From positions 43,323,368-43,386,617 of the forward strand of contig NC_057742.1 in assembly GCF_004010195.1 (NCBI RefSeq): a DNA stretch of 63,250 bases, given 5' to 3'. The translations under genes and the position numbers were made by a program. How positions within the stretch are numbered: the first letter of the stretch is position 1; each line of letters begins with the position of its first letter. Below are positions 1 to 63,250 of the stretch, in pieces. This DNA is from Chiloscyllium plagiosum. Taxonomy: Eukaryota. The notes beneath the pieces were generated by a model that saw only the letters and a program-made list of their open reading frames with translations, was not told where the DNA came from and searched no databases.

Positions 1-170
1 GGAACCCCATCCAGGAGAAAGATATAAATAGAAAGCAGGAGTCAACAGCTTCGCTTCACTTGGAGGTTACCACTGATGATGTTACCTAGCCAGGTAATGA
101 AACGTCTAGGTAATGAAACGTCTGGATATCAAACCTACAGCTCAGCGAGCAAACCTACACCCTAAACCTC
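1..170 (+). mobile_element. Penelope-like element terminal fragment with hammerhead core
   Basis: CTGATGA(73-79)-T-GTTACC-TAGCCA-GGTAAT-GAAACGTC. Related to 23330-23525. Confidence 0.65.
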
Positions 171-1500
171 ATATGTTTGAACTACGTACAATGTCCTTAT
201 CCACCTCCCAAATTTTCTTTGTTGATCCTTTCAACCTGAATGTAACTTTGACCAGGGTCCCTCCTCAGATTCCAGAAACATTACCTGTAAGCTTCTGACA
301 CTTGGTCACAAGCAGTTCAGATAACATTTTTCATTATATTGCCCAGATACTTCCTCTGATAGCAATGCAAATACCTTACTGGCTCTAACTTCCAAATTTG
401 TTTGGATCAACAAAACCCACATGGTCACTCATAATTTCATTTGATTCACAACTGAATTGTAAATGGCTTCCACATCCTTCTCTTCAAATTTAGACAATGT
501 TTGGACATATTTAAATACATCCTCACCAGGCCTTTGGCTATTAATGGTTTACTCATCATCACTACCCTTCTCACTAAGCCTGCTTTCTACCTTCAATTCC
601 ACCCTTTTAAGTCGACTTTCCTTTCTAATTGCTAGTTTCCGAACTTCAAGCTCTCTCTTTTTTCTGCTTTCCTACTTTAAACTTCTTCTGTTTCGACCAA
701 CTCTCCTCCTCTGGTTTCTCTTCTTTTAGTCATAATTCAAACTGTTTCATTTTATTTTATATTCTTTTTTTGTCTCCAATTCATGCTGTTGCATTCTCAA
801 TTGAATTTTAGCTGGTTCCAAATAGTTCAGTAGTATTTCAGCAACTTTAAGTAATATACATTTGCCGCAGTCATCTCCCCTTTCTTCAGTCAGAAGCAAC
901 CCCAGCTCCAGCTTGTTTGCTGGTTCCAAAAGCTTTGCATTTCTCATTTTTTGTAAAAATCTTAAAGTCACTTATTTTACCCACAGAAAATGCTTAGTGT
1001 CTGAAAGAGCTATTACTACTCTAGGTGCACCCTGTTTAAACCAACCAAATTCAACACTCGAAATGAATGACAGTAACAATTAGAACTCATAGCTTGAATG
1101 CAAATCCTAACCCAAACTAGAATTAGGCATTGTGATACAGACAATAGCCCTCAATTTGTAATGGAGTAGATCAGACCACCTCAAAATATTCTAAGAAAGT
1201 AACCGAGATCCTAACATTTTCTTTATTTTAAAGGCAAATGTGAAGTGTCTGTTCCAGATGCAATGCAGCCTGTCAAACTAGTCGACATTAAGCAAAAACA
1301 CAATTTATTTAAAAAGTACAGTTTAAATACAACCAAAGAAAGAGGAAAATTAGAATAATTTAACTCTATTGAAAACTTAGCAGAATGGTAGGTACAGTCA
1401 CTGCTACTAATTTTCTGCTGCAATGGGGTAGCATTCCACAAACACACTCTCTGGCAAAGAAAAGGCAAAATCAGGCAATATTTTCACGTACAGTTCTCCA
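171..1500 (-). mobile_element. Decayed Gypsy (Gmr1-like) LTR retrotransposon: gag plus probable 5' LTR
   Basis: Minus-strand remnants DVEAI...WVLLIQTNLEVRASKVFALLSEE...SEAYR.CFWNLRRDPGQSY preceded by a coiled-coil-like stretch. Degenerate PBS-like sequence next to TG at ~1157. Confidence 0.6.
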
Positions 1501-2910
1501 ATCTCAGGACCAATTTGCTATTCACAACTAGCTGAGAGCATCTGAACATAATTAGTTACCATGTAACCACCCAGCCCTGTAAGTGGCTTGGATTTCTAAA
1601 ATGTTTTTCAGCTTTCCAAAAAGATAACTGGGTGGGATAGAGTGAAGAGCACAAGGCATCCCAACTGTGTTCTGCTTGTTAGATTATCCAGAGGGTTCTT
1701 TCCTGTGCAGTATTTTTCATAAATTATCAGAGGCTTTTTTAAACGTCAGTGCAACCCATTTGTGATTGATTGCTATTGTGTCTGAAGAGAAAATATCCCT
1801 GAAAATCCTGTCTCTTCCAAATTGACTATTTTCTAATACAATACAGCAAAAAAATTGCTTTTGCATTTGTGCACAGGCAGTTCCTTTTTTCTTTGGCCTT
1901 TCAGGTATTGACTTTCTTGATTCTAAAAAATACACACATCAACTCAAGAAAGCAAAATGAATGAGGAAGTAAATCGGGTATGAACAGAAAAAAAAACACT
2001 GTCCATGTACAGATAAGAATCTTATAATTTCCAAGCCCCAAGTCCAGTCCAACACTCAAACTTATTGGATGAATGTTCTTCATCTAAAAGCACAGATTAA
2101 TTCTGTCTTTAACTCCGTGTTTCCAAATTATTAGTTGACGTTATTCAGAGCAGTAAAACAACCTAAGCAATGTTGGTATGGCTCAAAGATTTAACTGGAA
2201 TTTCTGCTAATCCCCCAACAATGCTGCAGAATTGCATTTGTGCAGTGCTTTCTACAGTCAACTTTGAAAGCACTTAGTTATCACATTTCAAAACTGAAAA
2301 GTCTGTTTAGAAGAACTTTTGGATTTCATGCATTCAGGAAGCAGCCATCCAAGTTAGATTACATGAAAAGCATACAACAGCACCATGGAGTGGGAGGAAT
2401 CCCAAAGTCAGGACACCAGGAACAAGTCACATGCTAAGTATATATGACTGCAGTAGATAGTGGTTTAATTCCTTTTCAGGCATTCACAGGAGGTTTTCAG
2501 GATAGCATGCAGTGAAGGGGCGTGAAGAGAGAAACTATTTCTTTAATAGTGCATCATCGTTGCAAAGTCGACAAATGACAATCCGAGAAGAACAACTTCA
2601 AAATCCTGATACCTGTACTGTAACACAAACAATTAAAAGGAAGAGTTTTGGCTGAATTGCACTGAGAAGTCTAAACAAGCCAATCTCTCACAATAATGAA
2701 ATAGTCCAATCAGTGGAGATCAAGCCCAGCAGCTACTTGAACGTGATTGTTACGGTTTGGAGTGCTGTTTGCCACCCTACTTAAGAGGGTGTCTTCATGA
2801 GAAAGCCTCTCCATTATTTTACAGGATGTTCTGGCTCTCCAGCAATTCTTCTTATATTGTTAAATTCCAAATCAAAAATACAATTTAGCCAGATGTCAGA
2901 TCAAACTTAC

Positions 2911-2983
2911 ATTTTTATCATTGTTGTCTTTCTGTAGGATCGATACTACCGCTTCCTTGTTTGATCATTTAAAATGTTCGCTT
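2911..2983 (-). pseudogene. Repeat exon H (73 nt, degenerate): SEHFK*SNKEAVVSILQKDNNDK
   Basis: ttgcag acceptor, gtaagt donor, homologous flanks. Contains a stop and its length is not a multiple of 3. Confidence 0.55.
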
Positions 2984-3644
2984 CTGCAATTGATCACAAA
3001 CCACAAAATAAAAAGCAAATCAAAATAGTGTTTGGGTTTATAATTGGTTATCATTTAAATAAAAACTGGAGTCTCAAAATTCAACATTTCAAGTCCCAGT
3101 CAGCTAATTTTATTAAATAAGGTCATACTCCAAATGTAAAATTGCACAAGGTGATGTATACTTTTTAAAAATTCCTCAGGAAATTTTCAAGAAATGACTT
3201 TAAGGGCCAAAGCAGGTTTCCAGCATTGGAAGCAGCAGGTGACAACAGAGAAAAGGAGCAGGCGCAAAGAGTGAAGCTACTTCGTCAACAGCTTATGTTG
3301 CTGCATAGTCTACAAATATCAGTCTGAGATAAACTCAACGCCTTCATGTTCAACAGCTGCTTGTCCTTCACAAAGTGCTTAGCATTCTTGTTTCTACGGA
3401 TTAATGAGAAACTATGCAAGTAATTGAGAAGCTGTTTCTTCATGAATGTACTATGATCTGGAGCGGTGTCATGCCATCGTTTTAGTAGTATGTCTTAGAG
3501 CGCCATACACCACAGAAACATTTACATCTTCACGAAGAGATTCTGATGATCGAACATATGGCCACCAGCTCTCCAGGGAATCTCCTTTCATGTTACAGTA
3601 TTGCAAATGAAACATAATATGGTCACACAGTGGATCAAACTTAC

Positions 3645-3731
3645 TTCTTGACTGTCACTTCCTTATCAGGTTAGCTCAGATTCTCAAGCTCCTGAGAATT
3701 TCCAGAGAGTTTCGACTCAACGTCTTTGCAG
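3645..3731 (-). pseudogene. Repeat exon G (87 nt): CKDVESKLSGNSQELENLS*PDKEVTVK
   Basis: ttgcag acceptor, gtaagt donor, phase 2-2, one in-frame TAA. Confidence 0.65.
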
Positions 3732-4671
3732 CTGCAATTGAACATGAAGGACAAATTAAAACATTTCAAGCAAACACTTTCATCTACAATTAAAGCTGTT
3801 AAAATACCATGAACACTGAAGATTCTGAATTTCAAGCCTTCATCAGATGGTTCTATTAAACAGGTTACACACTAGATGGCGAGGATTTCTTAGTCAGCAT
3901 AAAAAGTGCGCCGGTATGCTCCCTAAGTATTGTTGCTTGAGGCTGAGATATCAACTCTTTAGAAGCCTTCCCACCAAGATGAATATAGTTGCTAGATTTA
4001 TCCATACACTTTTGAAAAAAAAAAGTAAATGTTGTAATTGTCCACTCCTCTCAAAGCATCCCTGTATTTGAACAGGATTAGGTTGTTGTGGACAATGCCA
4101 CTGCAGCTTCAAGATTATTTTTCTCAGTATCCTCGGGTGACTCCAATTCAATTTTTATCAGTTACCAACACCCTAGGACAATCAACCTTTCTAACAGAAG
4201 CAGAAATTGCTGTAGAAGCTCAGTGCATCACAGGACTCAAAAATATTAACTGTGCTTTCTCACCACAGATGCTGCCAGACCTGCTGAGTTTCTCTCACTA
4301 TTTCTTTCTTTGTTTCAGATTTCCAGCATCTACAGTTCTGTTTTATTTTAGCCTTTCTAAAATTCTGTCAAACTGCAGCTCACACATGTCTGAATTATAT
4401 TTCTTTTCACCATGAATTGGACATCAGCTCCCACTTTATATTATCTCACTAGGCCTTTGCCCCCATGAAGTTTGAACAGCGGTTTTATGGTAATTGGCCC
4501 CAGTCATTCTTCTGCTCTCCTTTCAGTGTTTGTGACTAAGGCTAACTTTTGGATTCCCTTTTAATGTTAGTTGCCAGTCTCATTTACTTCTTCAATTACT
4601 CTCTGAACTGCCTATGTTTAGCTTGGTTCTCGCTGGAGTTACCAATAATCCTATTCCTTACTAACATCAAC

Positions 4672-5953
4672 ATGCAGCATGTCTCAATGACTACCGCCCA
4701 ATGGCTCTAACTTCAGTGGTCATGATGTTCTTTAAAAGGCTGGTCATGGCATTAATCAACTGCAGCCTCCCCACTACTCTTGACCCTCTCAAATTTGTCT
4801 ACCAGATCCATGTCAGATGCCATATCACGTTCCCTTCACTCCTCCCTAGAACATCTTGATACCAAGAACAGCTGCGTAAGAATCCTACTCATTGACTACA
4901 GTTCAGTCTTCAACACTATTATCCCCTTGAGGCTGATTACTAAACTTAGTGATCTTGGTCTAAGCCCCACTCTCTGCAACTGGATCCTCAGTTTCCTGAC
5001 CCACAGGCCACAATCAGTGAAGATTGGGGATAATATTTCATCATCACTAACACTCAACACTGGAGCCCCCCAGGAGTGCAAACTCAGCCCCCTACTGTAC
5101 TCACTGTATACCCATGACTGCATCGCCAAATACCAGACTAATGACATTTCACTGATGACACCACCATAGTCAGTCGAATCTCAGATGGCAACAAAACAGA
5201 CTACAGACGGGAGGTGGCCGACCTGATAAAATGGTGCGCTGAGAACAACCTGGCTGTCAATGTAAGCAAAACCAAGAAACTCATCATTGACTTTTGGCAG
5301 GATGTTAACAGCACAGAGATGAAATGACTGGAGTGTGTCAATCTCCTGGGAGTGGTCATCCACAACAAGCTTTCTTGGACTCTTCATGTGAATGCACTGG
5401 TTACAAAGGCCCAAGAACATCTCTTCCTCAGGCAGCTGAGGAAATTTGGCATGACGGTGAATACCCTTGCCAATTTTTATAGGTGCGCCATCGAGAGCAT
5501 TCTGTCTGGATGTATCACTATGGTTTGGCAAATGTACCATTCAAGATCGGAGACGGTTACAGAGAGTGGTGGACTCGACCCGGACAATCACAAAGGCCAA
5601 TCTCCCATCTCCCAGGCTCACTGTCAAGGAAAGGCCACCAGCATTCTGAACGATCCATCCCACCCTGGCAATGTTTTTCTACAACCTCCACCATTGGGAG
5701 AAGATACAGAAGCCTGAACACATGCACTAACTGGTTTTGTAACAGTTTCTACCCTACTGTTGTTAGAATATTGAATGGACTCACAAACTCTTAACATTCA
5801 CCCATACCTGTGTTTTTTATTGTTTTTGCTGTTGTTTACCTGTTATTTGCTATTAGTGCTACTTGAATCTGTGATCTGCCTGTATTGCATGCAGCCAAAG
5901 CATTTCACTGTGTCTCAGTAAACGTGACAATAAATTCAATTCAATTCAATTCA
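4672..5953 (+). mobile_element. Rex1/Babar-type LINE, 5'-truncated RT
   Basis: [16 protein letters not shown]...[16 protein letters not shown]...[21 protein letters not shown]. Frameshifted, ends in an (ATTCA)n tail. Confidence 0.85.
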
Positions 5954-6962
5954 TGCAGCGAAATAGAGTTTTGTTTTTGCCACTATTTTCTGTTTGTGGA
6001 AACATTGAGACTGTAGCTGAACAATCTCCTCTTGGAAGGCACACTGTTATTTCATTGCAGTTTTGTCCAAACTTGTGCTCAAATTTACTTGTCCGCTTGC
6101 CCCATTGAAATTGACCCTTCTTCAATTCAGAAGTATTCTGGATTGTTCCTTGTTCACTTCTAAAGCCAAACTAACAATCTTATGATACAATGATCAGTAC
6201 TTCATTAAATGATCTCTGTCTGATATTTGATATATTGCGTACGTGCGCACAGGAGGCAGTGCAGGTTGAAGATATTGTTAGGATTATGACCTTTATAAAT
6301 CGGAGCATCACATTCAAAACAAAAAAGTTATGACAAATCTCTATTAAAGAAATCCTGATTTCCCCTTAACTCTAGTATTTAAGCACCATGCTTCAGGAAA
6401 GGATTTGAAAGATTGCACAAAAGTTTCACAAAAATATACCAAGTGATGAGCAATTAGACAACTATGTGGATAGAGTCTGTTTCTCTATAACATGATAGTT
6501 AGATTCAAGCGTAAACCCATGTTATAGAAAAAAATACACTTTAGAAACAACACTTGAAGTGTTGGTGGTGTAATTGTGTTACAGCCAACACACGTTTAAA
6601 AACTTTATGCTTTAGAAACAAAATCCCCAATTCGCCTATTGAATTACAGCAAATTCATGTTGACGAAATACACGTTATAGCAGAATGACCTGTTGCTTGA
6701 AGAAGCTTGGGCTGCTCTGCTTGGAGAAGAGAAGACTAAGAAGACATTTTACAAGTGTTCAAAATCTTGCGGGATTTGGATAGGACTTATTGGATAGATA
6801 AGAACATACAGTTCCTAATGGCAGACGACTTCAGAAGAAAAGGACACTGATTTGAGATGAGCTGCAAAACAAACCAGTACTGACAAGGAACTGTAATGCT
6901 CTATCTAACAGTGACAGCTTTAATTGAGATCTCCAAAAGGGAACTACAATTTTTGAAAGGAG

Positions 6963-7272
6963 AGATTAGATTGCATTACAGTGTGGAAACAGGCCCTTCG
7001 GCCCAACAAGTCCACACCGACCCACCGAAGCACAACCCACCCATACCCCTACATTTACCCCTTACCTAACACTATGGGCAATTTAGTATGGTCAATTCAC
7101 CTGACCTGCACATCTTTGGACTGTGGGAGGAAACCGGAGCACCTAGAGGAAACCCATGCAGACACGGGGAGAACGTGCAAACTCCACACAGTCAGTCGCC
7201 TGAGTGGGGAATTGAACCTGGGTCTCTGGCGCTGTGAGGCAGCAGTGGTAACCACTGTGCCACCGTGCCGCC
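6963..7272 (-). mobile_element. tRNA-derived shark SINE (HE1-like)
   Basis: tRNA-like head (cagtggt..cactgctgcctcacagcgccagagaccc.ggttcaattc) and CR1-like tail ending in (taatc)n. Near-identical to 12370-12668. Confidence 0.85.
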
Positions 7273-7464
7273 CAGAGGTTTTGCAATATTACCTAGTACA
7301 ATGAGTTGGGAGTGAATGTAGACAAGTTCCTCTTTGAGAGCTGGTACAAACATGATCAAATGTTTGTATAACATTGCATGAACTGCCAGCAATCCAGCTA
7401 TTTCTTACCAGTTTGTTATATTCTGAATAATGACTAACATAGTCACACTTGCAATTAAACTTAC

Positions 7465-7542
7465 TTTACAATTATTTCACTTGCTCCAGGAGAATACCTA
7501 TTTTCATTTTCCTCAGTGCTTGACCTGTCAATATTTCTAGAA
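7465..7542 (-). pseudogene. 26-aa repeat exon F (78 nt): SRNIDRSSTEENENRYSPGASEIIV
   Basis: ttgcag acceptor, gtaagt donor, open in phase 2-2. Confidence 0.75.
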
Positions 7543-8133
7543 CTGCAATTGATCAAAGCACACAAATTAAGTCATTTAAAACAAGCAAACTGACCCAGAA
7601 TTAAATCCAACCCAATTTAGCAAAAAAAATATAGACTTGGGATTCAGTATTTCAAGCCTCGTCAACTAGTTTTGTTAAGTTAGTCAATGACTACACAATA
7701 TGGTAGTTTTGGTATGGATTCATTTGAATTCCATCAGATTTCAACAGGACACCACAATGAGGCTGTGCTGGGGGAAGGAGATGGAAGAGACAGAACAGGG
7801 TAAGAAGAAAAAAAAACTCTTCGGTATTTCACCCATTTCTGGGTTATGCAACAACTAAATACCGAAAAACAAAACTAAACCAACGATTGAAAATCTTTGG
7901 ATGTTTTATGCTGATTCAACATTACCTAATCTCTCAAAATGAGCCAAACATTTGAGAACCAGTCAAGCAGTTGCTTCATGTGATTACTATAGTCTGGACT
8001 GGTGTTCACTGCACTGCCATAGGATACCTTCCTGAGGCAATCCTGACATAATCTTACAAAAACTATCAGCAGTTCCCTGTCACATTATTAGATCCCAAAT
8101 GCAAATGTCATTCTGACATCAGATCAAAATTGC

Positions 8134-8211
8134 TTGCCAATCACTCCTTTAGTTTCTGACACACTTAAATTTCCATCTCCTTCACAGTGGGAAATGTCAA
8201 CACTTTCACAG
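8134..8211 (-). pseudogene. 26-aa repeat exon E (78 nt): CESVDISHCEGDGNLSVSETKGVIG
   Basis: cgcag acceptor, gcaatt (GC-type or mutated) donor, open phase-2 frame. Confidence 0.65.
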
Positions 8212-8984
8212 CTGCGACTTGTCATAAAGAACCAGTTAAATCATTTTAAATGTGCACATGATCACAATTTTACTATTTGGCTTCTTATCAACATCTAGAT
8301 TTTTAGCTGTGAGGGCAGGAGCCAATGGATGGATGCGGAGTAAAGAGGTCAAATAAAGAACCTCTGCACTGAGACAGAGGAAAGAACATCCCAAATGCAA
8401 GGATTTAAGTTTAACTTCCTCATCTTTTAAGAAGAAACTCAACATCTTTAAGGCTACAGTCAATTCAACCCTCATGAGCACAACTTGTAACTCAATGTTT
8501 GATTCAAAATGCTAACATAGTAATTTCTCATTGCTGAAATTCACTGAAGCTTAATGTTATATTAGTCACCATTGACGATTTGTTAAAAAGATTATTTTAT
8601 TATTTTTTTCTTTCCTGCCCCTTAAATAGTTCTGAGTTTATTTATAGATCTGGGCATAAACCCAGGATTAATTCCACGTCTCTGGCTCAGAGCAGTATAA
8701 TAACGTCTCAATTTAGGCTTCTATTGATCAATGACACCAGGAAAATTGTGTGAATGTGATGCTGCCTATATTCAAATCACCGTGAAAGCACTTTATAAGC
8801 TTGATACAAATAAATAGCCAATACTTGGGAAAGTGCCTGACTCCAAGGATACACATGGCAGCTGGGCAACTTAGATTATAAAAAATGCAAAGCACTCAAT
8901 GGCAGCACTGAATGGGAGATATACCTAGGCTAGGAAACCAGGAGCAGGTCACACTCTTAATTGTAGCCATATGTCTTCAAATGT

Positions 8985-10035
8985 CACAGGTGCTTAGAGG
9001 GCATGGAATGCAGGGGGAGCTGTCAATTTTGATAAACAATTGGCTTGATGGAAGGAAGCAGGGGGTAACAGTGGAAGGAGGCCTGTGCCTAATAGAGTCC
9101 CTTGGGGTTTGTGCTGGGCCCATTGCTGTTTGTTATCTATGTCAATGACTTTGATGAAGATGTACAAGGTATGATTGGTAAGTTTGCAGATGACACTAAA
9201 ATAAGAGATATCGTGAACAGAGAGAAAGAATATCAGAAATTGCAGCAGGATGTTGATCACCTGGGAAGTGTACCGAAAATGGCAAATGGAGTTTAATATA
9301 GATAAATTTGAGGTGCTACATTTGGAAAGTCAAATCACAGCAGGGGTTTCATAATGAATGGTAGGACCTTAAGGAGTGTAGTGGAACAGAGGGACCTTGG
9401 AGTTCAGGTGCACAGTTCTCTGAAAGTGGAGTCACAGATAGACAGAGCATAGGGTATCGAGTATTGAGAATTTGGGAAGTTGTGTTGCACAGTTGTTCAG
9501 GACATTGGTGAAACCGCACTTGGAGTATTGTGCTCAGATTTGTTCATCTTGTTACAGGAAGGATGTTATTAAACTGGAAAGAGCACAGAAGAAATCTACA
9601 AGGATGTTGCTTGGATTCAACAGTCTGAGTTAGAGGGAGGTGTTGGACTTTGTTTCTTTACAGCTTAGAAGACTGAGGGAATATCTTATAGAAGAGTATA
9701 TTATCATGAGAGGCATGGATAGCATGAATGCGCTCCGTACTTTTCCTATGATTGGGGAATGAGGACATCAGTTAAGATTAGAGGGGAACAAGTAAAAAGG
9801 AACCTGTGGGCCAACATTTTACATAGGTGCACATTTGGACTGAACTGCCTCTGGAGGTGGTTGATGTGGGTACATTAACAGCATTTAAAATGCATTTGAA
9901 CAAATACAAGGATATGAAAGAATTAGAAGGATATAGGCCAAGTGCAGGGAAATGGGGTTATCATTGATGGACATTTGGTCAGCATGGACCAGTTTGGGCC
10001 AAAGGGCCTGTCTTCATACTGTAGGACTCTCTGAC
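8985..10035 (+). mobile_element. CR1 LINE 3' fragment
   Basis: GPLLFVIYVNDFD...KFADDTKI RT motifs, decayed. Confidence 0.85.
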
Positions 10036-10480
10036 ACAACGGTGAACTTAGAGGAAGTTTGGGTGGTAATGGTGGTTGCCGTGGTTGGGGGGAGGGGGGA
10101 TATGGAGAAGACGCACATGAACAGGAAATAGGAAGAGAAGAGATGAGATTGGGTGGAGGAGAGCAACCCATTTTTATGGTATTTTCATTGTAGCCACATT
10201 GTTCAGAAATATCACCCCAATATTGATCAGCAAGCAATTTCCCATCTAAATGTTTTGGATGCTTCAATATTTGTATTATTATTTAAGTTAACTCTGTCTA
10301 ATTTTAAATTCAAGGAAAGCAGTCCAGCAGCCTCTTTAATGTGAATGCTGTAGCTGGATGGCATTTGTTGCATTGCACAAAAACCTTTGAAGGAATCAAT
10401 GGTTCTCCAACATTCTCTTTTCACATTGCTGCATTCCAAAGGAATCAGGATTAAACCACATCAAAATCACATCACAGTGC

Positions 10481-10557
10481 TTCCTAATGGTTACACTCAT
10501 CTCTGGCAAACATGCTTCCCTTCCTCCTGACAATGTGGACTGCCAAAATGGCTGCAC
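10481..10557 (-). pseudogene. 26-aa repeat exon D (77 nt, degenerate): CSHFGSPHCQEEGKHV/PEMSVTIR
   Basis: Matches the repeat pattern and flanking intron motif. Both splice sites are decayed and there is a 1-nt deletion. Confidence 0.5.
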
Positions 10558-10749
10558 CCACAAGTGGTCGTGAAGCACAAATTAATTACAGGACTTCCAT
10601 CTGCAAACCACTTGCAAACACTTGAAAATAAGTCTCAAAGAGAAAAAGGGTCAGCAATTTAAGTCCTCATTTGGTCAAAATCCAGAACTATAACTACACT
10701 AGATGGTCTGCTTTCCAAACCTTCTGAGAAAATATTTAGGTCACTCTCG

Positions 10750-11060
10750 ATTAGATTAGATTAGATTAGATTCCCTACAGTATGGAAACAGGCCCTTCAG
10801 CCCAACAAGTCCACACTGATCTTCCGAAGAGTAACCCACCCAGACCCATTTCCCTCTGACTAATGCATCTAACACTATGGGCAATTTAACATGGCCAATT
10901 CACCTAACCTGCACATCTTTGGACTGTGGGAGGAAACCGGAATACCCAGAGGAAACCCATGCAGACACGGGGAGAATGTGCAAACTCCAGACAGACAGTC
11001 ACCCAAAGTTGGAATTGAACCCGGGTCTCTGGCGTTGTGAGGCAGCAATGCTAACCACTC
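10750..11060 (-). mobile_element. HE1-like SINE
   Basis: Same family as 6963-7272, with (GATTA)n tail. Confidence 0.85.
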
Positions 11061-11426
11061 CAGTTTGGTAGGCTGATGCATTTGTGGGTGGGGTGGTGTT
11101 GTTGAGAGGATAAGCATTTTAACAGTGTTGCAAGGTACACTATACCAAGATCTGAGAGCCAATCCGTTTTCAATTGAAGATCTTTGGATGTTTTCTACGG
11201 ATCAAAGGCTGAATGTTGTCATCAATATTGACTCTTGGCAATGACCTTGGAGAGGGTAAATTTGTTTTTTTAATGTGAGTTTTATCACCTCGAATGGTAT
11301 TTGTTAGACTGCTGTAGGATCCATCACAGGGTGGTTCCGGCATAACCTTACAAGAGCAACTGTCTTTCCAGCAATTTCTTTTCATGGTATGTATTGTGAA
11401 TGAAGCACAGGATGGATCAAACGTAC

Positions 11427-11504
11427 TTTGAAACATCTACTGTCTCTTTTGGTGGACATAGTTTTTCAATGTTCTCAGAGTGTGGGTTATCAAGGGGTTC
11501 AGAC
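11427..11504 (-). pseudogene. 26-aa repeat exon C (78 nt): SEPLDNPHSENIEKLCPPKETVDVS
   Basis: tacag acceptor, gtacgt donor, open in phase 2-2. Confidence 0.7.
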
Positions 11505-12254
11505 CTGTACTTAGATAGAAGGTTGACCTTAAAGGTATTTTAAACAAGCGCTTGCACACAAAAGTGGCTTACAAACAAAAGGAACATTTAAATACTTAGT
11601 TTGGAGTCGATAGACCATTAAAAATAGGCCCATTTGGCCTTTTGGGATAACACTGCCTTTCGGTCCTGGCTGATATGTTTCTCAATCTTCTTTGCCAGCT
11701 TTCACCCAGAAACCTTGAACCTCTTTCAAATCAGGAACTTATCTCTGTCTAGGTAGATTTAATGACTTGGCCTCCAGGCCATGAGTTCCGCAGCTTAATC
11801 ACCCCCCGACTGAATAATTCTTCCTTATCTCAGTTCTAAAGGTTGGACCCTTCACTCAGCAACTGCACCCACACGTCCTAATCTCCACTACTAGTGGAAA
11901 CAACTTCTCTATTCCATGTGCAATCTTTCTCAGCCACTCAGAATTCTGTAATTTTCAGTGAGATTCCCCACCCAACCCAAACTCCATGCCATCCAGACCC
12001 AACGTCTTCATATGACAAGCCCTCTACAAATTTTCAAGTCCTTATCAACCAGATTTGTTAAACAGCCTACACTCCAGATATATGTAATTCCAATAGATCG
12101 TGTCTATTTTTTCTCTCCATGTTTTCTCAGTGTTAGCAATTGTGCCTGGCAGAGGGGCTGGAGAGCTGCAAGGAAGAAGGAATGGAAAAGAAAATCCTGA
12201 CACATAATAAATGTGAATGAGTTTTAAACACTAACCAGGGATGCTGAAATGCAA

Positions 12255-12770
12255 CCAAAAGAGAAAATGCTGGAAAATCTCAGCAGGTCTGAACAGCATC
12301 TGTAAGGAGAGAAAAGAGCCGATGTTTCAAGTCTAACTGACCCTTTGTTAAAGCTAAAAAAGGGGGTTAGCACAGTGGTTAGCACTGCTGCCTCACAGCG
12401 CCAGAGACCCGGGTTCAATTCCTGCCTCAGGCGACTGACTGTGTGGAGTTTGCACGTTCTCCCCGTGTCTGCGTGGGTTTCCTCTAGGTGCTCCGGTTTC
12501 CTCCCACAGTCCAAAGATGTGCAGGTCAGGTGAATTGGCCATGTTAAATTGCCTGTAGTGTTAGGTAAGGGGTAAATGTAGGGGTATGGGTGGGTTGCGC
12601 TTCGGCGGGTCGGTGTGGACTTGTTGGGCCGAAGGGCCTGTTTCCACACTGTAATGTAATCTAATCTAGACTCGAAATGTCAGCTCTTTTCTCTCTTTAC
12701 AGATATGCTGAGATTTTCCAGCATTTTCTCTTTTGGTTTCAGATTCCAGCATCCACAGTAATTTGCTTTT
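12255..12770. mobile_element. Fold-back Penelope-type insertion with a SINE (12370-12668, +) at its centre and a 14-bp TSD
   Basis: Inverted arms ccaaaagagaaaatgctggaaaatctcagca / tgctgagattttccagcattttctcttttgg. Direct repeat atgctgaaatgcaa at 12241-12254 and 12771-12784. Confidence 0.8.
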
Positions 12771-13017
12771 ATGCTGAAATGCAAGCAATTTTTCAAATTT
12801 TCTATTGAGCTGATACAACTATTTTGGAAAAATCACTCTAATCACAGCAGTAATGCGAATCTGTGGTCTGGAATGGTGGGGTTTGCTGTAGCATCATGGG
12901 ATGTTTTCAAAAGGAAGTTCATATATAAATCTTATGTAAACTGCCTGCTCTCCAGCAATTTCTTATCATACTCGGTTCTGACCAAAGCAGAACTTAGTCC
13001 TACTTGAGTGAACTTAA

Positions 13018-13095
13018 TTTTTGATTTCCGTAATGTTTTCTGGAGAAAGTGAACTTCCAGTTTTTTTCCAGATTGAGCTGTCAAGATTTTCATTT
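13018..13095 (-). pseudogene. 26-aa repeat exon B (78 nt): NENLDSSIWKKTGSSLSPENITEIK
   Basis: cttag acceptor, open phase-2 frame, donor mutated to ttaagt. Flanking intron is homologous to the other units. Confidence 0.65.
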
Positions 13096-14088
13096 CTAAG
13101 GTTAAACAATTAGAAAGCATAAATTGGCATTTAAAACAATCAAAGGCATCTACATTTAAATGTATGAAAAAATAAACCCAAAGATGCAGTATTTCACTTA
13201 GTACTTAGATTTGTTTTAAAAAATGGTCATTTACTAAGTGTATGATTGCAGTATATGGTGATTTTATTTTCTTTCAACTTTCACAGAAGTTTGCAGAGCA
13301 CCATAGTCTGTACGTTTTTGGGGTGGGGAGGGAGCATTAGGTGGGGCATGTAATAATATTGGGAAGCTGAAAGTTTGGTATTCAATTTCTTCAATGTTTA
13401 CCCTCATTGCATAGTCCAATGCTTCGAAGCGAACAACTGACAACCCGAACATTGAAGGGCAAGAAATGTTCTATTAAAGACAGTGTGTTAATGCACGCTC
13501 AAATATTCATTGCCAATCAACTGGGAGGTGGGAGGATTGGGAAAATGGCAGAAGGGAGTCTGGCACCTTCCCATAATTATGCCATGTTGATATAGACCAC
13601 TTCTCTATCACATTTTGACACTCTATGACCTCTTAGGCCTGTCTCCCTTACTTCTATAATGGTGCCTGCCTTCACAGCCTCAGTGATAATCAGCATGAAC
13701 ATTAGGCATAAGAAATGTCCTGATCTGTCATCCCTCTCACTGAGCTAGCAGCTCTTTACATTTCCTGTAATGTAAAAGAACAAACTGCTGAAGCTGATAA
13801 TCTGAAAGAAAAACAGATGTTGTTGGAGAAACTAAATAAGTTTCCAGTATCTTTGAGGAGAAAGCAGAATTCATGTTGAGTCAAGTGACCCGTCCTCAGA
13901 AATCTGAAATTCTGAATAAGTCACTCAACTCAAAACTTTCCCTCGACAGATGCAGCCCAGATCTAATATGTTTCAGTAGAAAGTCTCTACAAAATGTTCC
14001 TGAAAATGTCAGCACTTCAGCAATTGCCTATTACATTGTTGTATTCTGAATAAAACATTATTTTGTCACACATTGGATCAATAATTAC

Positions 14089-14165
14089 TTTCTGATCTCT
14101 CAACTGTCTCTGGAGGCATTGGATTTTCATTTTCCTCATAGCTTAGGCTGTCATTGTTTCTGCTG
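14089..14165 (-). pseudogene. 26-aa repeat exon A (77 nt): SRNNDSLSYEENENPMPPETV/EIRK
   Basis: ttcag acceptor, gtaatt donor, 1 nt short of 78. Clear homology to 7465-7542. Confidence 0.7.
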
Positions 14166-15209
14166 CTGAAATTAATTGTGATGAAACTCATTTTAAACAC
14201 GTGCTTGCATCCACAATTGGCTGTCAGCTATTAGAAATTTGTTCCAAACTCAGGGATTCAGCATTTGACTTTTTAATAAAGTCAAGCAATTAAATATGTT
14301 ATACTCCAGATATATGGCGAAAAAGATTGGTGACCTTTTTTCTTCAAAACCTTTCATAAATTTGAAGGACACTCTAGCTGCTGATAAGGAGAAACCCAAT
14401 TCTTCGAAATATAGTTAGATTCTAGAAGGCAACATACATCCTCAACTTCAATACCAAAAGACAAACAATTTTCCATTGACATCTCTTCAATGTTCTGTCC
14501 TAAAACAATTTTCCTTTTTGACATAAGTGTTCAACCACTAAGAATAGTGCAAATATTAGAGAGGCAGTAATATGATTACTACAGTGTAGTGTTAACTGCT
14601 CTACTATGGAATGACTTTATGGGGAGTTCCTGAATAACTCTACAGAAAATGCCAGCTCACCAACAATTAGATAAATGGTGCTTCAGTACACTAATGACTT
14701 TATTCCTGGTGTTCACAGCCACGGCAGCCAGTAATTTTCCGTTTTATCATTGACTTCACAATAGTCAGACATAAATCCTTTTGTTGCAACGATTTTCAAC
14801 AGAAAAACCAATCTGTTTTACAATTACGCATACTCGAGATAACCAGTTGATCTGCAATGCAAATTGTCAACAAAGTCCAGAAGCCTGCAATTTCAAGCAC
14901 AGTGCCATCAACTCAGCTATAGTCTGTCATGGTGACAATGTCCTCTGGAGTAGCACCTAAATGTGACAGTTATTTTGGCATCAGCAACAACTCAGAACTT
15001 AGTTGCACGTTTTGCTCAAAGACTCAGGTCATTTATGCAATCTTCAATTGACAGCACGTATTCACAAGTTTTCATGCTATCCTGCAATGCTCATCAACAA
15101 CAGATGAGCTGCAAAGATTATTGCTTCAGATAGCATGGTATATCTTACTTTTCAAAATGGAAATGATGGAAATGTTCTCGCCAGCATCCAAGAGGAGAAT
15201 CACTCCAGA

Positions 15210-15610
15210 GAGACACTGAATTGGTTGGGATTATTGTCCCTGGAGCGTCGGAGGATGACTTTGTCATAAGGGGCATGGATAGGAAAGGTCTTTGCCCTGA
15301 GGTAGGGGAGTGCAGAACTAGAAAGCATTAGTTTAGTGTGAGAGGGGAATGATTTAAGAAGGACTTAAGGGCAACGTTTTCATGCAGAGGGTGGTGCACG
15401 TGTGGAATGAGTTGGCAGACGAGGGGGTGGTGGCTGGTACAATTACAATATTCAAAAGGCATCTGGATGTGTCTATGAATAGGAAAGGTTTGGAGGGATA
15501 TGGATTGAATGTTTGCAAATGGGACTCAATTAGTTTAGGATATCTGTTCGGCATGGACGAGTTTGACTGAAGGCTCTGTGTCCATGCTGTCCATATCTCT
15601 GACTCTATGA
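15210..15610 (+). mobile_element. CR1 LINE 3' end
   Basis: QRVVHVWNEL...FKRHLD terminal motif. Confidence 0.75.
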
Positions 15611-18600
15611 TATCGCTACACATGGTACTAACTGGGTGAGAGGATTGTGTGATAACTTCAATGTTGATGCATGAGAGGTGAGCAAGCTAACTTATTCCCT
15701 TGGGGGTCACGTGAAAAGTGTTGACAGACATCCAGCAAAATAACATTGAAGAATCTTTCATTTGAATTGAAACCTGAACTCTCTTTCTCATCCCAGATTG
15801 TGCTAAGTCTGCTTAGTTTCTCCATTAATTGCATAGTTTTCATCTGTTCGTGAAAAATTATAAAATTGTGAGGGGAATGAATACGGTAAATAAACAAGAT
15901 CTTTTTCCTTCTGTTTTGGAAGCCATAACTTGAGGGCATAGGTTTAAAGGAAGACAGGAAAGATTTCAAAGGGGGTAAAAGGGCAACATTTTCACACAGT
16001 GAGTGGTATGTTTATGGAATGAGCTGGCTTTGGTGGTTTGTAGTTAACAATAGCCCCAGGAGTTCTGCACTTGTTTGAGAGATCTGGAAATGGATTCTTA
16101 CTCTGAGGTTACATTAGGTTGTTATATAAATGCATAACCTTTCTACTTGTCTTTCTGATGGGGTAGAGACAGCTTTTACTCTCTCTCAAACCTGTGCACC
16201 ATTTGTCTTCAATCTGCTTTGCTTTGTTACATTATTATATGGAGTTTATTCTGTTAAGTAAATAGTTTTGACAGGAGCTTTGCCAAAGTGTACATGGGTT
16301 TTAAAGACATTGGTGAGTTTCTGTGTCCCAGGAAGTAGATTCATTGCAGTTAGTAATAGAAAAAAAACCAGATAAAATATAATTTTGCTCATTGTATATT
16401 ACATCTTTAACTGGAAAGATTATATGATGTTATATGAACCTTGGAATTTAAACACCTTTTAAATGGACTCACTGCTGATTTACTTGACACACTATACTGT
16501 GATACTGAAACAACTATAATCTGGGACAATGATGAAATACAAATGGACTGGAACTGCAACTTTTCCAAAAAGAAACTAGGTAGCAGGGCGAGATTGTAGG
16601 CGAAGCTCAGAATACAGAGGCATTGCAAACCCAAACGACCATGAACACAGCTTCTTGAGATGAATTATGATGTGGTTCTGCACTATTCAGCTCTGATCTG
16701 TGATCACAACCAAAGCTGCTCTGTCACACCTATGTGATTAGGGGAAAAATAATATCTGCTGGAAAGCAACTACAAAAATCTCTTGGAATACGGTGACATA
16801 GAATCAAGTGAAAGCTGCAATACCTCTTCATTGGGCTTCTTGCTTTCTTTCAAAAGATGGCAGCTGATTTTGGCAATCAGCTATCAGCTACCACTGGATT
16901 AGATGACATCTTGAAAATGGCTCCTTTGTTTACATTTCCCTATCTCCTACATTTGCCCTACCACTTTTTTAAAAGAACAAATGTGAGTGAGATTTCTTTA
17001 GTGCTGTCCAAAGGATAGCTGTGCTCCTGCCCCTGTGCAACTTCATTCTGATATCTGCCTCTCAAAAGATCTGAATCTATGCTCACCTACTGGTGTAGAA
17101 ATTAAGCAGGGCTCATAATAGAATGACTAACTATTCAATTGTTGCAAACCAATGAGGGTAAGATTCTCAAACTGCTGTTATCACAAGGGTGCATTTGGTG
17201 CCACACTCAATATTCAATATAACACTTAATATGTCTGCTAGTCCACAATTTCTCTCTGTTACTTTAAATAATAGTGTGTTCTGTGTATGTGCCTGTGGTT
17301 TGTTTCTATTGATTTCTGTTCCTCTTAATGTTTATGATCAAAGGTAAAGTAATGTAATTCTTCTCTCTCCATAAGGACATTGTTGCTGGTTTTCCTCTGA
17401 GGTCAGTACAAAAGTCTATGAGTTCATTCAAGGCCCTATACTTTATGGTTAAGTTCCACCCCAGCCAGCTGGTAAACATGGAGATTTGAGTATTGATGAA
17501 AAAACGTAATTTTTTTGAAGTCTTAGTCCCGTACTCATCAGGACGCTCTCAAGTATTCCAATGCAAAAGGGGAAAACATTCACTCTGGATGGGTAATGTG
17601 TGCTGATTGGTATTGACATGGAGAATGGACCAGTTATGTTTGGCATTAACTGCCAAGACTTGTTGTGGCTTGTTTTGATTCGACTAAATAGGTGATGGCC
17701 ATTCTCTGATTCATTTCGCAGGGCATTACTTTGATTAGTCAGTCAACCTGCAAAATTAAAATTTAACAAAGTTTAGCTGTCAACTATCCATCACCATCTG
17801 ACCAGTCGATGTTCCATTAATAACATCTCTATCAATCCTAATGCACTTTCCAACCCATCAGAACTATTTTCTTGCGCCGTTTCCCTTTATGTCAATATTC
17901 TTGCAGCTTTCCAGATGAATTAAAGGCCCCTTTTTTTACAGTAATACCCAATTTTTTTGTTTCCAAACGAATACGGGAACCCTTTGTGAATGGAATATCC
18001 AACATACAGCTGGTATGATTAAAACGGAATCTAGTTTTAGGACTTGAGATGATTTAACCCCATGACAAGCCCATTTTGTTCTTGCAAATCCTCTTTGAAT
18101 ATTGTATCAGTCTGGCTGTTTGAAGACAAGTTTGGAAAATTTATCATTTCTGTTAACTGCTGTTTAATAAATTGCTGGAACTGTGGAAATTGCATTCTGT
18201 CCAATCATAAAACTTTGATACTTTGTGAACACAGGAAATATGCACAATGCAAATAGAAATCCCATTTAATGCTGCCTGGACAATACTGATAAACTTAAAT
18301 TTGTGTTTATCGAGAAAGAACTGAGATCTTAACTGGGTCACTGTCATCTAATATATTGAATTTAAACTTATGTCTATCTTTAAATCCTTCATGTCCTTGA
18401 TCGAAGTGCTCTCTTGGATCATCTATACACACATTCTGTTCTTTGGTTCTCTGATTGCTTTATGTCTTTCTTTTGTCCATGTTTCTGATTGAGCCCCTGA
18501 ATTGGCTGTATGTTATTGATAAACTTCCTCAGATGCCCTGTGGCACTCAATCTCTGTCTTTTAAAGATTGCTTAAAAGCCTGTTTCACGTTTCTGGTCAG

Positions 18601-19997
18601 CATTCCTAACTCTTCTGATACATGACAGCACCTTTCTCTCATTTGGCATTGAGTACAACCTTTTCCAATTAAAATGCCATGAAATATGAACATGTAATGT
18701 TTCTTTTAGCAGATTTAAGTGATTCTAATTCAACCCAATTCAGAGTACTGAATTATACATCCAGGTTAAGACTGTTTTTGTTGAACTATATCGATTTTGA
18801 CAAGTTTGCCACCCCTTCATGTTCTTAAATATTGGAAACAGACTAACACGAATGGCACTGGGTTCTATCAGCCCAGTCAGGACAGGCTGCAAGGTCATTA
18901 GGAGGATACTAGGGTGTAAGATGACAAGGGAAGGAAGGAGTTGCAGTGCCTCTCATATTTCCATCTCCATGGTGTTTTATTGATCTCAAAACAGGGAAAG
19001 GATGGCCTCTCAAGTGGCCAATGTAGAGTCTGTTCCCACCAATGCTGGCACTTTAGTAGCAGTAGGTAGGTCCTACATTTTGTGGGAGTCTACCTCCTGA
19101 ATCCTAGAGGCATGCCTGCAGACTCAGGATGCCCGTCCCAAACAAATACCATATGCCTGTAATATTAAAACTCTTGAATATGAAGTCAATGGATCTAAAC
19201 TCTCACATTGCAGTAACATTTGTTATTGTCTCAATGTAACTTAAAATGGAATTTGCTTGAACTTGCATAACTTGTTGGACAATTCTTTGATTAATGCATC
19301 TCATTAAAACTGAATGGGCCCATTTCCATGGTTAGCACTGGTGGAGTGGAACAGCTAATTTTTGCTCATTTCTATTAGTTAACAGTCCTTTCAGAGCTAC
19401 TTTTGAGCAGAGGAATGTGTTGTTTATGACCTACATCTGTGGCAATTATCATTGAAATATTCTGTAACTTACCAGATGCTCCTGATATACTCAGACAGTT
19501 CCCTGCAATGGTTTACATGTTAAAGATTTTTTTAACTTATTGACTGACCTGTTCTAATTCATTATATTCTCTTTCTGAGTGCCATGTATCACTGCCAACT
19601 CACTTTTTATTTCTCAGGCACGCAGCTTTCCTTTATTATGCATTTTCAAATGACTAACTGAGGGTCAGAGCAATTTGATAAGATGCAAGGAGAGACATTC
19701 TGAAATGTAAGCATGTTCTTCTAATCTCCGTGACATACACCCAGATTCCAAACATAATCGCTTTAGACATGCTCCAATCTAGGTTGCCTAAACTGAGTTT
19801 AGAAGTGTGATAAGAAAGTACATATTAGTTTGTAATATGAGAGAAACTTGGAGTGTCAGCAAAAATAAAGTCAATAATTTTATGGCTGATAATATTATTG
19901 AACGTCTTAGCTTTATCTGCTTGTGACTGAATGTAGAATTAAAGGGAGTTAATTTCAAATTGAATATTTAAATGTAATCAGTGCTCAGTATTCAGTT

Positions 19998-20139
19998 ATG
20001 ATTTGGAGATGCTGGTGTTGGACTGGGGTGTACAAAGTTAAAAATCACACAACCACCTGATGAAGGATCAGCACTCTGAAAGCTAGTGCTTCCAAATAAA
20101 CCTGTTTGATTATAAAACAGCGCTATTGATTTTTTAAAA
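19998..20139. mobile_element. Short Penelope-type insertion with hammerhead core and 14-bp TSD
   Basis: ctcagtattcagtt at 19984-19997 and 20140-20153. CAC-CTGATGA(20057)...GAAAGCTA-GTG. Confidence 0.75.
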
Positions 20140-20612
20140 CTCAGTATTCAGTTGCCTATATTGCATTTAGAAATGTCTAGTATGAATTATATGTTATTTT
20201 GTCATGTGACAGAGACTTGGAGTGTCCAGAAAAAAAAGGTCAGTTGTTTTATTGGCTGATAATATCTTTGAACTTTGATTTTAGTTCTATCTGCTTGTGA
20301 ATGAATGTAGGAATAAAGGGAACTAATTTCCAATTGAATTTGTTTTGTTGTTTTAAACAAAATATTTGAAACTATCATCTGAAACAGACTTCAAGCTATT
20401 CAATTTTACGTTCACAACTAAACAACACTTCCAAACAAGCTACTCAGCAAAGCAGTATCCCAAGTCATGCATGTGCCCATGTTTATGAACAACCTTGTGT
20501 AAATATATGAGCCTATTTGTTCAGGCTGTGTAAGGTGATATGAAGATCCAGTCTCAGCCTCCAGCAGGAAACCAACAGGCGAAACCTGTAAGCCAGTTCC
20601 TTCTGATGGTCA

Positions 20613-20618
20613 TATATA
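20613..20618 (+). promoter_or_regulatory. Putative TATA element of the VH promoter
   Basis: TATATA ~85 nt upstream of the leader ATG. No ATGCAAAT octamer nearby, consistent with shark VH promoters. Confidence 0.45.
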
Positions 20619-20699
20619 TTCTGGGAACTGGACTGGAACTCAACACTCCTGGTTTGTTTAGAAAGGTCTTGACCGATCCATTTTCCACAAGTTATCAGA

Positions 20700-20748
20700 A
20701 TGATTACGTTGACAATTTCTCTCAGTTTGTTACTGACTTTCTTATCAT
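20700..20748 (+). pseudogene. VH leader exon (MITLTISLSLLLTFLS)
   Basis: ATG at 20700, hydrophobic signal peptide, phase-1 donor GTGAG at 20749, acceptor AG at 20871-20872. Confidence 0.92.
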
Positions 20749-20872
20749 GTGAGTTTTTTTTTGTTCAATCTACCTTTGTTCCCCTCTCAATGTTAGTCTC
20801 CTCCAGGAATGTAAAAAACTCAGACATCATTTCATCAGCATTAATGTTTACTTTTTTGTTTTCTTTTTAAAG

Positions 20873-21185
20873 ATGCCCAGTCGGGGATTAACTTGAATCA
20901 ACCAGAGGGAAAGAGGCAGAGAGCGGCCTTTCTCAAAGGCACTCTGAAACTGACCTGTAAACCAGCGGGTTCGATCTTGGCAACTTCTACATGAGTTGGG
21001 TCAGACAGATTCCCAGACAGGACCTGGAGTGGTTGGTTAGCTACTATAGTTCATCCAGCAATAACTATGCCCCGGCGATTAAGGATCGATTTACTGTGTC
21101 CAAAGACACTTCAAACAATATTTTCACATTGGATATGAAGAGCCTGAAGATCGAAGACACCACCATCTTTTACTGTAGAAGATAT
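20873..21185 (+). pseudogene. IgM VH exon, frameshifted
   Basis: AQSGINLNQPE...TLKLTCK, then a 1-nt deletion at ~20961 gives TGA at 20992. The shifted frame continues [76 protein letters not shown]1 also has compensating indels. Confidence 0.95.
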
Positions 21186-21224
21186 CACAGCGAGAGGAAC
21201 CAAGGGAGGACCCTTTTAAAAACA
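21186..21224 (+). other. VH 23-bp-spacer recombination signal sequence
   Basis: CACAGCG (21186-21192), 23 nt, TTAAAAACA (21216-21224), immediately after the FYCRR codons. Confidence 0.85.
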
Positions 21225-21347
21225 GCTAAAGGGAACGTTTGTCAAATCCATTGTAAACTGACGGTCAGTGCAAGTTTTAAATGCAGTTATACCAACTGTG
21301 ATTGAAGCAGACCTCAGGTTGCCACTAACAAAACTATCAAATAGGAA

Positions 21348-21559
21348 GTTAAAAATCACACAACACCAGGTTATAGTCCAACAGGTTTAATTGGAAGCAC
21401 ACTAGCTTTCGGAGCGACGCTCCTTCATCAGGTGATTGCCTGATGAAGGAGCGTCGCTCCGAAAGCTAGTGTGCTTCCAATAAACCTGTTGGACTATAAC
21501 CTGGTGTTGTGTGATTTTTAACTTTGTACACCCCAGTCCAACACCGGCATCTCCGAATC
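21348..21559. mobile_element. Palindromic Penelope-type insertion in the V-D interval, 12-bp TSD
   Basis: ~85-bp near-perfect inverted arms plus a unique tail. TSD atcaaataggaa at 21336-21347 and 21560-21571. Confidence 0.85.
21400..21471. ncRNA. Minimal type-I hammerhead ribozyme motifs on both strands
   Basis: CTGATGA-A-GGAGC-GTC-GCTCC-GAAA-GCTA-GTG at 21440-21471 (+). Mirror copy on the minus strand with CAC/GTG stem I. Confidence 0.75.
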
Positions 21560-21737
21560 ATCAAATAGGAAATGTACCATCAAAACTAACAAACTAGGTA
21601 ATACAATGGGACAAAGTTTTGGGCATGTCTTATGTACTGCTGATGCTTCTATCAATTAAATGTTTGGGCATAAGTTAGTTTTTGTATATCTGACAGCTCT
21701 GTGTTATGTAAACAATGACATTAAATTTGAAATATGA

Positions 21738-22050
21738 TTAGATTGGATTCCCTAAGAAAGTATGGAAACAGTCCCTTCAGCCAAACAAGTCCACACCAAC
21801 CCTCCGAAGAATAACCCACCCAAACACATATTCCCTCACAGTAATGTGTCAAACACTATGGGAGGGACCAATTCACCTGGCCTGCATATCTTTGTACTGT
21901 GGGAGGAAGCTGAAACACCTAGAGGAAACCCGCGTAGACACAGGGAGAATGTACAAATTCTACATGGGCAGTCACCCCAGGCTGAAATTGAACCTTGGTC
22001 CCTGGCGCTGTGGGACAGCAGTGCTAACCACTGAGCCACCATGCCGCCAT
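21738..22050 (-). mobile_element. HE1-like SINE in the V-D interval
   Basis: Same SINE family, more diverged. Confidence 0.85.
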
Positions 22051-22118
22051 GCAATCAGTACTAAATATCTATTCCACATGAAAAATGAGACCCAGAGTAT
22101 AGAACAGATGATGAGTGC

Positions 22119-22194
22119 AGCTTCTGTACTGCTCGGCATCGCTGTGATACGACAATACAGGGATGGCACTACAATTATGATCAATACAAAAACA
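22119..22194 (+). other. DH segment (20-nt coding core 22147-22166) flanked by two 12-bp-spacer RSSs
   Basis: AGCTTCTGT-12nt-CGCTGTG | ATACGACAATACAGGGATGG | CACTACA-12nt-ACAAAAACA. Both spacers are exactly 12 nt. Confidence 0.85.
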
Positions 22195-22492
22195 TATTCA
22201 GCCCACATTGTTTGAAACACGTCATTGTTTACTTCTACAAACCATCTAAACTCATATTAGTTCTGTGGGGTTTTATGCAAATATCACTGTTTAATATGCA
22301 AAGTGATGATAATTATTGGTGCACCTGTTGGTGATTTTGAGAATCAGCTCATATGTTACTCTATCAAGTATGTAACGATATAATCATTTATCAAGAATGA
22401 TCAGTATCCATTAGTGCAATTATAATGTGATGAAGATTTATTGCGTCTTTATTTTGCCCGTGGCAGATTTTTAGCTTGTTTTATGCAGAGCC

Positions 22493-22577
22493 CGTTATTG
22501 TGTGGCCCAGACAGAGAATGTAACACTATGACTATTTTCCTTACTGGGTCCAGGGACCATGGTGAAGGTGACTACAG
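22493..22577 (+). pseudogene. JH segment (coding 22531-22577) with 22-bp-spacer RSS
   Basis: CGTTATTGT-22nt-CACTATG, then ACTATTTTCCTTACTGG...ACCATGGTGAAGGTGACTACAG|GTAAG (YFPYW...GTMVKVTT). 1-nt deletion in the WGQG motif. The heptamer reads CATAGTG from the J side, so the critical CAC is lost. Confidence 0.9.
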
Positions 22578-23329
22578 GTAAGAACCTTAAACTTCCTTAG
22601 TCTCTTTTTTTAAAACTTTCTATTCGTGTGAACAATTCCTGAATTTAATGAAACTCAGATTCTGCGCTGAGCTTGGTTTGGTTCTAATTGATTTTTGTTA
22701 CAACTGATTGTAAACTTAAATTAACTTCCAATAAATAGCTAAAGTGGTGATAGTGGATTCAGTTGCTTGGTGGATTGTTTTAAAATCAGATGGGCATTAT
22801 GTGTGGCTGGTTACCTGAAAAACCTTAACTGTCTTAATCATAAGGTATAAATAATACTGAATGTCAGTGACACCCACTATCTGTGAGTTTTATTATTGAA
22901 AACAAATGCTATGATTTTAAAGATGTTTGAAATATTACCAAACATAATGAAAATATGCTAAAATACCATTATTAATTTCTTGAATATATTTCTCAGTTGC
23001 ATACTGTTCTTAACATGATTGTATTTTGTTGATAAGTTTGCTAATTTTGTTGATGACAAGCGCTTTAGCGAGATTATCTTTCAAGATTACTTTTAATTAC
23101 TAATATTTATGAAGTTCTTTGTTTTTCCTGAATCGTTTCTGCATTTGGCAAACTCATGTGACAATTGTTTTTTCTGCTTGATTGAAAACATTATATCTGT
23201 TTGTAACTGTCTGAAGAGCAACTTAAGGCAGAAATATGGAAACATGAGAAATGAATAAAAACCTGACTTTTTTAGTGCATTGACTTTAAAAAAAACTCAG
23301 ATCTAATTGTAAACTAAGTAAAGTCTGTT

Positions 23330-23525
23330 TTGAATGGAGGTTTGCTCGCTGAGCTGGAAGGTTCATCTTCAGATGTTTCATCACCATACTGAAGCTGCAT
23401 CTGAAGGCTCACTGATGATGTTATCTAGTATGGCAACGAAACGTTTGCAAACTAACCTTCCACCTCAGCAAGCAAATCTACACCCAAAACCTCTACCTGA
23501 GCTACAAATCTTCTCAAAACTCACT
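23330..23525. mobile_element. Penelope-type fold-back fragment with hammerhead core in the J-C intron
   Basis: CTGATGA(23412)-TGTTAT-CTAGT-ATGGC-AAC-GAAACGTT. Partial inverted arms, related to 1-170. Confidence 0.6.
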
Positions 23526-26500
23526 AGTCTGTTTTGAGTAACCTCATTCAAACTAAAATTTGGGACTAAAATTTTAAACTGCCAAATTGATCAGATTTTG
23601 TAATTGAGACTAAACTTATGATAACATGTGATTATAATGTGTAATGTTTGTCCATTGAACTAATGTTGTTTTGACCTTAAAGTGATTAATCAATATATGC
23701 CTCCAACTGCTCTACTGTGCACTGCGCAAAATTGACATGATCAGGAAATGTACAGGTTTTAGTAAATTGAACGGTTGCCGAAAATGTTAATGTTTTAAAT
23801 ATTATTAAATAAGTCACCTCATAAACAAGACTGCTGTTGTGACTTCTTGTTTCTATTCAATTTAGTTATTAGCTTGCTTGATGGTGAGCAATTTTATTGA
23901 ATTCCAATTTGGGATTTTTTTTATGTGAGGTTACATTATGTTCTATGTTCTGTTGAAAATATATGCAGAGCCAGTTCTGCTGCAAACACATCATTGTTCC
24001 TCCGTGCTATGATTTAATGGGTTTTTTTTTCTGTTGAGGACAGAATGTGCTTGGATAATTTTTTAATATCTTTCTGAAGCTGTTTCTGGTTTCAACATTG
24101 TTTTTTCTTTCTGTTTACATGGTTGGTGACAGTGAATCGCTCCGGTTTCCTCACTGAATGCAACTAGCATGCGAGTTGAACTTTCCTGAAGTGAAAGGCA
24201 AATAGCAATGGTTTTGGAAATGAAGGAAAAAAACTTTGGGCACGATTTTTATTTAGAAGTAATAATTGAGGATTAATCGAATCCACTCCATGCATTCCAA
24301 ATTCAGAATTCACTTATCTACTTCAATCACAAGGTATTTATTTAAGTAGTTTACAAGTCACAGAAAAATATAAATACAATTTAAAAAAATAATGTACTAA
24401 AAGTTCTTGCTATTGAGTAATAATGCCATGACTATGACATCATTCATCAAGAGTCACCTTTCAATTCCACTGTACACTACACACAGATTTTGCTCCTGGA
24501 AAAGATCATTGGCAAAAACAATTTAAAAATTCTGCCCGAAATATTTCGGTGAAGAGCAGATCAACTTCACTGCATTCACCATTTCACAAGTAACTTGAAT
24601 TAATTAATTATGTCCCTGATTAAACTAGATTTGAAGGAAAAAACTAAAACATTAAATGAGTGATTTGGTCTGAACAGTTCTGGCTTTAGGTGTTCCCAAT
24701 CGGTTTGTTTTAAATAAATAGTTATATTTTACAACAACATACCAACTGAAGAATCATTCATTAGGAAGCAACTGCTATATTGGATTATGTGAGCAAGGCT
24801 AGATTTCGAAATAATTAAAATAAATATCATGAACGCATACAGGAATACTTGCTGTGAATCCAGAGAATGGGTTTTATGTCAATTCATTCAGACATATGCA
24901 GATTGCACAAGTTTACAGAAGACAGGAACTAAAGGGTAATACAGCACATTGTTAATACAAATGGAAAATAGGGTAATATTTATTTTAAGTAATATACTTG
25001 ATCGATTATTGCAATGTAGCAACCTAAAGGAGATTACTCTGGCGATCGTTAAGTGTGACGATCATTTATTCAGACATCAGTTAAAGCGGGCAGAAACAGC
25101 TTTTCAATCCACACATCTTTTAAAATTCATTACAAGTTCATTACAAAGAAGCGAAGAAAATGAACTTGCCATTGTAATGCAAACCTGACAGTAAATATAT
25201 GCCCGAATTTATTCAACAGAAATGCTGTTCCACAATGGAATGCGGTATTGGCTTTGTGCAGTGCGTGCAAAATCTCCAACGTTCAAGAAATGTTTTAAGA
25301 ATAAGTAAAAATAATTTAGAGAATAATCCCATTTTCTCCGGAGCTGTCCATAACCTAAATAATTTTGTTAATTACAATGACTTAATAAGTTTATTAAATC
25401 AGTGGTTATCTGTATTCATTGCAAAAAAGTTCTTGTTCGTATTAATGCTTATCCTTTGGTTAATTCCTCTTAGAGAAGTTAAATTACAGCGAATACATTT
25501 GACATGATGAATTAAGCAGCTACATCTGCTAGGATCAAGACTGTTGTACAGTTGGTTTCTGTGCTATCTCCGACAGTCCTGTCAACTGGTTCTGACCATT
25601 TGTAAATCGTCTGGTTCGGACACCTGAATTTCAGACAGTTAAATTTCATCTGGCTCTTCAGAACGACTTTTAGCTGCCAGAAATGTAATATTTGATGAGG
25701 TGCCTCAGAACTGAGAGCCTTGACTAATTGTTAGAATCAGAACAAACACTTCAGTAACAAAAGGTAGATTGCAAGAGTTTTGAAATCGGTTATTTGCAAC
25801 AACGGATATTTGACTGAGCGAGGCAGAAAGAAATATGCTGCAAATTTTATTTGCACCACAATTGTTCGTGAATTATTTAGTGGCACAACGTAGAATCAGA
25901 AATTATTTTGCTTTTTTTTGAGAACCTATCATCAGCTTTTAATGTTACTATCAATGGTATAATACAATCTATTTCAATCTAAGTAGACCATGCACAGGGG
26001 TAAGAGGAAGTGAGTCCTAAGTGGAATTCCAGTGATAAGGGAATTTAATCCTTATGCAATCCCTAGTTTTATTCCTCTATATTTTCCATAGAGTTTGAAC
26101 AATTCAGAAATACTATCAAAGTATTCTTGGATAATTGGTGAAATGTTACTTTCATTGTGTAAACCTTCTGTAATAATCTCGGGTTGTTGGAAGGTGTTAA
26201 TAATTAACATGTTTTATGCACTGTCAAACAGGTAGACTGTTGTCCGAAATATTGTCGACCTCATTGTGTTCAGGTCTGTTGTGATGTCGTAGAAGGTGTC
26301 CCTGACTCTCAGCCAGGTGGCTTGTGTTCATTTACAACGTGTTAGAGAGGTATGTAATACCATTTCTTATCAGGTTAATTCGGGGCAAAAAAAACATTGA
26401 GTTCTTTGGGTGTTCGAATTCCACTCACAGAGACATGTGAAATCTATTCAATCATTGTCCTGACTTGTGTCTCTTACATATTAGACAGAAATTTGGCGGG

Positions 26501-28489
26501 GGTTAGCAACATTTTTCAAATAACTACTTGTCCATGAACTTTTGGGCATCGCTAGCTGGGGTTAAAGGAGTAACTAAAAGAAATGCTGGCTATTCCACTA
26601 GCTTTTCTATCAATATCATTTATAACTAATCCAGAATTCATCATTTTTCAAATATATTTGATGCGATTATATCAAGGCTGTTCCAGTTTACAGCAAAGCA
26701 GTGCTGTATTTGAATTTGTTTAGTACTGCATGTTTTCCGTTGAATCCAACACTTGCAACAGATGGTGATAGCTTTTCAATTAGTCTTCAATTGATATGTC
26801 AGATCATTCAGTACCTCTGCTAAGAATCCTTTTTGAACAGTAGTCAAGCAAGCTTAATCACTGTTTAAATTAACAGCTGTGAGTTCATGTGCCAAACATA
26901 TGCAAACAGTTTGCTGATGAGGAGTCACTGGATGTGAAACGCTAATCTTGCTTTCTCTCCACAGGAGCTGCCAGATCTGCTGAGTTTCTTCAGAAATTTC
27001 CATCTTTATTTCGGATTAATAGCACTCAAAGTTTGTTGTTTCATTAAAAAAAGTTCTGTTCGATTAAACAAGTTGTTTGTTGAGAAAATACATTTTAACA
27101 AATTGAGAATGTTCAGAGATATTTAGTATCAGAGAATCATTGAATGTGAGTGATCTGATCTAGAGCCATTGTTTCAGAAGAAACTATATCATGAAGTAAC
27201 AACACGTCCCAAAGTGCAGTGGCTGCTGTAATGGGTGGGAGTTATTTTGACAACTCAAATAGAGAATGTCAATGCTTCCATTCCAAATAATCAACAGAAC
27301 ATTTTAAAGAATGTATTAAACAATTAATTTGTTGAAATATTTTAATAAAAAGTGTTCACCACCGGTGCTAGCCTAACAACTGACACAATAATCGGAAATA
27401 GGAGCAGGAGTTGGATACTCAGTCCCTCGACCTTTTCCACCACTGACTTAGATCATGATGGATCTGTGAGCTAACTCCACAGGCCTCCCTTTGTGCAAAA
27501 CTCTTTAACACCTCTGATTAACAAGCAAAAAGTATCCCAGATTTAATGTTCCGACTGCACATAACAAAGGGAGACACCATTTCTGAAAGACATTTCTGTG
27601 AGTATTTAAAGTGACACAGAGGCTATAATTAATTGCTCATGAAAATAAGGTTTAAATCTCTGACAATTTCCAATTCAAACATCCCAATAGTCAGATCCCT
27701 TTAATTGAACATTATATTTCTTTATTCCAGGGAAGTATAATGTATGATTGCCGTGTTACAATAAAAAGGATAGCTTCATTCTCATTATACGATTAAGAAA
27801 TAGTTCTGTTAGTTCAATGAAAACACAGTGAACCCACACAGAAGGATACCATTCAGCATGTCATCTCGTGTGGACACACAAGTGCCTCAAATAATTTTCA
27901 ATTCTTCCAGTGGTTATTTGCATCTGTAAACAGGTATGGAAGTGTCAGACTTTTTATATCTCCTTGACAAACCAGTTGTTATTACCTTACTTGAATTGCT
28001 GAAGTTCGTGTGGTATTAGAACATTCAGAGCGCTGTTAGAAAATGAGTTCCATGGTTGTGATCCAGAAAGGGTAAAGGTGCAGTGAAATAGTTGCAAGTC
28101 AAAATGGAGTGTGATTTGGAGGAGAGCTTTCAGGTGAAGCACATACATGCAAGTTTGCCTTTACAAAGATCACAGTTTTGGAACGTGCTGCCGAAGGAAC
28201 ATGTAAACATACAAATTAGAAGCTAAAGAAGGCACCTCGGCCCCTCTAGAATGCTATTTCATTCATGAGATCATCATACATCTTGCTGCTTGACAGTCTT
28301 TCCAACACCTGATAAAATTGAACCTGATTGTTTGCTGTTCAACTAAAGAATTGTAAAACTTTGTGATTCTCTGCCACAGAAATTGATTCACATCAAAATA
28401 TTAAATGATTTCAAGAAGAAGATAGTTTATTTCAATCCTTCAAAAATACCATGAGTATGTGGGGAAAAAAAACGAACAGGGTTGAAAGC

Positions 28490-29065
28490 TCTGAAAACAT
28501 TGGATGTGGCATGGTTGGTCAATTTGCATGACACCAAAATTGGTGTTATAATTAACATTGACCTTTATCTAAAAGAATAACAAGATCTTGATCAGATGGG
28601 TTAATGGGCTGAGGGGTGGCAGGCAGAGTTTAATTTATATGAATATGGCGTGTTGCATTTTGAAAATACAAATCATTTCACAACTTAAGAGTTAATAGTA
28701 GGGCCTGGGGTAGTGCTGTCGAACAGAGAGTCCTGGGGGCTCAGAGACATAGATTCTTGAAAGTATTGTCTCAAGTAGCTGGCATGGTGAAGGTGTTTGG
28801 CATGTGTGCCTTCATTGATGAGAGCATTGAGTTTAGGGTTGGGATATTGTGTTGCAACTGTTCTGGATATTGGAATGAACTGCCAGAGGAAGTGGTAAAT
28901 GCAGAGACAGTTACAACATTTAGAAGACATTTAGGAACTGGATAGGTCTGGATGAATGTAGGCCAAAGGCAGACAAATGGAATTAGTTTAATTTTTGAAC
29001 TCTGATCAGCATGGATGAGCTTGACTGAATGGTTTGTTTCTGTGCTGTATGACTTTGTAACTCTC
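28490..29065 (+). mobile_element. CR1 LINE fragment
   Basis: Decayed RT and 3'-end motifs (WNELPEEVV). Confidence 0.7.
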
Positions 29066-29639
29066 TGACTTTATGGTGGAGTAGGCTCCAAGTTGGAAGG
29101 TGGTGAGCTAGTGAGGGTTTGGAGTGGTAATATGGTGGAGCTTGAGTTGATAGGCTGTGAGGTATTGAGTGGCTGCTGGGTAAGCTTGTATACACATAGT
29201 CAGGCAGGGTGGCATCAAGGCAAATGGCAATAGTCACAAAGATAATTTGGTCGAATTGTGCTTGGTAGGTGAGGGGCAGTTTGAGCTGAAGTGCAGGAGG
29301 TCTGCCTGTGCTAAGCTGGTTAGTTGGAGGTGGGCACGGTGCCAGGCTGGTTCAGGGGTAGAAAGTCACTGTGATGAAGTGGCAGGTGGATATGATGTTG
29401 AAATGCAAAGCTCACAATCTAGCGAAGTGGCAAACAGTAAAGGACAGCTGGGTATGAAGCTAGGATGCAATGTATATAGGTTGACTTGGGTAAGTTGAAA
29501 GGTCAGTGATCTAGGGAGTAGAGAGAGGTTGTGAAAATAATGTTGCTAGGTCCAGTCAGGGCCAGATTCACCACAGACCAAGTGCAGGGTGGCAGGACTG
29601 AAATTGACTGAAAGGAATTGAGATGACATGTCCATCTGG

Positions 29640-30310
29640 AGTATAGAACAGAGAACATTACAGCACAGCATAGGCCCTTCAGCCCTCAATGTTACGCCAA
29701 TTTGTGGAACCAATCTGAAGCATATCTATCCAATACCATTCCATTTTCATCCATATGTTTATCCAGTGACCAGTTAAATGTCCTTCAAGTTGATGAGTCT
29801 ACAAGAGTTGAAGACAGTGCATTCCATGCCCCTACTACTCTCAGAGTGAAGAAACTATCTCTGACATCTGTCCTATATCTATCACCCCTCAATTTAAAGC
29901 TATGTCCCCTTGTGCTAGCCATCACCATTTGAGGAATAAGGATGTCACTCCTCACCCTATCTAACCCTTATATGTCTCAACTGAGTCACCTCTCAGCCTT
30001 CTCCTCTCTTATGAAAACAGCCTCAAGTCCCTCAGCCTTTCATCATAAGACCTTCCCTCCATACCAGGCAACATCCTAGTAAATCTCCTCGACACCCTTT
30101 CCCAAACTTCCATATTCTTCCTATAATGTGGTGACCAGAACTGTACACAATATGCCAAGTGCTGTCGCACCATGTCGCATCATGACCTCATGGTTCCGAA
30201 ACTCAATCCATCTACAAATAAACTCTAACACACCGCATGCCTTCTTTGCAACCCTATCAAACTGGGTGACAACTTTTAGGGATCTATGTACATGCACACT
30301 GAGATCTCTC
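29640..30310 (-). mobile_element. CR1 LINE 3' fragment
   Basis: RDLSVHVHRSLKV...AKKACGVLEFI on the minus strand. Confidence 0.75.
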
Positions 30311-30926
30311 TGATCATCGGCACTACCATTATGGATTGCCTCGGATGTGTGTACCTGTCTTGTGATGGGGGTCCTTTGTTCTGGGGCTGAATGGGCATGA
30401 AGGAGGGGAGGAGCCATCAATGTGAGTGGAAAATTACGTCTGGACAGAAAGTGAGAGTGGTAGTTAGTCTGACAGATTGGAGTTTTGGCATTGAAATGCG
30501 TGTCAGTCTAATAATTTCTGAGGTTAAAGAGCACTTGTTAATTTCTCAAATCATACTTACATAAATGCTCAGCTCAGTTAGCTGTAACACTCCAAGGTCT
30601 CTGAAAGTTAATGATCCTCCATTTTTCAGAGACCTCCAGAATTCAGGTAATTGTCAATTAGAAGTTTCAACTTCCAGACACTTGACATAAGGTCAGCTGT
30701 GACAGAGATCTTCACAGTCCCAGTGCTCAGCTCCTGCCTGAGCTGCTGCTGCTGTGACCTTCTTCCCTGAAGAACATCCTGACTTGCATTAATAAGTGAG
30801 GAAGGGTCACAGGTTCTGAAATGTTCACTCTGCTTTCTCTTCACAGGTACTGCCAGATGTTTGTTTTTTCCAGCAATTTCTGTTTTTTTTTCTGATTTCC
30901 AACAGTATGGTGCACAGTAGAGCAAC

Positions 30927-31255
30927 ATGGTGGCTCAGTGGTTAGTATTGCTGCCTTTAGTGCTTGGGACCTGGGTTCTATTCCAGCTTCAGGTGACTGT
31001 CTATGTGGAGGTGGCACACGTGCCTGCGTGGGTTTCCTCTGGATGCTCTGATTTCCCTCCCAAAGTCCAAAGATGTGCAGGCTAGGTGAATTAGCCATGC
31101 TAAATTGTCTGTGGTATTGAGGCATTTGGACTTTAGGTTCATTTGTCAGGGTTAAATTTAAAGTAATAGGGTAGGGGAATGAATCTGCTTGGGTTACTCT
31201 TCAGAGAGCCAGTTTGGACTTGTTGGGTCAAATGGCTTGTTTTCATAATGCAGAA
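30927..31255 (+). mobile_element. HE1-like SINE (diverged)
   Basis: gtggctcagtggttag...gggttctattcc head and family body. Confidence 0.75.
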
Positions 31256-31605
31256 TTTATATGAATCCTCATTTACTTGGTTTGCATTTCGTGAAACGTC
31301 TCCACTCTTCACTTGCAATCCAATGAAAGTGTCAACTGGCGAGATTTTCAAACAGTTACTGGTGGTGAGTTCAATGTGTTCCAATTTCTAAATTATATGG
31401 TAATGGTCAAGGTAGAAGGCATTTTTCTGGAAAGGGAACCAAAAGATCACAATCAATAACTGATAGGAAACAAAAATAAACTCAAGTTATGCTGTAGATT
31501 TTAGTGGGAACATACTGGCATACGTTTACAGCTGACAATGTGTTTGAGTAACTAATAAGGTTGATTTAACAGAAAATAACTTGCTAAATTGGTCATTCTT
31601 TCCAG

Positions 31606-31910
31606 GAGACACCATCTCCCCCCATACTTTACGGCTTAGTCTCCTCCTGTCAGCAGCACAATACCGAAGGTTCTATATCTTTGGTTTTTTGGCAATGGAC
31701 TATTCCCCTGACATCACCAAGGTGACCTGGAAGAAGAGTGGGGAACCAATCATGACTGGATTGAAGACTTACCCTTCAGTGAGAAACAAGAAGGGAACTT
31801 ACATCCTGAGCAGCCAGATAACTCTGACCGAGTCAGAGGCAGATTGCCCCAGCAAAATCTACTGTTAGGTTCAACATATGGGGTCACAGAACAGCACTGG
31901 AATGCCATAT
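31606..31910 (+). pseudogene. IgM Cmu1 exon
   Basis: Acceptor ttccag at 31600-31605. [22 protein letters not shown] in one frame, then [68 protein letters not shown]. The first domain Cys is replaced by Phe and there is a TAG at 31866-31868. The 3' boundary is approximate. Confidence 0.92.
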
Positions 31911-31994
31911 GTTAACAAGTGTTGTGGGAACTGAGATAAACAGAACATTTTTGATTAACCTGAATAAGGCATTATTTATAACACTTTCCACAGA

Positions 31995-34900
31995 ATCATA
32001 GAGGCATACAGCACAGGAAAAGGTCCTTTGGTCAATCCAGTCCACGCCTATCAATAACAACCACCTAACCATTCCAGTCCAACATGACGGCACCTGATCC
32101 ATTGTCTTGTGGGACTTGCCATTGCGAATATGCATTGAAAAACTTCTTATATATTATGAGGGGCTCAGCCACTACATGACTTACAGGCACTGAGCTCTAG
32201 GTTCACACCATCCTCTGTTTGATTTTGTTTTCCCCTGAGATCCACACTAAACCTCCTGGCCTTACCTTAACCCTATGCCGCTAAGGCATTGATCCTTCTA
32301 TCAAGGGGAAAGATTTCTGCCTATGCCTACCATAATTCCAGACATCTCAATTATCTTCACCCTCATTCCTCTTTGCTCCAAGGAAAACACCAGTCTATCT
32401 AATCTAATTTCATAATTAAAACTCTCCAGCTCAGGAAAATTCCTGGCAAATCTCATCAATGCTGCCTTCAGTGTAATCACTTTCCTTCGATCGCATGCAG
32501 TCCTAAACTGTACACAATACATCAGTGTGGCCTAACCAGCGTTTCATTCAGTTCCAGTATCATCTCCCTCCTCTTAAATTCAATGGCTCGACTAGTAAAA
32601 GCAAATAACCTCCACACCTTCTTGGCCTCTTTATCCAGCTGTCACAGTACATTAAGGGATGGATTGGAATATACACCAAATATCCTAAGTCCTTTCCAGG
32701 CTTCTGCCATTCAACACCCAATATCTTGCAGTATCTTCTGCCCCAGTGCATCAACTTACACTTATCCAGAATGATTTCCATTTGCCATTTCTCTGCTTAT
32801 ATGGCCAAACCTTCTATATCCTCCTGCAAAGTAAAGCTATTATGTTCATTACTTACCAAGACATGGCAATTTTCATTTCATTTGTGAACTCACTGATCAA
32901 CCCTCCTACTTTTTCATCTAAATCATTTGTTGCTAAGAGAAAACACAAAGAAATTAACATTGATCCCTGCAGAGCCCCACTTGACATGCATTTCCAGTCA
33001 CAAAAACATCCTCCGACAATTATTCTCTGCTCCCTGCCACTCAGCCAGTTCTGGATCCAATTCGTCAAATTAATTCAGATCCCATTGGCTCTGATCTTTG
33101 CTGTCGTCTGAACATCAACTTACCTCTTTGAAAACTACCAGCAAAGTGCTTAGACATGACTTCCCCTCAATACAACCATGCTGAAAATTGTTGATTAATT
33201 TTCCAAATAAAGTCTAATTCCGCACCTCTTTTGTTCCAATAGTTTCCCTACCACTGAGCCTAGACAGGCCTTTGTTTCATTGTTTATACCATCCTCTGTC
33301 CTACATAACAGTACTACACTGGCTGGTCTGCACTCATTTGGTCCCTGTGGCCAGACAGGAATTCTAAATTATTGCCAGCAACTCAACTATTTCATCCTCT
33401 GCATCGCTCAATAGCTTGGCATACATTTCATCTGCCTTGCAAATATAACTACTTTTCATCCAGCAGGATAACACAGAACATCACATCACCTCTCCTAATT
33501 TCTGAAAGTACATCACAACAATTCTCCATGAAGTCTATACCCACATTGTTCCTCTTACTAGTGAACATCGACACAACACATTTATTTTGACCATAACAGA
33601 ATCCTTTGGCTCCACGCCAATAATAACACTTAATGGGCATTACTGTTTCCCAAATATCCTTTTATTATGAATGAGCCTGTAACTTGTTTTAATATTCTCC
33701 TTTATGCTGACTGCTATTATTTTCTCATGGTCCCTTTTGCTCTTTCTCCCTAATTTCTCTTTCTTTCAAACTCCCCCTTGCACATTCTGTACTTCATCAG
33801 AGTTTCTATTGTTTTGAGACTTCAGTGTATACCGTAAGCCTCCCTTTGACGTCCAGAGATCGCTGCATCCTTGGTCCCATGTTGTGGCTTCATGGCCAAA
33901 ATGTCGTCCCTGTGCTTGTGTTGTTTCTGTCTTAAATGTGTCACACTGCTCTGACTCAGATTTACCAATAAGTCCGCTCTGGTCAAATCATTACATGGTC
34001 TTATTAAAATTGTCTTTCCCCCTTTCAGAACTTTGGTTCAGACTTTTTCCTATCCCTTTCCAGAACAATCTGGAATCCAACAGATTTATAATGTCTGAAA
34101 TGCGCTCCACCATTGATGTTTTAACCACTTGGTCGAGTTCATTACCTAAAGTTAAGTCCAGGTTCACCCCTTTCTTGCAAAGACTGTATTAAAACTGTCT
34201 GTTGTAAACATATTATTAAAATATTCTCCTGGGAGGTATTTTCAGAATTCTGATCCCTCTAATTTTTTGACACGATAAATATCCAAGCCTACGCTGAGGA
34301 AATTAAAATCCTCTTTTTCTCATTAGCACTTTCCTGAAATTTGCCCAGGTATTTGCATTTCTCGATCTTCTGACCCTACAGTGAAGTCTATAGTGCTCTC
34401 CCAGCAGTTATAGAACATAGAACATAGAAGAATACAGTGCAGTACAGGCCCTTCGGCCCTCGATGTTGCGCCGATCCAAGCCCACCTAACCTACACTAGC
34501 CCACTATCCTCCATATGCCCATCCAATGCCCGCTTAAATGCCCATAATGAGGGAGAGTCCACCACTGCTACTGGCAGGGCATTCCATGAACTCACGACAC
34601 GCTGAGTAAAGAACCTACCCCTAACATCTGCCCTATACCTACCNNNNNNNNNNNNNNNNNNNNNNNNNNNNNNNNNNNNNNNNNNNNNNNNNNNNNNNNN
34701 NNNNNNNNNNNNNNNNNNNNNNNNNNNNNNNNNNNNNNNNNNNNNNNNNNNNNNNNNNNNNNNNNNNNNNNNNNNNNNNNNNNNNNNNNNNNNNNNNNNN
34801 NNNNNNNNNNNNNNNNNNNNNNNNNNNNNNNNNNNNNNNNNNNNNNNNNNNNNNNNNNNNNNNNNNNNNNNNNNNNNNNNNNNNNNNNNNNNNNNNNNNN

Positions 34901-36150
34901 NNNNNNNNNNNNNNNNNNNNNNNNNNNNNNNNNNNNNNNNNNNNNNNNNNNNNNNNNNNNNNNNNNNNNNNNNNNNNNNNNNNNNNNNNNNNNNNNNNNN
35001 NNNNNNNNNNNNNNNNNNNNNNNNNNNNNNNNNNNNNNNNNNNNNNNNNNNNNNNNNNACCCCTCCTCCAGGTCATTTATAAAAATGACAAACAGCAATG
35101 GTCCCAAAACAGATCCTTGCGGAACACCGCTAGTGACGGCACTCCAAGATGAACCTTTGCCATCAACTACTACCCTCTGTCTTCTTCCGGCATTTCTCGA
35201 TCTTCTGACCCTACAGTGAAGTCTATAGTACTCTCCTAGCAGTTATAGAACATAGAACATAGAAGAATACAGCGCAGTACAGGCCCTTCGGCCCTCGATG
35301 TTGCGCTGATCCAAGCCCACCTAACCTACACTAGCCCACTATCCTCCATATGCCTATCCAATGCCCGCTTAAATGCCCATAATGAGGGAGAGTCCACCAC
35401 TGCTACTGGCAGAGCATTCCATGAACTCACGACTCGCTGAGTAAAGAACCTACCCCTAACATCTGTCTTATGTTTGCTTTATTTTGATTTTCAAGTACTG
35501 TCCATTTGCCTTCACTCGATGAGGTATCCATGAATTCATTTCTCTTTACAGCTGGAAATACTCTTGTCAGAATTGCGATAAAATCGACATTCTCTAACAC
35601 TGCCCCCCCCCCCCCCCCCCATTGCGCCCGTGCTTACACACACACATACTTTGCATCTTTCCCTGTCTCCCCTGAAGGCACTATAACCTGTAATATTGAA
35701 TAGCCACTCATGTCTCTCTCTCAACAACTCTCCGTGATATCAACTGCACCAATTCATGGTGGCTCAGTGGTTAGCACTGCTGCCTCACAGCACCAGGGTC
35801 CCAGGTTCAATTCCAGCTTGGGGCAACTGTCTGTGTGGAGTTTGCACATTCTCCCTGTGTCTGTGAGGGTTTCCTCTGGGTGGTCCAGTTTCCTCCCACA
35901 ATCCAAAGATGTGCAGGTCAGGTGAATTGGCCATACTAAATTGCCCATAGTGTTAGGTACATCAGTTAGAGGGATATGGTTCTGGGTGGGTTACTCTTCG
36001 GAGGGTCCGTGTGGACTTGTTGGGCTAAAGGGCCTGTTTCCAAACTGCAGGAAATCTAATCTAATTCCTCATTTATGCTGATAACTCATCTACCTTGTTC
36101 ATCAGACTCATTCATTAAAACGAATACCATCCAACATTGCTATCTTCCCT
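31995..36150 (-). mobile_element. Old CR1 LINE filling most of the Cmu1-Cmu3 intron, with younger CR1 (34410-35190) and SINE (35757-36063) insertions
   Basis: Minus-strand RT remnants ([27 protein letters not shown]) and endonuclease remnant (WLFNITGYSAFRGDR). Confidence 0.7.
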
Positions 36151-37394
36151 TTTGAAGGCATGAGAATGGGGTTGAGAAACATATTAGCCATAATCCATTG
36201 GCTGAACAGCCTTAATCTGTTCCTATATCTCACCATCTAGTGGTCTCAAAATGACATGGCAAAAATGTGAAGTGACCCTTGAAAATAAATCAAAATTAAG
36301 TTCAATACTTCATTCCCAGTTCAGGAATGACCTGTTGGCATTGGGCATTGTATAACATTGACCTTATCTGGTACTGAGCTCTTTAGCTTCATTCATCGGA
36401 CCAGACCACAGACCAAGTGGGTATCATATTTGATTAACTGGGATAAATGTGATCTAATTGAGCCTCGTTAAAACACTCCATGTAATTAGTGGATGTGGCA
36501 GGAAAATGTTTCAGCCTGGTTTCAGGATGAAGATTTTCCTACACTGAGTCGTGGGGTCTGAATAAAATTAGCACAAATTTCCACCAAGTTTGTACGTTAA
36601 TTTAAAATGCTTCTGCCTTTTTTTTTGCTCCACGAAGAAATTAAATATTGCAGATTGGTATTAAACTAAAAGTGCAGACCAGTCATGAACTAACTGAATG
36701 AAAGGAAAGACTTGATGTGATTGATGTCCTCCACTTTATCCAATTCTGTAGTCAGTGTCTTGTTTTCAGATCTATTCCAAATTTGGCACATGAGGAATAA
36801 TGCCATATTTTAGGGAACGATATCACAACAATCAATGCAAAGTATTGTTGATCACATTAAACATATTAAAGAGAATTTCCATGGCTGTTCTCTGTTCCCG
36901 TAACACTTTATATCCTCTGCAAGTGCATGAGGACAAAGAGAATAATTGTAATTTATTGTATTTTATCCAAAATTTAGAATGTGATTTGGCACTCAGTGTA
37001 ACCAACAGCATTTGCACGTAAGGTCCATGAACATGGAAATGAACTCATTATATACAGATTACTCTTGTAACAAGTATCAATAGATGGTCTTAAGTGAAGA
37101 AAGAACTCTGAAAGAAAGGTTACTCCATGGGTTACATCATGATACCTTTGTCGATTTTACTTTTTTCATAGGTTTCACTTGTTACAAAGCCAGTGTCTTT
37201 AGGAATAATTACACAGGGTATCTTACAGGTAATCACAATGTTTTCACAACCAAAATATAGAAACAATAGTAAAATAGTTTCAGCATTAGTTGGAAGTTGC
37301 CTTGTTGAAGGTGGTTTCTTCACCTTGTGAGAAAAGAGCCGGAAGACTGTGTGTTCTGATCCTTAAGACACATTTTTCATTGATTTTCTTTCAG

Positions 37395-37704
37395 AGGTGT
37401 CACCGAGTGGCAGATTACATAGTTACAATAATACCACCGCCCATAGAACAGGTCTTACTGGAGGCGACAGTAACGTTAACCTGCATTGTGTCCAATCTTC
37501 CTTTTGGAGTCAATGTCACCTGGATACAAGAAAATAAACCTCTGAAATTAGGGATTGCTGACCAGCCTGGAGAGAATCCTGACAACGTGATCAGCAAATT
37601 AGATATTTCTACTGAAGCCTGACTGAGTGGTGTTGATTTTGAATGTGTGGTGAACCATCAGAATCTACCGACACTTCTGAGAGACGCCATCCACAAGAAG
37701 AAAA
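37395..37704 (+). pseudogene. IgM Cmu3 exon
   Basis: [32 protein letters not shown]...[38 protein letters not shown]>TGA at 37620-37622. Length 310 nt (3n+1). Donor GTGAGC at 37705. Confidence 0.92.
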
Positions 37705-38155
37705 GTGAGCGGTGAGAGTAAAGCACACAGTGGATCCCATGTGTAATTTAGATCCAGTAACATCAATGGCAGGCTTTGATTGGTAATGAACAAACACCGT
37801 TGGTAGCATTAATGATTTGTGTGATAGCAGGATAGCTAAGTAGCTGATTAAGGAAAAGACAGACCAAAGGATATTCTATTCTGATTAGGTCAGATAAGGT
37901 GGGAAGAGGCCTGGTTTGTGACGTAAACATCAGCAATGACAAATGGACATAATTTCCTAGTTGTGGGCTGGAAACATGGAGGCGACTTTCAAATTAAGCT
38001 CTTGACTTTTTTTAATGAATAGAATGTGTACCATTCTGCTTCTTTAAAAAATGAAAGTGAATACATTCCAAATTAAAAATGACATATTTTAATATTTAGT
38101 GAAATTGATTCTGTATTTTTATCGTTGATTGATATTTTTCTCAAATATTCTGCAG

Positions 38156-38537
38156 TGATTAATCCGCTGGAGCTATCAGTGTCTGTCCTCCTGCCACCAA
38201 CAGAAGAAATCTCTGCTCAAAGGTTTCTCTTCCTCACCTGTTTAGTGAGAGGTTTCTCCCCCCGAGAGATCTTCATCAAATGGACAAACAATGACAAGCC
38301 GGTGAATCGCAGTAACTACAAGAACACCAAGGTGATGGCGGAGCGACAACAGCTCCTTCTTCATCTACAGCCTGTTATCCATTACAGCGGAGGAGTGGGC
38401 CAGTGGTGCTTCTTACTCCTGTGTGGTGGGACATGAAGCGATTCCATTGAAGATCATCAACAGAACAGTTGATAAACCCAGCGGTAAACCAAGTTTTGTG
38501 AACATTTCACTTGGACACTGTTAATCCATGTCAATAA
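38156..38537 (+). pseudogene. IgM Cmu4 exon with secretory tailpiece
   Basis: [42 protein letters not shown]..., 2-nt deletion at ~38343, then ...[41 protein letters not shown]. Internal membrane-splice donor G|GTAAAC at 38483/38484. Confidence 0.93.
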
Positions 38538-38573
38538 AAATCTCAAAGTTGAAACTAATAATTAAACAAAAGT

Positions 38574-38579
38574 AATAAA
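38574..38579 (+). terminator. Secretory-form polyadenylation signal AATAAA
   Basis: AATAAA ~37 nt after the tailpiece stop. Another overlaps the stop at 38533-38538. Confidence 0.55.
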
Positions 38580-38889
38580 GTTATTTTTTTCCTCCAATTG
38601 TGAATTAAGTATACGACTGTTTGATTAATTGTGTTTCCCACTTTTACTTATATTCCATCTGTACAGTCCAATTCCTCGGATGCTGCCTTACCTGCTATGC
38701 TTTTCCAGCACCATTCTAATCTAGACTCTGATCTCCAGCAACTGCAGTCCTCACTCTTGCCTTGATTATTGACGGGTCTAGGACTCGTGTCTTGTGCAAG
38801 TAATGTTCCCTTCTCATAACACCCTTGGTCAGAGACAGAGTAAAGCTCACTCATTACAGGATTCTGCAAAGTACCTTATCTGTCTTAAA

Positions 38890-39195
38890 TCTCTCTGGGA
38901 TAACAAGAGGTCATGCTTTCAAAGTGAGAGGTGGAAAGTTTAAGGGGGATACATGTGGCAAGTACTTCACACAGAGGATGGTGGGCGTTTGGAACGCGTT
39001 GCCAGCAGAGGTGGTAGAGGCAGGCACGGTAGATTCATTTAAGATGAGTCTGGACAGATGCATGAGTAGGTGGGGAGCAGAGGGATACAGATGCATAGGA
39101 ATTGACTGACAGGTTTAGACAGTACGTTTGGATTGGCCCAGGCTTGGAGGGCCGAAGGGCCTGTTTCTGGGCTGTAAATTTTCCTTGTTCTTTGT
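38890..39195 (+). mobile_element. CR1 LINE 3' end
   Basis: TRGHAFKVRGGKFKGD...FTQRMVGVWNALP. Confidence 0.8.
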
Positions 39196-40099
39196 TCTGA
39201 GATGAAATCTGACAATGTCCATTTTATGGCAAATGAAGACCACAAATTTTGAACTTGGTTTTCCTGATTCCCTGATTGCCTACTCTTACAAAAACAATGT
39301 CAACTCAAACTGCCACATCGCATCAATTGGGAATATATACTTAAGAGACTTTTACAATTTGTTTTGATTGGGACATACCAATCGCAAAGAATGCAGAAGA
39401 ACTTGAAGTTAACCTTTGTTTCTGGGGAACTGCCAGGAATTTTGCACCAGTGCATTAGTTGACAGAAAATATCTTCACTTTTACACCAAAGAGAATGCAC
39501 AGAAAAGTTGTTGTTGAGCAGATGGAGGAGGAGAGGAGAATAATTAACAGTCTGTACTTTAATCTCTGTGCAGAGTTTTCACAGTAGACATCCTCTGTAA
39601 TGTAACCTAGTTGCTAACAGGAACAGTCAGCTTCTTGCTTACTGTCCGAAGATTTAAAATTTCCATGCAAAATAATACCTTTGAAGCATGCTGAACACGC
39701 TAGGATGTGTTAAGCATTTGTTAACATCGACTCCCCTTAATCCAAAAAACTAATGTTGACACCATCCCAGCTTGTATTCCAGAGTTTTGTCTCAGTTTTC
39801 TGGAGCACATGGGATAAATTCTCGTATTCGAATACCTGACATCATTTTGATTCACGTACAGAACACGAGCAGACATCTTCTAATCAGCATATTAAGAAAT
39901 GGCATTATACATCTCTGGAGCAGTGGGATTTGAACTCAGACCTCTTGTCTCAGAGACAGCAATTCTATCACTGCAACAAAAGAGTCCTTCACAAAGCACT
40001 TACCTCTCCATGGCAATGAGAAATTTTCTCCACACCATCAGGGTGAGATCTAATTGTTGGCAATCCATTAAAATTATAACAACAATAAAAATTACAATT

Positions 40100-41068
40100 T
40101 GGTATGAGAGTAGAAATACACACTGATACAGAGAGATGCTCACAAATACAGACTAAAGACACATATACAGACTCTCATCTGAAGGCACATACTTATGCAT
40201 GCAAACAAATGTGCAAACACACAACCACGTTCAGAGCCACACATGAAAATTTTTATTTGGACATTCATCTAAGCACTTACAAAAATGCATATACACTGAA
40301 AGAAAGGCACATGCACAAATTAACAGGAATATCCACACATAACCATGAAAAAAACATAGACACATGTTAACACAGAAATGGACACGAGTACATATACATT
40401 CATACAGCGTAATGCTTACAGATATGCATGCATAAACACTCCGATATAACATCCGAAAAATGTCCCCCATGTGTAGACTCACAGAGATATATGTGAGCAC
40501 AGAGATAAACATTAATCTCATTATTTTCCCAATTTCATAATAACATATGATGGAAGAGGCCGCTTAATTATTTATTTTTAAAATGCATTGATCAGCACGT
40601 ATACATGGTCACACTACACACAAATTCGGTCTCAGGGCATGAAATAAACAAGGAAAATGGCACAAGTGTCAGCAACCATCCACACACAATAACAGAAAAA
40701 ACACATCAGGAGATGGTTTTGGATAAATTGCCATACAAGCAGACATCATCACATGAATACAAACATCCTTCAAAACATGGTGTTGCATGCTAAACTTTGT
40801 TGAGCATAAGCATGAAAATAACCTAATGTAGGTAGGATCTGAAATAGATACATGAAGACATATTTTAGATGGCACTAATGAAAAGTAAATATTCACAAAA
40901 CATTAAAGATAAGCATAGTCATCAACAAAGTAGCATATTAGCATGACAATGCTTACACATTATGAAATGCATAAAATTTAGGTGCACAAACACGTCAATG
41001 AGCACACCAGCATTAAAGGAACATGAGTATGATAATTCATGCTAAAACTCCAACATGGGCAAGTGTGA
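40100..41068. repeat. Degenerate AC-rich low-complexity tract
   Basis: Strong A/C strand bias with many cacaca/acata units. Confidence 0.55.
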
Positions 41069-41464
41069 AGTAAGAAGCACTCTTAACCACATCCACAAAC
41101 ACTAAAGGAAAAATATTCACCACAAGTGGTAGAAAAAAATAAATTAAGGGACATGTGCACAAAAACTTATTCCTAAAATCCACAGATCCTACAAACAAAA
41201 ACATGAAGCAATGTTCTTACTGTGGATGTAAGTTATGTTCATGATTTGCCAAGTAGTTGGTCACCAATAAGTGAAAATGAAAATCACATTTGAACTCTCA
41301 TCCAGTACACGCTACAATTTTCAACTAAACTGCTGTCACAGCCCATATTTAAAATATAATAACAGAATTAAAATAACTGTTCCAATAAAAAAGTCCTCAA
41401 ATGATAAACAATGATAATATTCTTCAATTTAAAAAAAAAGACAATATAATTCATAATGTTCTGA
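41069..41464 (+). repeat. Left arm of ~390-bp inverted repeat
   Basis: Reverse complement of 43524-43907 with scattered mismatches (e.g. agtaagaagcac... vs ...gtgcctcttact). Confidence 0.93.
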
Positions 41465-41884
41465 GGCACTGAGTTCTTATCAGGCCTTGAATACTTACCC
41501 TCCATTGAGTGTTCTAGGCTGACCAAGATATCAAATTTGGCCAAGGCAAATCTAAATTGATGGATTATTTGAAAAACCTACAATTGTTTGCATAAGGGAT
41601 TCATATTCCATATGTAGTGCCCAGATTAAATAAAATTATAACTATTGGAGAAGGCTTCAGAGAGTCTAGATCAGATAGGTTCCAGAATATGTGAACAGTT
41701 GCTGTGATTAGTTGCTGAATTCTGTCTTGCACCATATAGATCCCAATGGGTGAATATTTCCAGTCCTTCTGATCTCTGCCTTGCCTGATTGACATCGACC
41801 TATGATTTATAGTTTTTGAGGGCTGCTGTTCAGTAATATCCCTGTATCGTATATATCTCAGTCTCATTCCCTGGGATTATGACA

Positions 41885-42750
41885 CAAGGTTGGAGGTACT
41901 TTCGATAGTATCGAGGGCTATTGCAGCACAACATAGACAGGATGCAGAGCTGGGCTGAAAAATGGCAGGTGGAGTTCAACCTGGATAAATGAGAAGTGAT
42001 GCATTTTGGAAAGTCAAAGTCAAATACTGAATATAGGATTAAAAACAGGATTCTTGGCAGTGTGGAGGAACAGAGGGATCTTGGTATGCAAATACATAGT
42101 GAATAGTTTTGTTAAGAAAGCATATGGTGTTTTGGCTTTCATTAACATGGGGATCGAGTTTAAGAGCTGTGAGGTTTTGCTACAGCTCTACAAGTCCTTG
42201 GTGAGACCACACCTGGAATATTGTGCCCAGTTCTGGTCGCCCTACTATAGGAAAGATACAGAGGCTTTAGAGAGCGTGCAAAGAAGGTTTACCAGGATGC
42301 TGCCTGGACTGGAGGGCTTGCATTATAAAGAGACGTTGAATAAGCTCGGACGTTTCTCTCTGAAGAGAAGGAGGAAGAGAGGTGACCTGATCAAGGTGTA
42401 TAAGATAATGAGAGGAATGGATAGAGTCAATAGTCAGAGACTTTTCCCCAGGGCAGGATTGACTAGTACGAGGGGACATAGTTTTAAGATATTAGGAGAA
42501 AGGTATAGAGGGGACGTCAGAGGAAGTTCTTTTACTCAGAGAGTTGTGAATGCATAGAATGCATTGCCAGCGGTGGTGGTGGAAGCAGAGTCATTAGGGA
42601 CACTTAAGCGACTGCCGGACATGCACATGGATAGCAGTGAGTTGAGGGATGCCTAGGTTGTTATTTTATTTTACATTAGGATTAATCCTCGGCACAACAT
42701 TGTGGGCCAAAAGGCCTGTTCTGTGCTGTACTTTTCTATGTTCTATGATT
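41885..42750 (+). mobile_element. Young CR1 LINE 3' fragment inside the inverted segment
   Basis: LYKSLVRPHLEYCAQFWSPYYRKD...TRGHSFK. Closely similar to 59850-60730. Confidence 0.9.
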
Positions 42751-43061
42751 TGACAAGGTGTGGTGTGTCAAATAGATCCCAAGATTTGTGCTCCTTGACA
42801 CTTAAGTGTGATAAAAACTCCAGTTCAGCGAATCCATCCTTGGTTTGTGTCACGTGTTGTGTCTGCATATTTGTCTGAACACTGACATTTTTGGCTGATG
42901 AATGTTTAGTTGGGCATTTCAGCTGGCGATTTATGTACTACTAACCCAGGCTATCCCAACATTTGGAGTACTTTTAGTTTAAATAGAGTAGAGCAAGCTT
43001 TCAAACTCCATTGCCTGTCTTTTTTAGACTTCTAGTGGAACAAAGCTTGCGGTTTTTATCA

Positions 43062-43070
43062 TTACTTGAT
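43062..43070 (-). pseudogene. Candidate TM2 mini-exon (IK-stop)
   Basis: Minus strand cctcag|ATC AAG TAA, 119 nt downstream of the TM1 donor. The polypyrimidine tract is weak. Confidence 0.35.
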
Positions 43071-43189
43071 CTGAGGTCATGACCCTTTGTGCATAAGAGG
43101 AAATGCTCTCTTATCATTCTGCCTCTGGAGTGTTCCCATAAGACATACCAAGAGAAAGATGCATTTACATTAGTGGGCCACACTCTCAC

Positions 43190-43307
43190 CCAGAGTGGTG
43201 GCAGCACTGCAGATAATACTCAGGCAGAATAGAATGATTAATGTGGAAGCAGTTGTCCAGATGTTGCCATTTTCATTTTTATAGTCTTCAAGTGTGACCT
43301 ATTGAAT
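43190..43307 (-). pseudogene. IgM transmembrane exon TM1, inverted relative to the cluster
   Basis: Minus strand: ttcgtag|AT TCA ATA GGT CAC ACT T.. GAA GAC TAT AAA AAT GAA AAT GGC AAC ATC TGG ACA ACT GCT TCC ACA TTA ATC ATT CTA TTC TGC CTG AGT ATT ATC TGC AGT GCT GCC ACC ACT CTG G|gtgaga = (D)SIGHT/EDYKNENGNIWTTASTLIILFCLSIICSAATTL. This is the conserved Ig membrane motif, with small deletions. Confidence 0.9.
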
Positions 43308-43523
43308 CTACGAATATAAAACCGAGAGAACGTAGTTAGATTGTTTATTGATCCAGTCTAATCTATCGGCATCAAAATAATGTAAGCAGAGACCATTAGA
43401 TCTTCTTTTAGCAGTCAGGTGTTTCTCAAATGTGACTCTCTATCTGTCTCTATCCTTGCATTATTGAATCTGAGCAAGAACTTGCTAACACTAACTGCAC
43501 ATATTCTTTCTTTATTATCCATG

Positions 43524-43907
43524 TCAGAACATTATGAATTAAAAAAAAATGAAGAATATTATCATTGTTTATCATTTGAGGACTTTTTTATTGGAACGGT
43601 CATTTTAATTCTGTTATTATATTTTAAATATGGGCTGTGATAGCAGTTTAGTTGAAAATTGTAACATATACTGGATGAGAGTTCAAATGTAATTTTCATT
43701 TTCACTTATTGGTGACCAACTACTTGGCAAATCATGAACATATATTACATCCACACTAAGAACATTGCTTCATGTTTTTGTTTGTAGGATCTGTGGACTT
43801 TAGGAATAAGTTTTTGTGCACGTGTCCCTTAATGTATTTTTTTCTACCACTTGGGGTGAATATTTTTCCTTTAGTGTTTGTGGATGTGGTTAGGAGTGCC
43901 TCTTACT
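43524..43907 (-). repeat. Right arm of ~390-bp inverted repeat
   Basis: Reverse complement of 41069-41464. Confidence 0.93.
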
Positions 43908-44229
43908 GGATGTATTTTCAATTTGATACCAGGTGCACCGAAAACTTGGAGAAATAAACTGCAACAAACAAGAAATGGGTAAAAATCATTGTGCTACGAA
44001 TAATCTATCAGTAAGATTCGTGTAAAAATTAATTTCCTGTTTTGTCCTTGCAGTTCACAGAGCTGATTAATTAGTGCTGTGTCTTTGATAATTTTCAGCT
44101 ATCCGTCATTCTACATTTAGTTATTGTAGCTACCATATGGATTACTGCATCTCCCTATGTACCTAAACAAAAATTCTAAATAAAATAAAGTAGAACTGCA
44201 AATTAAATACTCTCTCTAATTATTAAACA

Positions 44230-45075
44230 TTTAACAAATCAATGACATCAAATTAGAAAGGGAATGTGCACAACAGTCGACTCTGAGGACTGCAAGAAGT
44301 TACAAAATGGCATTAATAAATTTACAGGATGGTCAAATAATTGACAAATGAAGTTAAACACAGATAAATGTAAGGTGATGCAGGATACTATTGAAAGGTG
44401 CACGTCTAAGTGCGGGAAACAAACAAAGGGATCTCATAAAATTACATCAGTCACTAAAAAAAACACAAAAGGTTACGAAGGCCATAAAAATGCAAACTAA
44501 GCCCTCAGCTTTATCTCTAAATGGACTGATTTAAAAGTAGGGATGTCTTGCAAAGTCCCTATAAAAATTTGATTAGACTATAATTAAGAGCATTACGTGC
44601 AGTTCCAGTTGCCATGTTACAGAATGGATACAGACGTACTACAGAGGGTGAAGAGAATATTTATCATGTTGATACACAAATTTATGGATGTTTATATCAA
44701 GAAAGAATTGTTGTTGTTCACTTCTGTCTTGAAACGAAAAGAAGCCTTATGGCTCTAAAATTAGAGCGGGTACAAAAAAAATTCCTCTGTGGGGTAGAGC
44801 ACAACTAGTGTTTGTCAATGAAAAAAAACAAGAAATACAAAAGAGAATTCAGAAGAAACCTCTTCACTGAGAGAATGACGAGAACAGGGAATATGTGACA
44901 TAAATAGTTTAGATGTATTTCAAAGAAACTCGGCGAGCACATGGAAGGGATGGGAATAGAGAATTGCAAAGGGCAATTTAGATGAGGGAAGATGCAAATC
45001 AGCTCCAGGGGAACATAAGCATTGGCTTGGACTGGTTGTACCAAATGGTCTGTTTCTGTTCTATGTGTCCTCTGT
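44230..45075 (+). mobile_element. Old CR1 LINE fragment
   Basis: Decayed RT 3' motifs. Confidence 0.6.
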
Positions 45076-46594
45076 AATCCTCTGTTGAAAATCACTATAG
45101 TATGAAACAAATAAAGTATTTTTAACATCTAGAGGATTATAAAGTTGTTCATAAAATTAAACTCAAGTGTAGAGCACTGAATGTAAATGATTTTAGCAAA
45201 TGGTCACTCTTCAATATGGTATGGGAAAGTATAGTTTGTTTGGTTAGATTTTATTTTTGTTGATACATTTTCCCTTTGATCTGCCACATACAGTAGTTGG
45301 CAGAGATTAAGCTGATTGCTGAAATGGTCCTCGAGTTCCCAGCTTCATTTACTGGAAGCATCTGGTGTTTCTGCAGTAGATCAAAAATATTTTGTCTCAC
45401 TGTTGACCATTATCTGGAAAACCAGCTGCAAACTATAACCACTACCTGTGCGTAAAGAAATCTACTCAGCAACAATGCTGGAGAAAATTTTATTTTTCAG
45501 TTGTGTAACTTGGAGAACAATCCCTCCTCTCATTCATGGAAATATTTGCAGAGTCTCAGACATGATCTAAGCATCAACAGTTCACTGGAGGATCATTACA
45601 GCACTGTATAATATTAAGAAAAATTGATAAATCATCATTGTCATGGAGTGACACAGCATGGAAACAGACCCTTTGGTCCAACAGTCTCTGCCAGCCAAAA
45701 ACCCAAACTAAACTAATCCCACCTGTGTGCTCTTGGCCCATATCCTTCCAAACATGTATATTCATGTACTTATCCAAATAACTTTTAGAAGTTGTAGCAG
45801 TACCCATATCCAACTCATTCCACACACAAACTATTCTCTGTCTAAAAAGTTGCCCCTAATATCTTTTCCAATTTTTTTCTCCTCTCACTTTCACCCCTCA
45901 AACTGTTACGCTCCAGTGAAAAAAGTTCCAGTCGATCTGGATTTACAAAAGGTGACTCTGTTCCCTCACATTCTCCTGTGTTGTTAAACTAAAGATCTTT
46001 CCGCCACCCCAGGTCCACACAGAGCATCCCTTGATACTATTTCAAAGAATTGAAAGGAAGTTATCCCAGCCATATTGTTCAATTTTATTTTGTTTCAAAC
46101 ATCACCATAAAAATAGATGTAGATATCATTGCTGATTTATGGGAGAATGCTGTGTCACCAGTATCTACTGAAATACCTACATTAATCTCCTGGATATGCT
46201 TTGCGGGTGGACCTCTAGCTCACAAATGCAATTAGACATCAGGGAACAGGGAACAGGGAACACCCGCCCGGCTCACCTTGTACATTGCTCTTTGTGAAAA
46301 CCATGTTGTCAATAATCTGTCAAAAGATGTTTTTTTTCTAACTTTCGTAATTCCTGTTACTGATGTTGTCTGAATGAAGGGATGTTTCTGTTGGCATTTC
46401 TGGGAAACATGTGTGCATTAATTTTCATGTCGGTTTACTTTGATATTAAGTCAAGGATAGTTACAATGACTCGAGAAACAAAGTATAGAAACTGGCCATT
46501 AAGCTCCTTAGGCTGCACCAACTGATGCCGTTATCACACTCTGGCTCTGTTTTCAAGTGGCACAGGTCCCATGGGTGAAGTGATCTCTCTCTGT

Positions 46595-49535
46595 CATAGA
46601 GTCATAGAGATGTACAGCATGGAAACAGACTTTTCGCTCCAACCCATCCATGCAAACCAGATATCCCAACCCAATCTATTCCCAACTGCCAGCACCCAGC
46701 TCATATGTCTCCAACCCTTCCTATTCATGAAACCATCCAAATGCCTTTTTAAATGTTGCAATTGTACCAACCTCCACGACTTCCTCTGGCAGCTCATTCC
46801 ATACATGTACCACCCTCTGCTCCTTAGGTCTCTTTTATATCTTTCCCCTCTCACCCTAAATCTATGCCCTCGAGTTCTGGACTCCCCCAGCCTAGGGAAA
46901 AGACTTTGTTTATTTATCCTATCAATGCCCCTCATGATTTTGTAACCATCTATAAGGTAACCCCTCAGCTGCCGACACTCCAGGGAAAACAGCCCCAGCC
47001 TGTTCAGCCTCTCCCTATAGCTCAAATCCTCCAACCCTGGCAACATCCTTGTAAATTTCTTCTGAACCCTTTCAAGTTTCACAACACCTTTTCGATAGGA
47101 AGGAGACCAGAATTGCATGCAATGTTTCAACAGTGGCCTAACCAATGTCCTGTACAGCTGCAACACGACCTCCCAACTCCTGTACTCAATACTCTGACCA
47201 ATAACTGAAAGTGCACCAAATGTCTTCTTCACTATCCTATCTACCCTCGACTCCACTTTCAAGGAGCTATGAACCTGCACTCCAAGGTCTCTTTTTTCAG
47301 CAACACTCCCTAGGACCTTACCATTAAGTGTGTAAGTCCTCCTCTGATTTGCTTTCCCAAAATGCAGCACCTCGCATTTATCTGAATTGAACTCCATCTG
47401 CCACTTCTCAGCCCATTGGCCTATCTGATCAAGATCCGGTTGTAATCTGAGGTAACCTTCTTCACTGTCCACTACACTTTCAATTTTGGTGTCTTCTGAA
47501 AAGTTACTAACTATACCTCTTATGCTTGCATCCAAATCATGTATATAAATGTCAAAAAGTAGACGACCCAGAACCGATCCTTGTGTCAATCCACTGGTCA
47601 CAGGCCTCCAGTCTGTAAAACAATCCTCCACCACCACCCTCTATCTTCCACCGTTGAGCCAGTTCTGTATCCAAATGGCTAGTTCTCCCTGTATTCCGTG
47701 AGATTTAACCTTGCTAATCAGTCTCCCATGGGGAACCTTGTTGAACGCCTTACTGAAGTCTATATAGATCACATCTACCATTCTGCCCTTATCAAATCCT
47801 CTTTGTTACTTCTTCAAACGCCTCAATCAAGTTTGTGAGACAGGATTTCCCACATACAAAGCTATGTTGACTATCCCTAATCAGTCCTTGCCTTTCCAAA
47901 TATATGTACATCCCGTCTCTCAGGATTCCCTCCAACAACTTGCCCACCACTGATGTCAGTCTCACTGGTTTATAGTTCCCTGGCTTGTCCTTACCACCCT
48001 TCTTAAACAATGGCACCATGTTAGCCAACCTCCAGTCTTCCGGCAGCTCACCTGTGACAATCGATGATACAAATATCGAAGCAAGAGGCCCAGCAATCAC
48101 TTTCCTAGCTTCCCACGGAATTCTAGAGTATCAGGTCCTGATCAGGTCCTGGGGATTTATCCACCTGCTTGCATTTCAAGACATCCATAACTTTTTCCTC
48201 TATAATATGGACATTTTTCAAGATGTCACCATCTATTTCCCTACATTCTATATCTTCCATGTCCTCTTCCACAGTAAACGCTGATGCAAAATACACGTTT
48301 AGTTTCTCCCTCATCTCCTGCGGCTCCACACAAAGGCTACCTTGCTGATCTTTGAAGGGCCCTATTCTCTCCCTAGTTATCCATTTGTACTTAATGTATT
48401 TGTAAAAATCCTTTGGATTGTCCTTAATTCTATTTTCCAAAGCTATCTCATACCTCATGTCCCCTTTTTGCCCTCCTGATTTCCCTGTTAAATATACTCT
48501 TACTGCCTTTATTCTCTTCTAAGGATTCACTCGATCTATCCTGTCTATACCTGACCAATGCTTCTTTCTTTTTCTTAACCAAGCCCTCAATTTCTTTAGT
48601 CATCCAGCATTCCCTATACCTACCTGCCTTCTCTTTCACCCTAACAGGAATATACTTTCTCTGGATTCTCCTTATCTCATTACTGAAGGCTTTCCATTTT
48701 CCAGCCGTCCCTTAACCTGCGAAAATCTGCTCCAATCAGCTTTTGAAAGTTCTTGCCCAATACTGCCAAAATTGGCCTTTCTCCAATTTAGAACTTCAAC
48801 TTTTAGATCTGGTCTATCTTTTTACATCACTATTTTAAATCTAATAGTCGGTGAGGTCGCTGACCCCAAAGCACTCCCCTGCTGACACCTCAGTCACCTG
48901 CCCTGCCTTATTTCTCAAAAGTAGGTCAAGTTTTGCACCTTTTCTAGTAGGTACATCCACGTACTGAATCAGAAAATTGCCTTGTACACACTTAACAAAT
49001 TCTTCTCCATCTAAACCCTTAACACTATAGCAGTCCCAGTCTATGTTTCGAAAGTTAAAATCCCCGACCATAACCACCCTATTATTGTTACAGATAGCTG
49101 AGATCTCCTTACACATTTGTTCCTCAATTTCCCTCTGACTATTAGGGGGCTATAGTACAATCCCAATAAGGTGATCATCCCTTTCTTATTTCTCAGTTCC
49201 ACCCAAATAACTTCCCTGGATGTAATTCCGGGAATACCCTCCCTCAATACAGCTTTAATGCTATCCCTTATCAAAAACGTCACTCCCCCTCCTCTCTTGT
49301 CTCCTTTTCTATCCTTCCTGTAGCATTTCTATCCTGGAACATTAAGCTGCCAATCCTGTCCATTCCTGAGCCATGTTTCTGTAATTGCTATGATATCCCA
49401 GTCCCATGTTCCTAATCATGCCCAGAGTTCATCTGCCTTCCCTATTAGGCCTCCTGCATTTAAATAAATGCAGTTTAATTTAACAGTCCTACCTTGTTCT
49501 CTGCTTTGTCCTTACCTGCCCTGACTGTTTGACTG
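46595..49535 (-). mobile_element. Near-complete CR1 ORF2 (APE endonuclease plus RT), frameshifted
   Basis: VMVGDFNF (EN), KPGNYKPVRLTSVVGKLLE, QGSVLG..LF, NFSEDTKI, LYRTLVRPLL across several ORFs. Confidence 0.93.
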
Positions 49536-50324
49536 TTTCACTGTCATGAAAACTTTCTAATACTCTAAATCCATCTTTCCTACTTTCTCTAATTCAGAGG
49601 CCTTGATTCACATGATTTATACCGGAAATGTTCCAAGGTTTCATTTCAACGATATCACAGATCAATAAACTCCACCCAACACTCTGTCTAGTGATATGAA
49701 AATTAATAGTCTGATTGATGGTCCCAAACAATACCTGAGACAACATCCCTTTACTCAACTAAAGTCAGCAACATAAATTAACAAGGTCCACACCGTACTT
49801 GTAAACAGATCACCAACTTCATCTGCAGTTAGATGCAACTTAAAATTCAGAACATTGCACAGAAGACAGATGAGCCTTCATAACATTGGAAATGATTTTT
49901 TTGGATAAAATAATCCATCATAGATTTGCTCAGAGTAACTTGTGTGAACCAACTTGTTGGATTTTTTTGTGTGAGGTAACACACGAAATGTTAATTTATC
50001 TGAATTGATGTGAACCATTTGCACTTCAAAAGTTATTTGAAAACGTCCTTCACAACAGGTATGCGAGCACATTTTAGAAATCATTGATCAAAGGGGACAG
50101 TTGCTTTCAGTCCAAAGAAAGATCTATAGTGATATTTTATAAATGTTTGGATCTGTGATTGCTTTTATTTATATTTTTGACTAAGATGTTGGCGTACAGT
50201 GCACAACTTCGCAATTTGCTATAACATGAAACTAGTAAACATTGTGAATCAGGAAGACGATAATTCAGGATTTAATAAGTATCTAGCAAGATTCATGGAA
50301 TGGGTTGACGAGTAATACATGAAA

Positions 50325-50585
50325 TTTAGACAGTGTGGAAACAGGCCTTTCAGCCCAACCAGCCCATATCGACCCATTTCCCTCTGAATGATGCACCTAA
50401 CACTAAGAACAATTTTAGCATGGCCAATTCACCTGACCTGCTCATCTTTGTGACTGTGGGAGGAAACCCACGCAGACACGGGGAGAAGGTGTAAACTCCA
50501 CACAGACAGTCGCCTGAGGTTGGAATAGAACTGGGACCCTGGTGCTGTGAGGCAGAACTGCTAACCACTGAGCCACTGTGCTGCC
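50325..50585 (-). mobile_element. HE1-like SINE
   Basis: Family head and tail present, with internal deletions. Confidence 0.8.
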
Positions 50586-50677
50586 CCCAAAACACCCCTT
50601 CCAAAGTGTTCCCTGTGCAGAATGGGAAATGGAAGATCCTTGAAAAACTTCTCAAGTGTAGGGAAGGTGCTTGTATA

Positions 50678-50743
50678 AAGGGGCACCCAGATTTGAGACC
50701 TCTTGATCGGCAGTCAAATGCTCTGCCACTGAGCTATACCCCA
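50678..50743 (-). tRNA. tRNA-Cys-derived pseudogene
   Basis: Minus strand GGGGTATAGCTCAGTGGCAGAGCATTTGACTGCCGATCAAGAGGTC------TCAAATCTGGGTGCCCCT. Vertebrate tRNA-Cys body with anticodon GCA>GCC and a 6-nt deletion of the 5' T-stem. Confidence 0.85.
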
Positions 50744-52929
50744 CACATAAAGCACCCCGCCACATTTAGCATAGACATTTTTGAAATGATTAATTTAGTG
50801 AGGAAAAATGTAGAGACACAAATTCCTGTCCCTGTTTCCATTTCAATACACCATAAATTACTTATTTATCATATTCTAAAATACTTGTATCCTTGTCTGT
50901 TTATATTTAATACACCTTGTCTTGTTCGTGGGCTAAGAATGTTTCTTTATTTATTTCACTCCAGACTATTTCTATTATATGGTGTACTTTGTCTCAGTAG
51001 TGACCGAACTCAGTCTGGTAACAGCTTATATCACTGGAGTTGCTTTTTCAGAAAGTGAATCTCTCCAGACTGTATGTGTATGATGTCAAAATGCTCTGTT
51101 CCTGCTGATATCAAAATAAATCCTGTTAATGTCATCCCAAATTCTGTCTCGGTTATTTTATATTTCTCCATTGTAAATGAACAGAAACAGAAAACAATCT
51201 GGTTGTTCTGGGTCATATCAACACCTTGCAATTATTAGGAACGTGCAAGGACCATGACTGGTAACTCGGAGAAACCAATGTTTAAATCTTCTACTTAAAG
51301 CAAAATATGACTAAAAAGTTTAAACACAAGAAGCTGACTGAAGGAAATGCTAGTATCACAAATTTCAATAATATTTTAAACTTTTTTAACATTAGGAATT
51401 TTTAGTCATAGTTTTTGAAAGAATTGAGAAAATAATTAATTCTCTGTCTTTCAAAGACAGAGGATTTGCAAAGTTTGAAAGTATAGTGTTGTGCTCTATT
51501 TGAATTCAATGTCAGTCAGAGTTCGATACAGAAAAGGTGATCTGTCCATATATTGTACTGTTAATCTAACTGACAGACATATCTGTCTGTACAGAAGAAT
51601 GCATTCTTTGCCTTTGTTTAGTTTATCAAAATCTAGGAAATAGATCAAGTGGACTATATTCGGCTGGGGAAGTAATGGATACAGAAGACAGAATCTTAAT
51701 CTAGAACATGAAATCTAAAGAAAGAGTAACAAAATGTACAAGACCAAAGACATTAAAAGGTACAGTCAATGTATTCCAGATCTTAGAGAATCAAATGAGC
51801 TTGTTACATGGTCTAGAATTGGAATGTGAAACAGAGATTGACAGATCGCTTTGTAAATGTCACCTCGATGCGATCGTTTCACACGCCTTGGCCTGATATA
51901 AGCCGCATTGGAAGATGTTTCCTCCAGATTGTATCCCCAGGATTTATTGTATGATCAGAAATGAGATGTGTGGCTTGCTGCAGGGACTGAGAAACAGGAA
52001 GTTATGAGTCAGCTGAGAATGACACACCAGGTGCCACTTTCCTGTTATCAATCTTCCTGCCTGTGAGGGTGAACACACACTGACAGCATCAAGAAGAAAA
52101 GGACAGATTGCTGTTGGTTTCAATATTGTATTCAATTCAATTTCTATTTTCCAGAATGGAACAGAAGACACACAGGATTATTTAAGATACAGTGCATTAA
52201 CAGTCAGAGAGATAAAAAGAGTTATCACTGGACAAACAGTAGTTTCGCTCATAAACCTTTGTTTAAAATTAGAAAGCTTTAGGGAAGTCCAGCACTAACA
52301 CAGGTAAAAGGCAAGGAGAGGTTTTTATCAGAGAACAGGTCTTTCTGCCTTGGAAGTTTCCTCTGTGGTACTTTGCAATTCTCATTTTTTTCTTCTATTA
52401 ATGTAAGATAGCAGGAAGATTTTTAAGATTTGAGTAAATGTATTAGACACATTTCTAGGAGAAAGAATTAAATTGATTCAGTAAATCTGGTGTTGTGCCA
52501 CGAGATTTGATTAAATAATGACTTCAGATAGTAGTGATCATCTTCTGAATTTTGTATTTGTTTTGAGGTCACAAACAATGGGCTTAAAACTAGTATTAAA
52601 TTAAATAAGGACAATTATGAAGGCATGAAAACAGAACTAATTAAAGTGAGCTGGTACATCGTTTAAAGGACTAACTAATAATGGTGCCGTAGTGAACACT
52701 TGAGTAAATATTTTAGAATACACCACAAAAATAATTTCTGTCGCATGAGATAGAGAAACATGAAATGAATATAGAGTTTTAAGTCTTTAGTGTGTCTTTG
52801 AGTTGTAAATTAAGTTTTAACCTTGGACTGTGCTTGTTTAATTGGTGTTTTGGATTACTAAAAGCCAGAGCAATGTAGACTGATGAGTCTGATGTCAGTG
52901 TTGTTGTTGGAAAGGATTTTGAGGTTCTA

Positions 52930-55480
52930 TATGTTGTTTGTGAGAAATCGTGTCTCACTAACTTGATTGAGTTTTTTGAAGTGACAAGATTGATGCAGTC
53001 AGGGTAGTGGATGTTGTCTATACGGGCTTCAGCAAAGCGTTTGACAAGGTTAGCAGAGTTCAATCACATGGAGTCTAGGGAGAGCTAGCAATTTGGATGC
53101 AAAATTGGCTTGAAGGTAGAGACAGAAGTTGGTAGTAAAGGGTTGTTTTCAGACTGGAGGCCAATGACCACTGTTTTTTGTCATTTATATATAAGATTTG
53201 AAAGTAAATGTAGGATGAGTAATTAATATGTTTGCAGTTGACACCAAAATTGGTGATGTAGTGGACTGTGAAGAAGGTTTTCTCGGATTATAACAGGATC
53301 TTGATCAGATGGGCTAAGATGTAGGCAGATGGAATTTAATTTAGATAAATGTGATATGTTTCATTTTGGTATTGCAAATCAGGGCAGGACGTATACACTG
53401 AGTGGTATGGTCCTGGGGAGTATTGCCATACAAATAGACCATGGAGTGCAGGTTCATAGTTCCTTGAAGGTGGAGTCTCAAGTAGCAGGGTAGTGAAGAT
53501 GGCATTTGGTACACTTGCCTTTATTGGTCAGTGCATTGAGTATAGGAGTTGGGATGTCATGTTGTGACAGTGCAGGACATTGGTTAGGCCACTTTTGAAA
53601 TACAGGATACTATATTTCTGGTCTCTCTGCTATAGAAAGAATGTTGTTAAATTTGAAATGGTGCAGAAAAGATTTACAAGGATGTTGCCATGTTTGTAGG
53701 GTTTGAGTTATAGGGAGAGGCTGGAGCTATCTTCCCTGGAATAGGGTACTATGTTAATTTCTGGTCTCTCTGCTATAGAAAGAATGCTGTTAAATTTGAA
53801 ATGGTGCAGAAAAGATTTACAAAGATGTTGCCATGTTTGTAGGGTTTGAGTTATAGGGAGAGGCTGGAGCTATCTTCCCTGGAATGATGGAGGCTCAGTG
53901 TTGACCTTAGAAGTTTATAAAATCAGGAGGGGCATTAATAGGGTCAATAGCCAATTTCTTTTTCTGAGTTTAGGGAAGTCCAAAAATGAGAGGACATAGG
54001 TTTAAGATGGGAGGGGAAAGACATAAAAGGGACCGAGGGGGCAACGTCATCACGCAGCGGTTGGTTCATGTATGGAATAAGCTGCCAGTGGAAGTATTGG
54101 AGACAGGTGCAATTACAGCATTTAAAAGGCATGTGGATGAGTGCACTAATGGGAAGGATTTATAGGGATATAGATCAAGTACTGGCAAAAGAGGTAGGCA
54201 GGTAATGCAGGAATCTTCTGTGGCTATCCTCATTGCAAATAAGTATGCTGTTTAGAAAAACAAAGCGGGTGATGGATTCTTAGGGTAATGTAGCACGAAC
54301 AGCCAAGTTTCTGGTATGAAGACAGGCTCTAATGTAATGAGGGGTACATTGTGTTCCAAGTGATCATTTGTGTTATGGGACTGTCTAGCCAGAGGCAGAG
54401 ACACATTTTTCTGCAGCCAGCAGCAAAAAATCAGAATGGTGTGTTGCCCCCCTGGTACCAGGATCAAGGATGTCTCAGAGAGCATGCAGAATGTTCTCAG
54501 AGGGGAGAGGGCCAAGCAGGNNNNNNNNNNNNNNNNNNNNNNNNNNNNNNNNNNNNNNNNNNNNNNNNNNNNNNNNNNNNNNNNNNNNNNNNNNNNNNNN
54601 NNNNNNNNNNNNNNNNNNNNNNNNNNNNNNNNNNNNNNNNNNNNNNNNNNNNNNNNNNNNNNNNNNNNNNNNNNNNNNNNNNNNNNNNNNNNNNNNNNNN
54701 NNNNNNNNNNNNNNNNNNNNNNNNNNNNNNNNNNNNNNNNNNNNNNNNNNNNNNNNNNNNNNNNNNNNNNNNNNNNNNNNNNNNNNNNNNNNNNNNNNNN
54801 NNNNNNNNNNNNNNNNNNNNNNNNNNNNNNNNNNNNNNNNNNNNNNNNNNNNNNNNNNNNNNNNNNNNNNNNNNNNNNNNNNNNNNNNNNNNNNNNNNNN
54901 NNNNNNNNNNNNNNNNNNNNNNNNNNNNNNNNNNNNNNNNNNNNNNNNNNNNNNNNNNNNNNNNNNNNNNNNNNNNNNNNNNNNNNNNNNNNNNNNNNNN
55001 NNNNNNNNNNNNNNNNNNNNCGAATGTGGGGACATAAATGTCCATATTATAGAGGAGGAGGTGTTCGATGTCTTCAAATGCATAGAAGTGAATAAATCCC
55101 CAGGAACCGATCACTTGTACCCTGGAAGTCAATGAGAAGCTAGGGAAGTGATTGCTGGGCTCCTTGATGAGATATTTATATCATTGGTAGATACAGGGGA
55201 GGTGCCGGAAGACTCATGGTTGGCTAACATGGTGCCAATATTAAGAAAACTGGTAAGGAAAAGCTAGGGAACTAATAGACCAGTGAGCCTGGCGTCGATG
55301 GTGGGCATGTTGTTAGAGGGAATCCTGAGGGACAGGACTTACATGTATTTGCATAGACAAGGAGTGATTAGGGATAGTCAACATGACTTTGTGATGGGAA
55401 ATCATCTCACTAACATGATTGCGTTTTTTGAAGAAGTAACAAAGAGGATTAATGAGGGCAGCGCGGCGAACGTGATTTTG
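52930..55480 (+). mobile_element. CR1 LINE fragments (RT 3' part, then ORF1 esterase-like and ORF2 parts across a gap)
   Basis: RT motifs. RMVCCPPGTRIKDVSE is typical of the CR1 ORF1 esterase. Internal ~140-bp tandem duplication at ~53607-53885. Confidence 0.8.
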
Positions 55481-55489
55481 TTTTAATTC

Positions 55490-56230
55490 ATAGCCATCGT
55501 TGGCTGGCCAGCATTGATAGCCCATCCCTATTTGCCCTTGAGAAGGTGTTGGTAAGCTGCCTTCTTGGATTGCTGCAGTCCACTTGCTGTGGGTTCATCC
55601 ACAATGCTGGTAGGGAGCGAATTCCAGGATTTTGACCCAATGACTGTGAAAGAACAATGGTATATTTCCAAGTCAGGATGTTGAGTAGCTTGGGGGGAGG
55701 GGGGGGGGGGGGGGATCTTGTAGGTGGTGGTGTTAAGTATCTGCTGCCCTTGTTCTTCTAGATGGAAGTGGTTGTGGGTTTGGATGGTGCTGCCTCAGGA
55801 TCGTTGGTGAATTTCTGCAGTGTATCTTGTGATTAGTACACACTGCTGCTTCTGAGCACCAGTGGTGGAGGGATTGAATGTTTGTAGATGTGATGCCAAT
55901 TAGGTGGTTGCTTTGTCCTGGATGGTGTCAAGCTTCTTGAAAGTTGTTGGAGCTGCACCCATCCAGGCAAGTGGGGAGTATTCCATAACACTCCTGTCTT
56001 GTGCCTATAGATGGTGGAGAGACTTTGGGGTATCAGGAGGTGAGTTACACACTGCAGCATCCATAGTCTCGGACCTGGTCTTGTAGCCACTGTGTTTATG
56101 TGGTGAGTGCAGTTGAGTTTCTGGTCAACGGTAACCCCAAGGATGTTGACAGTGGGGGATTCAGTAATGGTAATATCGTTGAATATCAAGGGGTGTGGTT
56201 AGAGTGTCTGTTATTGATGATGGTCATTGG
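55490..56230 (-). mobile_element. CR1/L2-group LINE 3' fragment of a second family
   Basis: NILGVTVDQKLNCTHHINTVATR...LLIPQSLSTIY. Confidence 0.75.
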
Positions 56231-56292
56231 CATTTGTGTTGCAGCTTTATAAGACTTTGGTTGAGCCACACTAAAGTGTACTGTGTTCAATT

Positions 56293-56468
56293 CCAGGTTA
56301 TAGTCCAACAGGTTTATTTGAAAGCACCAGCTTTCACCAGCTTCCTGATGAAGGAGAGCACTCCAAAAGCTAGTGCTTCCAAATAAGCCTGTTGGATTAT
56401 AACCTGTGGTGTTGTGCAATTTTTAACTTTGTACCCCCCCAGTCCAACACAGGCACTTCCAAATTATG
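56293..56468. mobile_element. Palindromic Penelope-type insertion (family of 21348-21559) within a CR1
   Basis: Same arms and tail. CTGATGA at 56345, GAAA mutated to AAAA. Confidence 0.75.
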
Positions 56469-57404
56469 GCGTTCAATTCTGGTTGCCACATTACAGGAAG
56501 GATGTGGATGTTTTGAAGAGGGTGCAGAAGAGCTTGACCAGGATGCTGTCTGGATTAGAGGATATGTACGATAAGGAGAGGATGGAAAAATTGAAGTTGT
56601 TTTCTCTAGGGTAGCAGAGACTGAGGGGAGACGATAGATATCCACAAAATTATGAGATGCATAGATCGGGTTGGTGGTCAGATTCTTTTTCCCAGCAATG
56701 TCTAATACTAGGGGGCCTGCATTTAAGGTGAGAGGGGCAAGTTCAAAGGAATTGTGAGGGGTAAGTTGTTTTAAAAGAGAATGGTAGGAGTCTGGAACAT
56801 GCTGCTGTCAGGTGGGTGATGGAGGCAGATGTGTTCAGGGCATTTAAGGGATTTTTAGATGAGCATATGACTGCAAGGAATGGAGGAATGTGGACCTATA
56901 GTGCTTCCACACTGGGGATTCTAAGGGATCAACTTGTTTAAGATCACCCCAGGCACCCATATACTCACTCCATCATTTGAGGAACCTTTTACAAGACCCT
57001 TAATTGATTACATAGCACACCTCCCAAAAACAAAGTGGAAATTAATATTTGTTTACCATAATACATGTGCCTACTAAATTCTGGAGGCCATTCCATTATG
57101 CAATAGTATGAGTCCAAGCAGTGTAGAAGAGTTACTCATTTTTTTATTTGATATGGATTACCCCCATAAATACAATTTTACATCAAAATTATTCAAGTAT
57201 ATTATGGATAGTTTAGCAATAAAACAATTAAGCAACATCCTTATAGACTTAATCCTCTAAAATTGGCACAGCTTCAAAAAGGGTTTGAAAGCTTACACAA
57301 AATTCTCTATAATCGAACTAAGTTGCCATATGGCAACAGCCTAGAACTTACATGCTGAAACATTGGATGACACAGCTGAATCAGCGTTAGCCTAATACAG
57401 ACAA

Positions 57405-58640
57405 CCAGGAGGCTGGTAGAACACAGCAAGCCTGGCAGCATCAGGAGGTGGAGAAGTCAACATTTCGGGTGTAACCCTTCTTCAGGACTTCTCCTTTAAC
57501 TCCTCCCATCTGACAAGGATGGCCTTCAGGCCCTCAGCTTCTTCCTCTCCAACAGACCCACCTCCACCTCGCCAAACTAGTCTCACCCTGAATAATTTTT
57601 CCTTTAACTCCTCCCATTTCACAAGGTTAGCCTAAGATAGCAGTGAAATTTCTTTGGGAGGTCTTTTGGAATTCAGAATCACAGAATCATAACAGTAGAG
57701 AAGGGGAGGACCAGTTCCACCACAGAACACACCAGATGGCCTCCTTCTTTAGAGACCGCAATTTCCCTTCCCACGTGGTTAAAGATGCCCTCCAACGCAT
57801 CTCGTCNNNNNNNNNNNNNNNNNNNNNNNNNNNNNNNNNNNNNNNNNNNNNNNNNNNNNNNNNNNNNNNNNNNNNNNNNNNNNNNNNNNNNNNNNNNNNN
57901 NNNNNNNNNNNNNNNNNNNNNNNNNNNNNNNNNNNNNNNNNNNNNNNNNNNNNNNNNNNNNNNNNNNNNNNNNNNNNNNNNNNNNNNNNNNNNNNNNNNN
58001 NNNNNNNNNNNNNNNNNNNNNNNNNNNNNNNNNNNNNNNNNNNNNNNNNNNNNNNNNNNNNNNNNNNNNNNNNNNNNNNNNNNNNNNNNNNNNNNNNNNN
58101 NNNNNNNNNNNNNNNNNNNNNNNNNNNNNNNNNNNNNNNNNNNNNNNNNNNNNNNNNNNNNNNNNNNNNNNNNNNNNNNNNNNNNNNNNNNNNNNNNNNN
58201 NNNNNNNNNNNNNNNNNNNNNNNNNNNNNNNNNNNNNNNNNNNNNNNNNNNNNNNNNNNNNNNNNNNNNNNNNNNNNNNNNNNNNNNNNNNNNNNNNNNN
58301 NNNNNNNNNNNNNNNNNNNNNNNNNNNNNNNNNNNNNNNNNNNNNNNNNNNNNNNNNNNNNNNNNNNNNNNNNNNNNNNNNNNNNNNNNNNNNNNNNNNN
58401 NNNNNNNNNNNNNNNNNNNNNNNNNNNNNNNNNNNNNNNNNNNNNNNNNNNNNNNNNNNNNNNNNNNNNNNNNNNNNNNNGCTCCAGACTCACTGCCTTT
58501 ATTCCTGAGGGAGGAGGTCTGGGCACAGGTTTTGCCCGAAACATCGATTTCGAAGCTCCTTGGATGCTGCCTGAACTGCTGTGCTCTTCCAGCTCCACTA
58601 ATCCAGAATCTGGTTTCCAGCATCTGCAGTCATTGTTTTT
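57405..58640 (+). mobile_element. Penelope-like element fragments across a gap
   Basis: EDQFHHRTHQMASFFRDRNFPSHVVKDALQRIS (PLE RT C-terminal region), gatgctgcc...ccagc terminal repeat, minus-strand CTGAAGA-AGGGT-TAC-ACCC-GAAA hammerhead variant at ~57460-57486. Confidence 0.75.
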
Positions 58641-59509
58641 ACCAAGGAGGTTATTTGGCCTATTATGCATACATCGGTTCTATTATTCATGCCAATCTCC
58701 TGCCTCTTCCACAATTCTCCATACACTATTTCAATCCAACTAATTGTCCAGTGTCAAAGAATGAAGAACGATACAGCACAGGTTTCAGGGCCGAAGGGAC
58801 TGTTCCTGTGCTGTTTTGTTCTTCATTCTTTGACACCTTCGGCCCTGAAACCTGTGCTGACACATTTTGCCTTTCTATTCTAAAACTGTCTTCATTTACA
58901 GGATCAGTGTCCTTCCAACCCTTGATAAAGCAAATTACTGCAGATGCTGGAATCTGAAACCAAAAAAGAGAAAATGCTGGAACATCTCAGCAAGTCTGGC
59001 AGCATCTGTAAGGAGAGAAAACAGTTTGAGTCTAACTGACCCTTTGGCAAAGCCCTTCCTGTTTACATATTTGTCTAGCTGCTCTGGAATGTTGCTACCG
59101 TATCTGCTTCCACCACCTATTCTGGCAGTGTGTTCCAAGCGTTTACCACTCTTTGTGTGAAAAACCTCCTTGCACATCTCTTTTAAACATCCCTCTTTGC
59201 ATCTTGAACTTTGTCCCTTCGTAATTGACCCCTCCACCCTGGGAGAGAAACATCATACTTTCTTCTTTATTCGCACCATTTACAATCTTATAAACTTCTA
59301 TCAGGTCACCCCTTCAAACTTCTGTGTTCCAGACAGAACAAATCCAGTCTATCCAACCTTTCTTCATAGCTAAAATCCCAAATACTAGGCAGCGTCCCGG
59401 TAAAACTTTTCTTTACCCTCTCCAAAGCACCCTCATCCTTATGATAGTGTGGACCAGACCTGTATGCAATATTCCAAGTATGGCCTAACTAAAGTTCTGT
59501 AAAGTTTTT

Positions 59510-60730
59510 CGAGGAGGTGACAGTTCTTTGAGGAGGTGACAAGACAGGTCGACGAAGGTTCGAGCAGTGGATATTGTGTATATGGACTTCAGCAAGGCAT
59601 TTGATAAGGTTTCCCCATGGTAGGCTCATTATAAAGTCAGGAAGGATGGAATTCTTGGAGATTTGGCGATCTCGATTCAGAATTGGTTGGCTGACAGAAG
59701 GCAGAGAAGTGGTTGTAGATGGAAAGTATTCTACCTAGTGGTCAGTTTGAGTGGGGTTCTTGGGCCTCTGCTCTTTGTAGTTTTTATAAATGGCTTGGAT
59801 AAGGAGATTGAAGGGTGGGTTAGTAAATTTGCAGATGACACAAAGGTTGGAGGTGCCATTGATAGTATTGCAGACTATTGCAGGCTGCAGCACGACATAG
59901 ACAGGATGCAGAGCTGAGAAATGGCAGATGGAGTTCAACCTGGATAAATACAAAGTGATGTATTTTGGAAGGTCGAACTCAAATGCTGAATATAGGATTA
60001 AAGATCTTGGCAGTGTGGAGGAACAGAGGGATCTTGGTGTTCAAGTACATTCCACAAAATTGCCACCCAAGTGGATAGGTTTGTTAAGAAGACTTATGAT
60101 GTTTTGGCTTTCATTAACAGGGGGATCGAATTTAAGAGCTGCAAGGTTTTGCAACAGCTCTACAAGTCCCTGGTGAGGCCACACTTGGAATATTGTGTTC
60201 AATTCTGGTTGCTCTACTATAGGAAAGATACAGAGGCTTTGGAGAGGGTGCAAAGAAGGTTTACCAGGATGCTGCCTGGACTGGAGGGCTTGCCTTATGA
60301 AGAAAGGTTAAATAAGCTCGGACTTTTCTCTCAGGAGAGATGGAGGAAGAGAGGTGACCTGATCGAGGTATACAAGATAATTAGAGGTATGGATAAAGTC
60401 AATAGCCAGAGACTTTTCCCCTGGGTAGGATTGACTGGCACAAGGGGTCATAGTTTTAAGATATTAGGAGAATGGTATAGAGGGGACGTCAGAGGAAGGT
60501 TCTTTACGCAGACAGTTGTAAATGCTTGGGATGCATTGCCAGTGGTGGTGGTGGAAGTAGAGTCATTAGGTACATGTAAGCAACTGCTGGACATGCACAT
60601 GGATAGCAGTGAATTGAGGGGTGCGTCAGTTAAGGTATTTTATTTTACATTAGGATTAATCCTTGGTACAACATTGCGGGCCAAAGGGCCTGTTCTGTGC
60701 TGTACTTCTCTATTTTCCATGTTCCATGTT
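59510..60730 (+). mobile_element. CR1 LINE RT 3' fragment
   Basis: GPLLFVVFINGLD..SKFADDTKV and LYKSLVRPHLEYCVQFW. Confidence 0.9.
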
Positions 60731-60759
60731 CTAAAGCTGCAGCATAATTTGCCTATCCT

Positions 60760-61240
60760 TATATTAAATGTTCCTTCTAATGAAGGCATGCATGTTGTAG
60801 GTCTAATTCACTACTTATCTACCTGTGCATCCACCTTCAGTGATCTGTGGACCTGGACACCCAGATCCATTTGTGTGTCAATATTCACCTGGGTTCTGCC
60901 ATTAACTGAATAATTTCCACCTGTACTTGACCTTCCAAAATGCATCCATCTCACATTTGTCTGGATTTAACATCATCTGCCGTGCCTCCAAATGATCTAT
61001 ATCCTGTTGTATCCTTTGACAATCCTCCTCACTATTCACAACTCCACCAACCTTTGTATCATCCACAAACTTACTAATTAAATCAACCAGATTTTCCTCC
61101 AAATCATTTATGCAGACCATGAACAGCAGAGGTCCCAGCATTAATCTCTGTGGAGCACCACTAGTCACAACCCTCCATTCCAAAAATCAGCTTTTCACCA
61201 CTGCACTCTGTCTCCAATTACTAAGCCAGTTGTATATCCA
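60760..61240 (-). mobile_element. CR1 LINE fragment
   Basis: GPLLFMVCINDLEE..SKFVDDTKVGG. Confidence 0.8.
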
Positions 61241-61244
61241 TCTT

Positions 61245-62030
61245 GGAGAAAGTGAGGTCTGCAGATGCTGGGAATCAGAGTCAAGAGTGTGTTGCTGGAA
61301 AAGCACAGCAGGTCAGGCAGCATCCGAGGAGCAAGAGAATCGATCATTTCAGGATGGAGCCCTTCATCAGGAATGAAGCTTGGAGCCTTGGGGGTAGAGA
61401 GATAAATGGGAGGGGTATGGGTCTGGGGAGAAGATAGCCAAGAGTGCAGTAGGTGGATAGAGATAGAGGTAAAGGTGATAAGCCAGAGAGGAAAGTGGAG
61501 TGGATAGAAGGGAAGGAAGATTGATAGGTGGGTAAAGACAATGACTGCAAATGCTGGAAACCAGAGTTTAGATTAGAGTGGTGCTGGAAAAACACAGCAG
61601 TTCAGGCAGATTTTACTGCTCCTCAGATGCTGCCTGAACTGCTGTGCTTTTCCAGCACCACTCTAATCGATTTACTGCTCCTCAGATGCAGATTGATAGG
61701 TGGGACAGGTCGTGAGGGTGGTGCTGAGCTGGAAGGTTGGAACTGGGGTAAGGTGGGGGGAGGGAAAATGTGGAAACTGGTGAAGTCCACATTGATGCCC
61801 TGGGTCGAAGCGTCCTGAGGCGGAAGATAAGGCATTCTTCCTCCAGGCATCGGGTGGTGAGCGAGTGGCATGGAGGAGCCCAGGATCTGCATATCCTCGG
61901 CAGAGTGGGAGAGGGAGTTGAAATGTTCGGCCATGGGACGATGGGGTTCCGGAGATTTCACTAAAGCGGTCTACAAGAAGGCGTCCAGTTTCCCAAATGT
62001 CGAGGGGACTGCACCGGGAACAACGGACAC
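61245..62030 (-). mobile_element. Penelope-like element 3' part (GIY-YIG endonuclease remnant plus terminal repeat with hammerhead core)
   Basis: AEHFNSLSHSAEDMQILG...QGINVDFTSF. Minus-strand CCTGATGAAGGGCTCCATCCTGAAA at ~61347-61371. Confidence 0.8.
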
Positions 62031-62990
62031 ATAGAACATAGAAAAATACAGCACAGAACAGGCCCTTAGGCTCACAATGTTCTGCTGAGACTTAATCCTA
62101 ATGTAAAATATAGTAACTTAACCTACACACCCCTCAACTGTGCAGCAGTCGCTTAAATGTCCCCAATGACTTTGCTTCCACCACCTCAACTCGCAATGCA
62201 TTCCGTGCATTCACAACTCTCTGCGTAAAGAACCTAACTCTGATGTCTCCTTTATACCTTCCTCCTAATATCTTCAAGGAGAAAGTGAGGTCTGCAGATG
62301 CTGGAGATCAGAGATGGAAATGTGTTGCTGGAAAAGCGCAGCAGGTCAGGCAGCATCTAGGGAACAGGAGAATTGACGTTTCGAGCATTAGCCCTTCTGC
62401 TGCGCTTTTCCAGCAACACATTTCCATTCCTAATATCTTCAAACTATGACTTCTTGTACCAGTCAATCCTACTCTGGGGAAAAGTCTCTGGCTATTGACT
62501 ATCTATTCCACTCATTACCTTATATACCTCGATCAGGTCTCCTCTCTTCCTCCTCCTCTCCAGAGAGAAAAGTCCGAGCTTATTCAACCTTTCTTTATAT
62601 GGCAAGTCCTCCAGTCCAGGCAGCATCCTGGTAAAACTTCTTTGCACCCTCTCCAAAGCGTCTGTATCTTTCCTATAAATGCCATGTGGAAATGCAGCTG
62701 TTCTCTAAAGTACTCTGCGCCCATCTTGCTGGCTCATCCCTGAATTCACCTTTTATACCAATCTGGCATGAGGGACCTTGTCAAAGTCTTTACTGAAGTC
62801 CATGTAGACAACATAATTTCCCTGCTTTTCTCTCATCAATCATCTTCTTCACCTCCTCAAAAAACTTGATCAAGTCAGTGATGTATGACCTCCCTTGCAT
62901 AAACTATTGTGTCTATTGCTAATAAATCCATTTGTTTCTAAATGCATTCAGATCTTGTCCCTGAGAATCTTTTCCAATAATTTCCCTACC
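62030..62990 (-). mobile_element. CR1 fragments with nested Penelope-type fold-back (62278-62425)
   Basis: Reverse complement of the 41885-42750 family, interrupted by gttgctggaaaagcgcagcag / ctgctgcgcttttccagcaac arms. Confidence 0.8.
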
Positions 62991-63250
62991 AAGCTTTGTG
63001 CACAGTATCCACGTAGATATCTTTGACCTCCAGTGAACTGGCTTGCGTGACTGCTGAGACACAGACTCAGGGAATGGACCAGACCTGTACTATGTGTAGC
63101 AACGCCAAGATTGCTTCACAACTGATGACCAGGCTTTTACCTGTAGAGAAGAGGGGTGATACACCTATTCCAGAATATAGTAGGGGCGAAAAACGCACTG
63201 CCTGCAAAAGTAGTAGACTCACTAACTTTAAGGGCGTTTAAATGGTCATT

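Follow-up and report, generated by a model that had tools for sequence, protein, structure and literature searches.

Shark IgM heavy-chain genes lie in miniloci, V-D-D-J-C clusters that number 15-200 per genome with pseudogenes included, and the available excerpts of the published descriptions call the distribution of these miniloci not well known (PMC2435157, PMC12227049). Clusters and pseudogenes alike are reported there, as at the locus studied here, but within those excerpts no RGL gene or flanking passenger is mentioned, and the accessible text of PMC12227049 has 0 matches for RGL or RalGDS. In tandem exon duplication, the copying of an exon together with its intron feeds alternative splicing, and RGL1 and RALGDS are unnamed in the accessible part of the paper describing this process (PMC9013439). 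The number of RGL-family genes is known to differ between lineages, as described in the available portion of a study of mammalian RGL4 (PMC3141262). In literature listings we found nothing in print on exon amplification in shark RGL1, on a RalGDS-like expansion or on an elasmobranch RGL1 pseudogene, although gene tables of shark genome or IgM papers could mention such loci. No publication was found on shark immunoglobulin with COLGALT2, and listings on shark IgM flanks and on tandem exon duplication likewise showed neither the array nor the passenger.

Here we analyse an array of short exons in a 63,250-nucleotide stretch of the Chiloscyllium plagiosum genome (the window; GCF_004010195.1, NC_057742.1, positions 43,323,368 to 43,386,617). 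The array is very probably a broken, displaced piece of shark RGL1, in which a phase 2-2 exon internal to the REM domain was tandemly multiplied. It was likely spread without function of its own, as a passenger of IgM clusters that were being duplicated, and in all likelihood yields no protein. The copy in the window is an ordinary pseudogene fragment, a dead copy from a known gene in a seemingly undescribed variant. In shark RGL1 an exon within a folded regulatory domain has been amplified 9- to 16-fold in tandem; this amplification, visible in predicted proteins, seems undescribed, as does the dead RGL1-COLGALT block that accompanies many IgM clusters.

A profile of the 26-aa unit, searched against 1.84 billion proteins, gave four matches, of which the top three were shark proteins and two of these were named RGL1; the catshark RGL1 was matched at E 2e-56. 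A profile search of shark transcriptomes and genomes had been proposed in the initial annotation, which took the array for an unfamiliar stand-alone repeat protein; the units are instead those of an amplified REM-internal exon of RGL1. RasGEF_N and RasGEF domains are present in both matched RGL1 proteins, and RA in the catshark protein. Because the repeats sit inside REM, where they replace the single small exon (72 nt, phase 2-2) of RALGDS, the array is, as judged from sequence, a single exon of RGL1 amplified in tandem. Word-indexed protein searches, which are weak for short queries, gave nothing for either the alignment of units or a decayed RasGEF exon. At paralogous loci a decayed REM exon lies upstream of the array (C26, C8), and a post-array exon and two RasGEF exons lie downstream (C10, C16, C8), with at most 78% identity to zebra shark RGL1. 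In a tree of RasGEF exons, which included no bony-vertebrate RGL1, the decayed exons stand apart from RALGDS (95/98) and group weakly with zebra shark RGL1 (72/74). SP100 and SP140 have a 78-nt exon; an origin from SP100/SP110/SP140 was rejected, since no unit matched below E 1 within 110 kb of the HSR/SAND locus on C13. An NLR or zinc-finger tail was also discarded, as no such long exon occurs among the ORFs listed.

The predicted RGL1 of the cloudy catshark (XP_072367689.1, isoform X14) shares the 26-aa unit and its location, with 16 repeats between the two REM halves. It differs from the window in being full-length, with REM, RasGEF and RA, and in having recently homogenised repeats, whereas the window holds eight decayed units only. 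The predicted zebra shark RGL1 (XP_059505548-52), with nine repeats, agrees with the window and its paralogues in unit classes and order. Its frame is still open, unlike that of the window, and it retains REM and most of RasGEF but is truncated and lacks RA. Whole units distinguish its predicted isoforms, as does a single residue at a tandem acceptor, so the combinatorial splicing suggested earlier is likely in intact relatives. These units are used in series in the predicted proteins and not mutually exclusively, which sets them apart from the tandem exon duplications of the accessible part of PMC9013439, with which they share the duplication of exon plus intron. An AlphaFold model of the zebra shark protein (mean pLDDT 53.5; few rows over the repeats) shows confident helices on either side of a coil with pLDDT under 50, and a fold search with this model gave no match at E 0.001. 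RALGDS is intact in this assembly (C30:38.74-38.80 Mb), and its exon at the homologous place shares its first bases and its donor with the first unit class; unlike the array it is single, with no array in 120 kb.

Features of the window and its exon array (positions are those of the 63,250-nucleotide stretch)
Feature	Position	Strand	Remarks
RGL1 repeat exon	14089..14165	-	77 nt, one nt short; AG/GT; tandem acceptor
RGL1 repeat exon	13018..13095	-	78 nt, frame open; donor lost (TT)
RGL1 repeat exon	11427..11504	-	78 nt, AG/GT, frame open
RGL1 repeat exon	10481..10557	-	77 nt; acceptor lost; frameshift and stops
RGL1 repeat exon	8134..8211	-	78 nt, frame open; AG/GC, donor weak
RGL1 repeat exon	7465..7542	-	78 nt, AG/GT, frame open
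RGL1 repeat exon, 87-90 nt class	3645..3731	-	87 nt; one in-frame stop
RGL1 repeat exon, last unit of array	2911..2983	-	73 nt; frameshift and stop
Non-unit, exon status unsupported	1859..1922	-	intron sequence also present at paralogous loci
Broken last coding exon of COLGALT gene, likely COLGALT2	16414..16670	+	acceptor lost, frameshift, stops
Passenger block	16026..19158	+	79-82% like 3' end of C11 COLGALT gene
IgM heavy-chain cluster, pseudogene	20872..38520	+	V, J, three C1-set exons seen
Second passenger block	43915..45217		next to the 16026-19158 block at the likely home locus on C11 and in further copies linked to IgM

All eight main units of the initial annotation were located on the minus strand at the coordinates given there and are homologous to one another across about 250 nt of exon and flanks, by a profile trained on these same units, whose E-values are circular. 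An independent profile, made solely of repeats in the two annotated shark RGL1 proteins and searched against 2771 six-frame pieces, placed window units at ranks 1-4, namely 7465 (E 6e-6), 8134 (E 3e-4), and 14089 and 13018 (E 0.2-0.3); unit 10481 ranked ninth, and the remaining three units were not among the matches listed. Unit 14089 belongs to a class shared with the 27-aa unit of zebra shark. As first described, the exons are symmetric, and four (13018, 11427, 8134 and 7465) are exactly 78 nt long with an open phase 2-2 frame. Units cluster by array position rather than by locus, as serial duplication of exon plus intron had implied, and in the unit tree 10481 and 2911 are each sister to a unit of the likely home locus on C11. 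The possible ninth unit at 1859-1922 did not hold up: the unit profile gives no match there, and its counterparts lack the acceptor in all four paralogous loci and a GT donor in all five places. An independent DNA run covers 7300-8414 and differs at 3 letters.

The copy had been thought to be decaying, and six of the eight units are indeed without a canonical site or frame, and only 11427 and 7465 combine AG and GT with an open frame. Among the 37 exons of 78 nt, five have in-frame stops, against 37/37 and 31/37 in the other two frames, and since a neutral history over the whole unit tree would give 19-24 exons with stops, the sequences indicate that the reading frame was preserved as the array grew. 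For the time since dispersal, five is somewhat under the 9 expected under neutral decay. The comparisons recommended at the outset gave a dN/dS since dispersal of 0.91 (59 pairs), or 1.05 for pairs with window units (10 pairs), values about 1 to be read beside the 0.50 and 0.83 of non-coding frames and the non-independence of the pairs. Exons are no better preserved than their surroundings (identity 0.80 vs 0.78 and 0.80 in the flanks). Among RNA reads on 7300-8990, one set contained five, all under 95% alike, and two others none (2-6% of two single-cell runs); no RNA run was listed as containing 7330-8320. The window copy likely makes no protein.

That the array was co-duplicated with Ig clusters proved correct: it travels with IgM clusters elsewhere, and many array fragments accompany a broken COLGALT last exon and an IgM cluster. 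At two places on C11 and one on C8 the array, the COLGALT block and the IgM C region form a stretch collinear with the window. The IgM last C exon and the COLGALT exon each have 74 candidates in the genome, an equality that is suggestive only, most IgM matches being on short contigs, where linkage cannot show. In the window the IgM cluster separates the two passenger blocks and is itself damaged, with frameshifts in V, J, and the first and last C exon and a stop in another. The array had been described as head-to-head with IgM; this is true of V in the window but is not the usual arrangement, since all five other chromosome-anchored clusters with both parts listed are convergent, with the IgM 3' end towards the array.

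Relatives of unit 7465 occur in at least 40 places genome-wide, at 77-83%. In human, RGL1 neighbours COLGALT2, and the RGL1-COLGALT neighbourhood on C11 agrees with that synteny. The C11 COLGALT is likely COLGALT2 rather than COLGALT1, judging from an ARPC5-family gene on C11. Decayed RA exons and three units lie on C11 70-100 kb from the COLGALT last exon; this is likely the home locus of RGL1, of which only ruins are left, and further pieces are dispersed on at least nine other large contigs. On C11, the 30 kb upstream of the exon of the ARPC5 family yielded no RGL1 remnant. C26, which has five unit matches and whose splice-site pattern suggested a parent locus, was set aside, having no RasGEF exon. 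RGL1 seems to be lost in this shark: no intact gene was found in this assembly, although one could lie in an assembly gap and the searches with whole proteins were stricter at their first step.

Three other readings of the array were weighed. It is very improbable that the array is still alive as a small gene of its own or as a non-coding transcript, co-regulated with IgM from a shared head-to-head promoter. The local orientation, the four units open at 78 nt and the slight shortage of stops would suit such a gene, but most units are defective, exons are conserved no better than flanks, the adjoining IgM cluster is broken, other copies are convergent, and REM, RasGEF and RA exons are absent from the window, the 80 kb downstream and the 20 kb beyond its end. 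Nor, in a weak test, was a splice junction present in the RNA reads on 7300-8990 (one junction, 2-6% of two single-cell runs). Somewhat more credible, yet still unlikely, is a working derived RGL1-like gene at C16, C10 or an unassembled place, comparable to the derived, truncated RGL1 annotated in zebra shark, with the window as its pseudogene. Intact units are more frequent at C16 (7/11) and C10 (5/12), and dN/dS between the two is 0.55 (4 pairs), but RasGEF exons at C10, C16 and contig C95301 carry stops or frameshifts, the later RasGEF exons were not found at these three places, and REM, RasGEF and RA family searches gave no further RGL gene.

A dispersed transposon or satellite merely resembling exons might be suspected from the 40 to 147 candidates per unit across the genome and from flanks conserved as well as cores. 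Against it, unit order is preserved between loci across kilobases of shared intron, units carry AG and GTAAGT at a modal length of 78 nt (48/114), a single reading frame was kept and Tandem Repeats Finder reported nothing over the array; the match to exons of annotated RGL1 proteins refutes this reading, which we give almost no weight.

For the preferred reading, amplification of an RGL1 exon, a sequence of events may be proposed. An exon still single in RALGDS would have been multiplied to the repeats predicted in catshark and zebra shark; the symmetry of the units would let them be gained or skipped in frame, giving an adjustable-length spacer, a predicted disordered loop between the REM halves of a Ral exchange factor. 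After RGL1 had, in this assembly, apparently been reduced to dispersed pieces and a ruin beside the C11 COLGALT gene, a rearranged block of the array and the COLGALT last exon may have joined the 3' end of one IgM cluster, the unit then being copied many times. Inversions of the array and of the IgM part in the window would account for its head-to-head look. The chances are about even for the broader proposal that sharks made one RGL1 exon a long, alternatively spliced REM spacer, that the gene died in this lineage, and that part of its locus became fused to a single IgM cluster, the founder of most of the roughly 70, leaving a neutral tag that would record in what order and when IgM miniloci multiplied outside the ancestral antigen-receptor region. 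Since the RGL1-COLGALT block accompanies many IgM clusters and its divergence outpaces that of an IgM constant exon (about 20-25% vs 6-11%), it could serve both as a neutral clock and as a tag of common origin in tracing how the IgM miniloci of sharks were multiplied and dispersed.

Judged by sequence similarity, the units in the window derive from RGL1. A protein profile of 28 units was compared with 1.84 billion representatives and gave four matches at E <= 0.001, namely RGL1 isoform X14 of the catshark Scyliorhinus torazame (XP_072367689.1, E 2e-56), RGL1 of the zebra shark Stegostoma tigrinum (E 1e-21), an uncharacterised protein of S. tigrinum (P0123, E 8e-8) and an unrelated endonuclease (E 3e-4). 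The catshark protein has RasGEF_N, RasGEF and RA domains and 16 repeats of 21-26 aa each, and with a profile made only from the catshark and zebra shark repeats, four window units ranked first among 2771 pieces. The RGL1 repeats take the place of one short segment in six RALGDS proteins; in C. plagiosum RALGDS this segment is a single 72-nt phase 2-2 exon, whereas catshark RGL1 has its 16 repeats there and zebra shark RGL1 has 9 in its longest isoform. Among zebra shark isoforms X1-X5, all predicted models, the differences are the presence of the complete first or last unit and, at a tandem acceptor, a single residue. A structure model of intact shark RGL1, for which the alignment is shallow at the repeats and the fold search uninformative, predicts that the symmetric exons encode an acidic coil, modelled at low confidence and flanked by confidently modelled REM helices; our best guess is a putative spacer whose length would be set by cassette splicing. 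Readings of the units as SP100-family sequence, as a transposon and as a satellite were each tested and failed.

All eight main units that the initial annotation placed on the minus strand are present, and four are indeed 78 nt, open and in phase 2-2; its optional ninth unit was not recovered (Table). AG, GT and an open frame occur together in only two of the eight, those starting at 11427 and 7465. The sequence of 7300-8414 was confirmed by an independent DNA run. REM, RasGEF and RA exons are absent from the window, from the 80 kb downstream and from 20 kb past its end, and the window copy does not qualify as a functional RalGEF gene. No RNA dataset was listed as containing 7330-8320, and at 7300-8990 there was no splice junction, with five reads in run X5, all less than 95% alike, and none in X6 or X7 (2-6% of two single-cell runs, one junction tested). 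The window array probably does nothing and is a likely passenger.

Table. Coordinates of features in the window and of further observations elsewhere in the assembly.
Feature	Position	Observation
Proposed ninth unit	1859-1922	No unit-profile match; splice sites absent in 4 paralogous loci
Eight units	2911-14165	Exons of a 26-aa repeat, minus strand
Passenger block	16026-19158	
COLGALT last exon	16414-16670	Broken copy
IgM cluster	20872-38520	Pseudogene, itself broken
Second IgM constant exon	36190-36520	None recognised here, the sole place translated for it
Inverted repeat	41069-41430 / 43546-43907	362 nt, 95% complementary; behind IgM constant exons, also in other IgM copies
Passenger block	43915-45217	
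Receptor frame	L014:8430-9365	About 30 kb before window; intact, single exon, 312 aa, rhodopsin family (7tm_1, E 9e-19)
Fold-back (inverted) duplications of first array units	C8:17.81 Mb (L025); C101880 (L010)	
Degenerate satellite	C10:89069445-89071577 (L145)	About 2 kb, 27-28 nt
HSR and SAND cluster	C13:12.13-12.21 Mb (L063-L085)	2 HSR starts, 3 SAND exons; likely SP100/SP110/SP140-like genes
RGL1-like segment	C26:52181496-52181639	54% match to residues 1-48 of catshark isoform X14; a decayed REM exon and 5 unit matches follow 57 kb downstream

One unit with its flanks is found genome-wide at 77-83% identity in at least 40 places, the window included (45 candidates, 40 scored), and another unit class has 147 candidates, 40 of them scored. 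The unit profile gave 134 matches over 32 fetched regions. Both splice sites are spanned by 114, of which 48 are 78 nt and 37 combine AG, GT or GC, and the frame without a stop, a count inflated by 9 near-identical copies from one seeded search. In the unit tree, grouping follows array position rather than locus, and construction of the array thus predates its dispersal. Longer arrays, without the IgM block in the fetched stretch, occur on contigs C10 (15 unit matches) and C16 (13), and broken RasGEF exons of RalGDS type lie downstream of the arrays on C10, C16 and C8. On C8, C18 and C101880 (L010, L024, L027-L030), several of the array fragments have retrovirus-like frames (gag, pol and env, all broken) beside them.

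Among 37 exons of 78 nt, the phase-2 frame has a stop in 5 and the other frames in 37 and 31. Neutral simulation predicts about 24 exons with stops on the unit tree (P ~0.001 for 5) and 19 on a conservative star tree, and the reading frame was thus maintained during diversification of the units. The claim that the window copy is decaying agrees with a between-locus dN/dS of 0.91 (59 pairs), or 1.05 with window units (10 pairs), a noisy measure for which wrong frames give 0.50 and 0.83, and with between-locus identity of 0.80 in exons versus 0.78 and 0.80 in flanks. Counter to neutral decay, dN/dS is 0.55 between C10 and C16, on four pairs, and the 5 observed stops are fewer than the 9 expected since dispersal.

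Collinearity with the window extends over the array, COLGALT block and IgM constant region at two places on C11 and one on C8, in keeping with the suggested co-duplication with Ig clusters; the head-to-head orientation is atypical, as in all five other chromosome-anchored clusters with both parts listed within 25 kb the array is convergent with the IgM genes and faces their 3' end. The intact COLGALT last exon matches human COLGALT1 structures (E 8e-26), and the broken window copy of this exon and the last IgM constant exon each have 74 candidates genome-wide, 40 scored. Because the IgM cluster splits in the window a passenger-block junction that is the same at the probable home locus on C11 and in the C11 IgM copy, inversions have probably occurred in the window. 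In the mainly open-access literature searched, limited to main text and including PMC3141262, PMC12227049, PMC2435157 and PMC9013439, we found neither the RGL1 exon amplification described nor any IgM cluster reported to carry an RGL1-COLGALT passenger.

Searches with the catshark and zebra shark proteins (P0121, P0122) and the RasGEF, REM and RA families, the whole-protein ones with a stricter first look, found no intact RGL1 in the assembly, which has gaps. The same searches did recover RALGDS, intact on C30, and a further RGL gene on C37, and the array is absent over 120 kb and 40 kb there, respectively. Decayed REM exons precede units on C26 and C8. At a distance of 70-100 kb from the terminal exon of a COLGALT gene, C11 carries three units together with three RA exons in decay; since RGL1 neighbours COLGALT2 in human, this is probably the RGL1 home locus. 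In the unit tree, two of the window units pair as sisters with units from C11.

What the first reader, a model, noticed from the sequence alone, without database searches (positions are those of the whole stretch)
41069..43907. IgM membrane exon is inverted inside a cassette bounded by ~390-bp inverted repeats
Seen: TM1 (NIWTTASTLIILFCLSII.SAATTL, 43190-43307) and a candidate TM2 are on the minus strand, opposite to V-D-J-Cmu. They lie in a 2,059-bp segment (41465-43523) between inverted arms 41069-41464 and 43524-43907. The left arm is continuous with the upstream AC-rich intron and the right arm reads directly into the TM1 acceptor. Established: membrane IgM needs splicing from the Cmu4 internal donor (38483) to a same-strand TM1. 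Inference: as assembled the locus could only have made secreted heavy chain. The one-sided inverted duplication is the signature of a staggered-break inversion, and recombination between the arms would flip TM1 back. A reversible membrane on/off switch is conceivable but speculative. The arms differ at scattered sites, which argues against a simple assembly artefact and for an old event.
Basis: partly seen in the sequence, partly recalled or inferred. Interest (0 to 1): 0.85.

Follow-up and report, generated by a model that had tools for sequence, protein, structure and literature searches.

The report
Old micro-inversion in dead shark IgM gene
The membrane exon of this shark antibody gene really is flipped between two 0.39-kb inverted repeats, but the flip is an old, fixed scar in a gene copy that is broken in every exon, not a working on/off switch.

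Summary
The arms 41069-41464 and 43524-43907 are inverted copies: a 362-nt ungapped core at 95%, or 384 aligned positions with 20 mismatches and one 12-nt indel. They enclose 2,059 bp that carry the TM1 exon on the minus strand at 43190-43307.

It is not an assembly artefact. Contigs from two studies of the same organism bridge the novel junctions 41464/41465 and 43907/43908. Contigs from two other organisms, about 4.0% and 5.5% diverged, bridge 41464/41465 and 43523/43524. One contig of organism C carries both, collinear with the window. The inversion is therefore germline and old, and it has the same orientation in 4 of 4 runs.

The functional reading fails, because the cluster is a pseudogene:
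- V and J are disrupted.
- Cmu1 has a frameshift, a lost Cys and a stop.
- Cmu2 was not found.
- Cmu3 has a stop.
- Cmu4 lacks 2 nt and has a truncated tail.
- TM1 is 5 nt short and out of frame, with 5 of 15 invariant residues changed.

The one-sided inverted duplication fits the staggered-break inversion model (PMC1885836). That mechanism is inferred, because no non-inverted paralogue could be fetched. TM2 was not identified. Interest is low.

The parts
20826..21176 (+). VH pseudo-exon of the cluster (context)
   Evidence: tblastn with P0012 residues 1-140 aligns 51% over 117 aa with three in-frame stops in the aligned frame. FR1 is split over two reading frames.
22533..22576 (+). JH remnant, split over two frames (context)
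   Evidence: Two weak overlapping tblastn matches in different frames (E 2.1 each), with the W-G-x-G motif altered. Weak evidence.
31606..31907 (+). Cmu1 pseudo-exon
   Evidence: Two tblastn HSPs in different frames overlap at 31677-31689, which marks a frameshift. The conserved Cys is Phe (TTT at 31686). There is a stop TAG at 31866.
37395..37703 (+). Cmu3 pseudo-exon
   Evidence: 75% identical to P0004. The invariant Trp is replaced by a stop, TGA at 37620.
38155..38527 (+). Cmu4 pseudo-exon with secretory tail; internal TM donor G|GT, last exon base 38483
   Evidence: HSPs 38155-38349 and 38339-38482 lie in different frames. Paralogue contigs carry an extra GA behind 38340 (table 4). The tail changes frame again near 38510 and ends early.
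41069..41464 (+). Left arm (396 nt), continuous with the upstream Cmu4-TM intron
   Evidence: Contigs run across 41068/41069 in 4 of 4 runs (X1 rec4, X2 rec25, X11 rec12, X18 rec21).
41464..41465 (.). Breakpoint junction J1 (end of left arm | inverted interior)
   Evidence: Bridged by X2 rec27 (41398-41567), X11 rec13 (41397-41927) and X18 rec23 (41400-41919). No listed X1 piece bridges it.
41465..43523 (-). Inverted interior, 2,059 bp: former TM1-downstream intron, TM1, and 216 nt of former pre-TM1 intron
   Evidence: The single 1,395-nt contig X18 rec23 lies on 41400-41919 and 43181-43576, both on the + strand.
41879..42747 (+). 5'-truncated LINE tail fragment inside the interior
   Evidence: 85% identical to 59835-60721, with further copies in the window. 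Read depth runs to 10^5 and above (table 2). By eye (no tool alignment was run), its ORF resembles the C-terminal part of the RT-bearing ORF 46594-47637 (RVT_1 hit for that ORF). The fragment's own ORF had no Pfam hit.
43190..43307 (-). TM1 pseudo-exon (118 nt)
   Evidence: From the native acceptor and a phase-1 donor it reads D-S-I-G-H-T-stop. The conserved core lies in another frame. It is 5 nt shorter than the 123 nt implied by P0004. 5 of 15 columns invariant in 9 membrane IgMs are changed (E>K, F>L, F>C, Y>C, V>T).
43524..43907 (-). Right arm (384 nt), inverted copy of the left arm, adjoining the former pre-TM1 intron
   Evidence: 43523/43524 is bridged in 4 of 4 runs (X1 rec7, X2 rec30, X11 rec15, X18 rec23).
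43907..43908 (.). Breakpoint junction J2 (outer end of right arm | downstream DNA)
   Evidence: Bridged by X2 rec31 (43863-44249, 0 differences) and X1 rec8 (43877-44249, exactly 31 letters on the arm side). No listed piece of X11 or X18 bridges it.

Best explanation
This is a real, germline, evolutionarily old micro-inversion in the Cmu4-to-TM region of a shark IgM heavy-chain cluster that is now a thoroughly decayed pseudogene.

The ancestral order was upstream intron, arm, 216-nt pre-TM1 intron, TM1, downstream intron, all on the + strand. The DNA broke at two places. One break was staggered over about 0.39 kb (the arm). The other was nearly flush, at the far end of what is now 41465. The overhang was filled in and the ends were rejoined the wrong way round. 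This left the arm in place (41069-41464), put the interior with TM1 on the opposite strand (41465-43523), and placed a second, inverted copy of the arm at the far side (43524-43907).

The two copies have since drifted apart by about 5%. The inversion does nothing today. It is one of many lesions in a dead gene copy.

Shown: the structure, its presence in independent data and in three organisms, and the pseudogene state. Inferred: the break-and-fill-in mechanism, the ancestral order, and the order in which the lesions arose.
For: Structure: (arms, uniqueness, 2,059-bp interior).

Reality and age:
- J1 is bridged in organism A (X2), B (X11) and C (X18).
- The inner right junction is bridged in 4 of 4 runs.
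- J2 is bridged in both organism-A runs, which come from two studies.
- One organism-C contig spans from the left arm's inner end to the right arm's inner end, collinear with the window.
- The listed orthologous pieces differ from the window by 141/3540 (4.0%, B) and 177/3219 (5.5%, C), against 20/384 (5.2%) between the arms. The duplication is therefore about as old as the split of these organisms.
- The arm differences have a natural spectrum, 11 transitions and 6 transversions.
- The strand skew flips between the arms.

Pseudogene state: (stops at 31866 and 37620, Cys>Phe at 31686, frameshifts in V, Cmu1, Cmu4 and TM1, no Cmu2 match). Pseudogene IgM clusters are known in nurse shark (PMC2435157, passages read).

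Mechanism: in Drosophila, 17 of 29 fixed inversions carry inverted duplications of non-repetitive breakpoint sequence. In 12 of 18 of these the duplication is on one side only, and the median size is 321 bp. The authors explain them by staggered breaks with fill-in and end joining (PMC1885836, abstract and passages read). The 384-396-nt one-sided duplication here fits that description.
Against: - No non-inverted paralogue or outgroup could be fetched (look-up of encoding contigs closed; metagenome scan blank). The ancestral order and the adjacency of 41465 with 43908 are therefore inferred, not seen.
- J2 is not bridged by any listed piece from organisms B and C, and J1 by no listed piece of X1.
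- All read evidence is short-read contigs, which drop rare variants. A minority orientation cannot be excluded.
- TM1 differs from functional TM1 far more (11 of 34 residues) than about 2.6% per-arm drift since the inversion would predict. Either the arms have been homogenised by gene conversion and the event is older than it looks, or TM1 was already decaying.
- TM2 was not located, so the extent of what was inverted relative to the gene's 3' end is unknown.
- The individual lesions outside 38250-44249 were not checked against reads.
Confidence: 0.8

Rival explanations
1. Two-step origin. An inverted copy of the arm arose first, by any small duplication. Homologous recombination between the two arms then flipped the interior, and could flip it again (the 'invertible segment' reading).
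For: Arms of about 390 nt at 95% identity are long enough for occasional homologous exchange. The arms are slightly less diverged (5.2%) than the window is from organism C (5.5%), although the inversion predates that split. This would fit some exchange or gene conversion between the arms.
Against: Each arm sits in its own native context on one side only: upstream intron on the left, pre-TM1 intron on the right. A single staggered event predicts exactly this, whereas a two-step route needs an extra coincidence. All listed bridging contigs show one orientation in 4 of 4 runs from 3 organisms. No strand-changing joint is among the 15 joints shown, but 240 more were not shown.
Confidence: 0.1
2. 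Replication-based template switch (fork stalling or break-induced replication). A nascent strand switched to the opposite template and back, producing the inverted segment and the inverted duplication in one event, without two double-strand breaks.
For: The end product is the same as seen. Nothing in the sequence distinguishes it from staggered breaks. This mechanism is known to me from general knowledge, not from a call.
Against: I looked at the junction sequences by eye and saw no obvious microhomology or inserted template snippets at J1 or J2. Without the ancestral sequence this cannot be judged.
Confidence: 0.07
3. The right arm plus TM1 is a fragment of another IgM cluster inserted upside-down. 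It replaced this cluster's own TM1 and is not a local inversion.
For: TM1 is much more diverged from functional TM1s than Cmu4 is from functional Cmu4s: 5 of 15 invariant columns changed against 2 of 49, Fisher p 0.006. Depth shows that many paralogous copies of this region exist in the genome.
Against: The arms are 95% identical, as close as orthologues of organisms B and C are to the window. The left-arm homology ends exactly where the inverted material begins, so an insertion would also need a deletion of the native TM1 starting precisely at the arm's end. No second TM1 exists in the window. TM1 is not significantly more decayed than Cmu1 plus Cmu3 (5/15 against 5/43, p 0.11).
Confidence: 0.03
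4. Assembly artefact, such as a chimeric join or a collapsed paralogue.
For: The window has three N gaps and lies in a multi-copy gene family, where misjoins are common.
Against: All four boundaries are bridged by short-read contigs of run X2, from a different study than X1. J1 is also bridged in organisms B and C. The arms differ at 20 sites with a natural substitution spectrum.
Confidence: 0.01
5. A functional secreted-only IgM gene, or a reversible membrane/secreted switch.
For: A TM1 on the wrong strand does preclude the membrane splice. Cmu4 is the best-preserved exon.
Against: There are stops or frameshifts in V, Cmu1, Cmu3, Cmu4 and TM1, and no Cmu2. Orientation is the same in 4 of 4 runs. 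No RNA holder of the stretch was on record.
Confidence: 0.01

Closest known systems
Inversions with inverted duplications at the breakpoints, explained by staggered breaks (Ranz et al. 2007, PMC1885836; abstract and passages read)
   Same: The inverted segment is flanked by inverted copies of sequence that was single-copy at one breakpoint. The duplication is on one side only, as in 12 of their 18 cases. Its size (384-396 nt) is close to their median of 321 bp. The copies have diverged by point changes and an indel.
   Different: Those are chromosome-scale inversions between fly species. This one is only about 2.4 kb, lies within a single gene in a shark, and inverts one exon. The ancestral state was not seen here.
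Pseudogene IgM heavy-chain clusters of sharks (nurse shark groups 6, 7, 8 and G2C; Malecek et al. 2008, PMC2435157; passages read)
   Same: It is a V-(D)-J-Cmu minilocus of the shark multi-cluster type that carries inactivating lesions and sits beside many functional paralogues.
   Different: The passages I read give no structural detail of those pseudogenes. In the listings I found no report of an inverted TM exon in a shark cluster. Only listings and abstract starts were seen, and subscription papers are not covered.
Membrane IgM heavy chains of sharks (P0004/GCC19654.1 Chiloscyllium punctatum; P0006, P0007, P0009 Scyliorhinus torazame; P0010 Heterodontus francisci)
   Same: Cmu1, Cmu3, Cmu4 and TM1 of the window align to them. 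P0004 is the closest for every Cmu piece; for TM1 it ties with three others at 11 of 34 differences.
   Different: In the window every exon is disabled, Cmu2 was not found, and TM1 lies on the opposite strand.

Membership tests
Shark IgM heavy-chain cluster (V-D-J-Cmu1-4-TM1-TM2) | Exons homologous to shark VH, JH, Cmu domains and TM1, in cluster order on one strand | tested here: not met
   V, Cmu1, Cmu3 and Cmu4 are in order on the + strand, and TM1 is homologous but on the - strand. Homology is met. The same-strand order is not.
Shark IgM heavy-chain cluster (V-D-J-Cmu1-4-TM1-TM2) | Open reading frames and conserved Cys/Trp of each Ig domain (a functional gene) | tested here: not met
   Stops at 31866 and 37620, Cys>Phe at 31686, and frameshifts in V, Cmu1, Cmu4 and TM1. 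It is a pseudogene member.
Shark IgM heavy-chain cluster (V-D-J-Cmu1-4-TM1-TM2) | Cmu2 exon between Cmu1 and Cmu3 | tested here: inconclusive
   tblastn with P0004 residues 101-220 found no Cmu2 match. A 415-nt N gap at 34644-35058 lies in that interval.
Shark IgM heavy-chain cluster (V-D-J-Cmu1-4-TM1-TM2) | TM2 micro-exon (V-K-V-K-stop in P0004) downstream of TM1 | tested here: inconclusive
   Motif and regex scans gave only chance-level or poorly placed hits. The exon is too short to recognise without paralogue DNA.
Staggered-break inversion with inverted duplication | Inverted copies of the same sequence flank the inverted segment | tested here: met
Staggered-break inversion with inverted duplication | The duplicated sequence is not a dispersed repeat or transposon end | tested here: met
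   The pair is unique in the window. I saw no target-site duplication at 41068/41069 against 43907/43908 by eye. Arm depth in reads is far below that of the LINE fragment (table 2). The left arm does show tens-fold depth in X2, probably from paralogous introns.
Staggered-break inversion with inverted duplication | The ancestral, non-inverted single-copy arrangement is seen in an outgroup or paralogue | not testable with these tools
Organisms B and C already carry the inversion.
Invertible DNA switch (flip-flop segment) | Both orientations present among individuals or cells | tested here: not met
   Only the window's orientation appears in the listed bridging contigs of 4 of 4 runs. Contigs can miss rare forms.
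Invertible DNA switch (flip-flop segment) | One orientation yields a working product | tested here: not met
   TM1 is out of frame and the gene is disabled throughout.
Assembly artefact | The novel junctions are absent from independent sequence data | tested here: not met
   The junctions are present in X2, X1, X11 and X18.

The most novel reading that the evidence does not exclude
The inversion may have been the first lesion. It would have stripped this cluster of its membrane form while the rest stayed under selection, or in concerted evolution, as a secreted-only IgM gene for a long time before the whole cluster died. This would explain why TM1 has lost 5 of 15 invariant residues while Cmu4 has lost 2 of 49. 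It would also be a natural case of an antibody gene that cannot serve as a B-cell receptor. The test needs the orthologous clusters of organisms B and C, and dated paralogues, to order the lesions.
Probability: 0.12. Interest if true: 0.4.

Novelty: new member of a known kind. Interest (0 to 1): 0.15.

Why it matters
It matters little for immunology, because the locus is a dead copy among many IgM clusters and the flipped exon regulates nothing.

It has modest value in three ways:
- It is a clean, small, sequence-resolved example of an inversion with a one-sided inverted duplication in a vertebrate, shared by three organisms. It could be used to date the event and to measure gene conversion between inverted arms.
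- It warns annotators that an isolated minus-strand TM1 in a shark IgM cluster can be real rather than a misassembly.
- It bears on how pseudogene clusters decay. Cmu4 is noticeably better preserved than TM1, which hints at either ordered loss or continued homogenisation of C exons by neighbouring functional clusters.

Tried and rejected
- Transposon with long terminal inverted repeats: rejected. I saw no target-site duplication at the outer ends by eye. The left arm is continuous with the intron in all four runs. The pair is unique in the window. The segment carries a host exon.
- TM2 inside the arms: the best motif hits (41270-41283 + and 43693-43706 -, 2 mismatches of 14) are the two copies of one arm sequence. 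They have a poor acceptor context and no nearby stop, and on the minus strand the hit would lie upstream of TM1. I judged this a chance match.
- TM2 elsewhere: searches gave nothing convincing.
- IgM1gj-type three-domain gene (P0014): by eye, the window's Cmu1 is not specially similar to it, and P0004 is closer in every exon. I did not pursue this.
- 'TM1 decayed first': significant against Cmu4 (p 0.006) and against all C exons (5/15 against 7/92, p 0.012), but not against Cmu1 plus Cmu3 (p 0.11). It is kept only as the novel case. One Cys column counted twice was removed.
- The TM1 search of 1.84 billion representatives gave 5 hits at E up to 0.001. I judged two real from their sequences (P0004, P0005) and two to be repeat proteins (P0002, P0003). 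The sequence of P0001 (3,294 aa, no matched stretch reported) was not looked at.
- The search with the P0004 tail gave 15 proteins, of which 11 were fetched. P0015 to P0017 were not fetched or used.
- Reference sets: 10 proteins for the C exons (P0009 was left out because its model lacks most of Cmu4) and 9 for TM1.
- Literature: (listings and abstract starts only) showed no report of an inverted TM exon in a shark IgM cluster. Supplements were not opened, and none seemed to bear on the claims.
- Earlier notes of this scan gave no sequence to compare.
Full report
**What is there.**
- The window has three N runs, none inside the finding.
- The repeat finder on 39000-46000 returns a single inverted pair: 41069-41430 against 43546-43907, 362 nt, 95% complementary.
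- A gapped alignment carries the homology on to 41464 and 43524. That gives 384 aligned positions, 20 mismatches and one 12-nt indel in an A/T run.
- The pair has no third copy in the window.
- The 17 differences in the core are 11 transitions and 6 transversions, 3 of them at CpG. That is the look of evolutionary drift rather than sequencing error.
- The A-over-T skew of the intron upstream continues through the left arm and is mirrored in the right arm.

**The interior.**
- It holds a 5'-truncated LINE tail on the + strand (41879-42747). It is 85% identical to 59835-60721, has further copies in the window, and reaches read depths of 10^5 and above.
- The TM1 exon lies on the minus strand at 43190-43307. 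It is the only TM1-like sequence in the window.
- I could not confirm a TM2 on either strand.

**Is it real?** The look-up of sequencing runs listed 20 holders in 7 studies and three coded organisms. I laid 38250-44249 on Logan contigs of four runs at 90% likeness: X1 (organism A, study P1), X2 (A, study P2), X11 (organism B) and X18 (organism C). Among the pieces listed in table 8:

| Boundary | Bridged by | Not bridged by a listed piece |
|---|---|---|
| 41068/41069 (native, outer left) | 4 of 4 runs | none |
| J1, 41464/41465 (novel) | X2 rec27 (67 + 103 letters), X11 rec13, X18 rec23 | X1 |
| 43523/43524 (inner right) | 4 of 4 runs | none |
| J2, 43907/43908 (novel) | X2 rec31 (45 letters in the arm, no differences), X1 rec8 (exactly 31 letters) | X11, X18 (X18 has no depth in the 43850-44049 bin) |

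- One 1,395-letter contig of organism C lies on 41400-41919 and again on 43181-43576, both on the + strand. A single molecule-like record therefore carries J1, the minus-strand TM1 and the start of the right arm in the window's arrangement.
- That contig has 474 letters where the window has 1,261, so the interior differs in length in C.
- The structure is not an assembly artefact, and it is present in three organisms.
- The listed B and C pieces differ from the window at 141 of 3,540 letters (4.0%) and 177 of 3,219 letters (5.5%). The arms differ at 20 of 384 (5.2%). The duplication is about as old as, or older than, the split of these organisms.
- All of this is contig evidence. Contigs drop rare variants, and only the longest of about 164,000 pieces, and 15 of 255 joints, were shown.

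**Is the gene alive?** No. A search with the TM1 peptide alone against 1.84 billion representatives found a membrane IgM of Chiloscyllium punctatum (P0004 = GCC19654.1) and a fragment (P0005). tblastn of P0004 and P0012 against the window, with codon checks, shows the following:
- **V (20826-21176):** in-frame stops, and FR1 split over two frames.
- **J:** split over two frames. The matches are weak.
- **Cmu1:** two HSPs in different frames, the domain Cys replaced by Phe (31686), and a TAG stop at 31866.
- **Cmu2:** no match. A 415-nt N gap lies in that interval, so this point is open.
- **Cmu3:** the invariant Trp replaced by TGA at 37620.
- **Cmu4:** split over two frames at about 38340, where paralogue contigs carry two more letters (table 4). 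The secretory tail changes frame again and ends early.
- **TM1:** also broken. It is 118 nt, whereas P0004 implies 123 nt. From the native acceptor it reads six residues and then a stop, and the conserved core is in another frame.

Against 9 shark membrane IgMs, 5 of 15 invariant TM1 columns are changed (E>K, F>L, F>C, Y>C, V>T). The figures are 2 of 49 in Cmu4, 3 of 22 in Cmu3 and 2 of 21 in Cmu1. Pseudogene IgM clusters are known in nurse shark (PMC2435157, passages read).

**How it arose.**
- The left arm keeps its native neighbour on its outer side, the upstream intron, which is continuous in all four runs.
- The right arm keeps its native neighbour on its inner side, the 216 nt that lead into the TM1 acceptor.
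- One event gives this pattern: a break staggered over the arm, a second nearly flush break beyond TM1, fill-in, and rejoining in the wrong orientation.
- This is the model proposed for fly inversions, where 17 of 29 carry inverted duplications of non-repetitive breakpoint sequence. Twelve of 18 of those are one-sided, and the median size is 321 bp (PMC1885836, abstract and passages read).
- A replication template switch would leave the same product.
- A two-step route, with an inverted duplicate first and homologous flipping later, needs an extra coincidence, and no second orientation supports it.
- An inserted fragment from another cluster needs a deletion starting exactly at the arm's end. 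It also sits badly with 95% arm identity.
The mechanism therefore remains an inference.

**An unexplained point.**
- TM1 differs from every functional TM1 at 11 or more of 34 residues. That is much more than about 2.6% drift per arm would give.
- Either the arms have been kept alike by gene conversion and the event is older than it looks, or TM1 lost constraint earlier than the C exons, or Cmu4 has been refreshed by conversion from functional neighbours.
- The excess is significant against Cmu4 (p 0.006) but not against Cmu1 plus Cmu3 (p 0.11).
- I keep 'the inversion came first and left a secreted-only gene for a while' as the boldest reading that is not excluded, at about 0.12.

**Verdict.**
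It is a real and old inversion of the staggered-break kind. It is not a secreted-only gene today and not a switch.
- This is an ordinary structural scar in one dead member of a large gene family, so interest is low.
- By protein similarity the window is closest to Chiloscyllium IgM. The organisms in the read tools are coded, and I did not try to decode them.

Noticed in passing
window 46594-49283, minus strand: A largely open LINE lies about 2.7 kb downstream of the right arm. It has an RVT_1 hit (E 6.8e-8) in the 347-aa ORF 46594-47637, and a weak endonuclease match (24.7 bits, below Pfam's 27.4 cut-off) in 48841-49116.
   Followed up: partly
window 41878/42756 (tables 5 and 5c): Contigs of X1, X11 and X18 join 41878 to 42756, with four other letters in between, at depths of 260-1,140. 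This skips the LINE fragment. The sides are only 20-21 letters. They may be LINE-less paralogous copies of this intron or another repeat. Bin 41650-41849 is tens-fold deeper than single copy.
   Followed up: no
window 41919-43181 compared with organism C contig X18 rec23: The organism C contig has 474 letters where the window has 1,261, so the interior is about 790 nt shorter or partly different in C. The timing of the LINE insertion relative to the inversion is open.
   Followed up: no
window 38250-38449 (table 2): Run X1, whose kind is not on record, has a Cmu4 depth of about 490,000 against about 1,900 in X2, while the LINE depths differ only about four-fold. X1 may contain RNA or IgM-enriched material.
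   Followed up: no
window 31908-37394, N run 34644-35058: No Cmu2 homologue lies between Cmu1 and Cmu3 in the assembled letters. The interval holds LINE-like ORFs and an assembly gap.
   Followed up: partly
window 38505-38530: The secretory tail is shortened and changes frame. It reads ...NISLGHC-stop in one frame, and the usual ...DTVNPCQ-stop ending is displaced into another frame.
   Followed up: partly
protein P0012 (Chiloscyllium punctatum GCC-type model, 276 aa): This database model joins V-J-Cmu1 directly to a TM tail, with no Cmu2-4. It is either a mis-predicted gene model or a truncated cluster in that genome.
   Followed up: no
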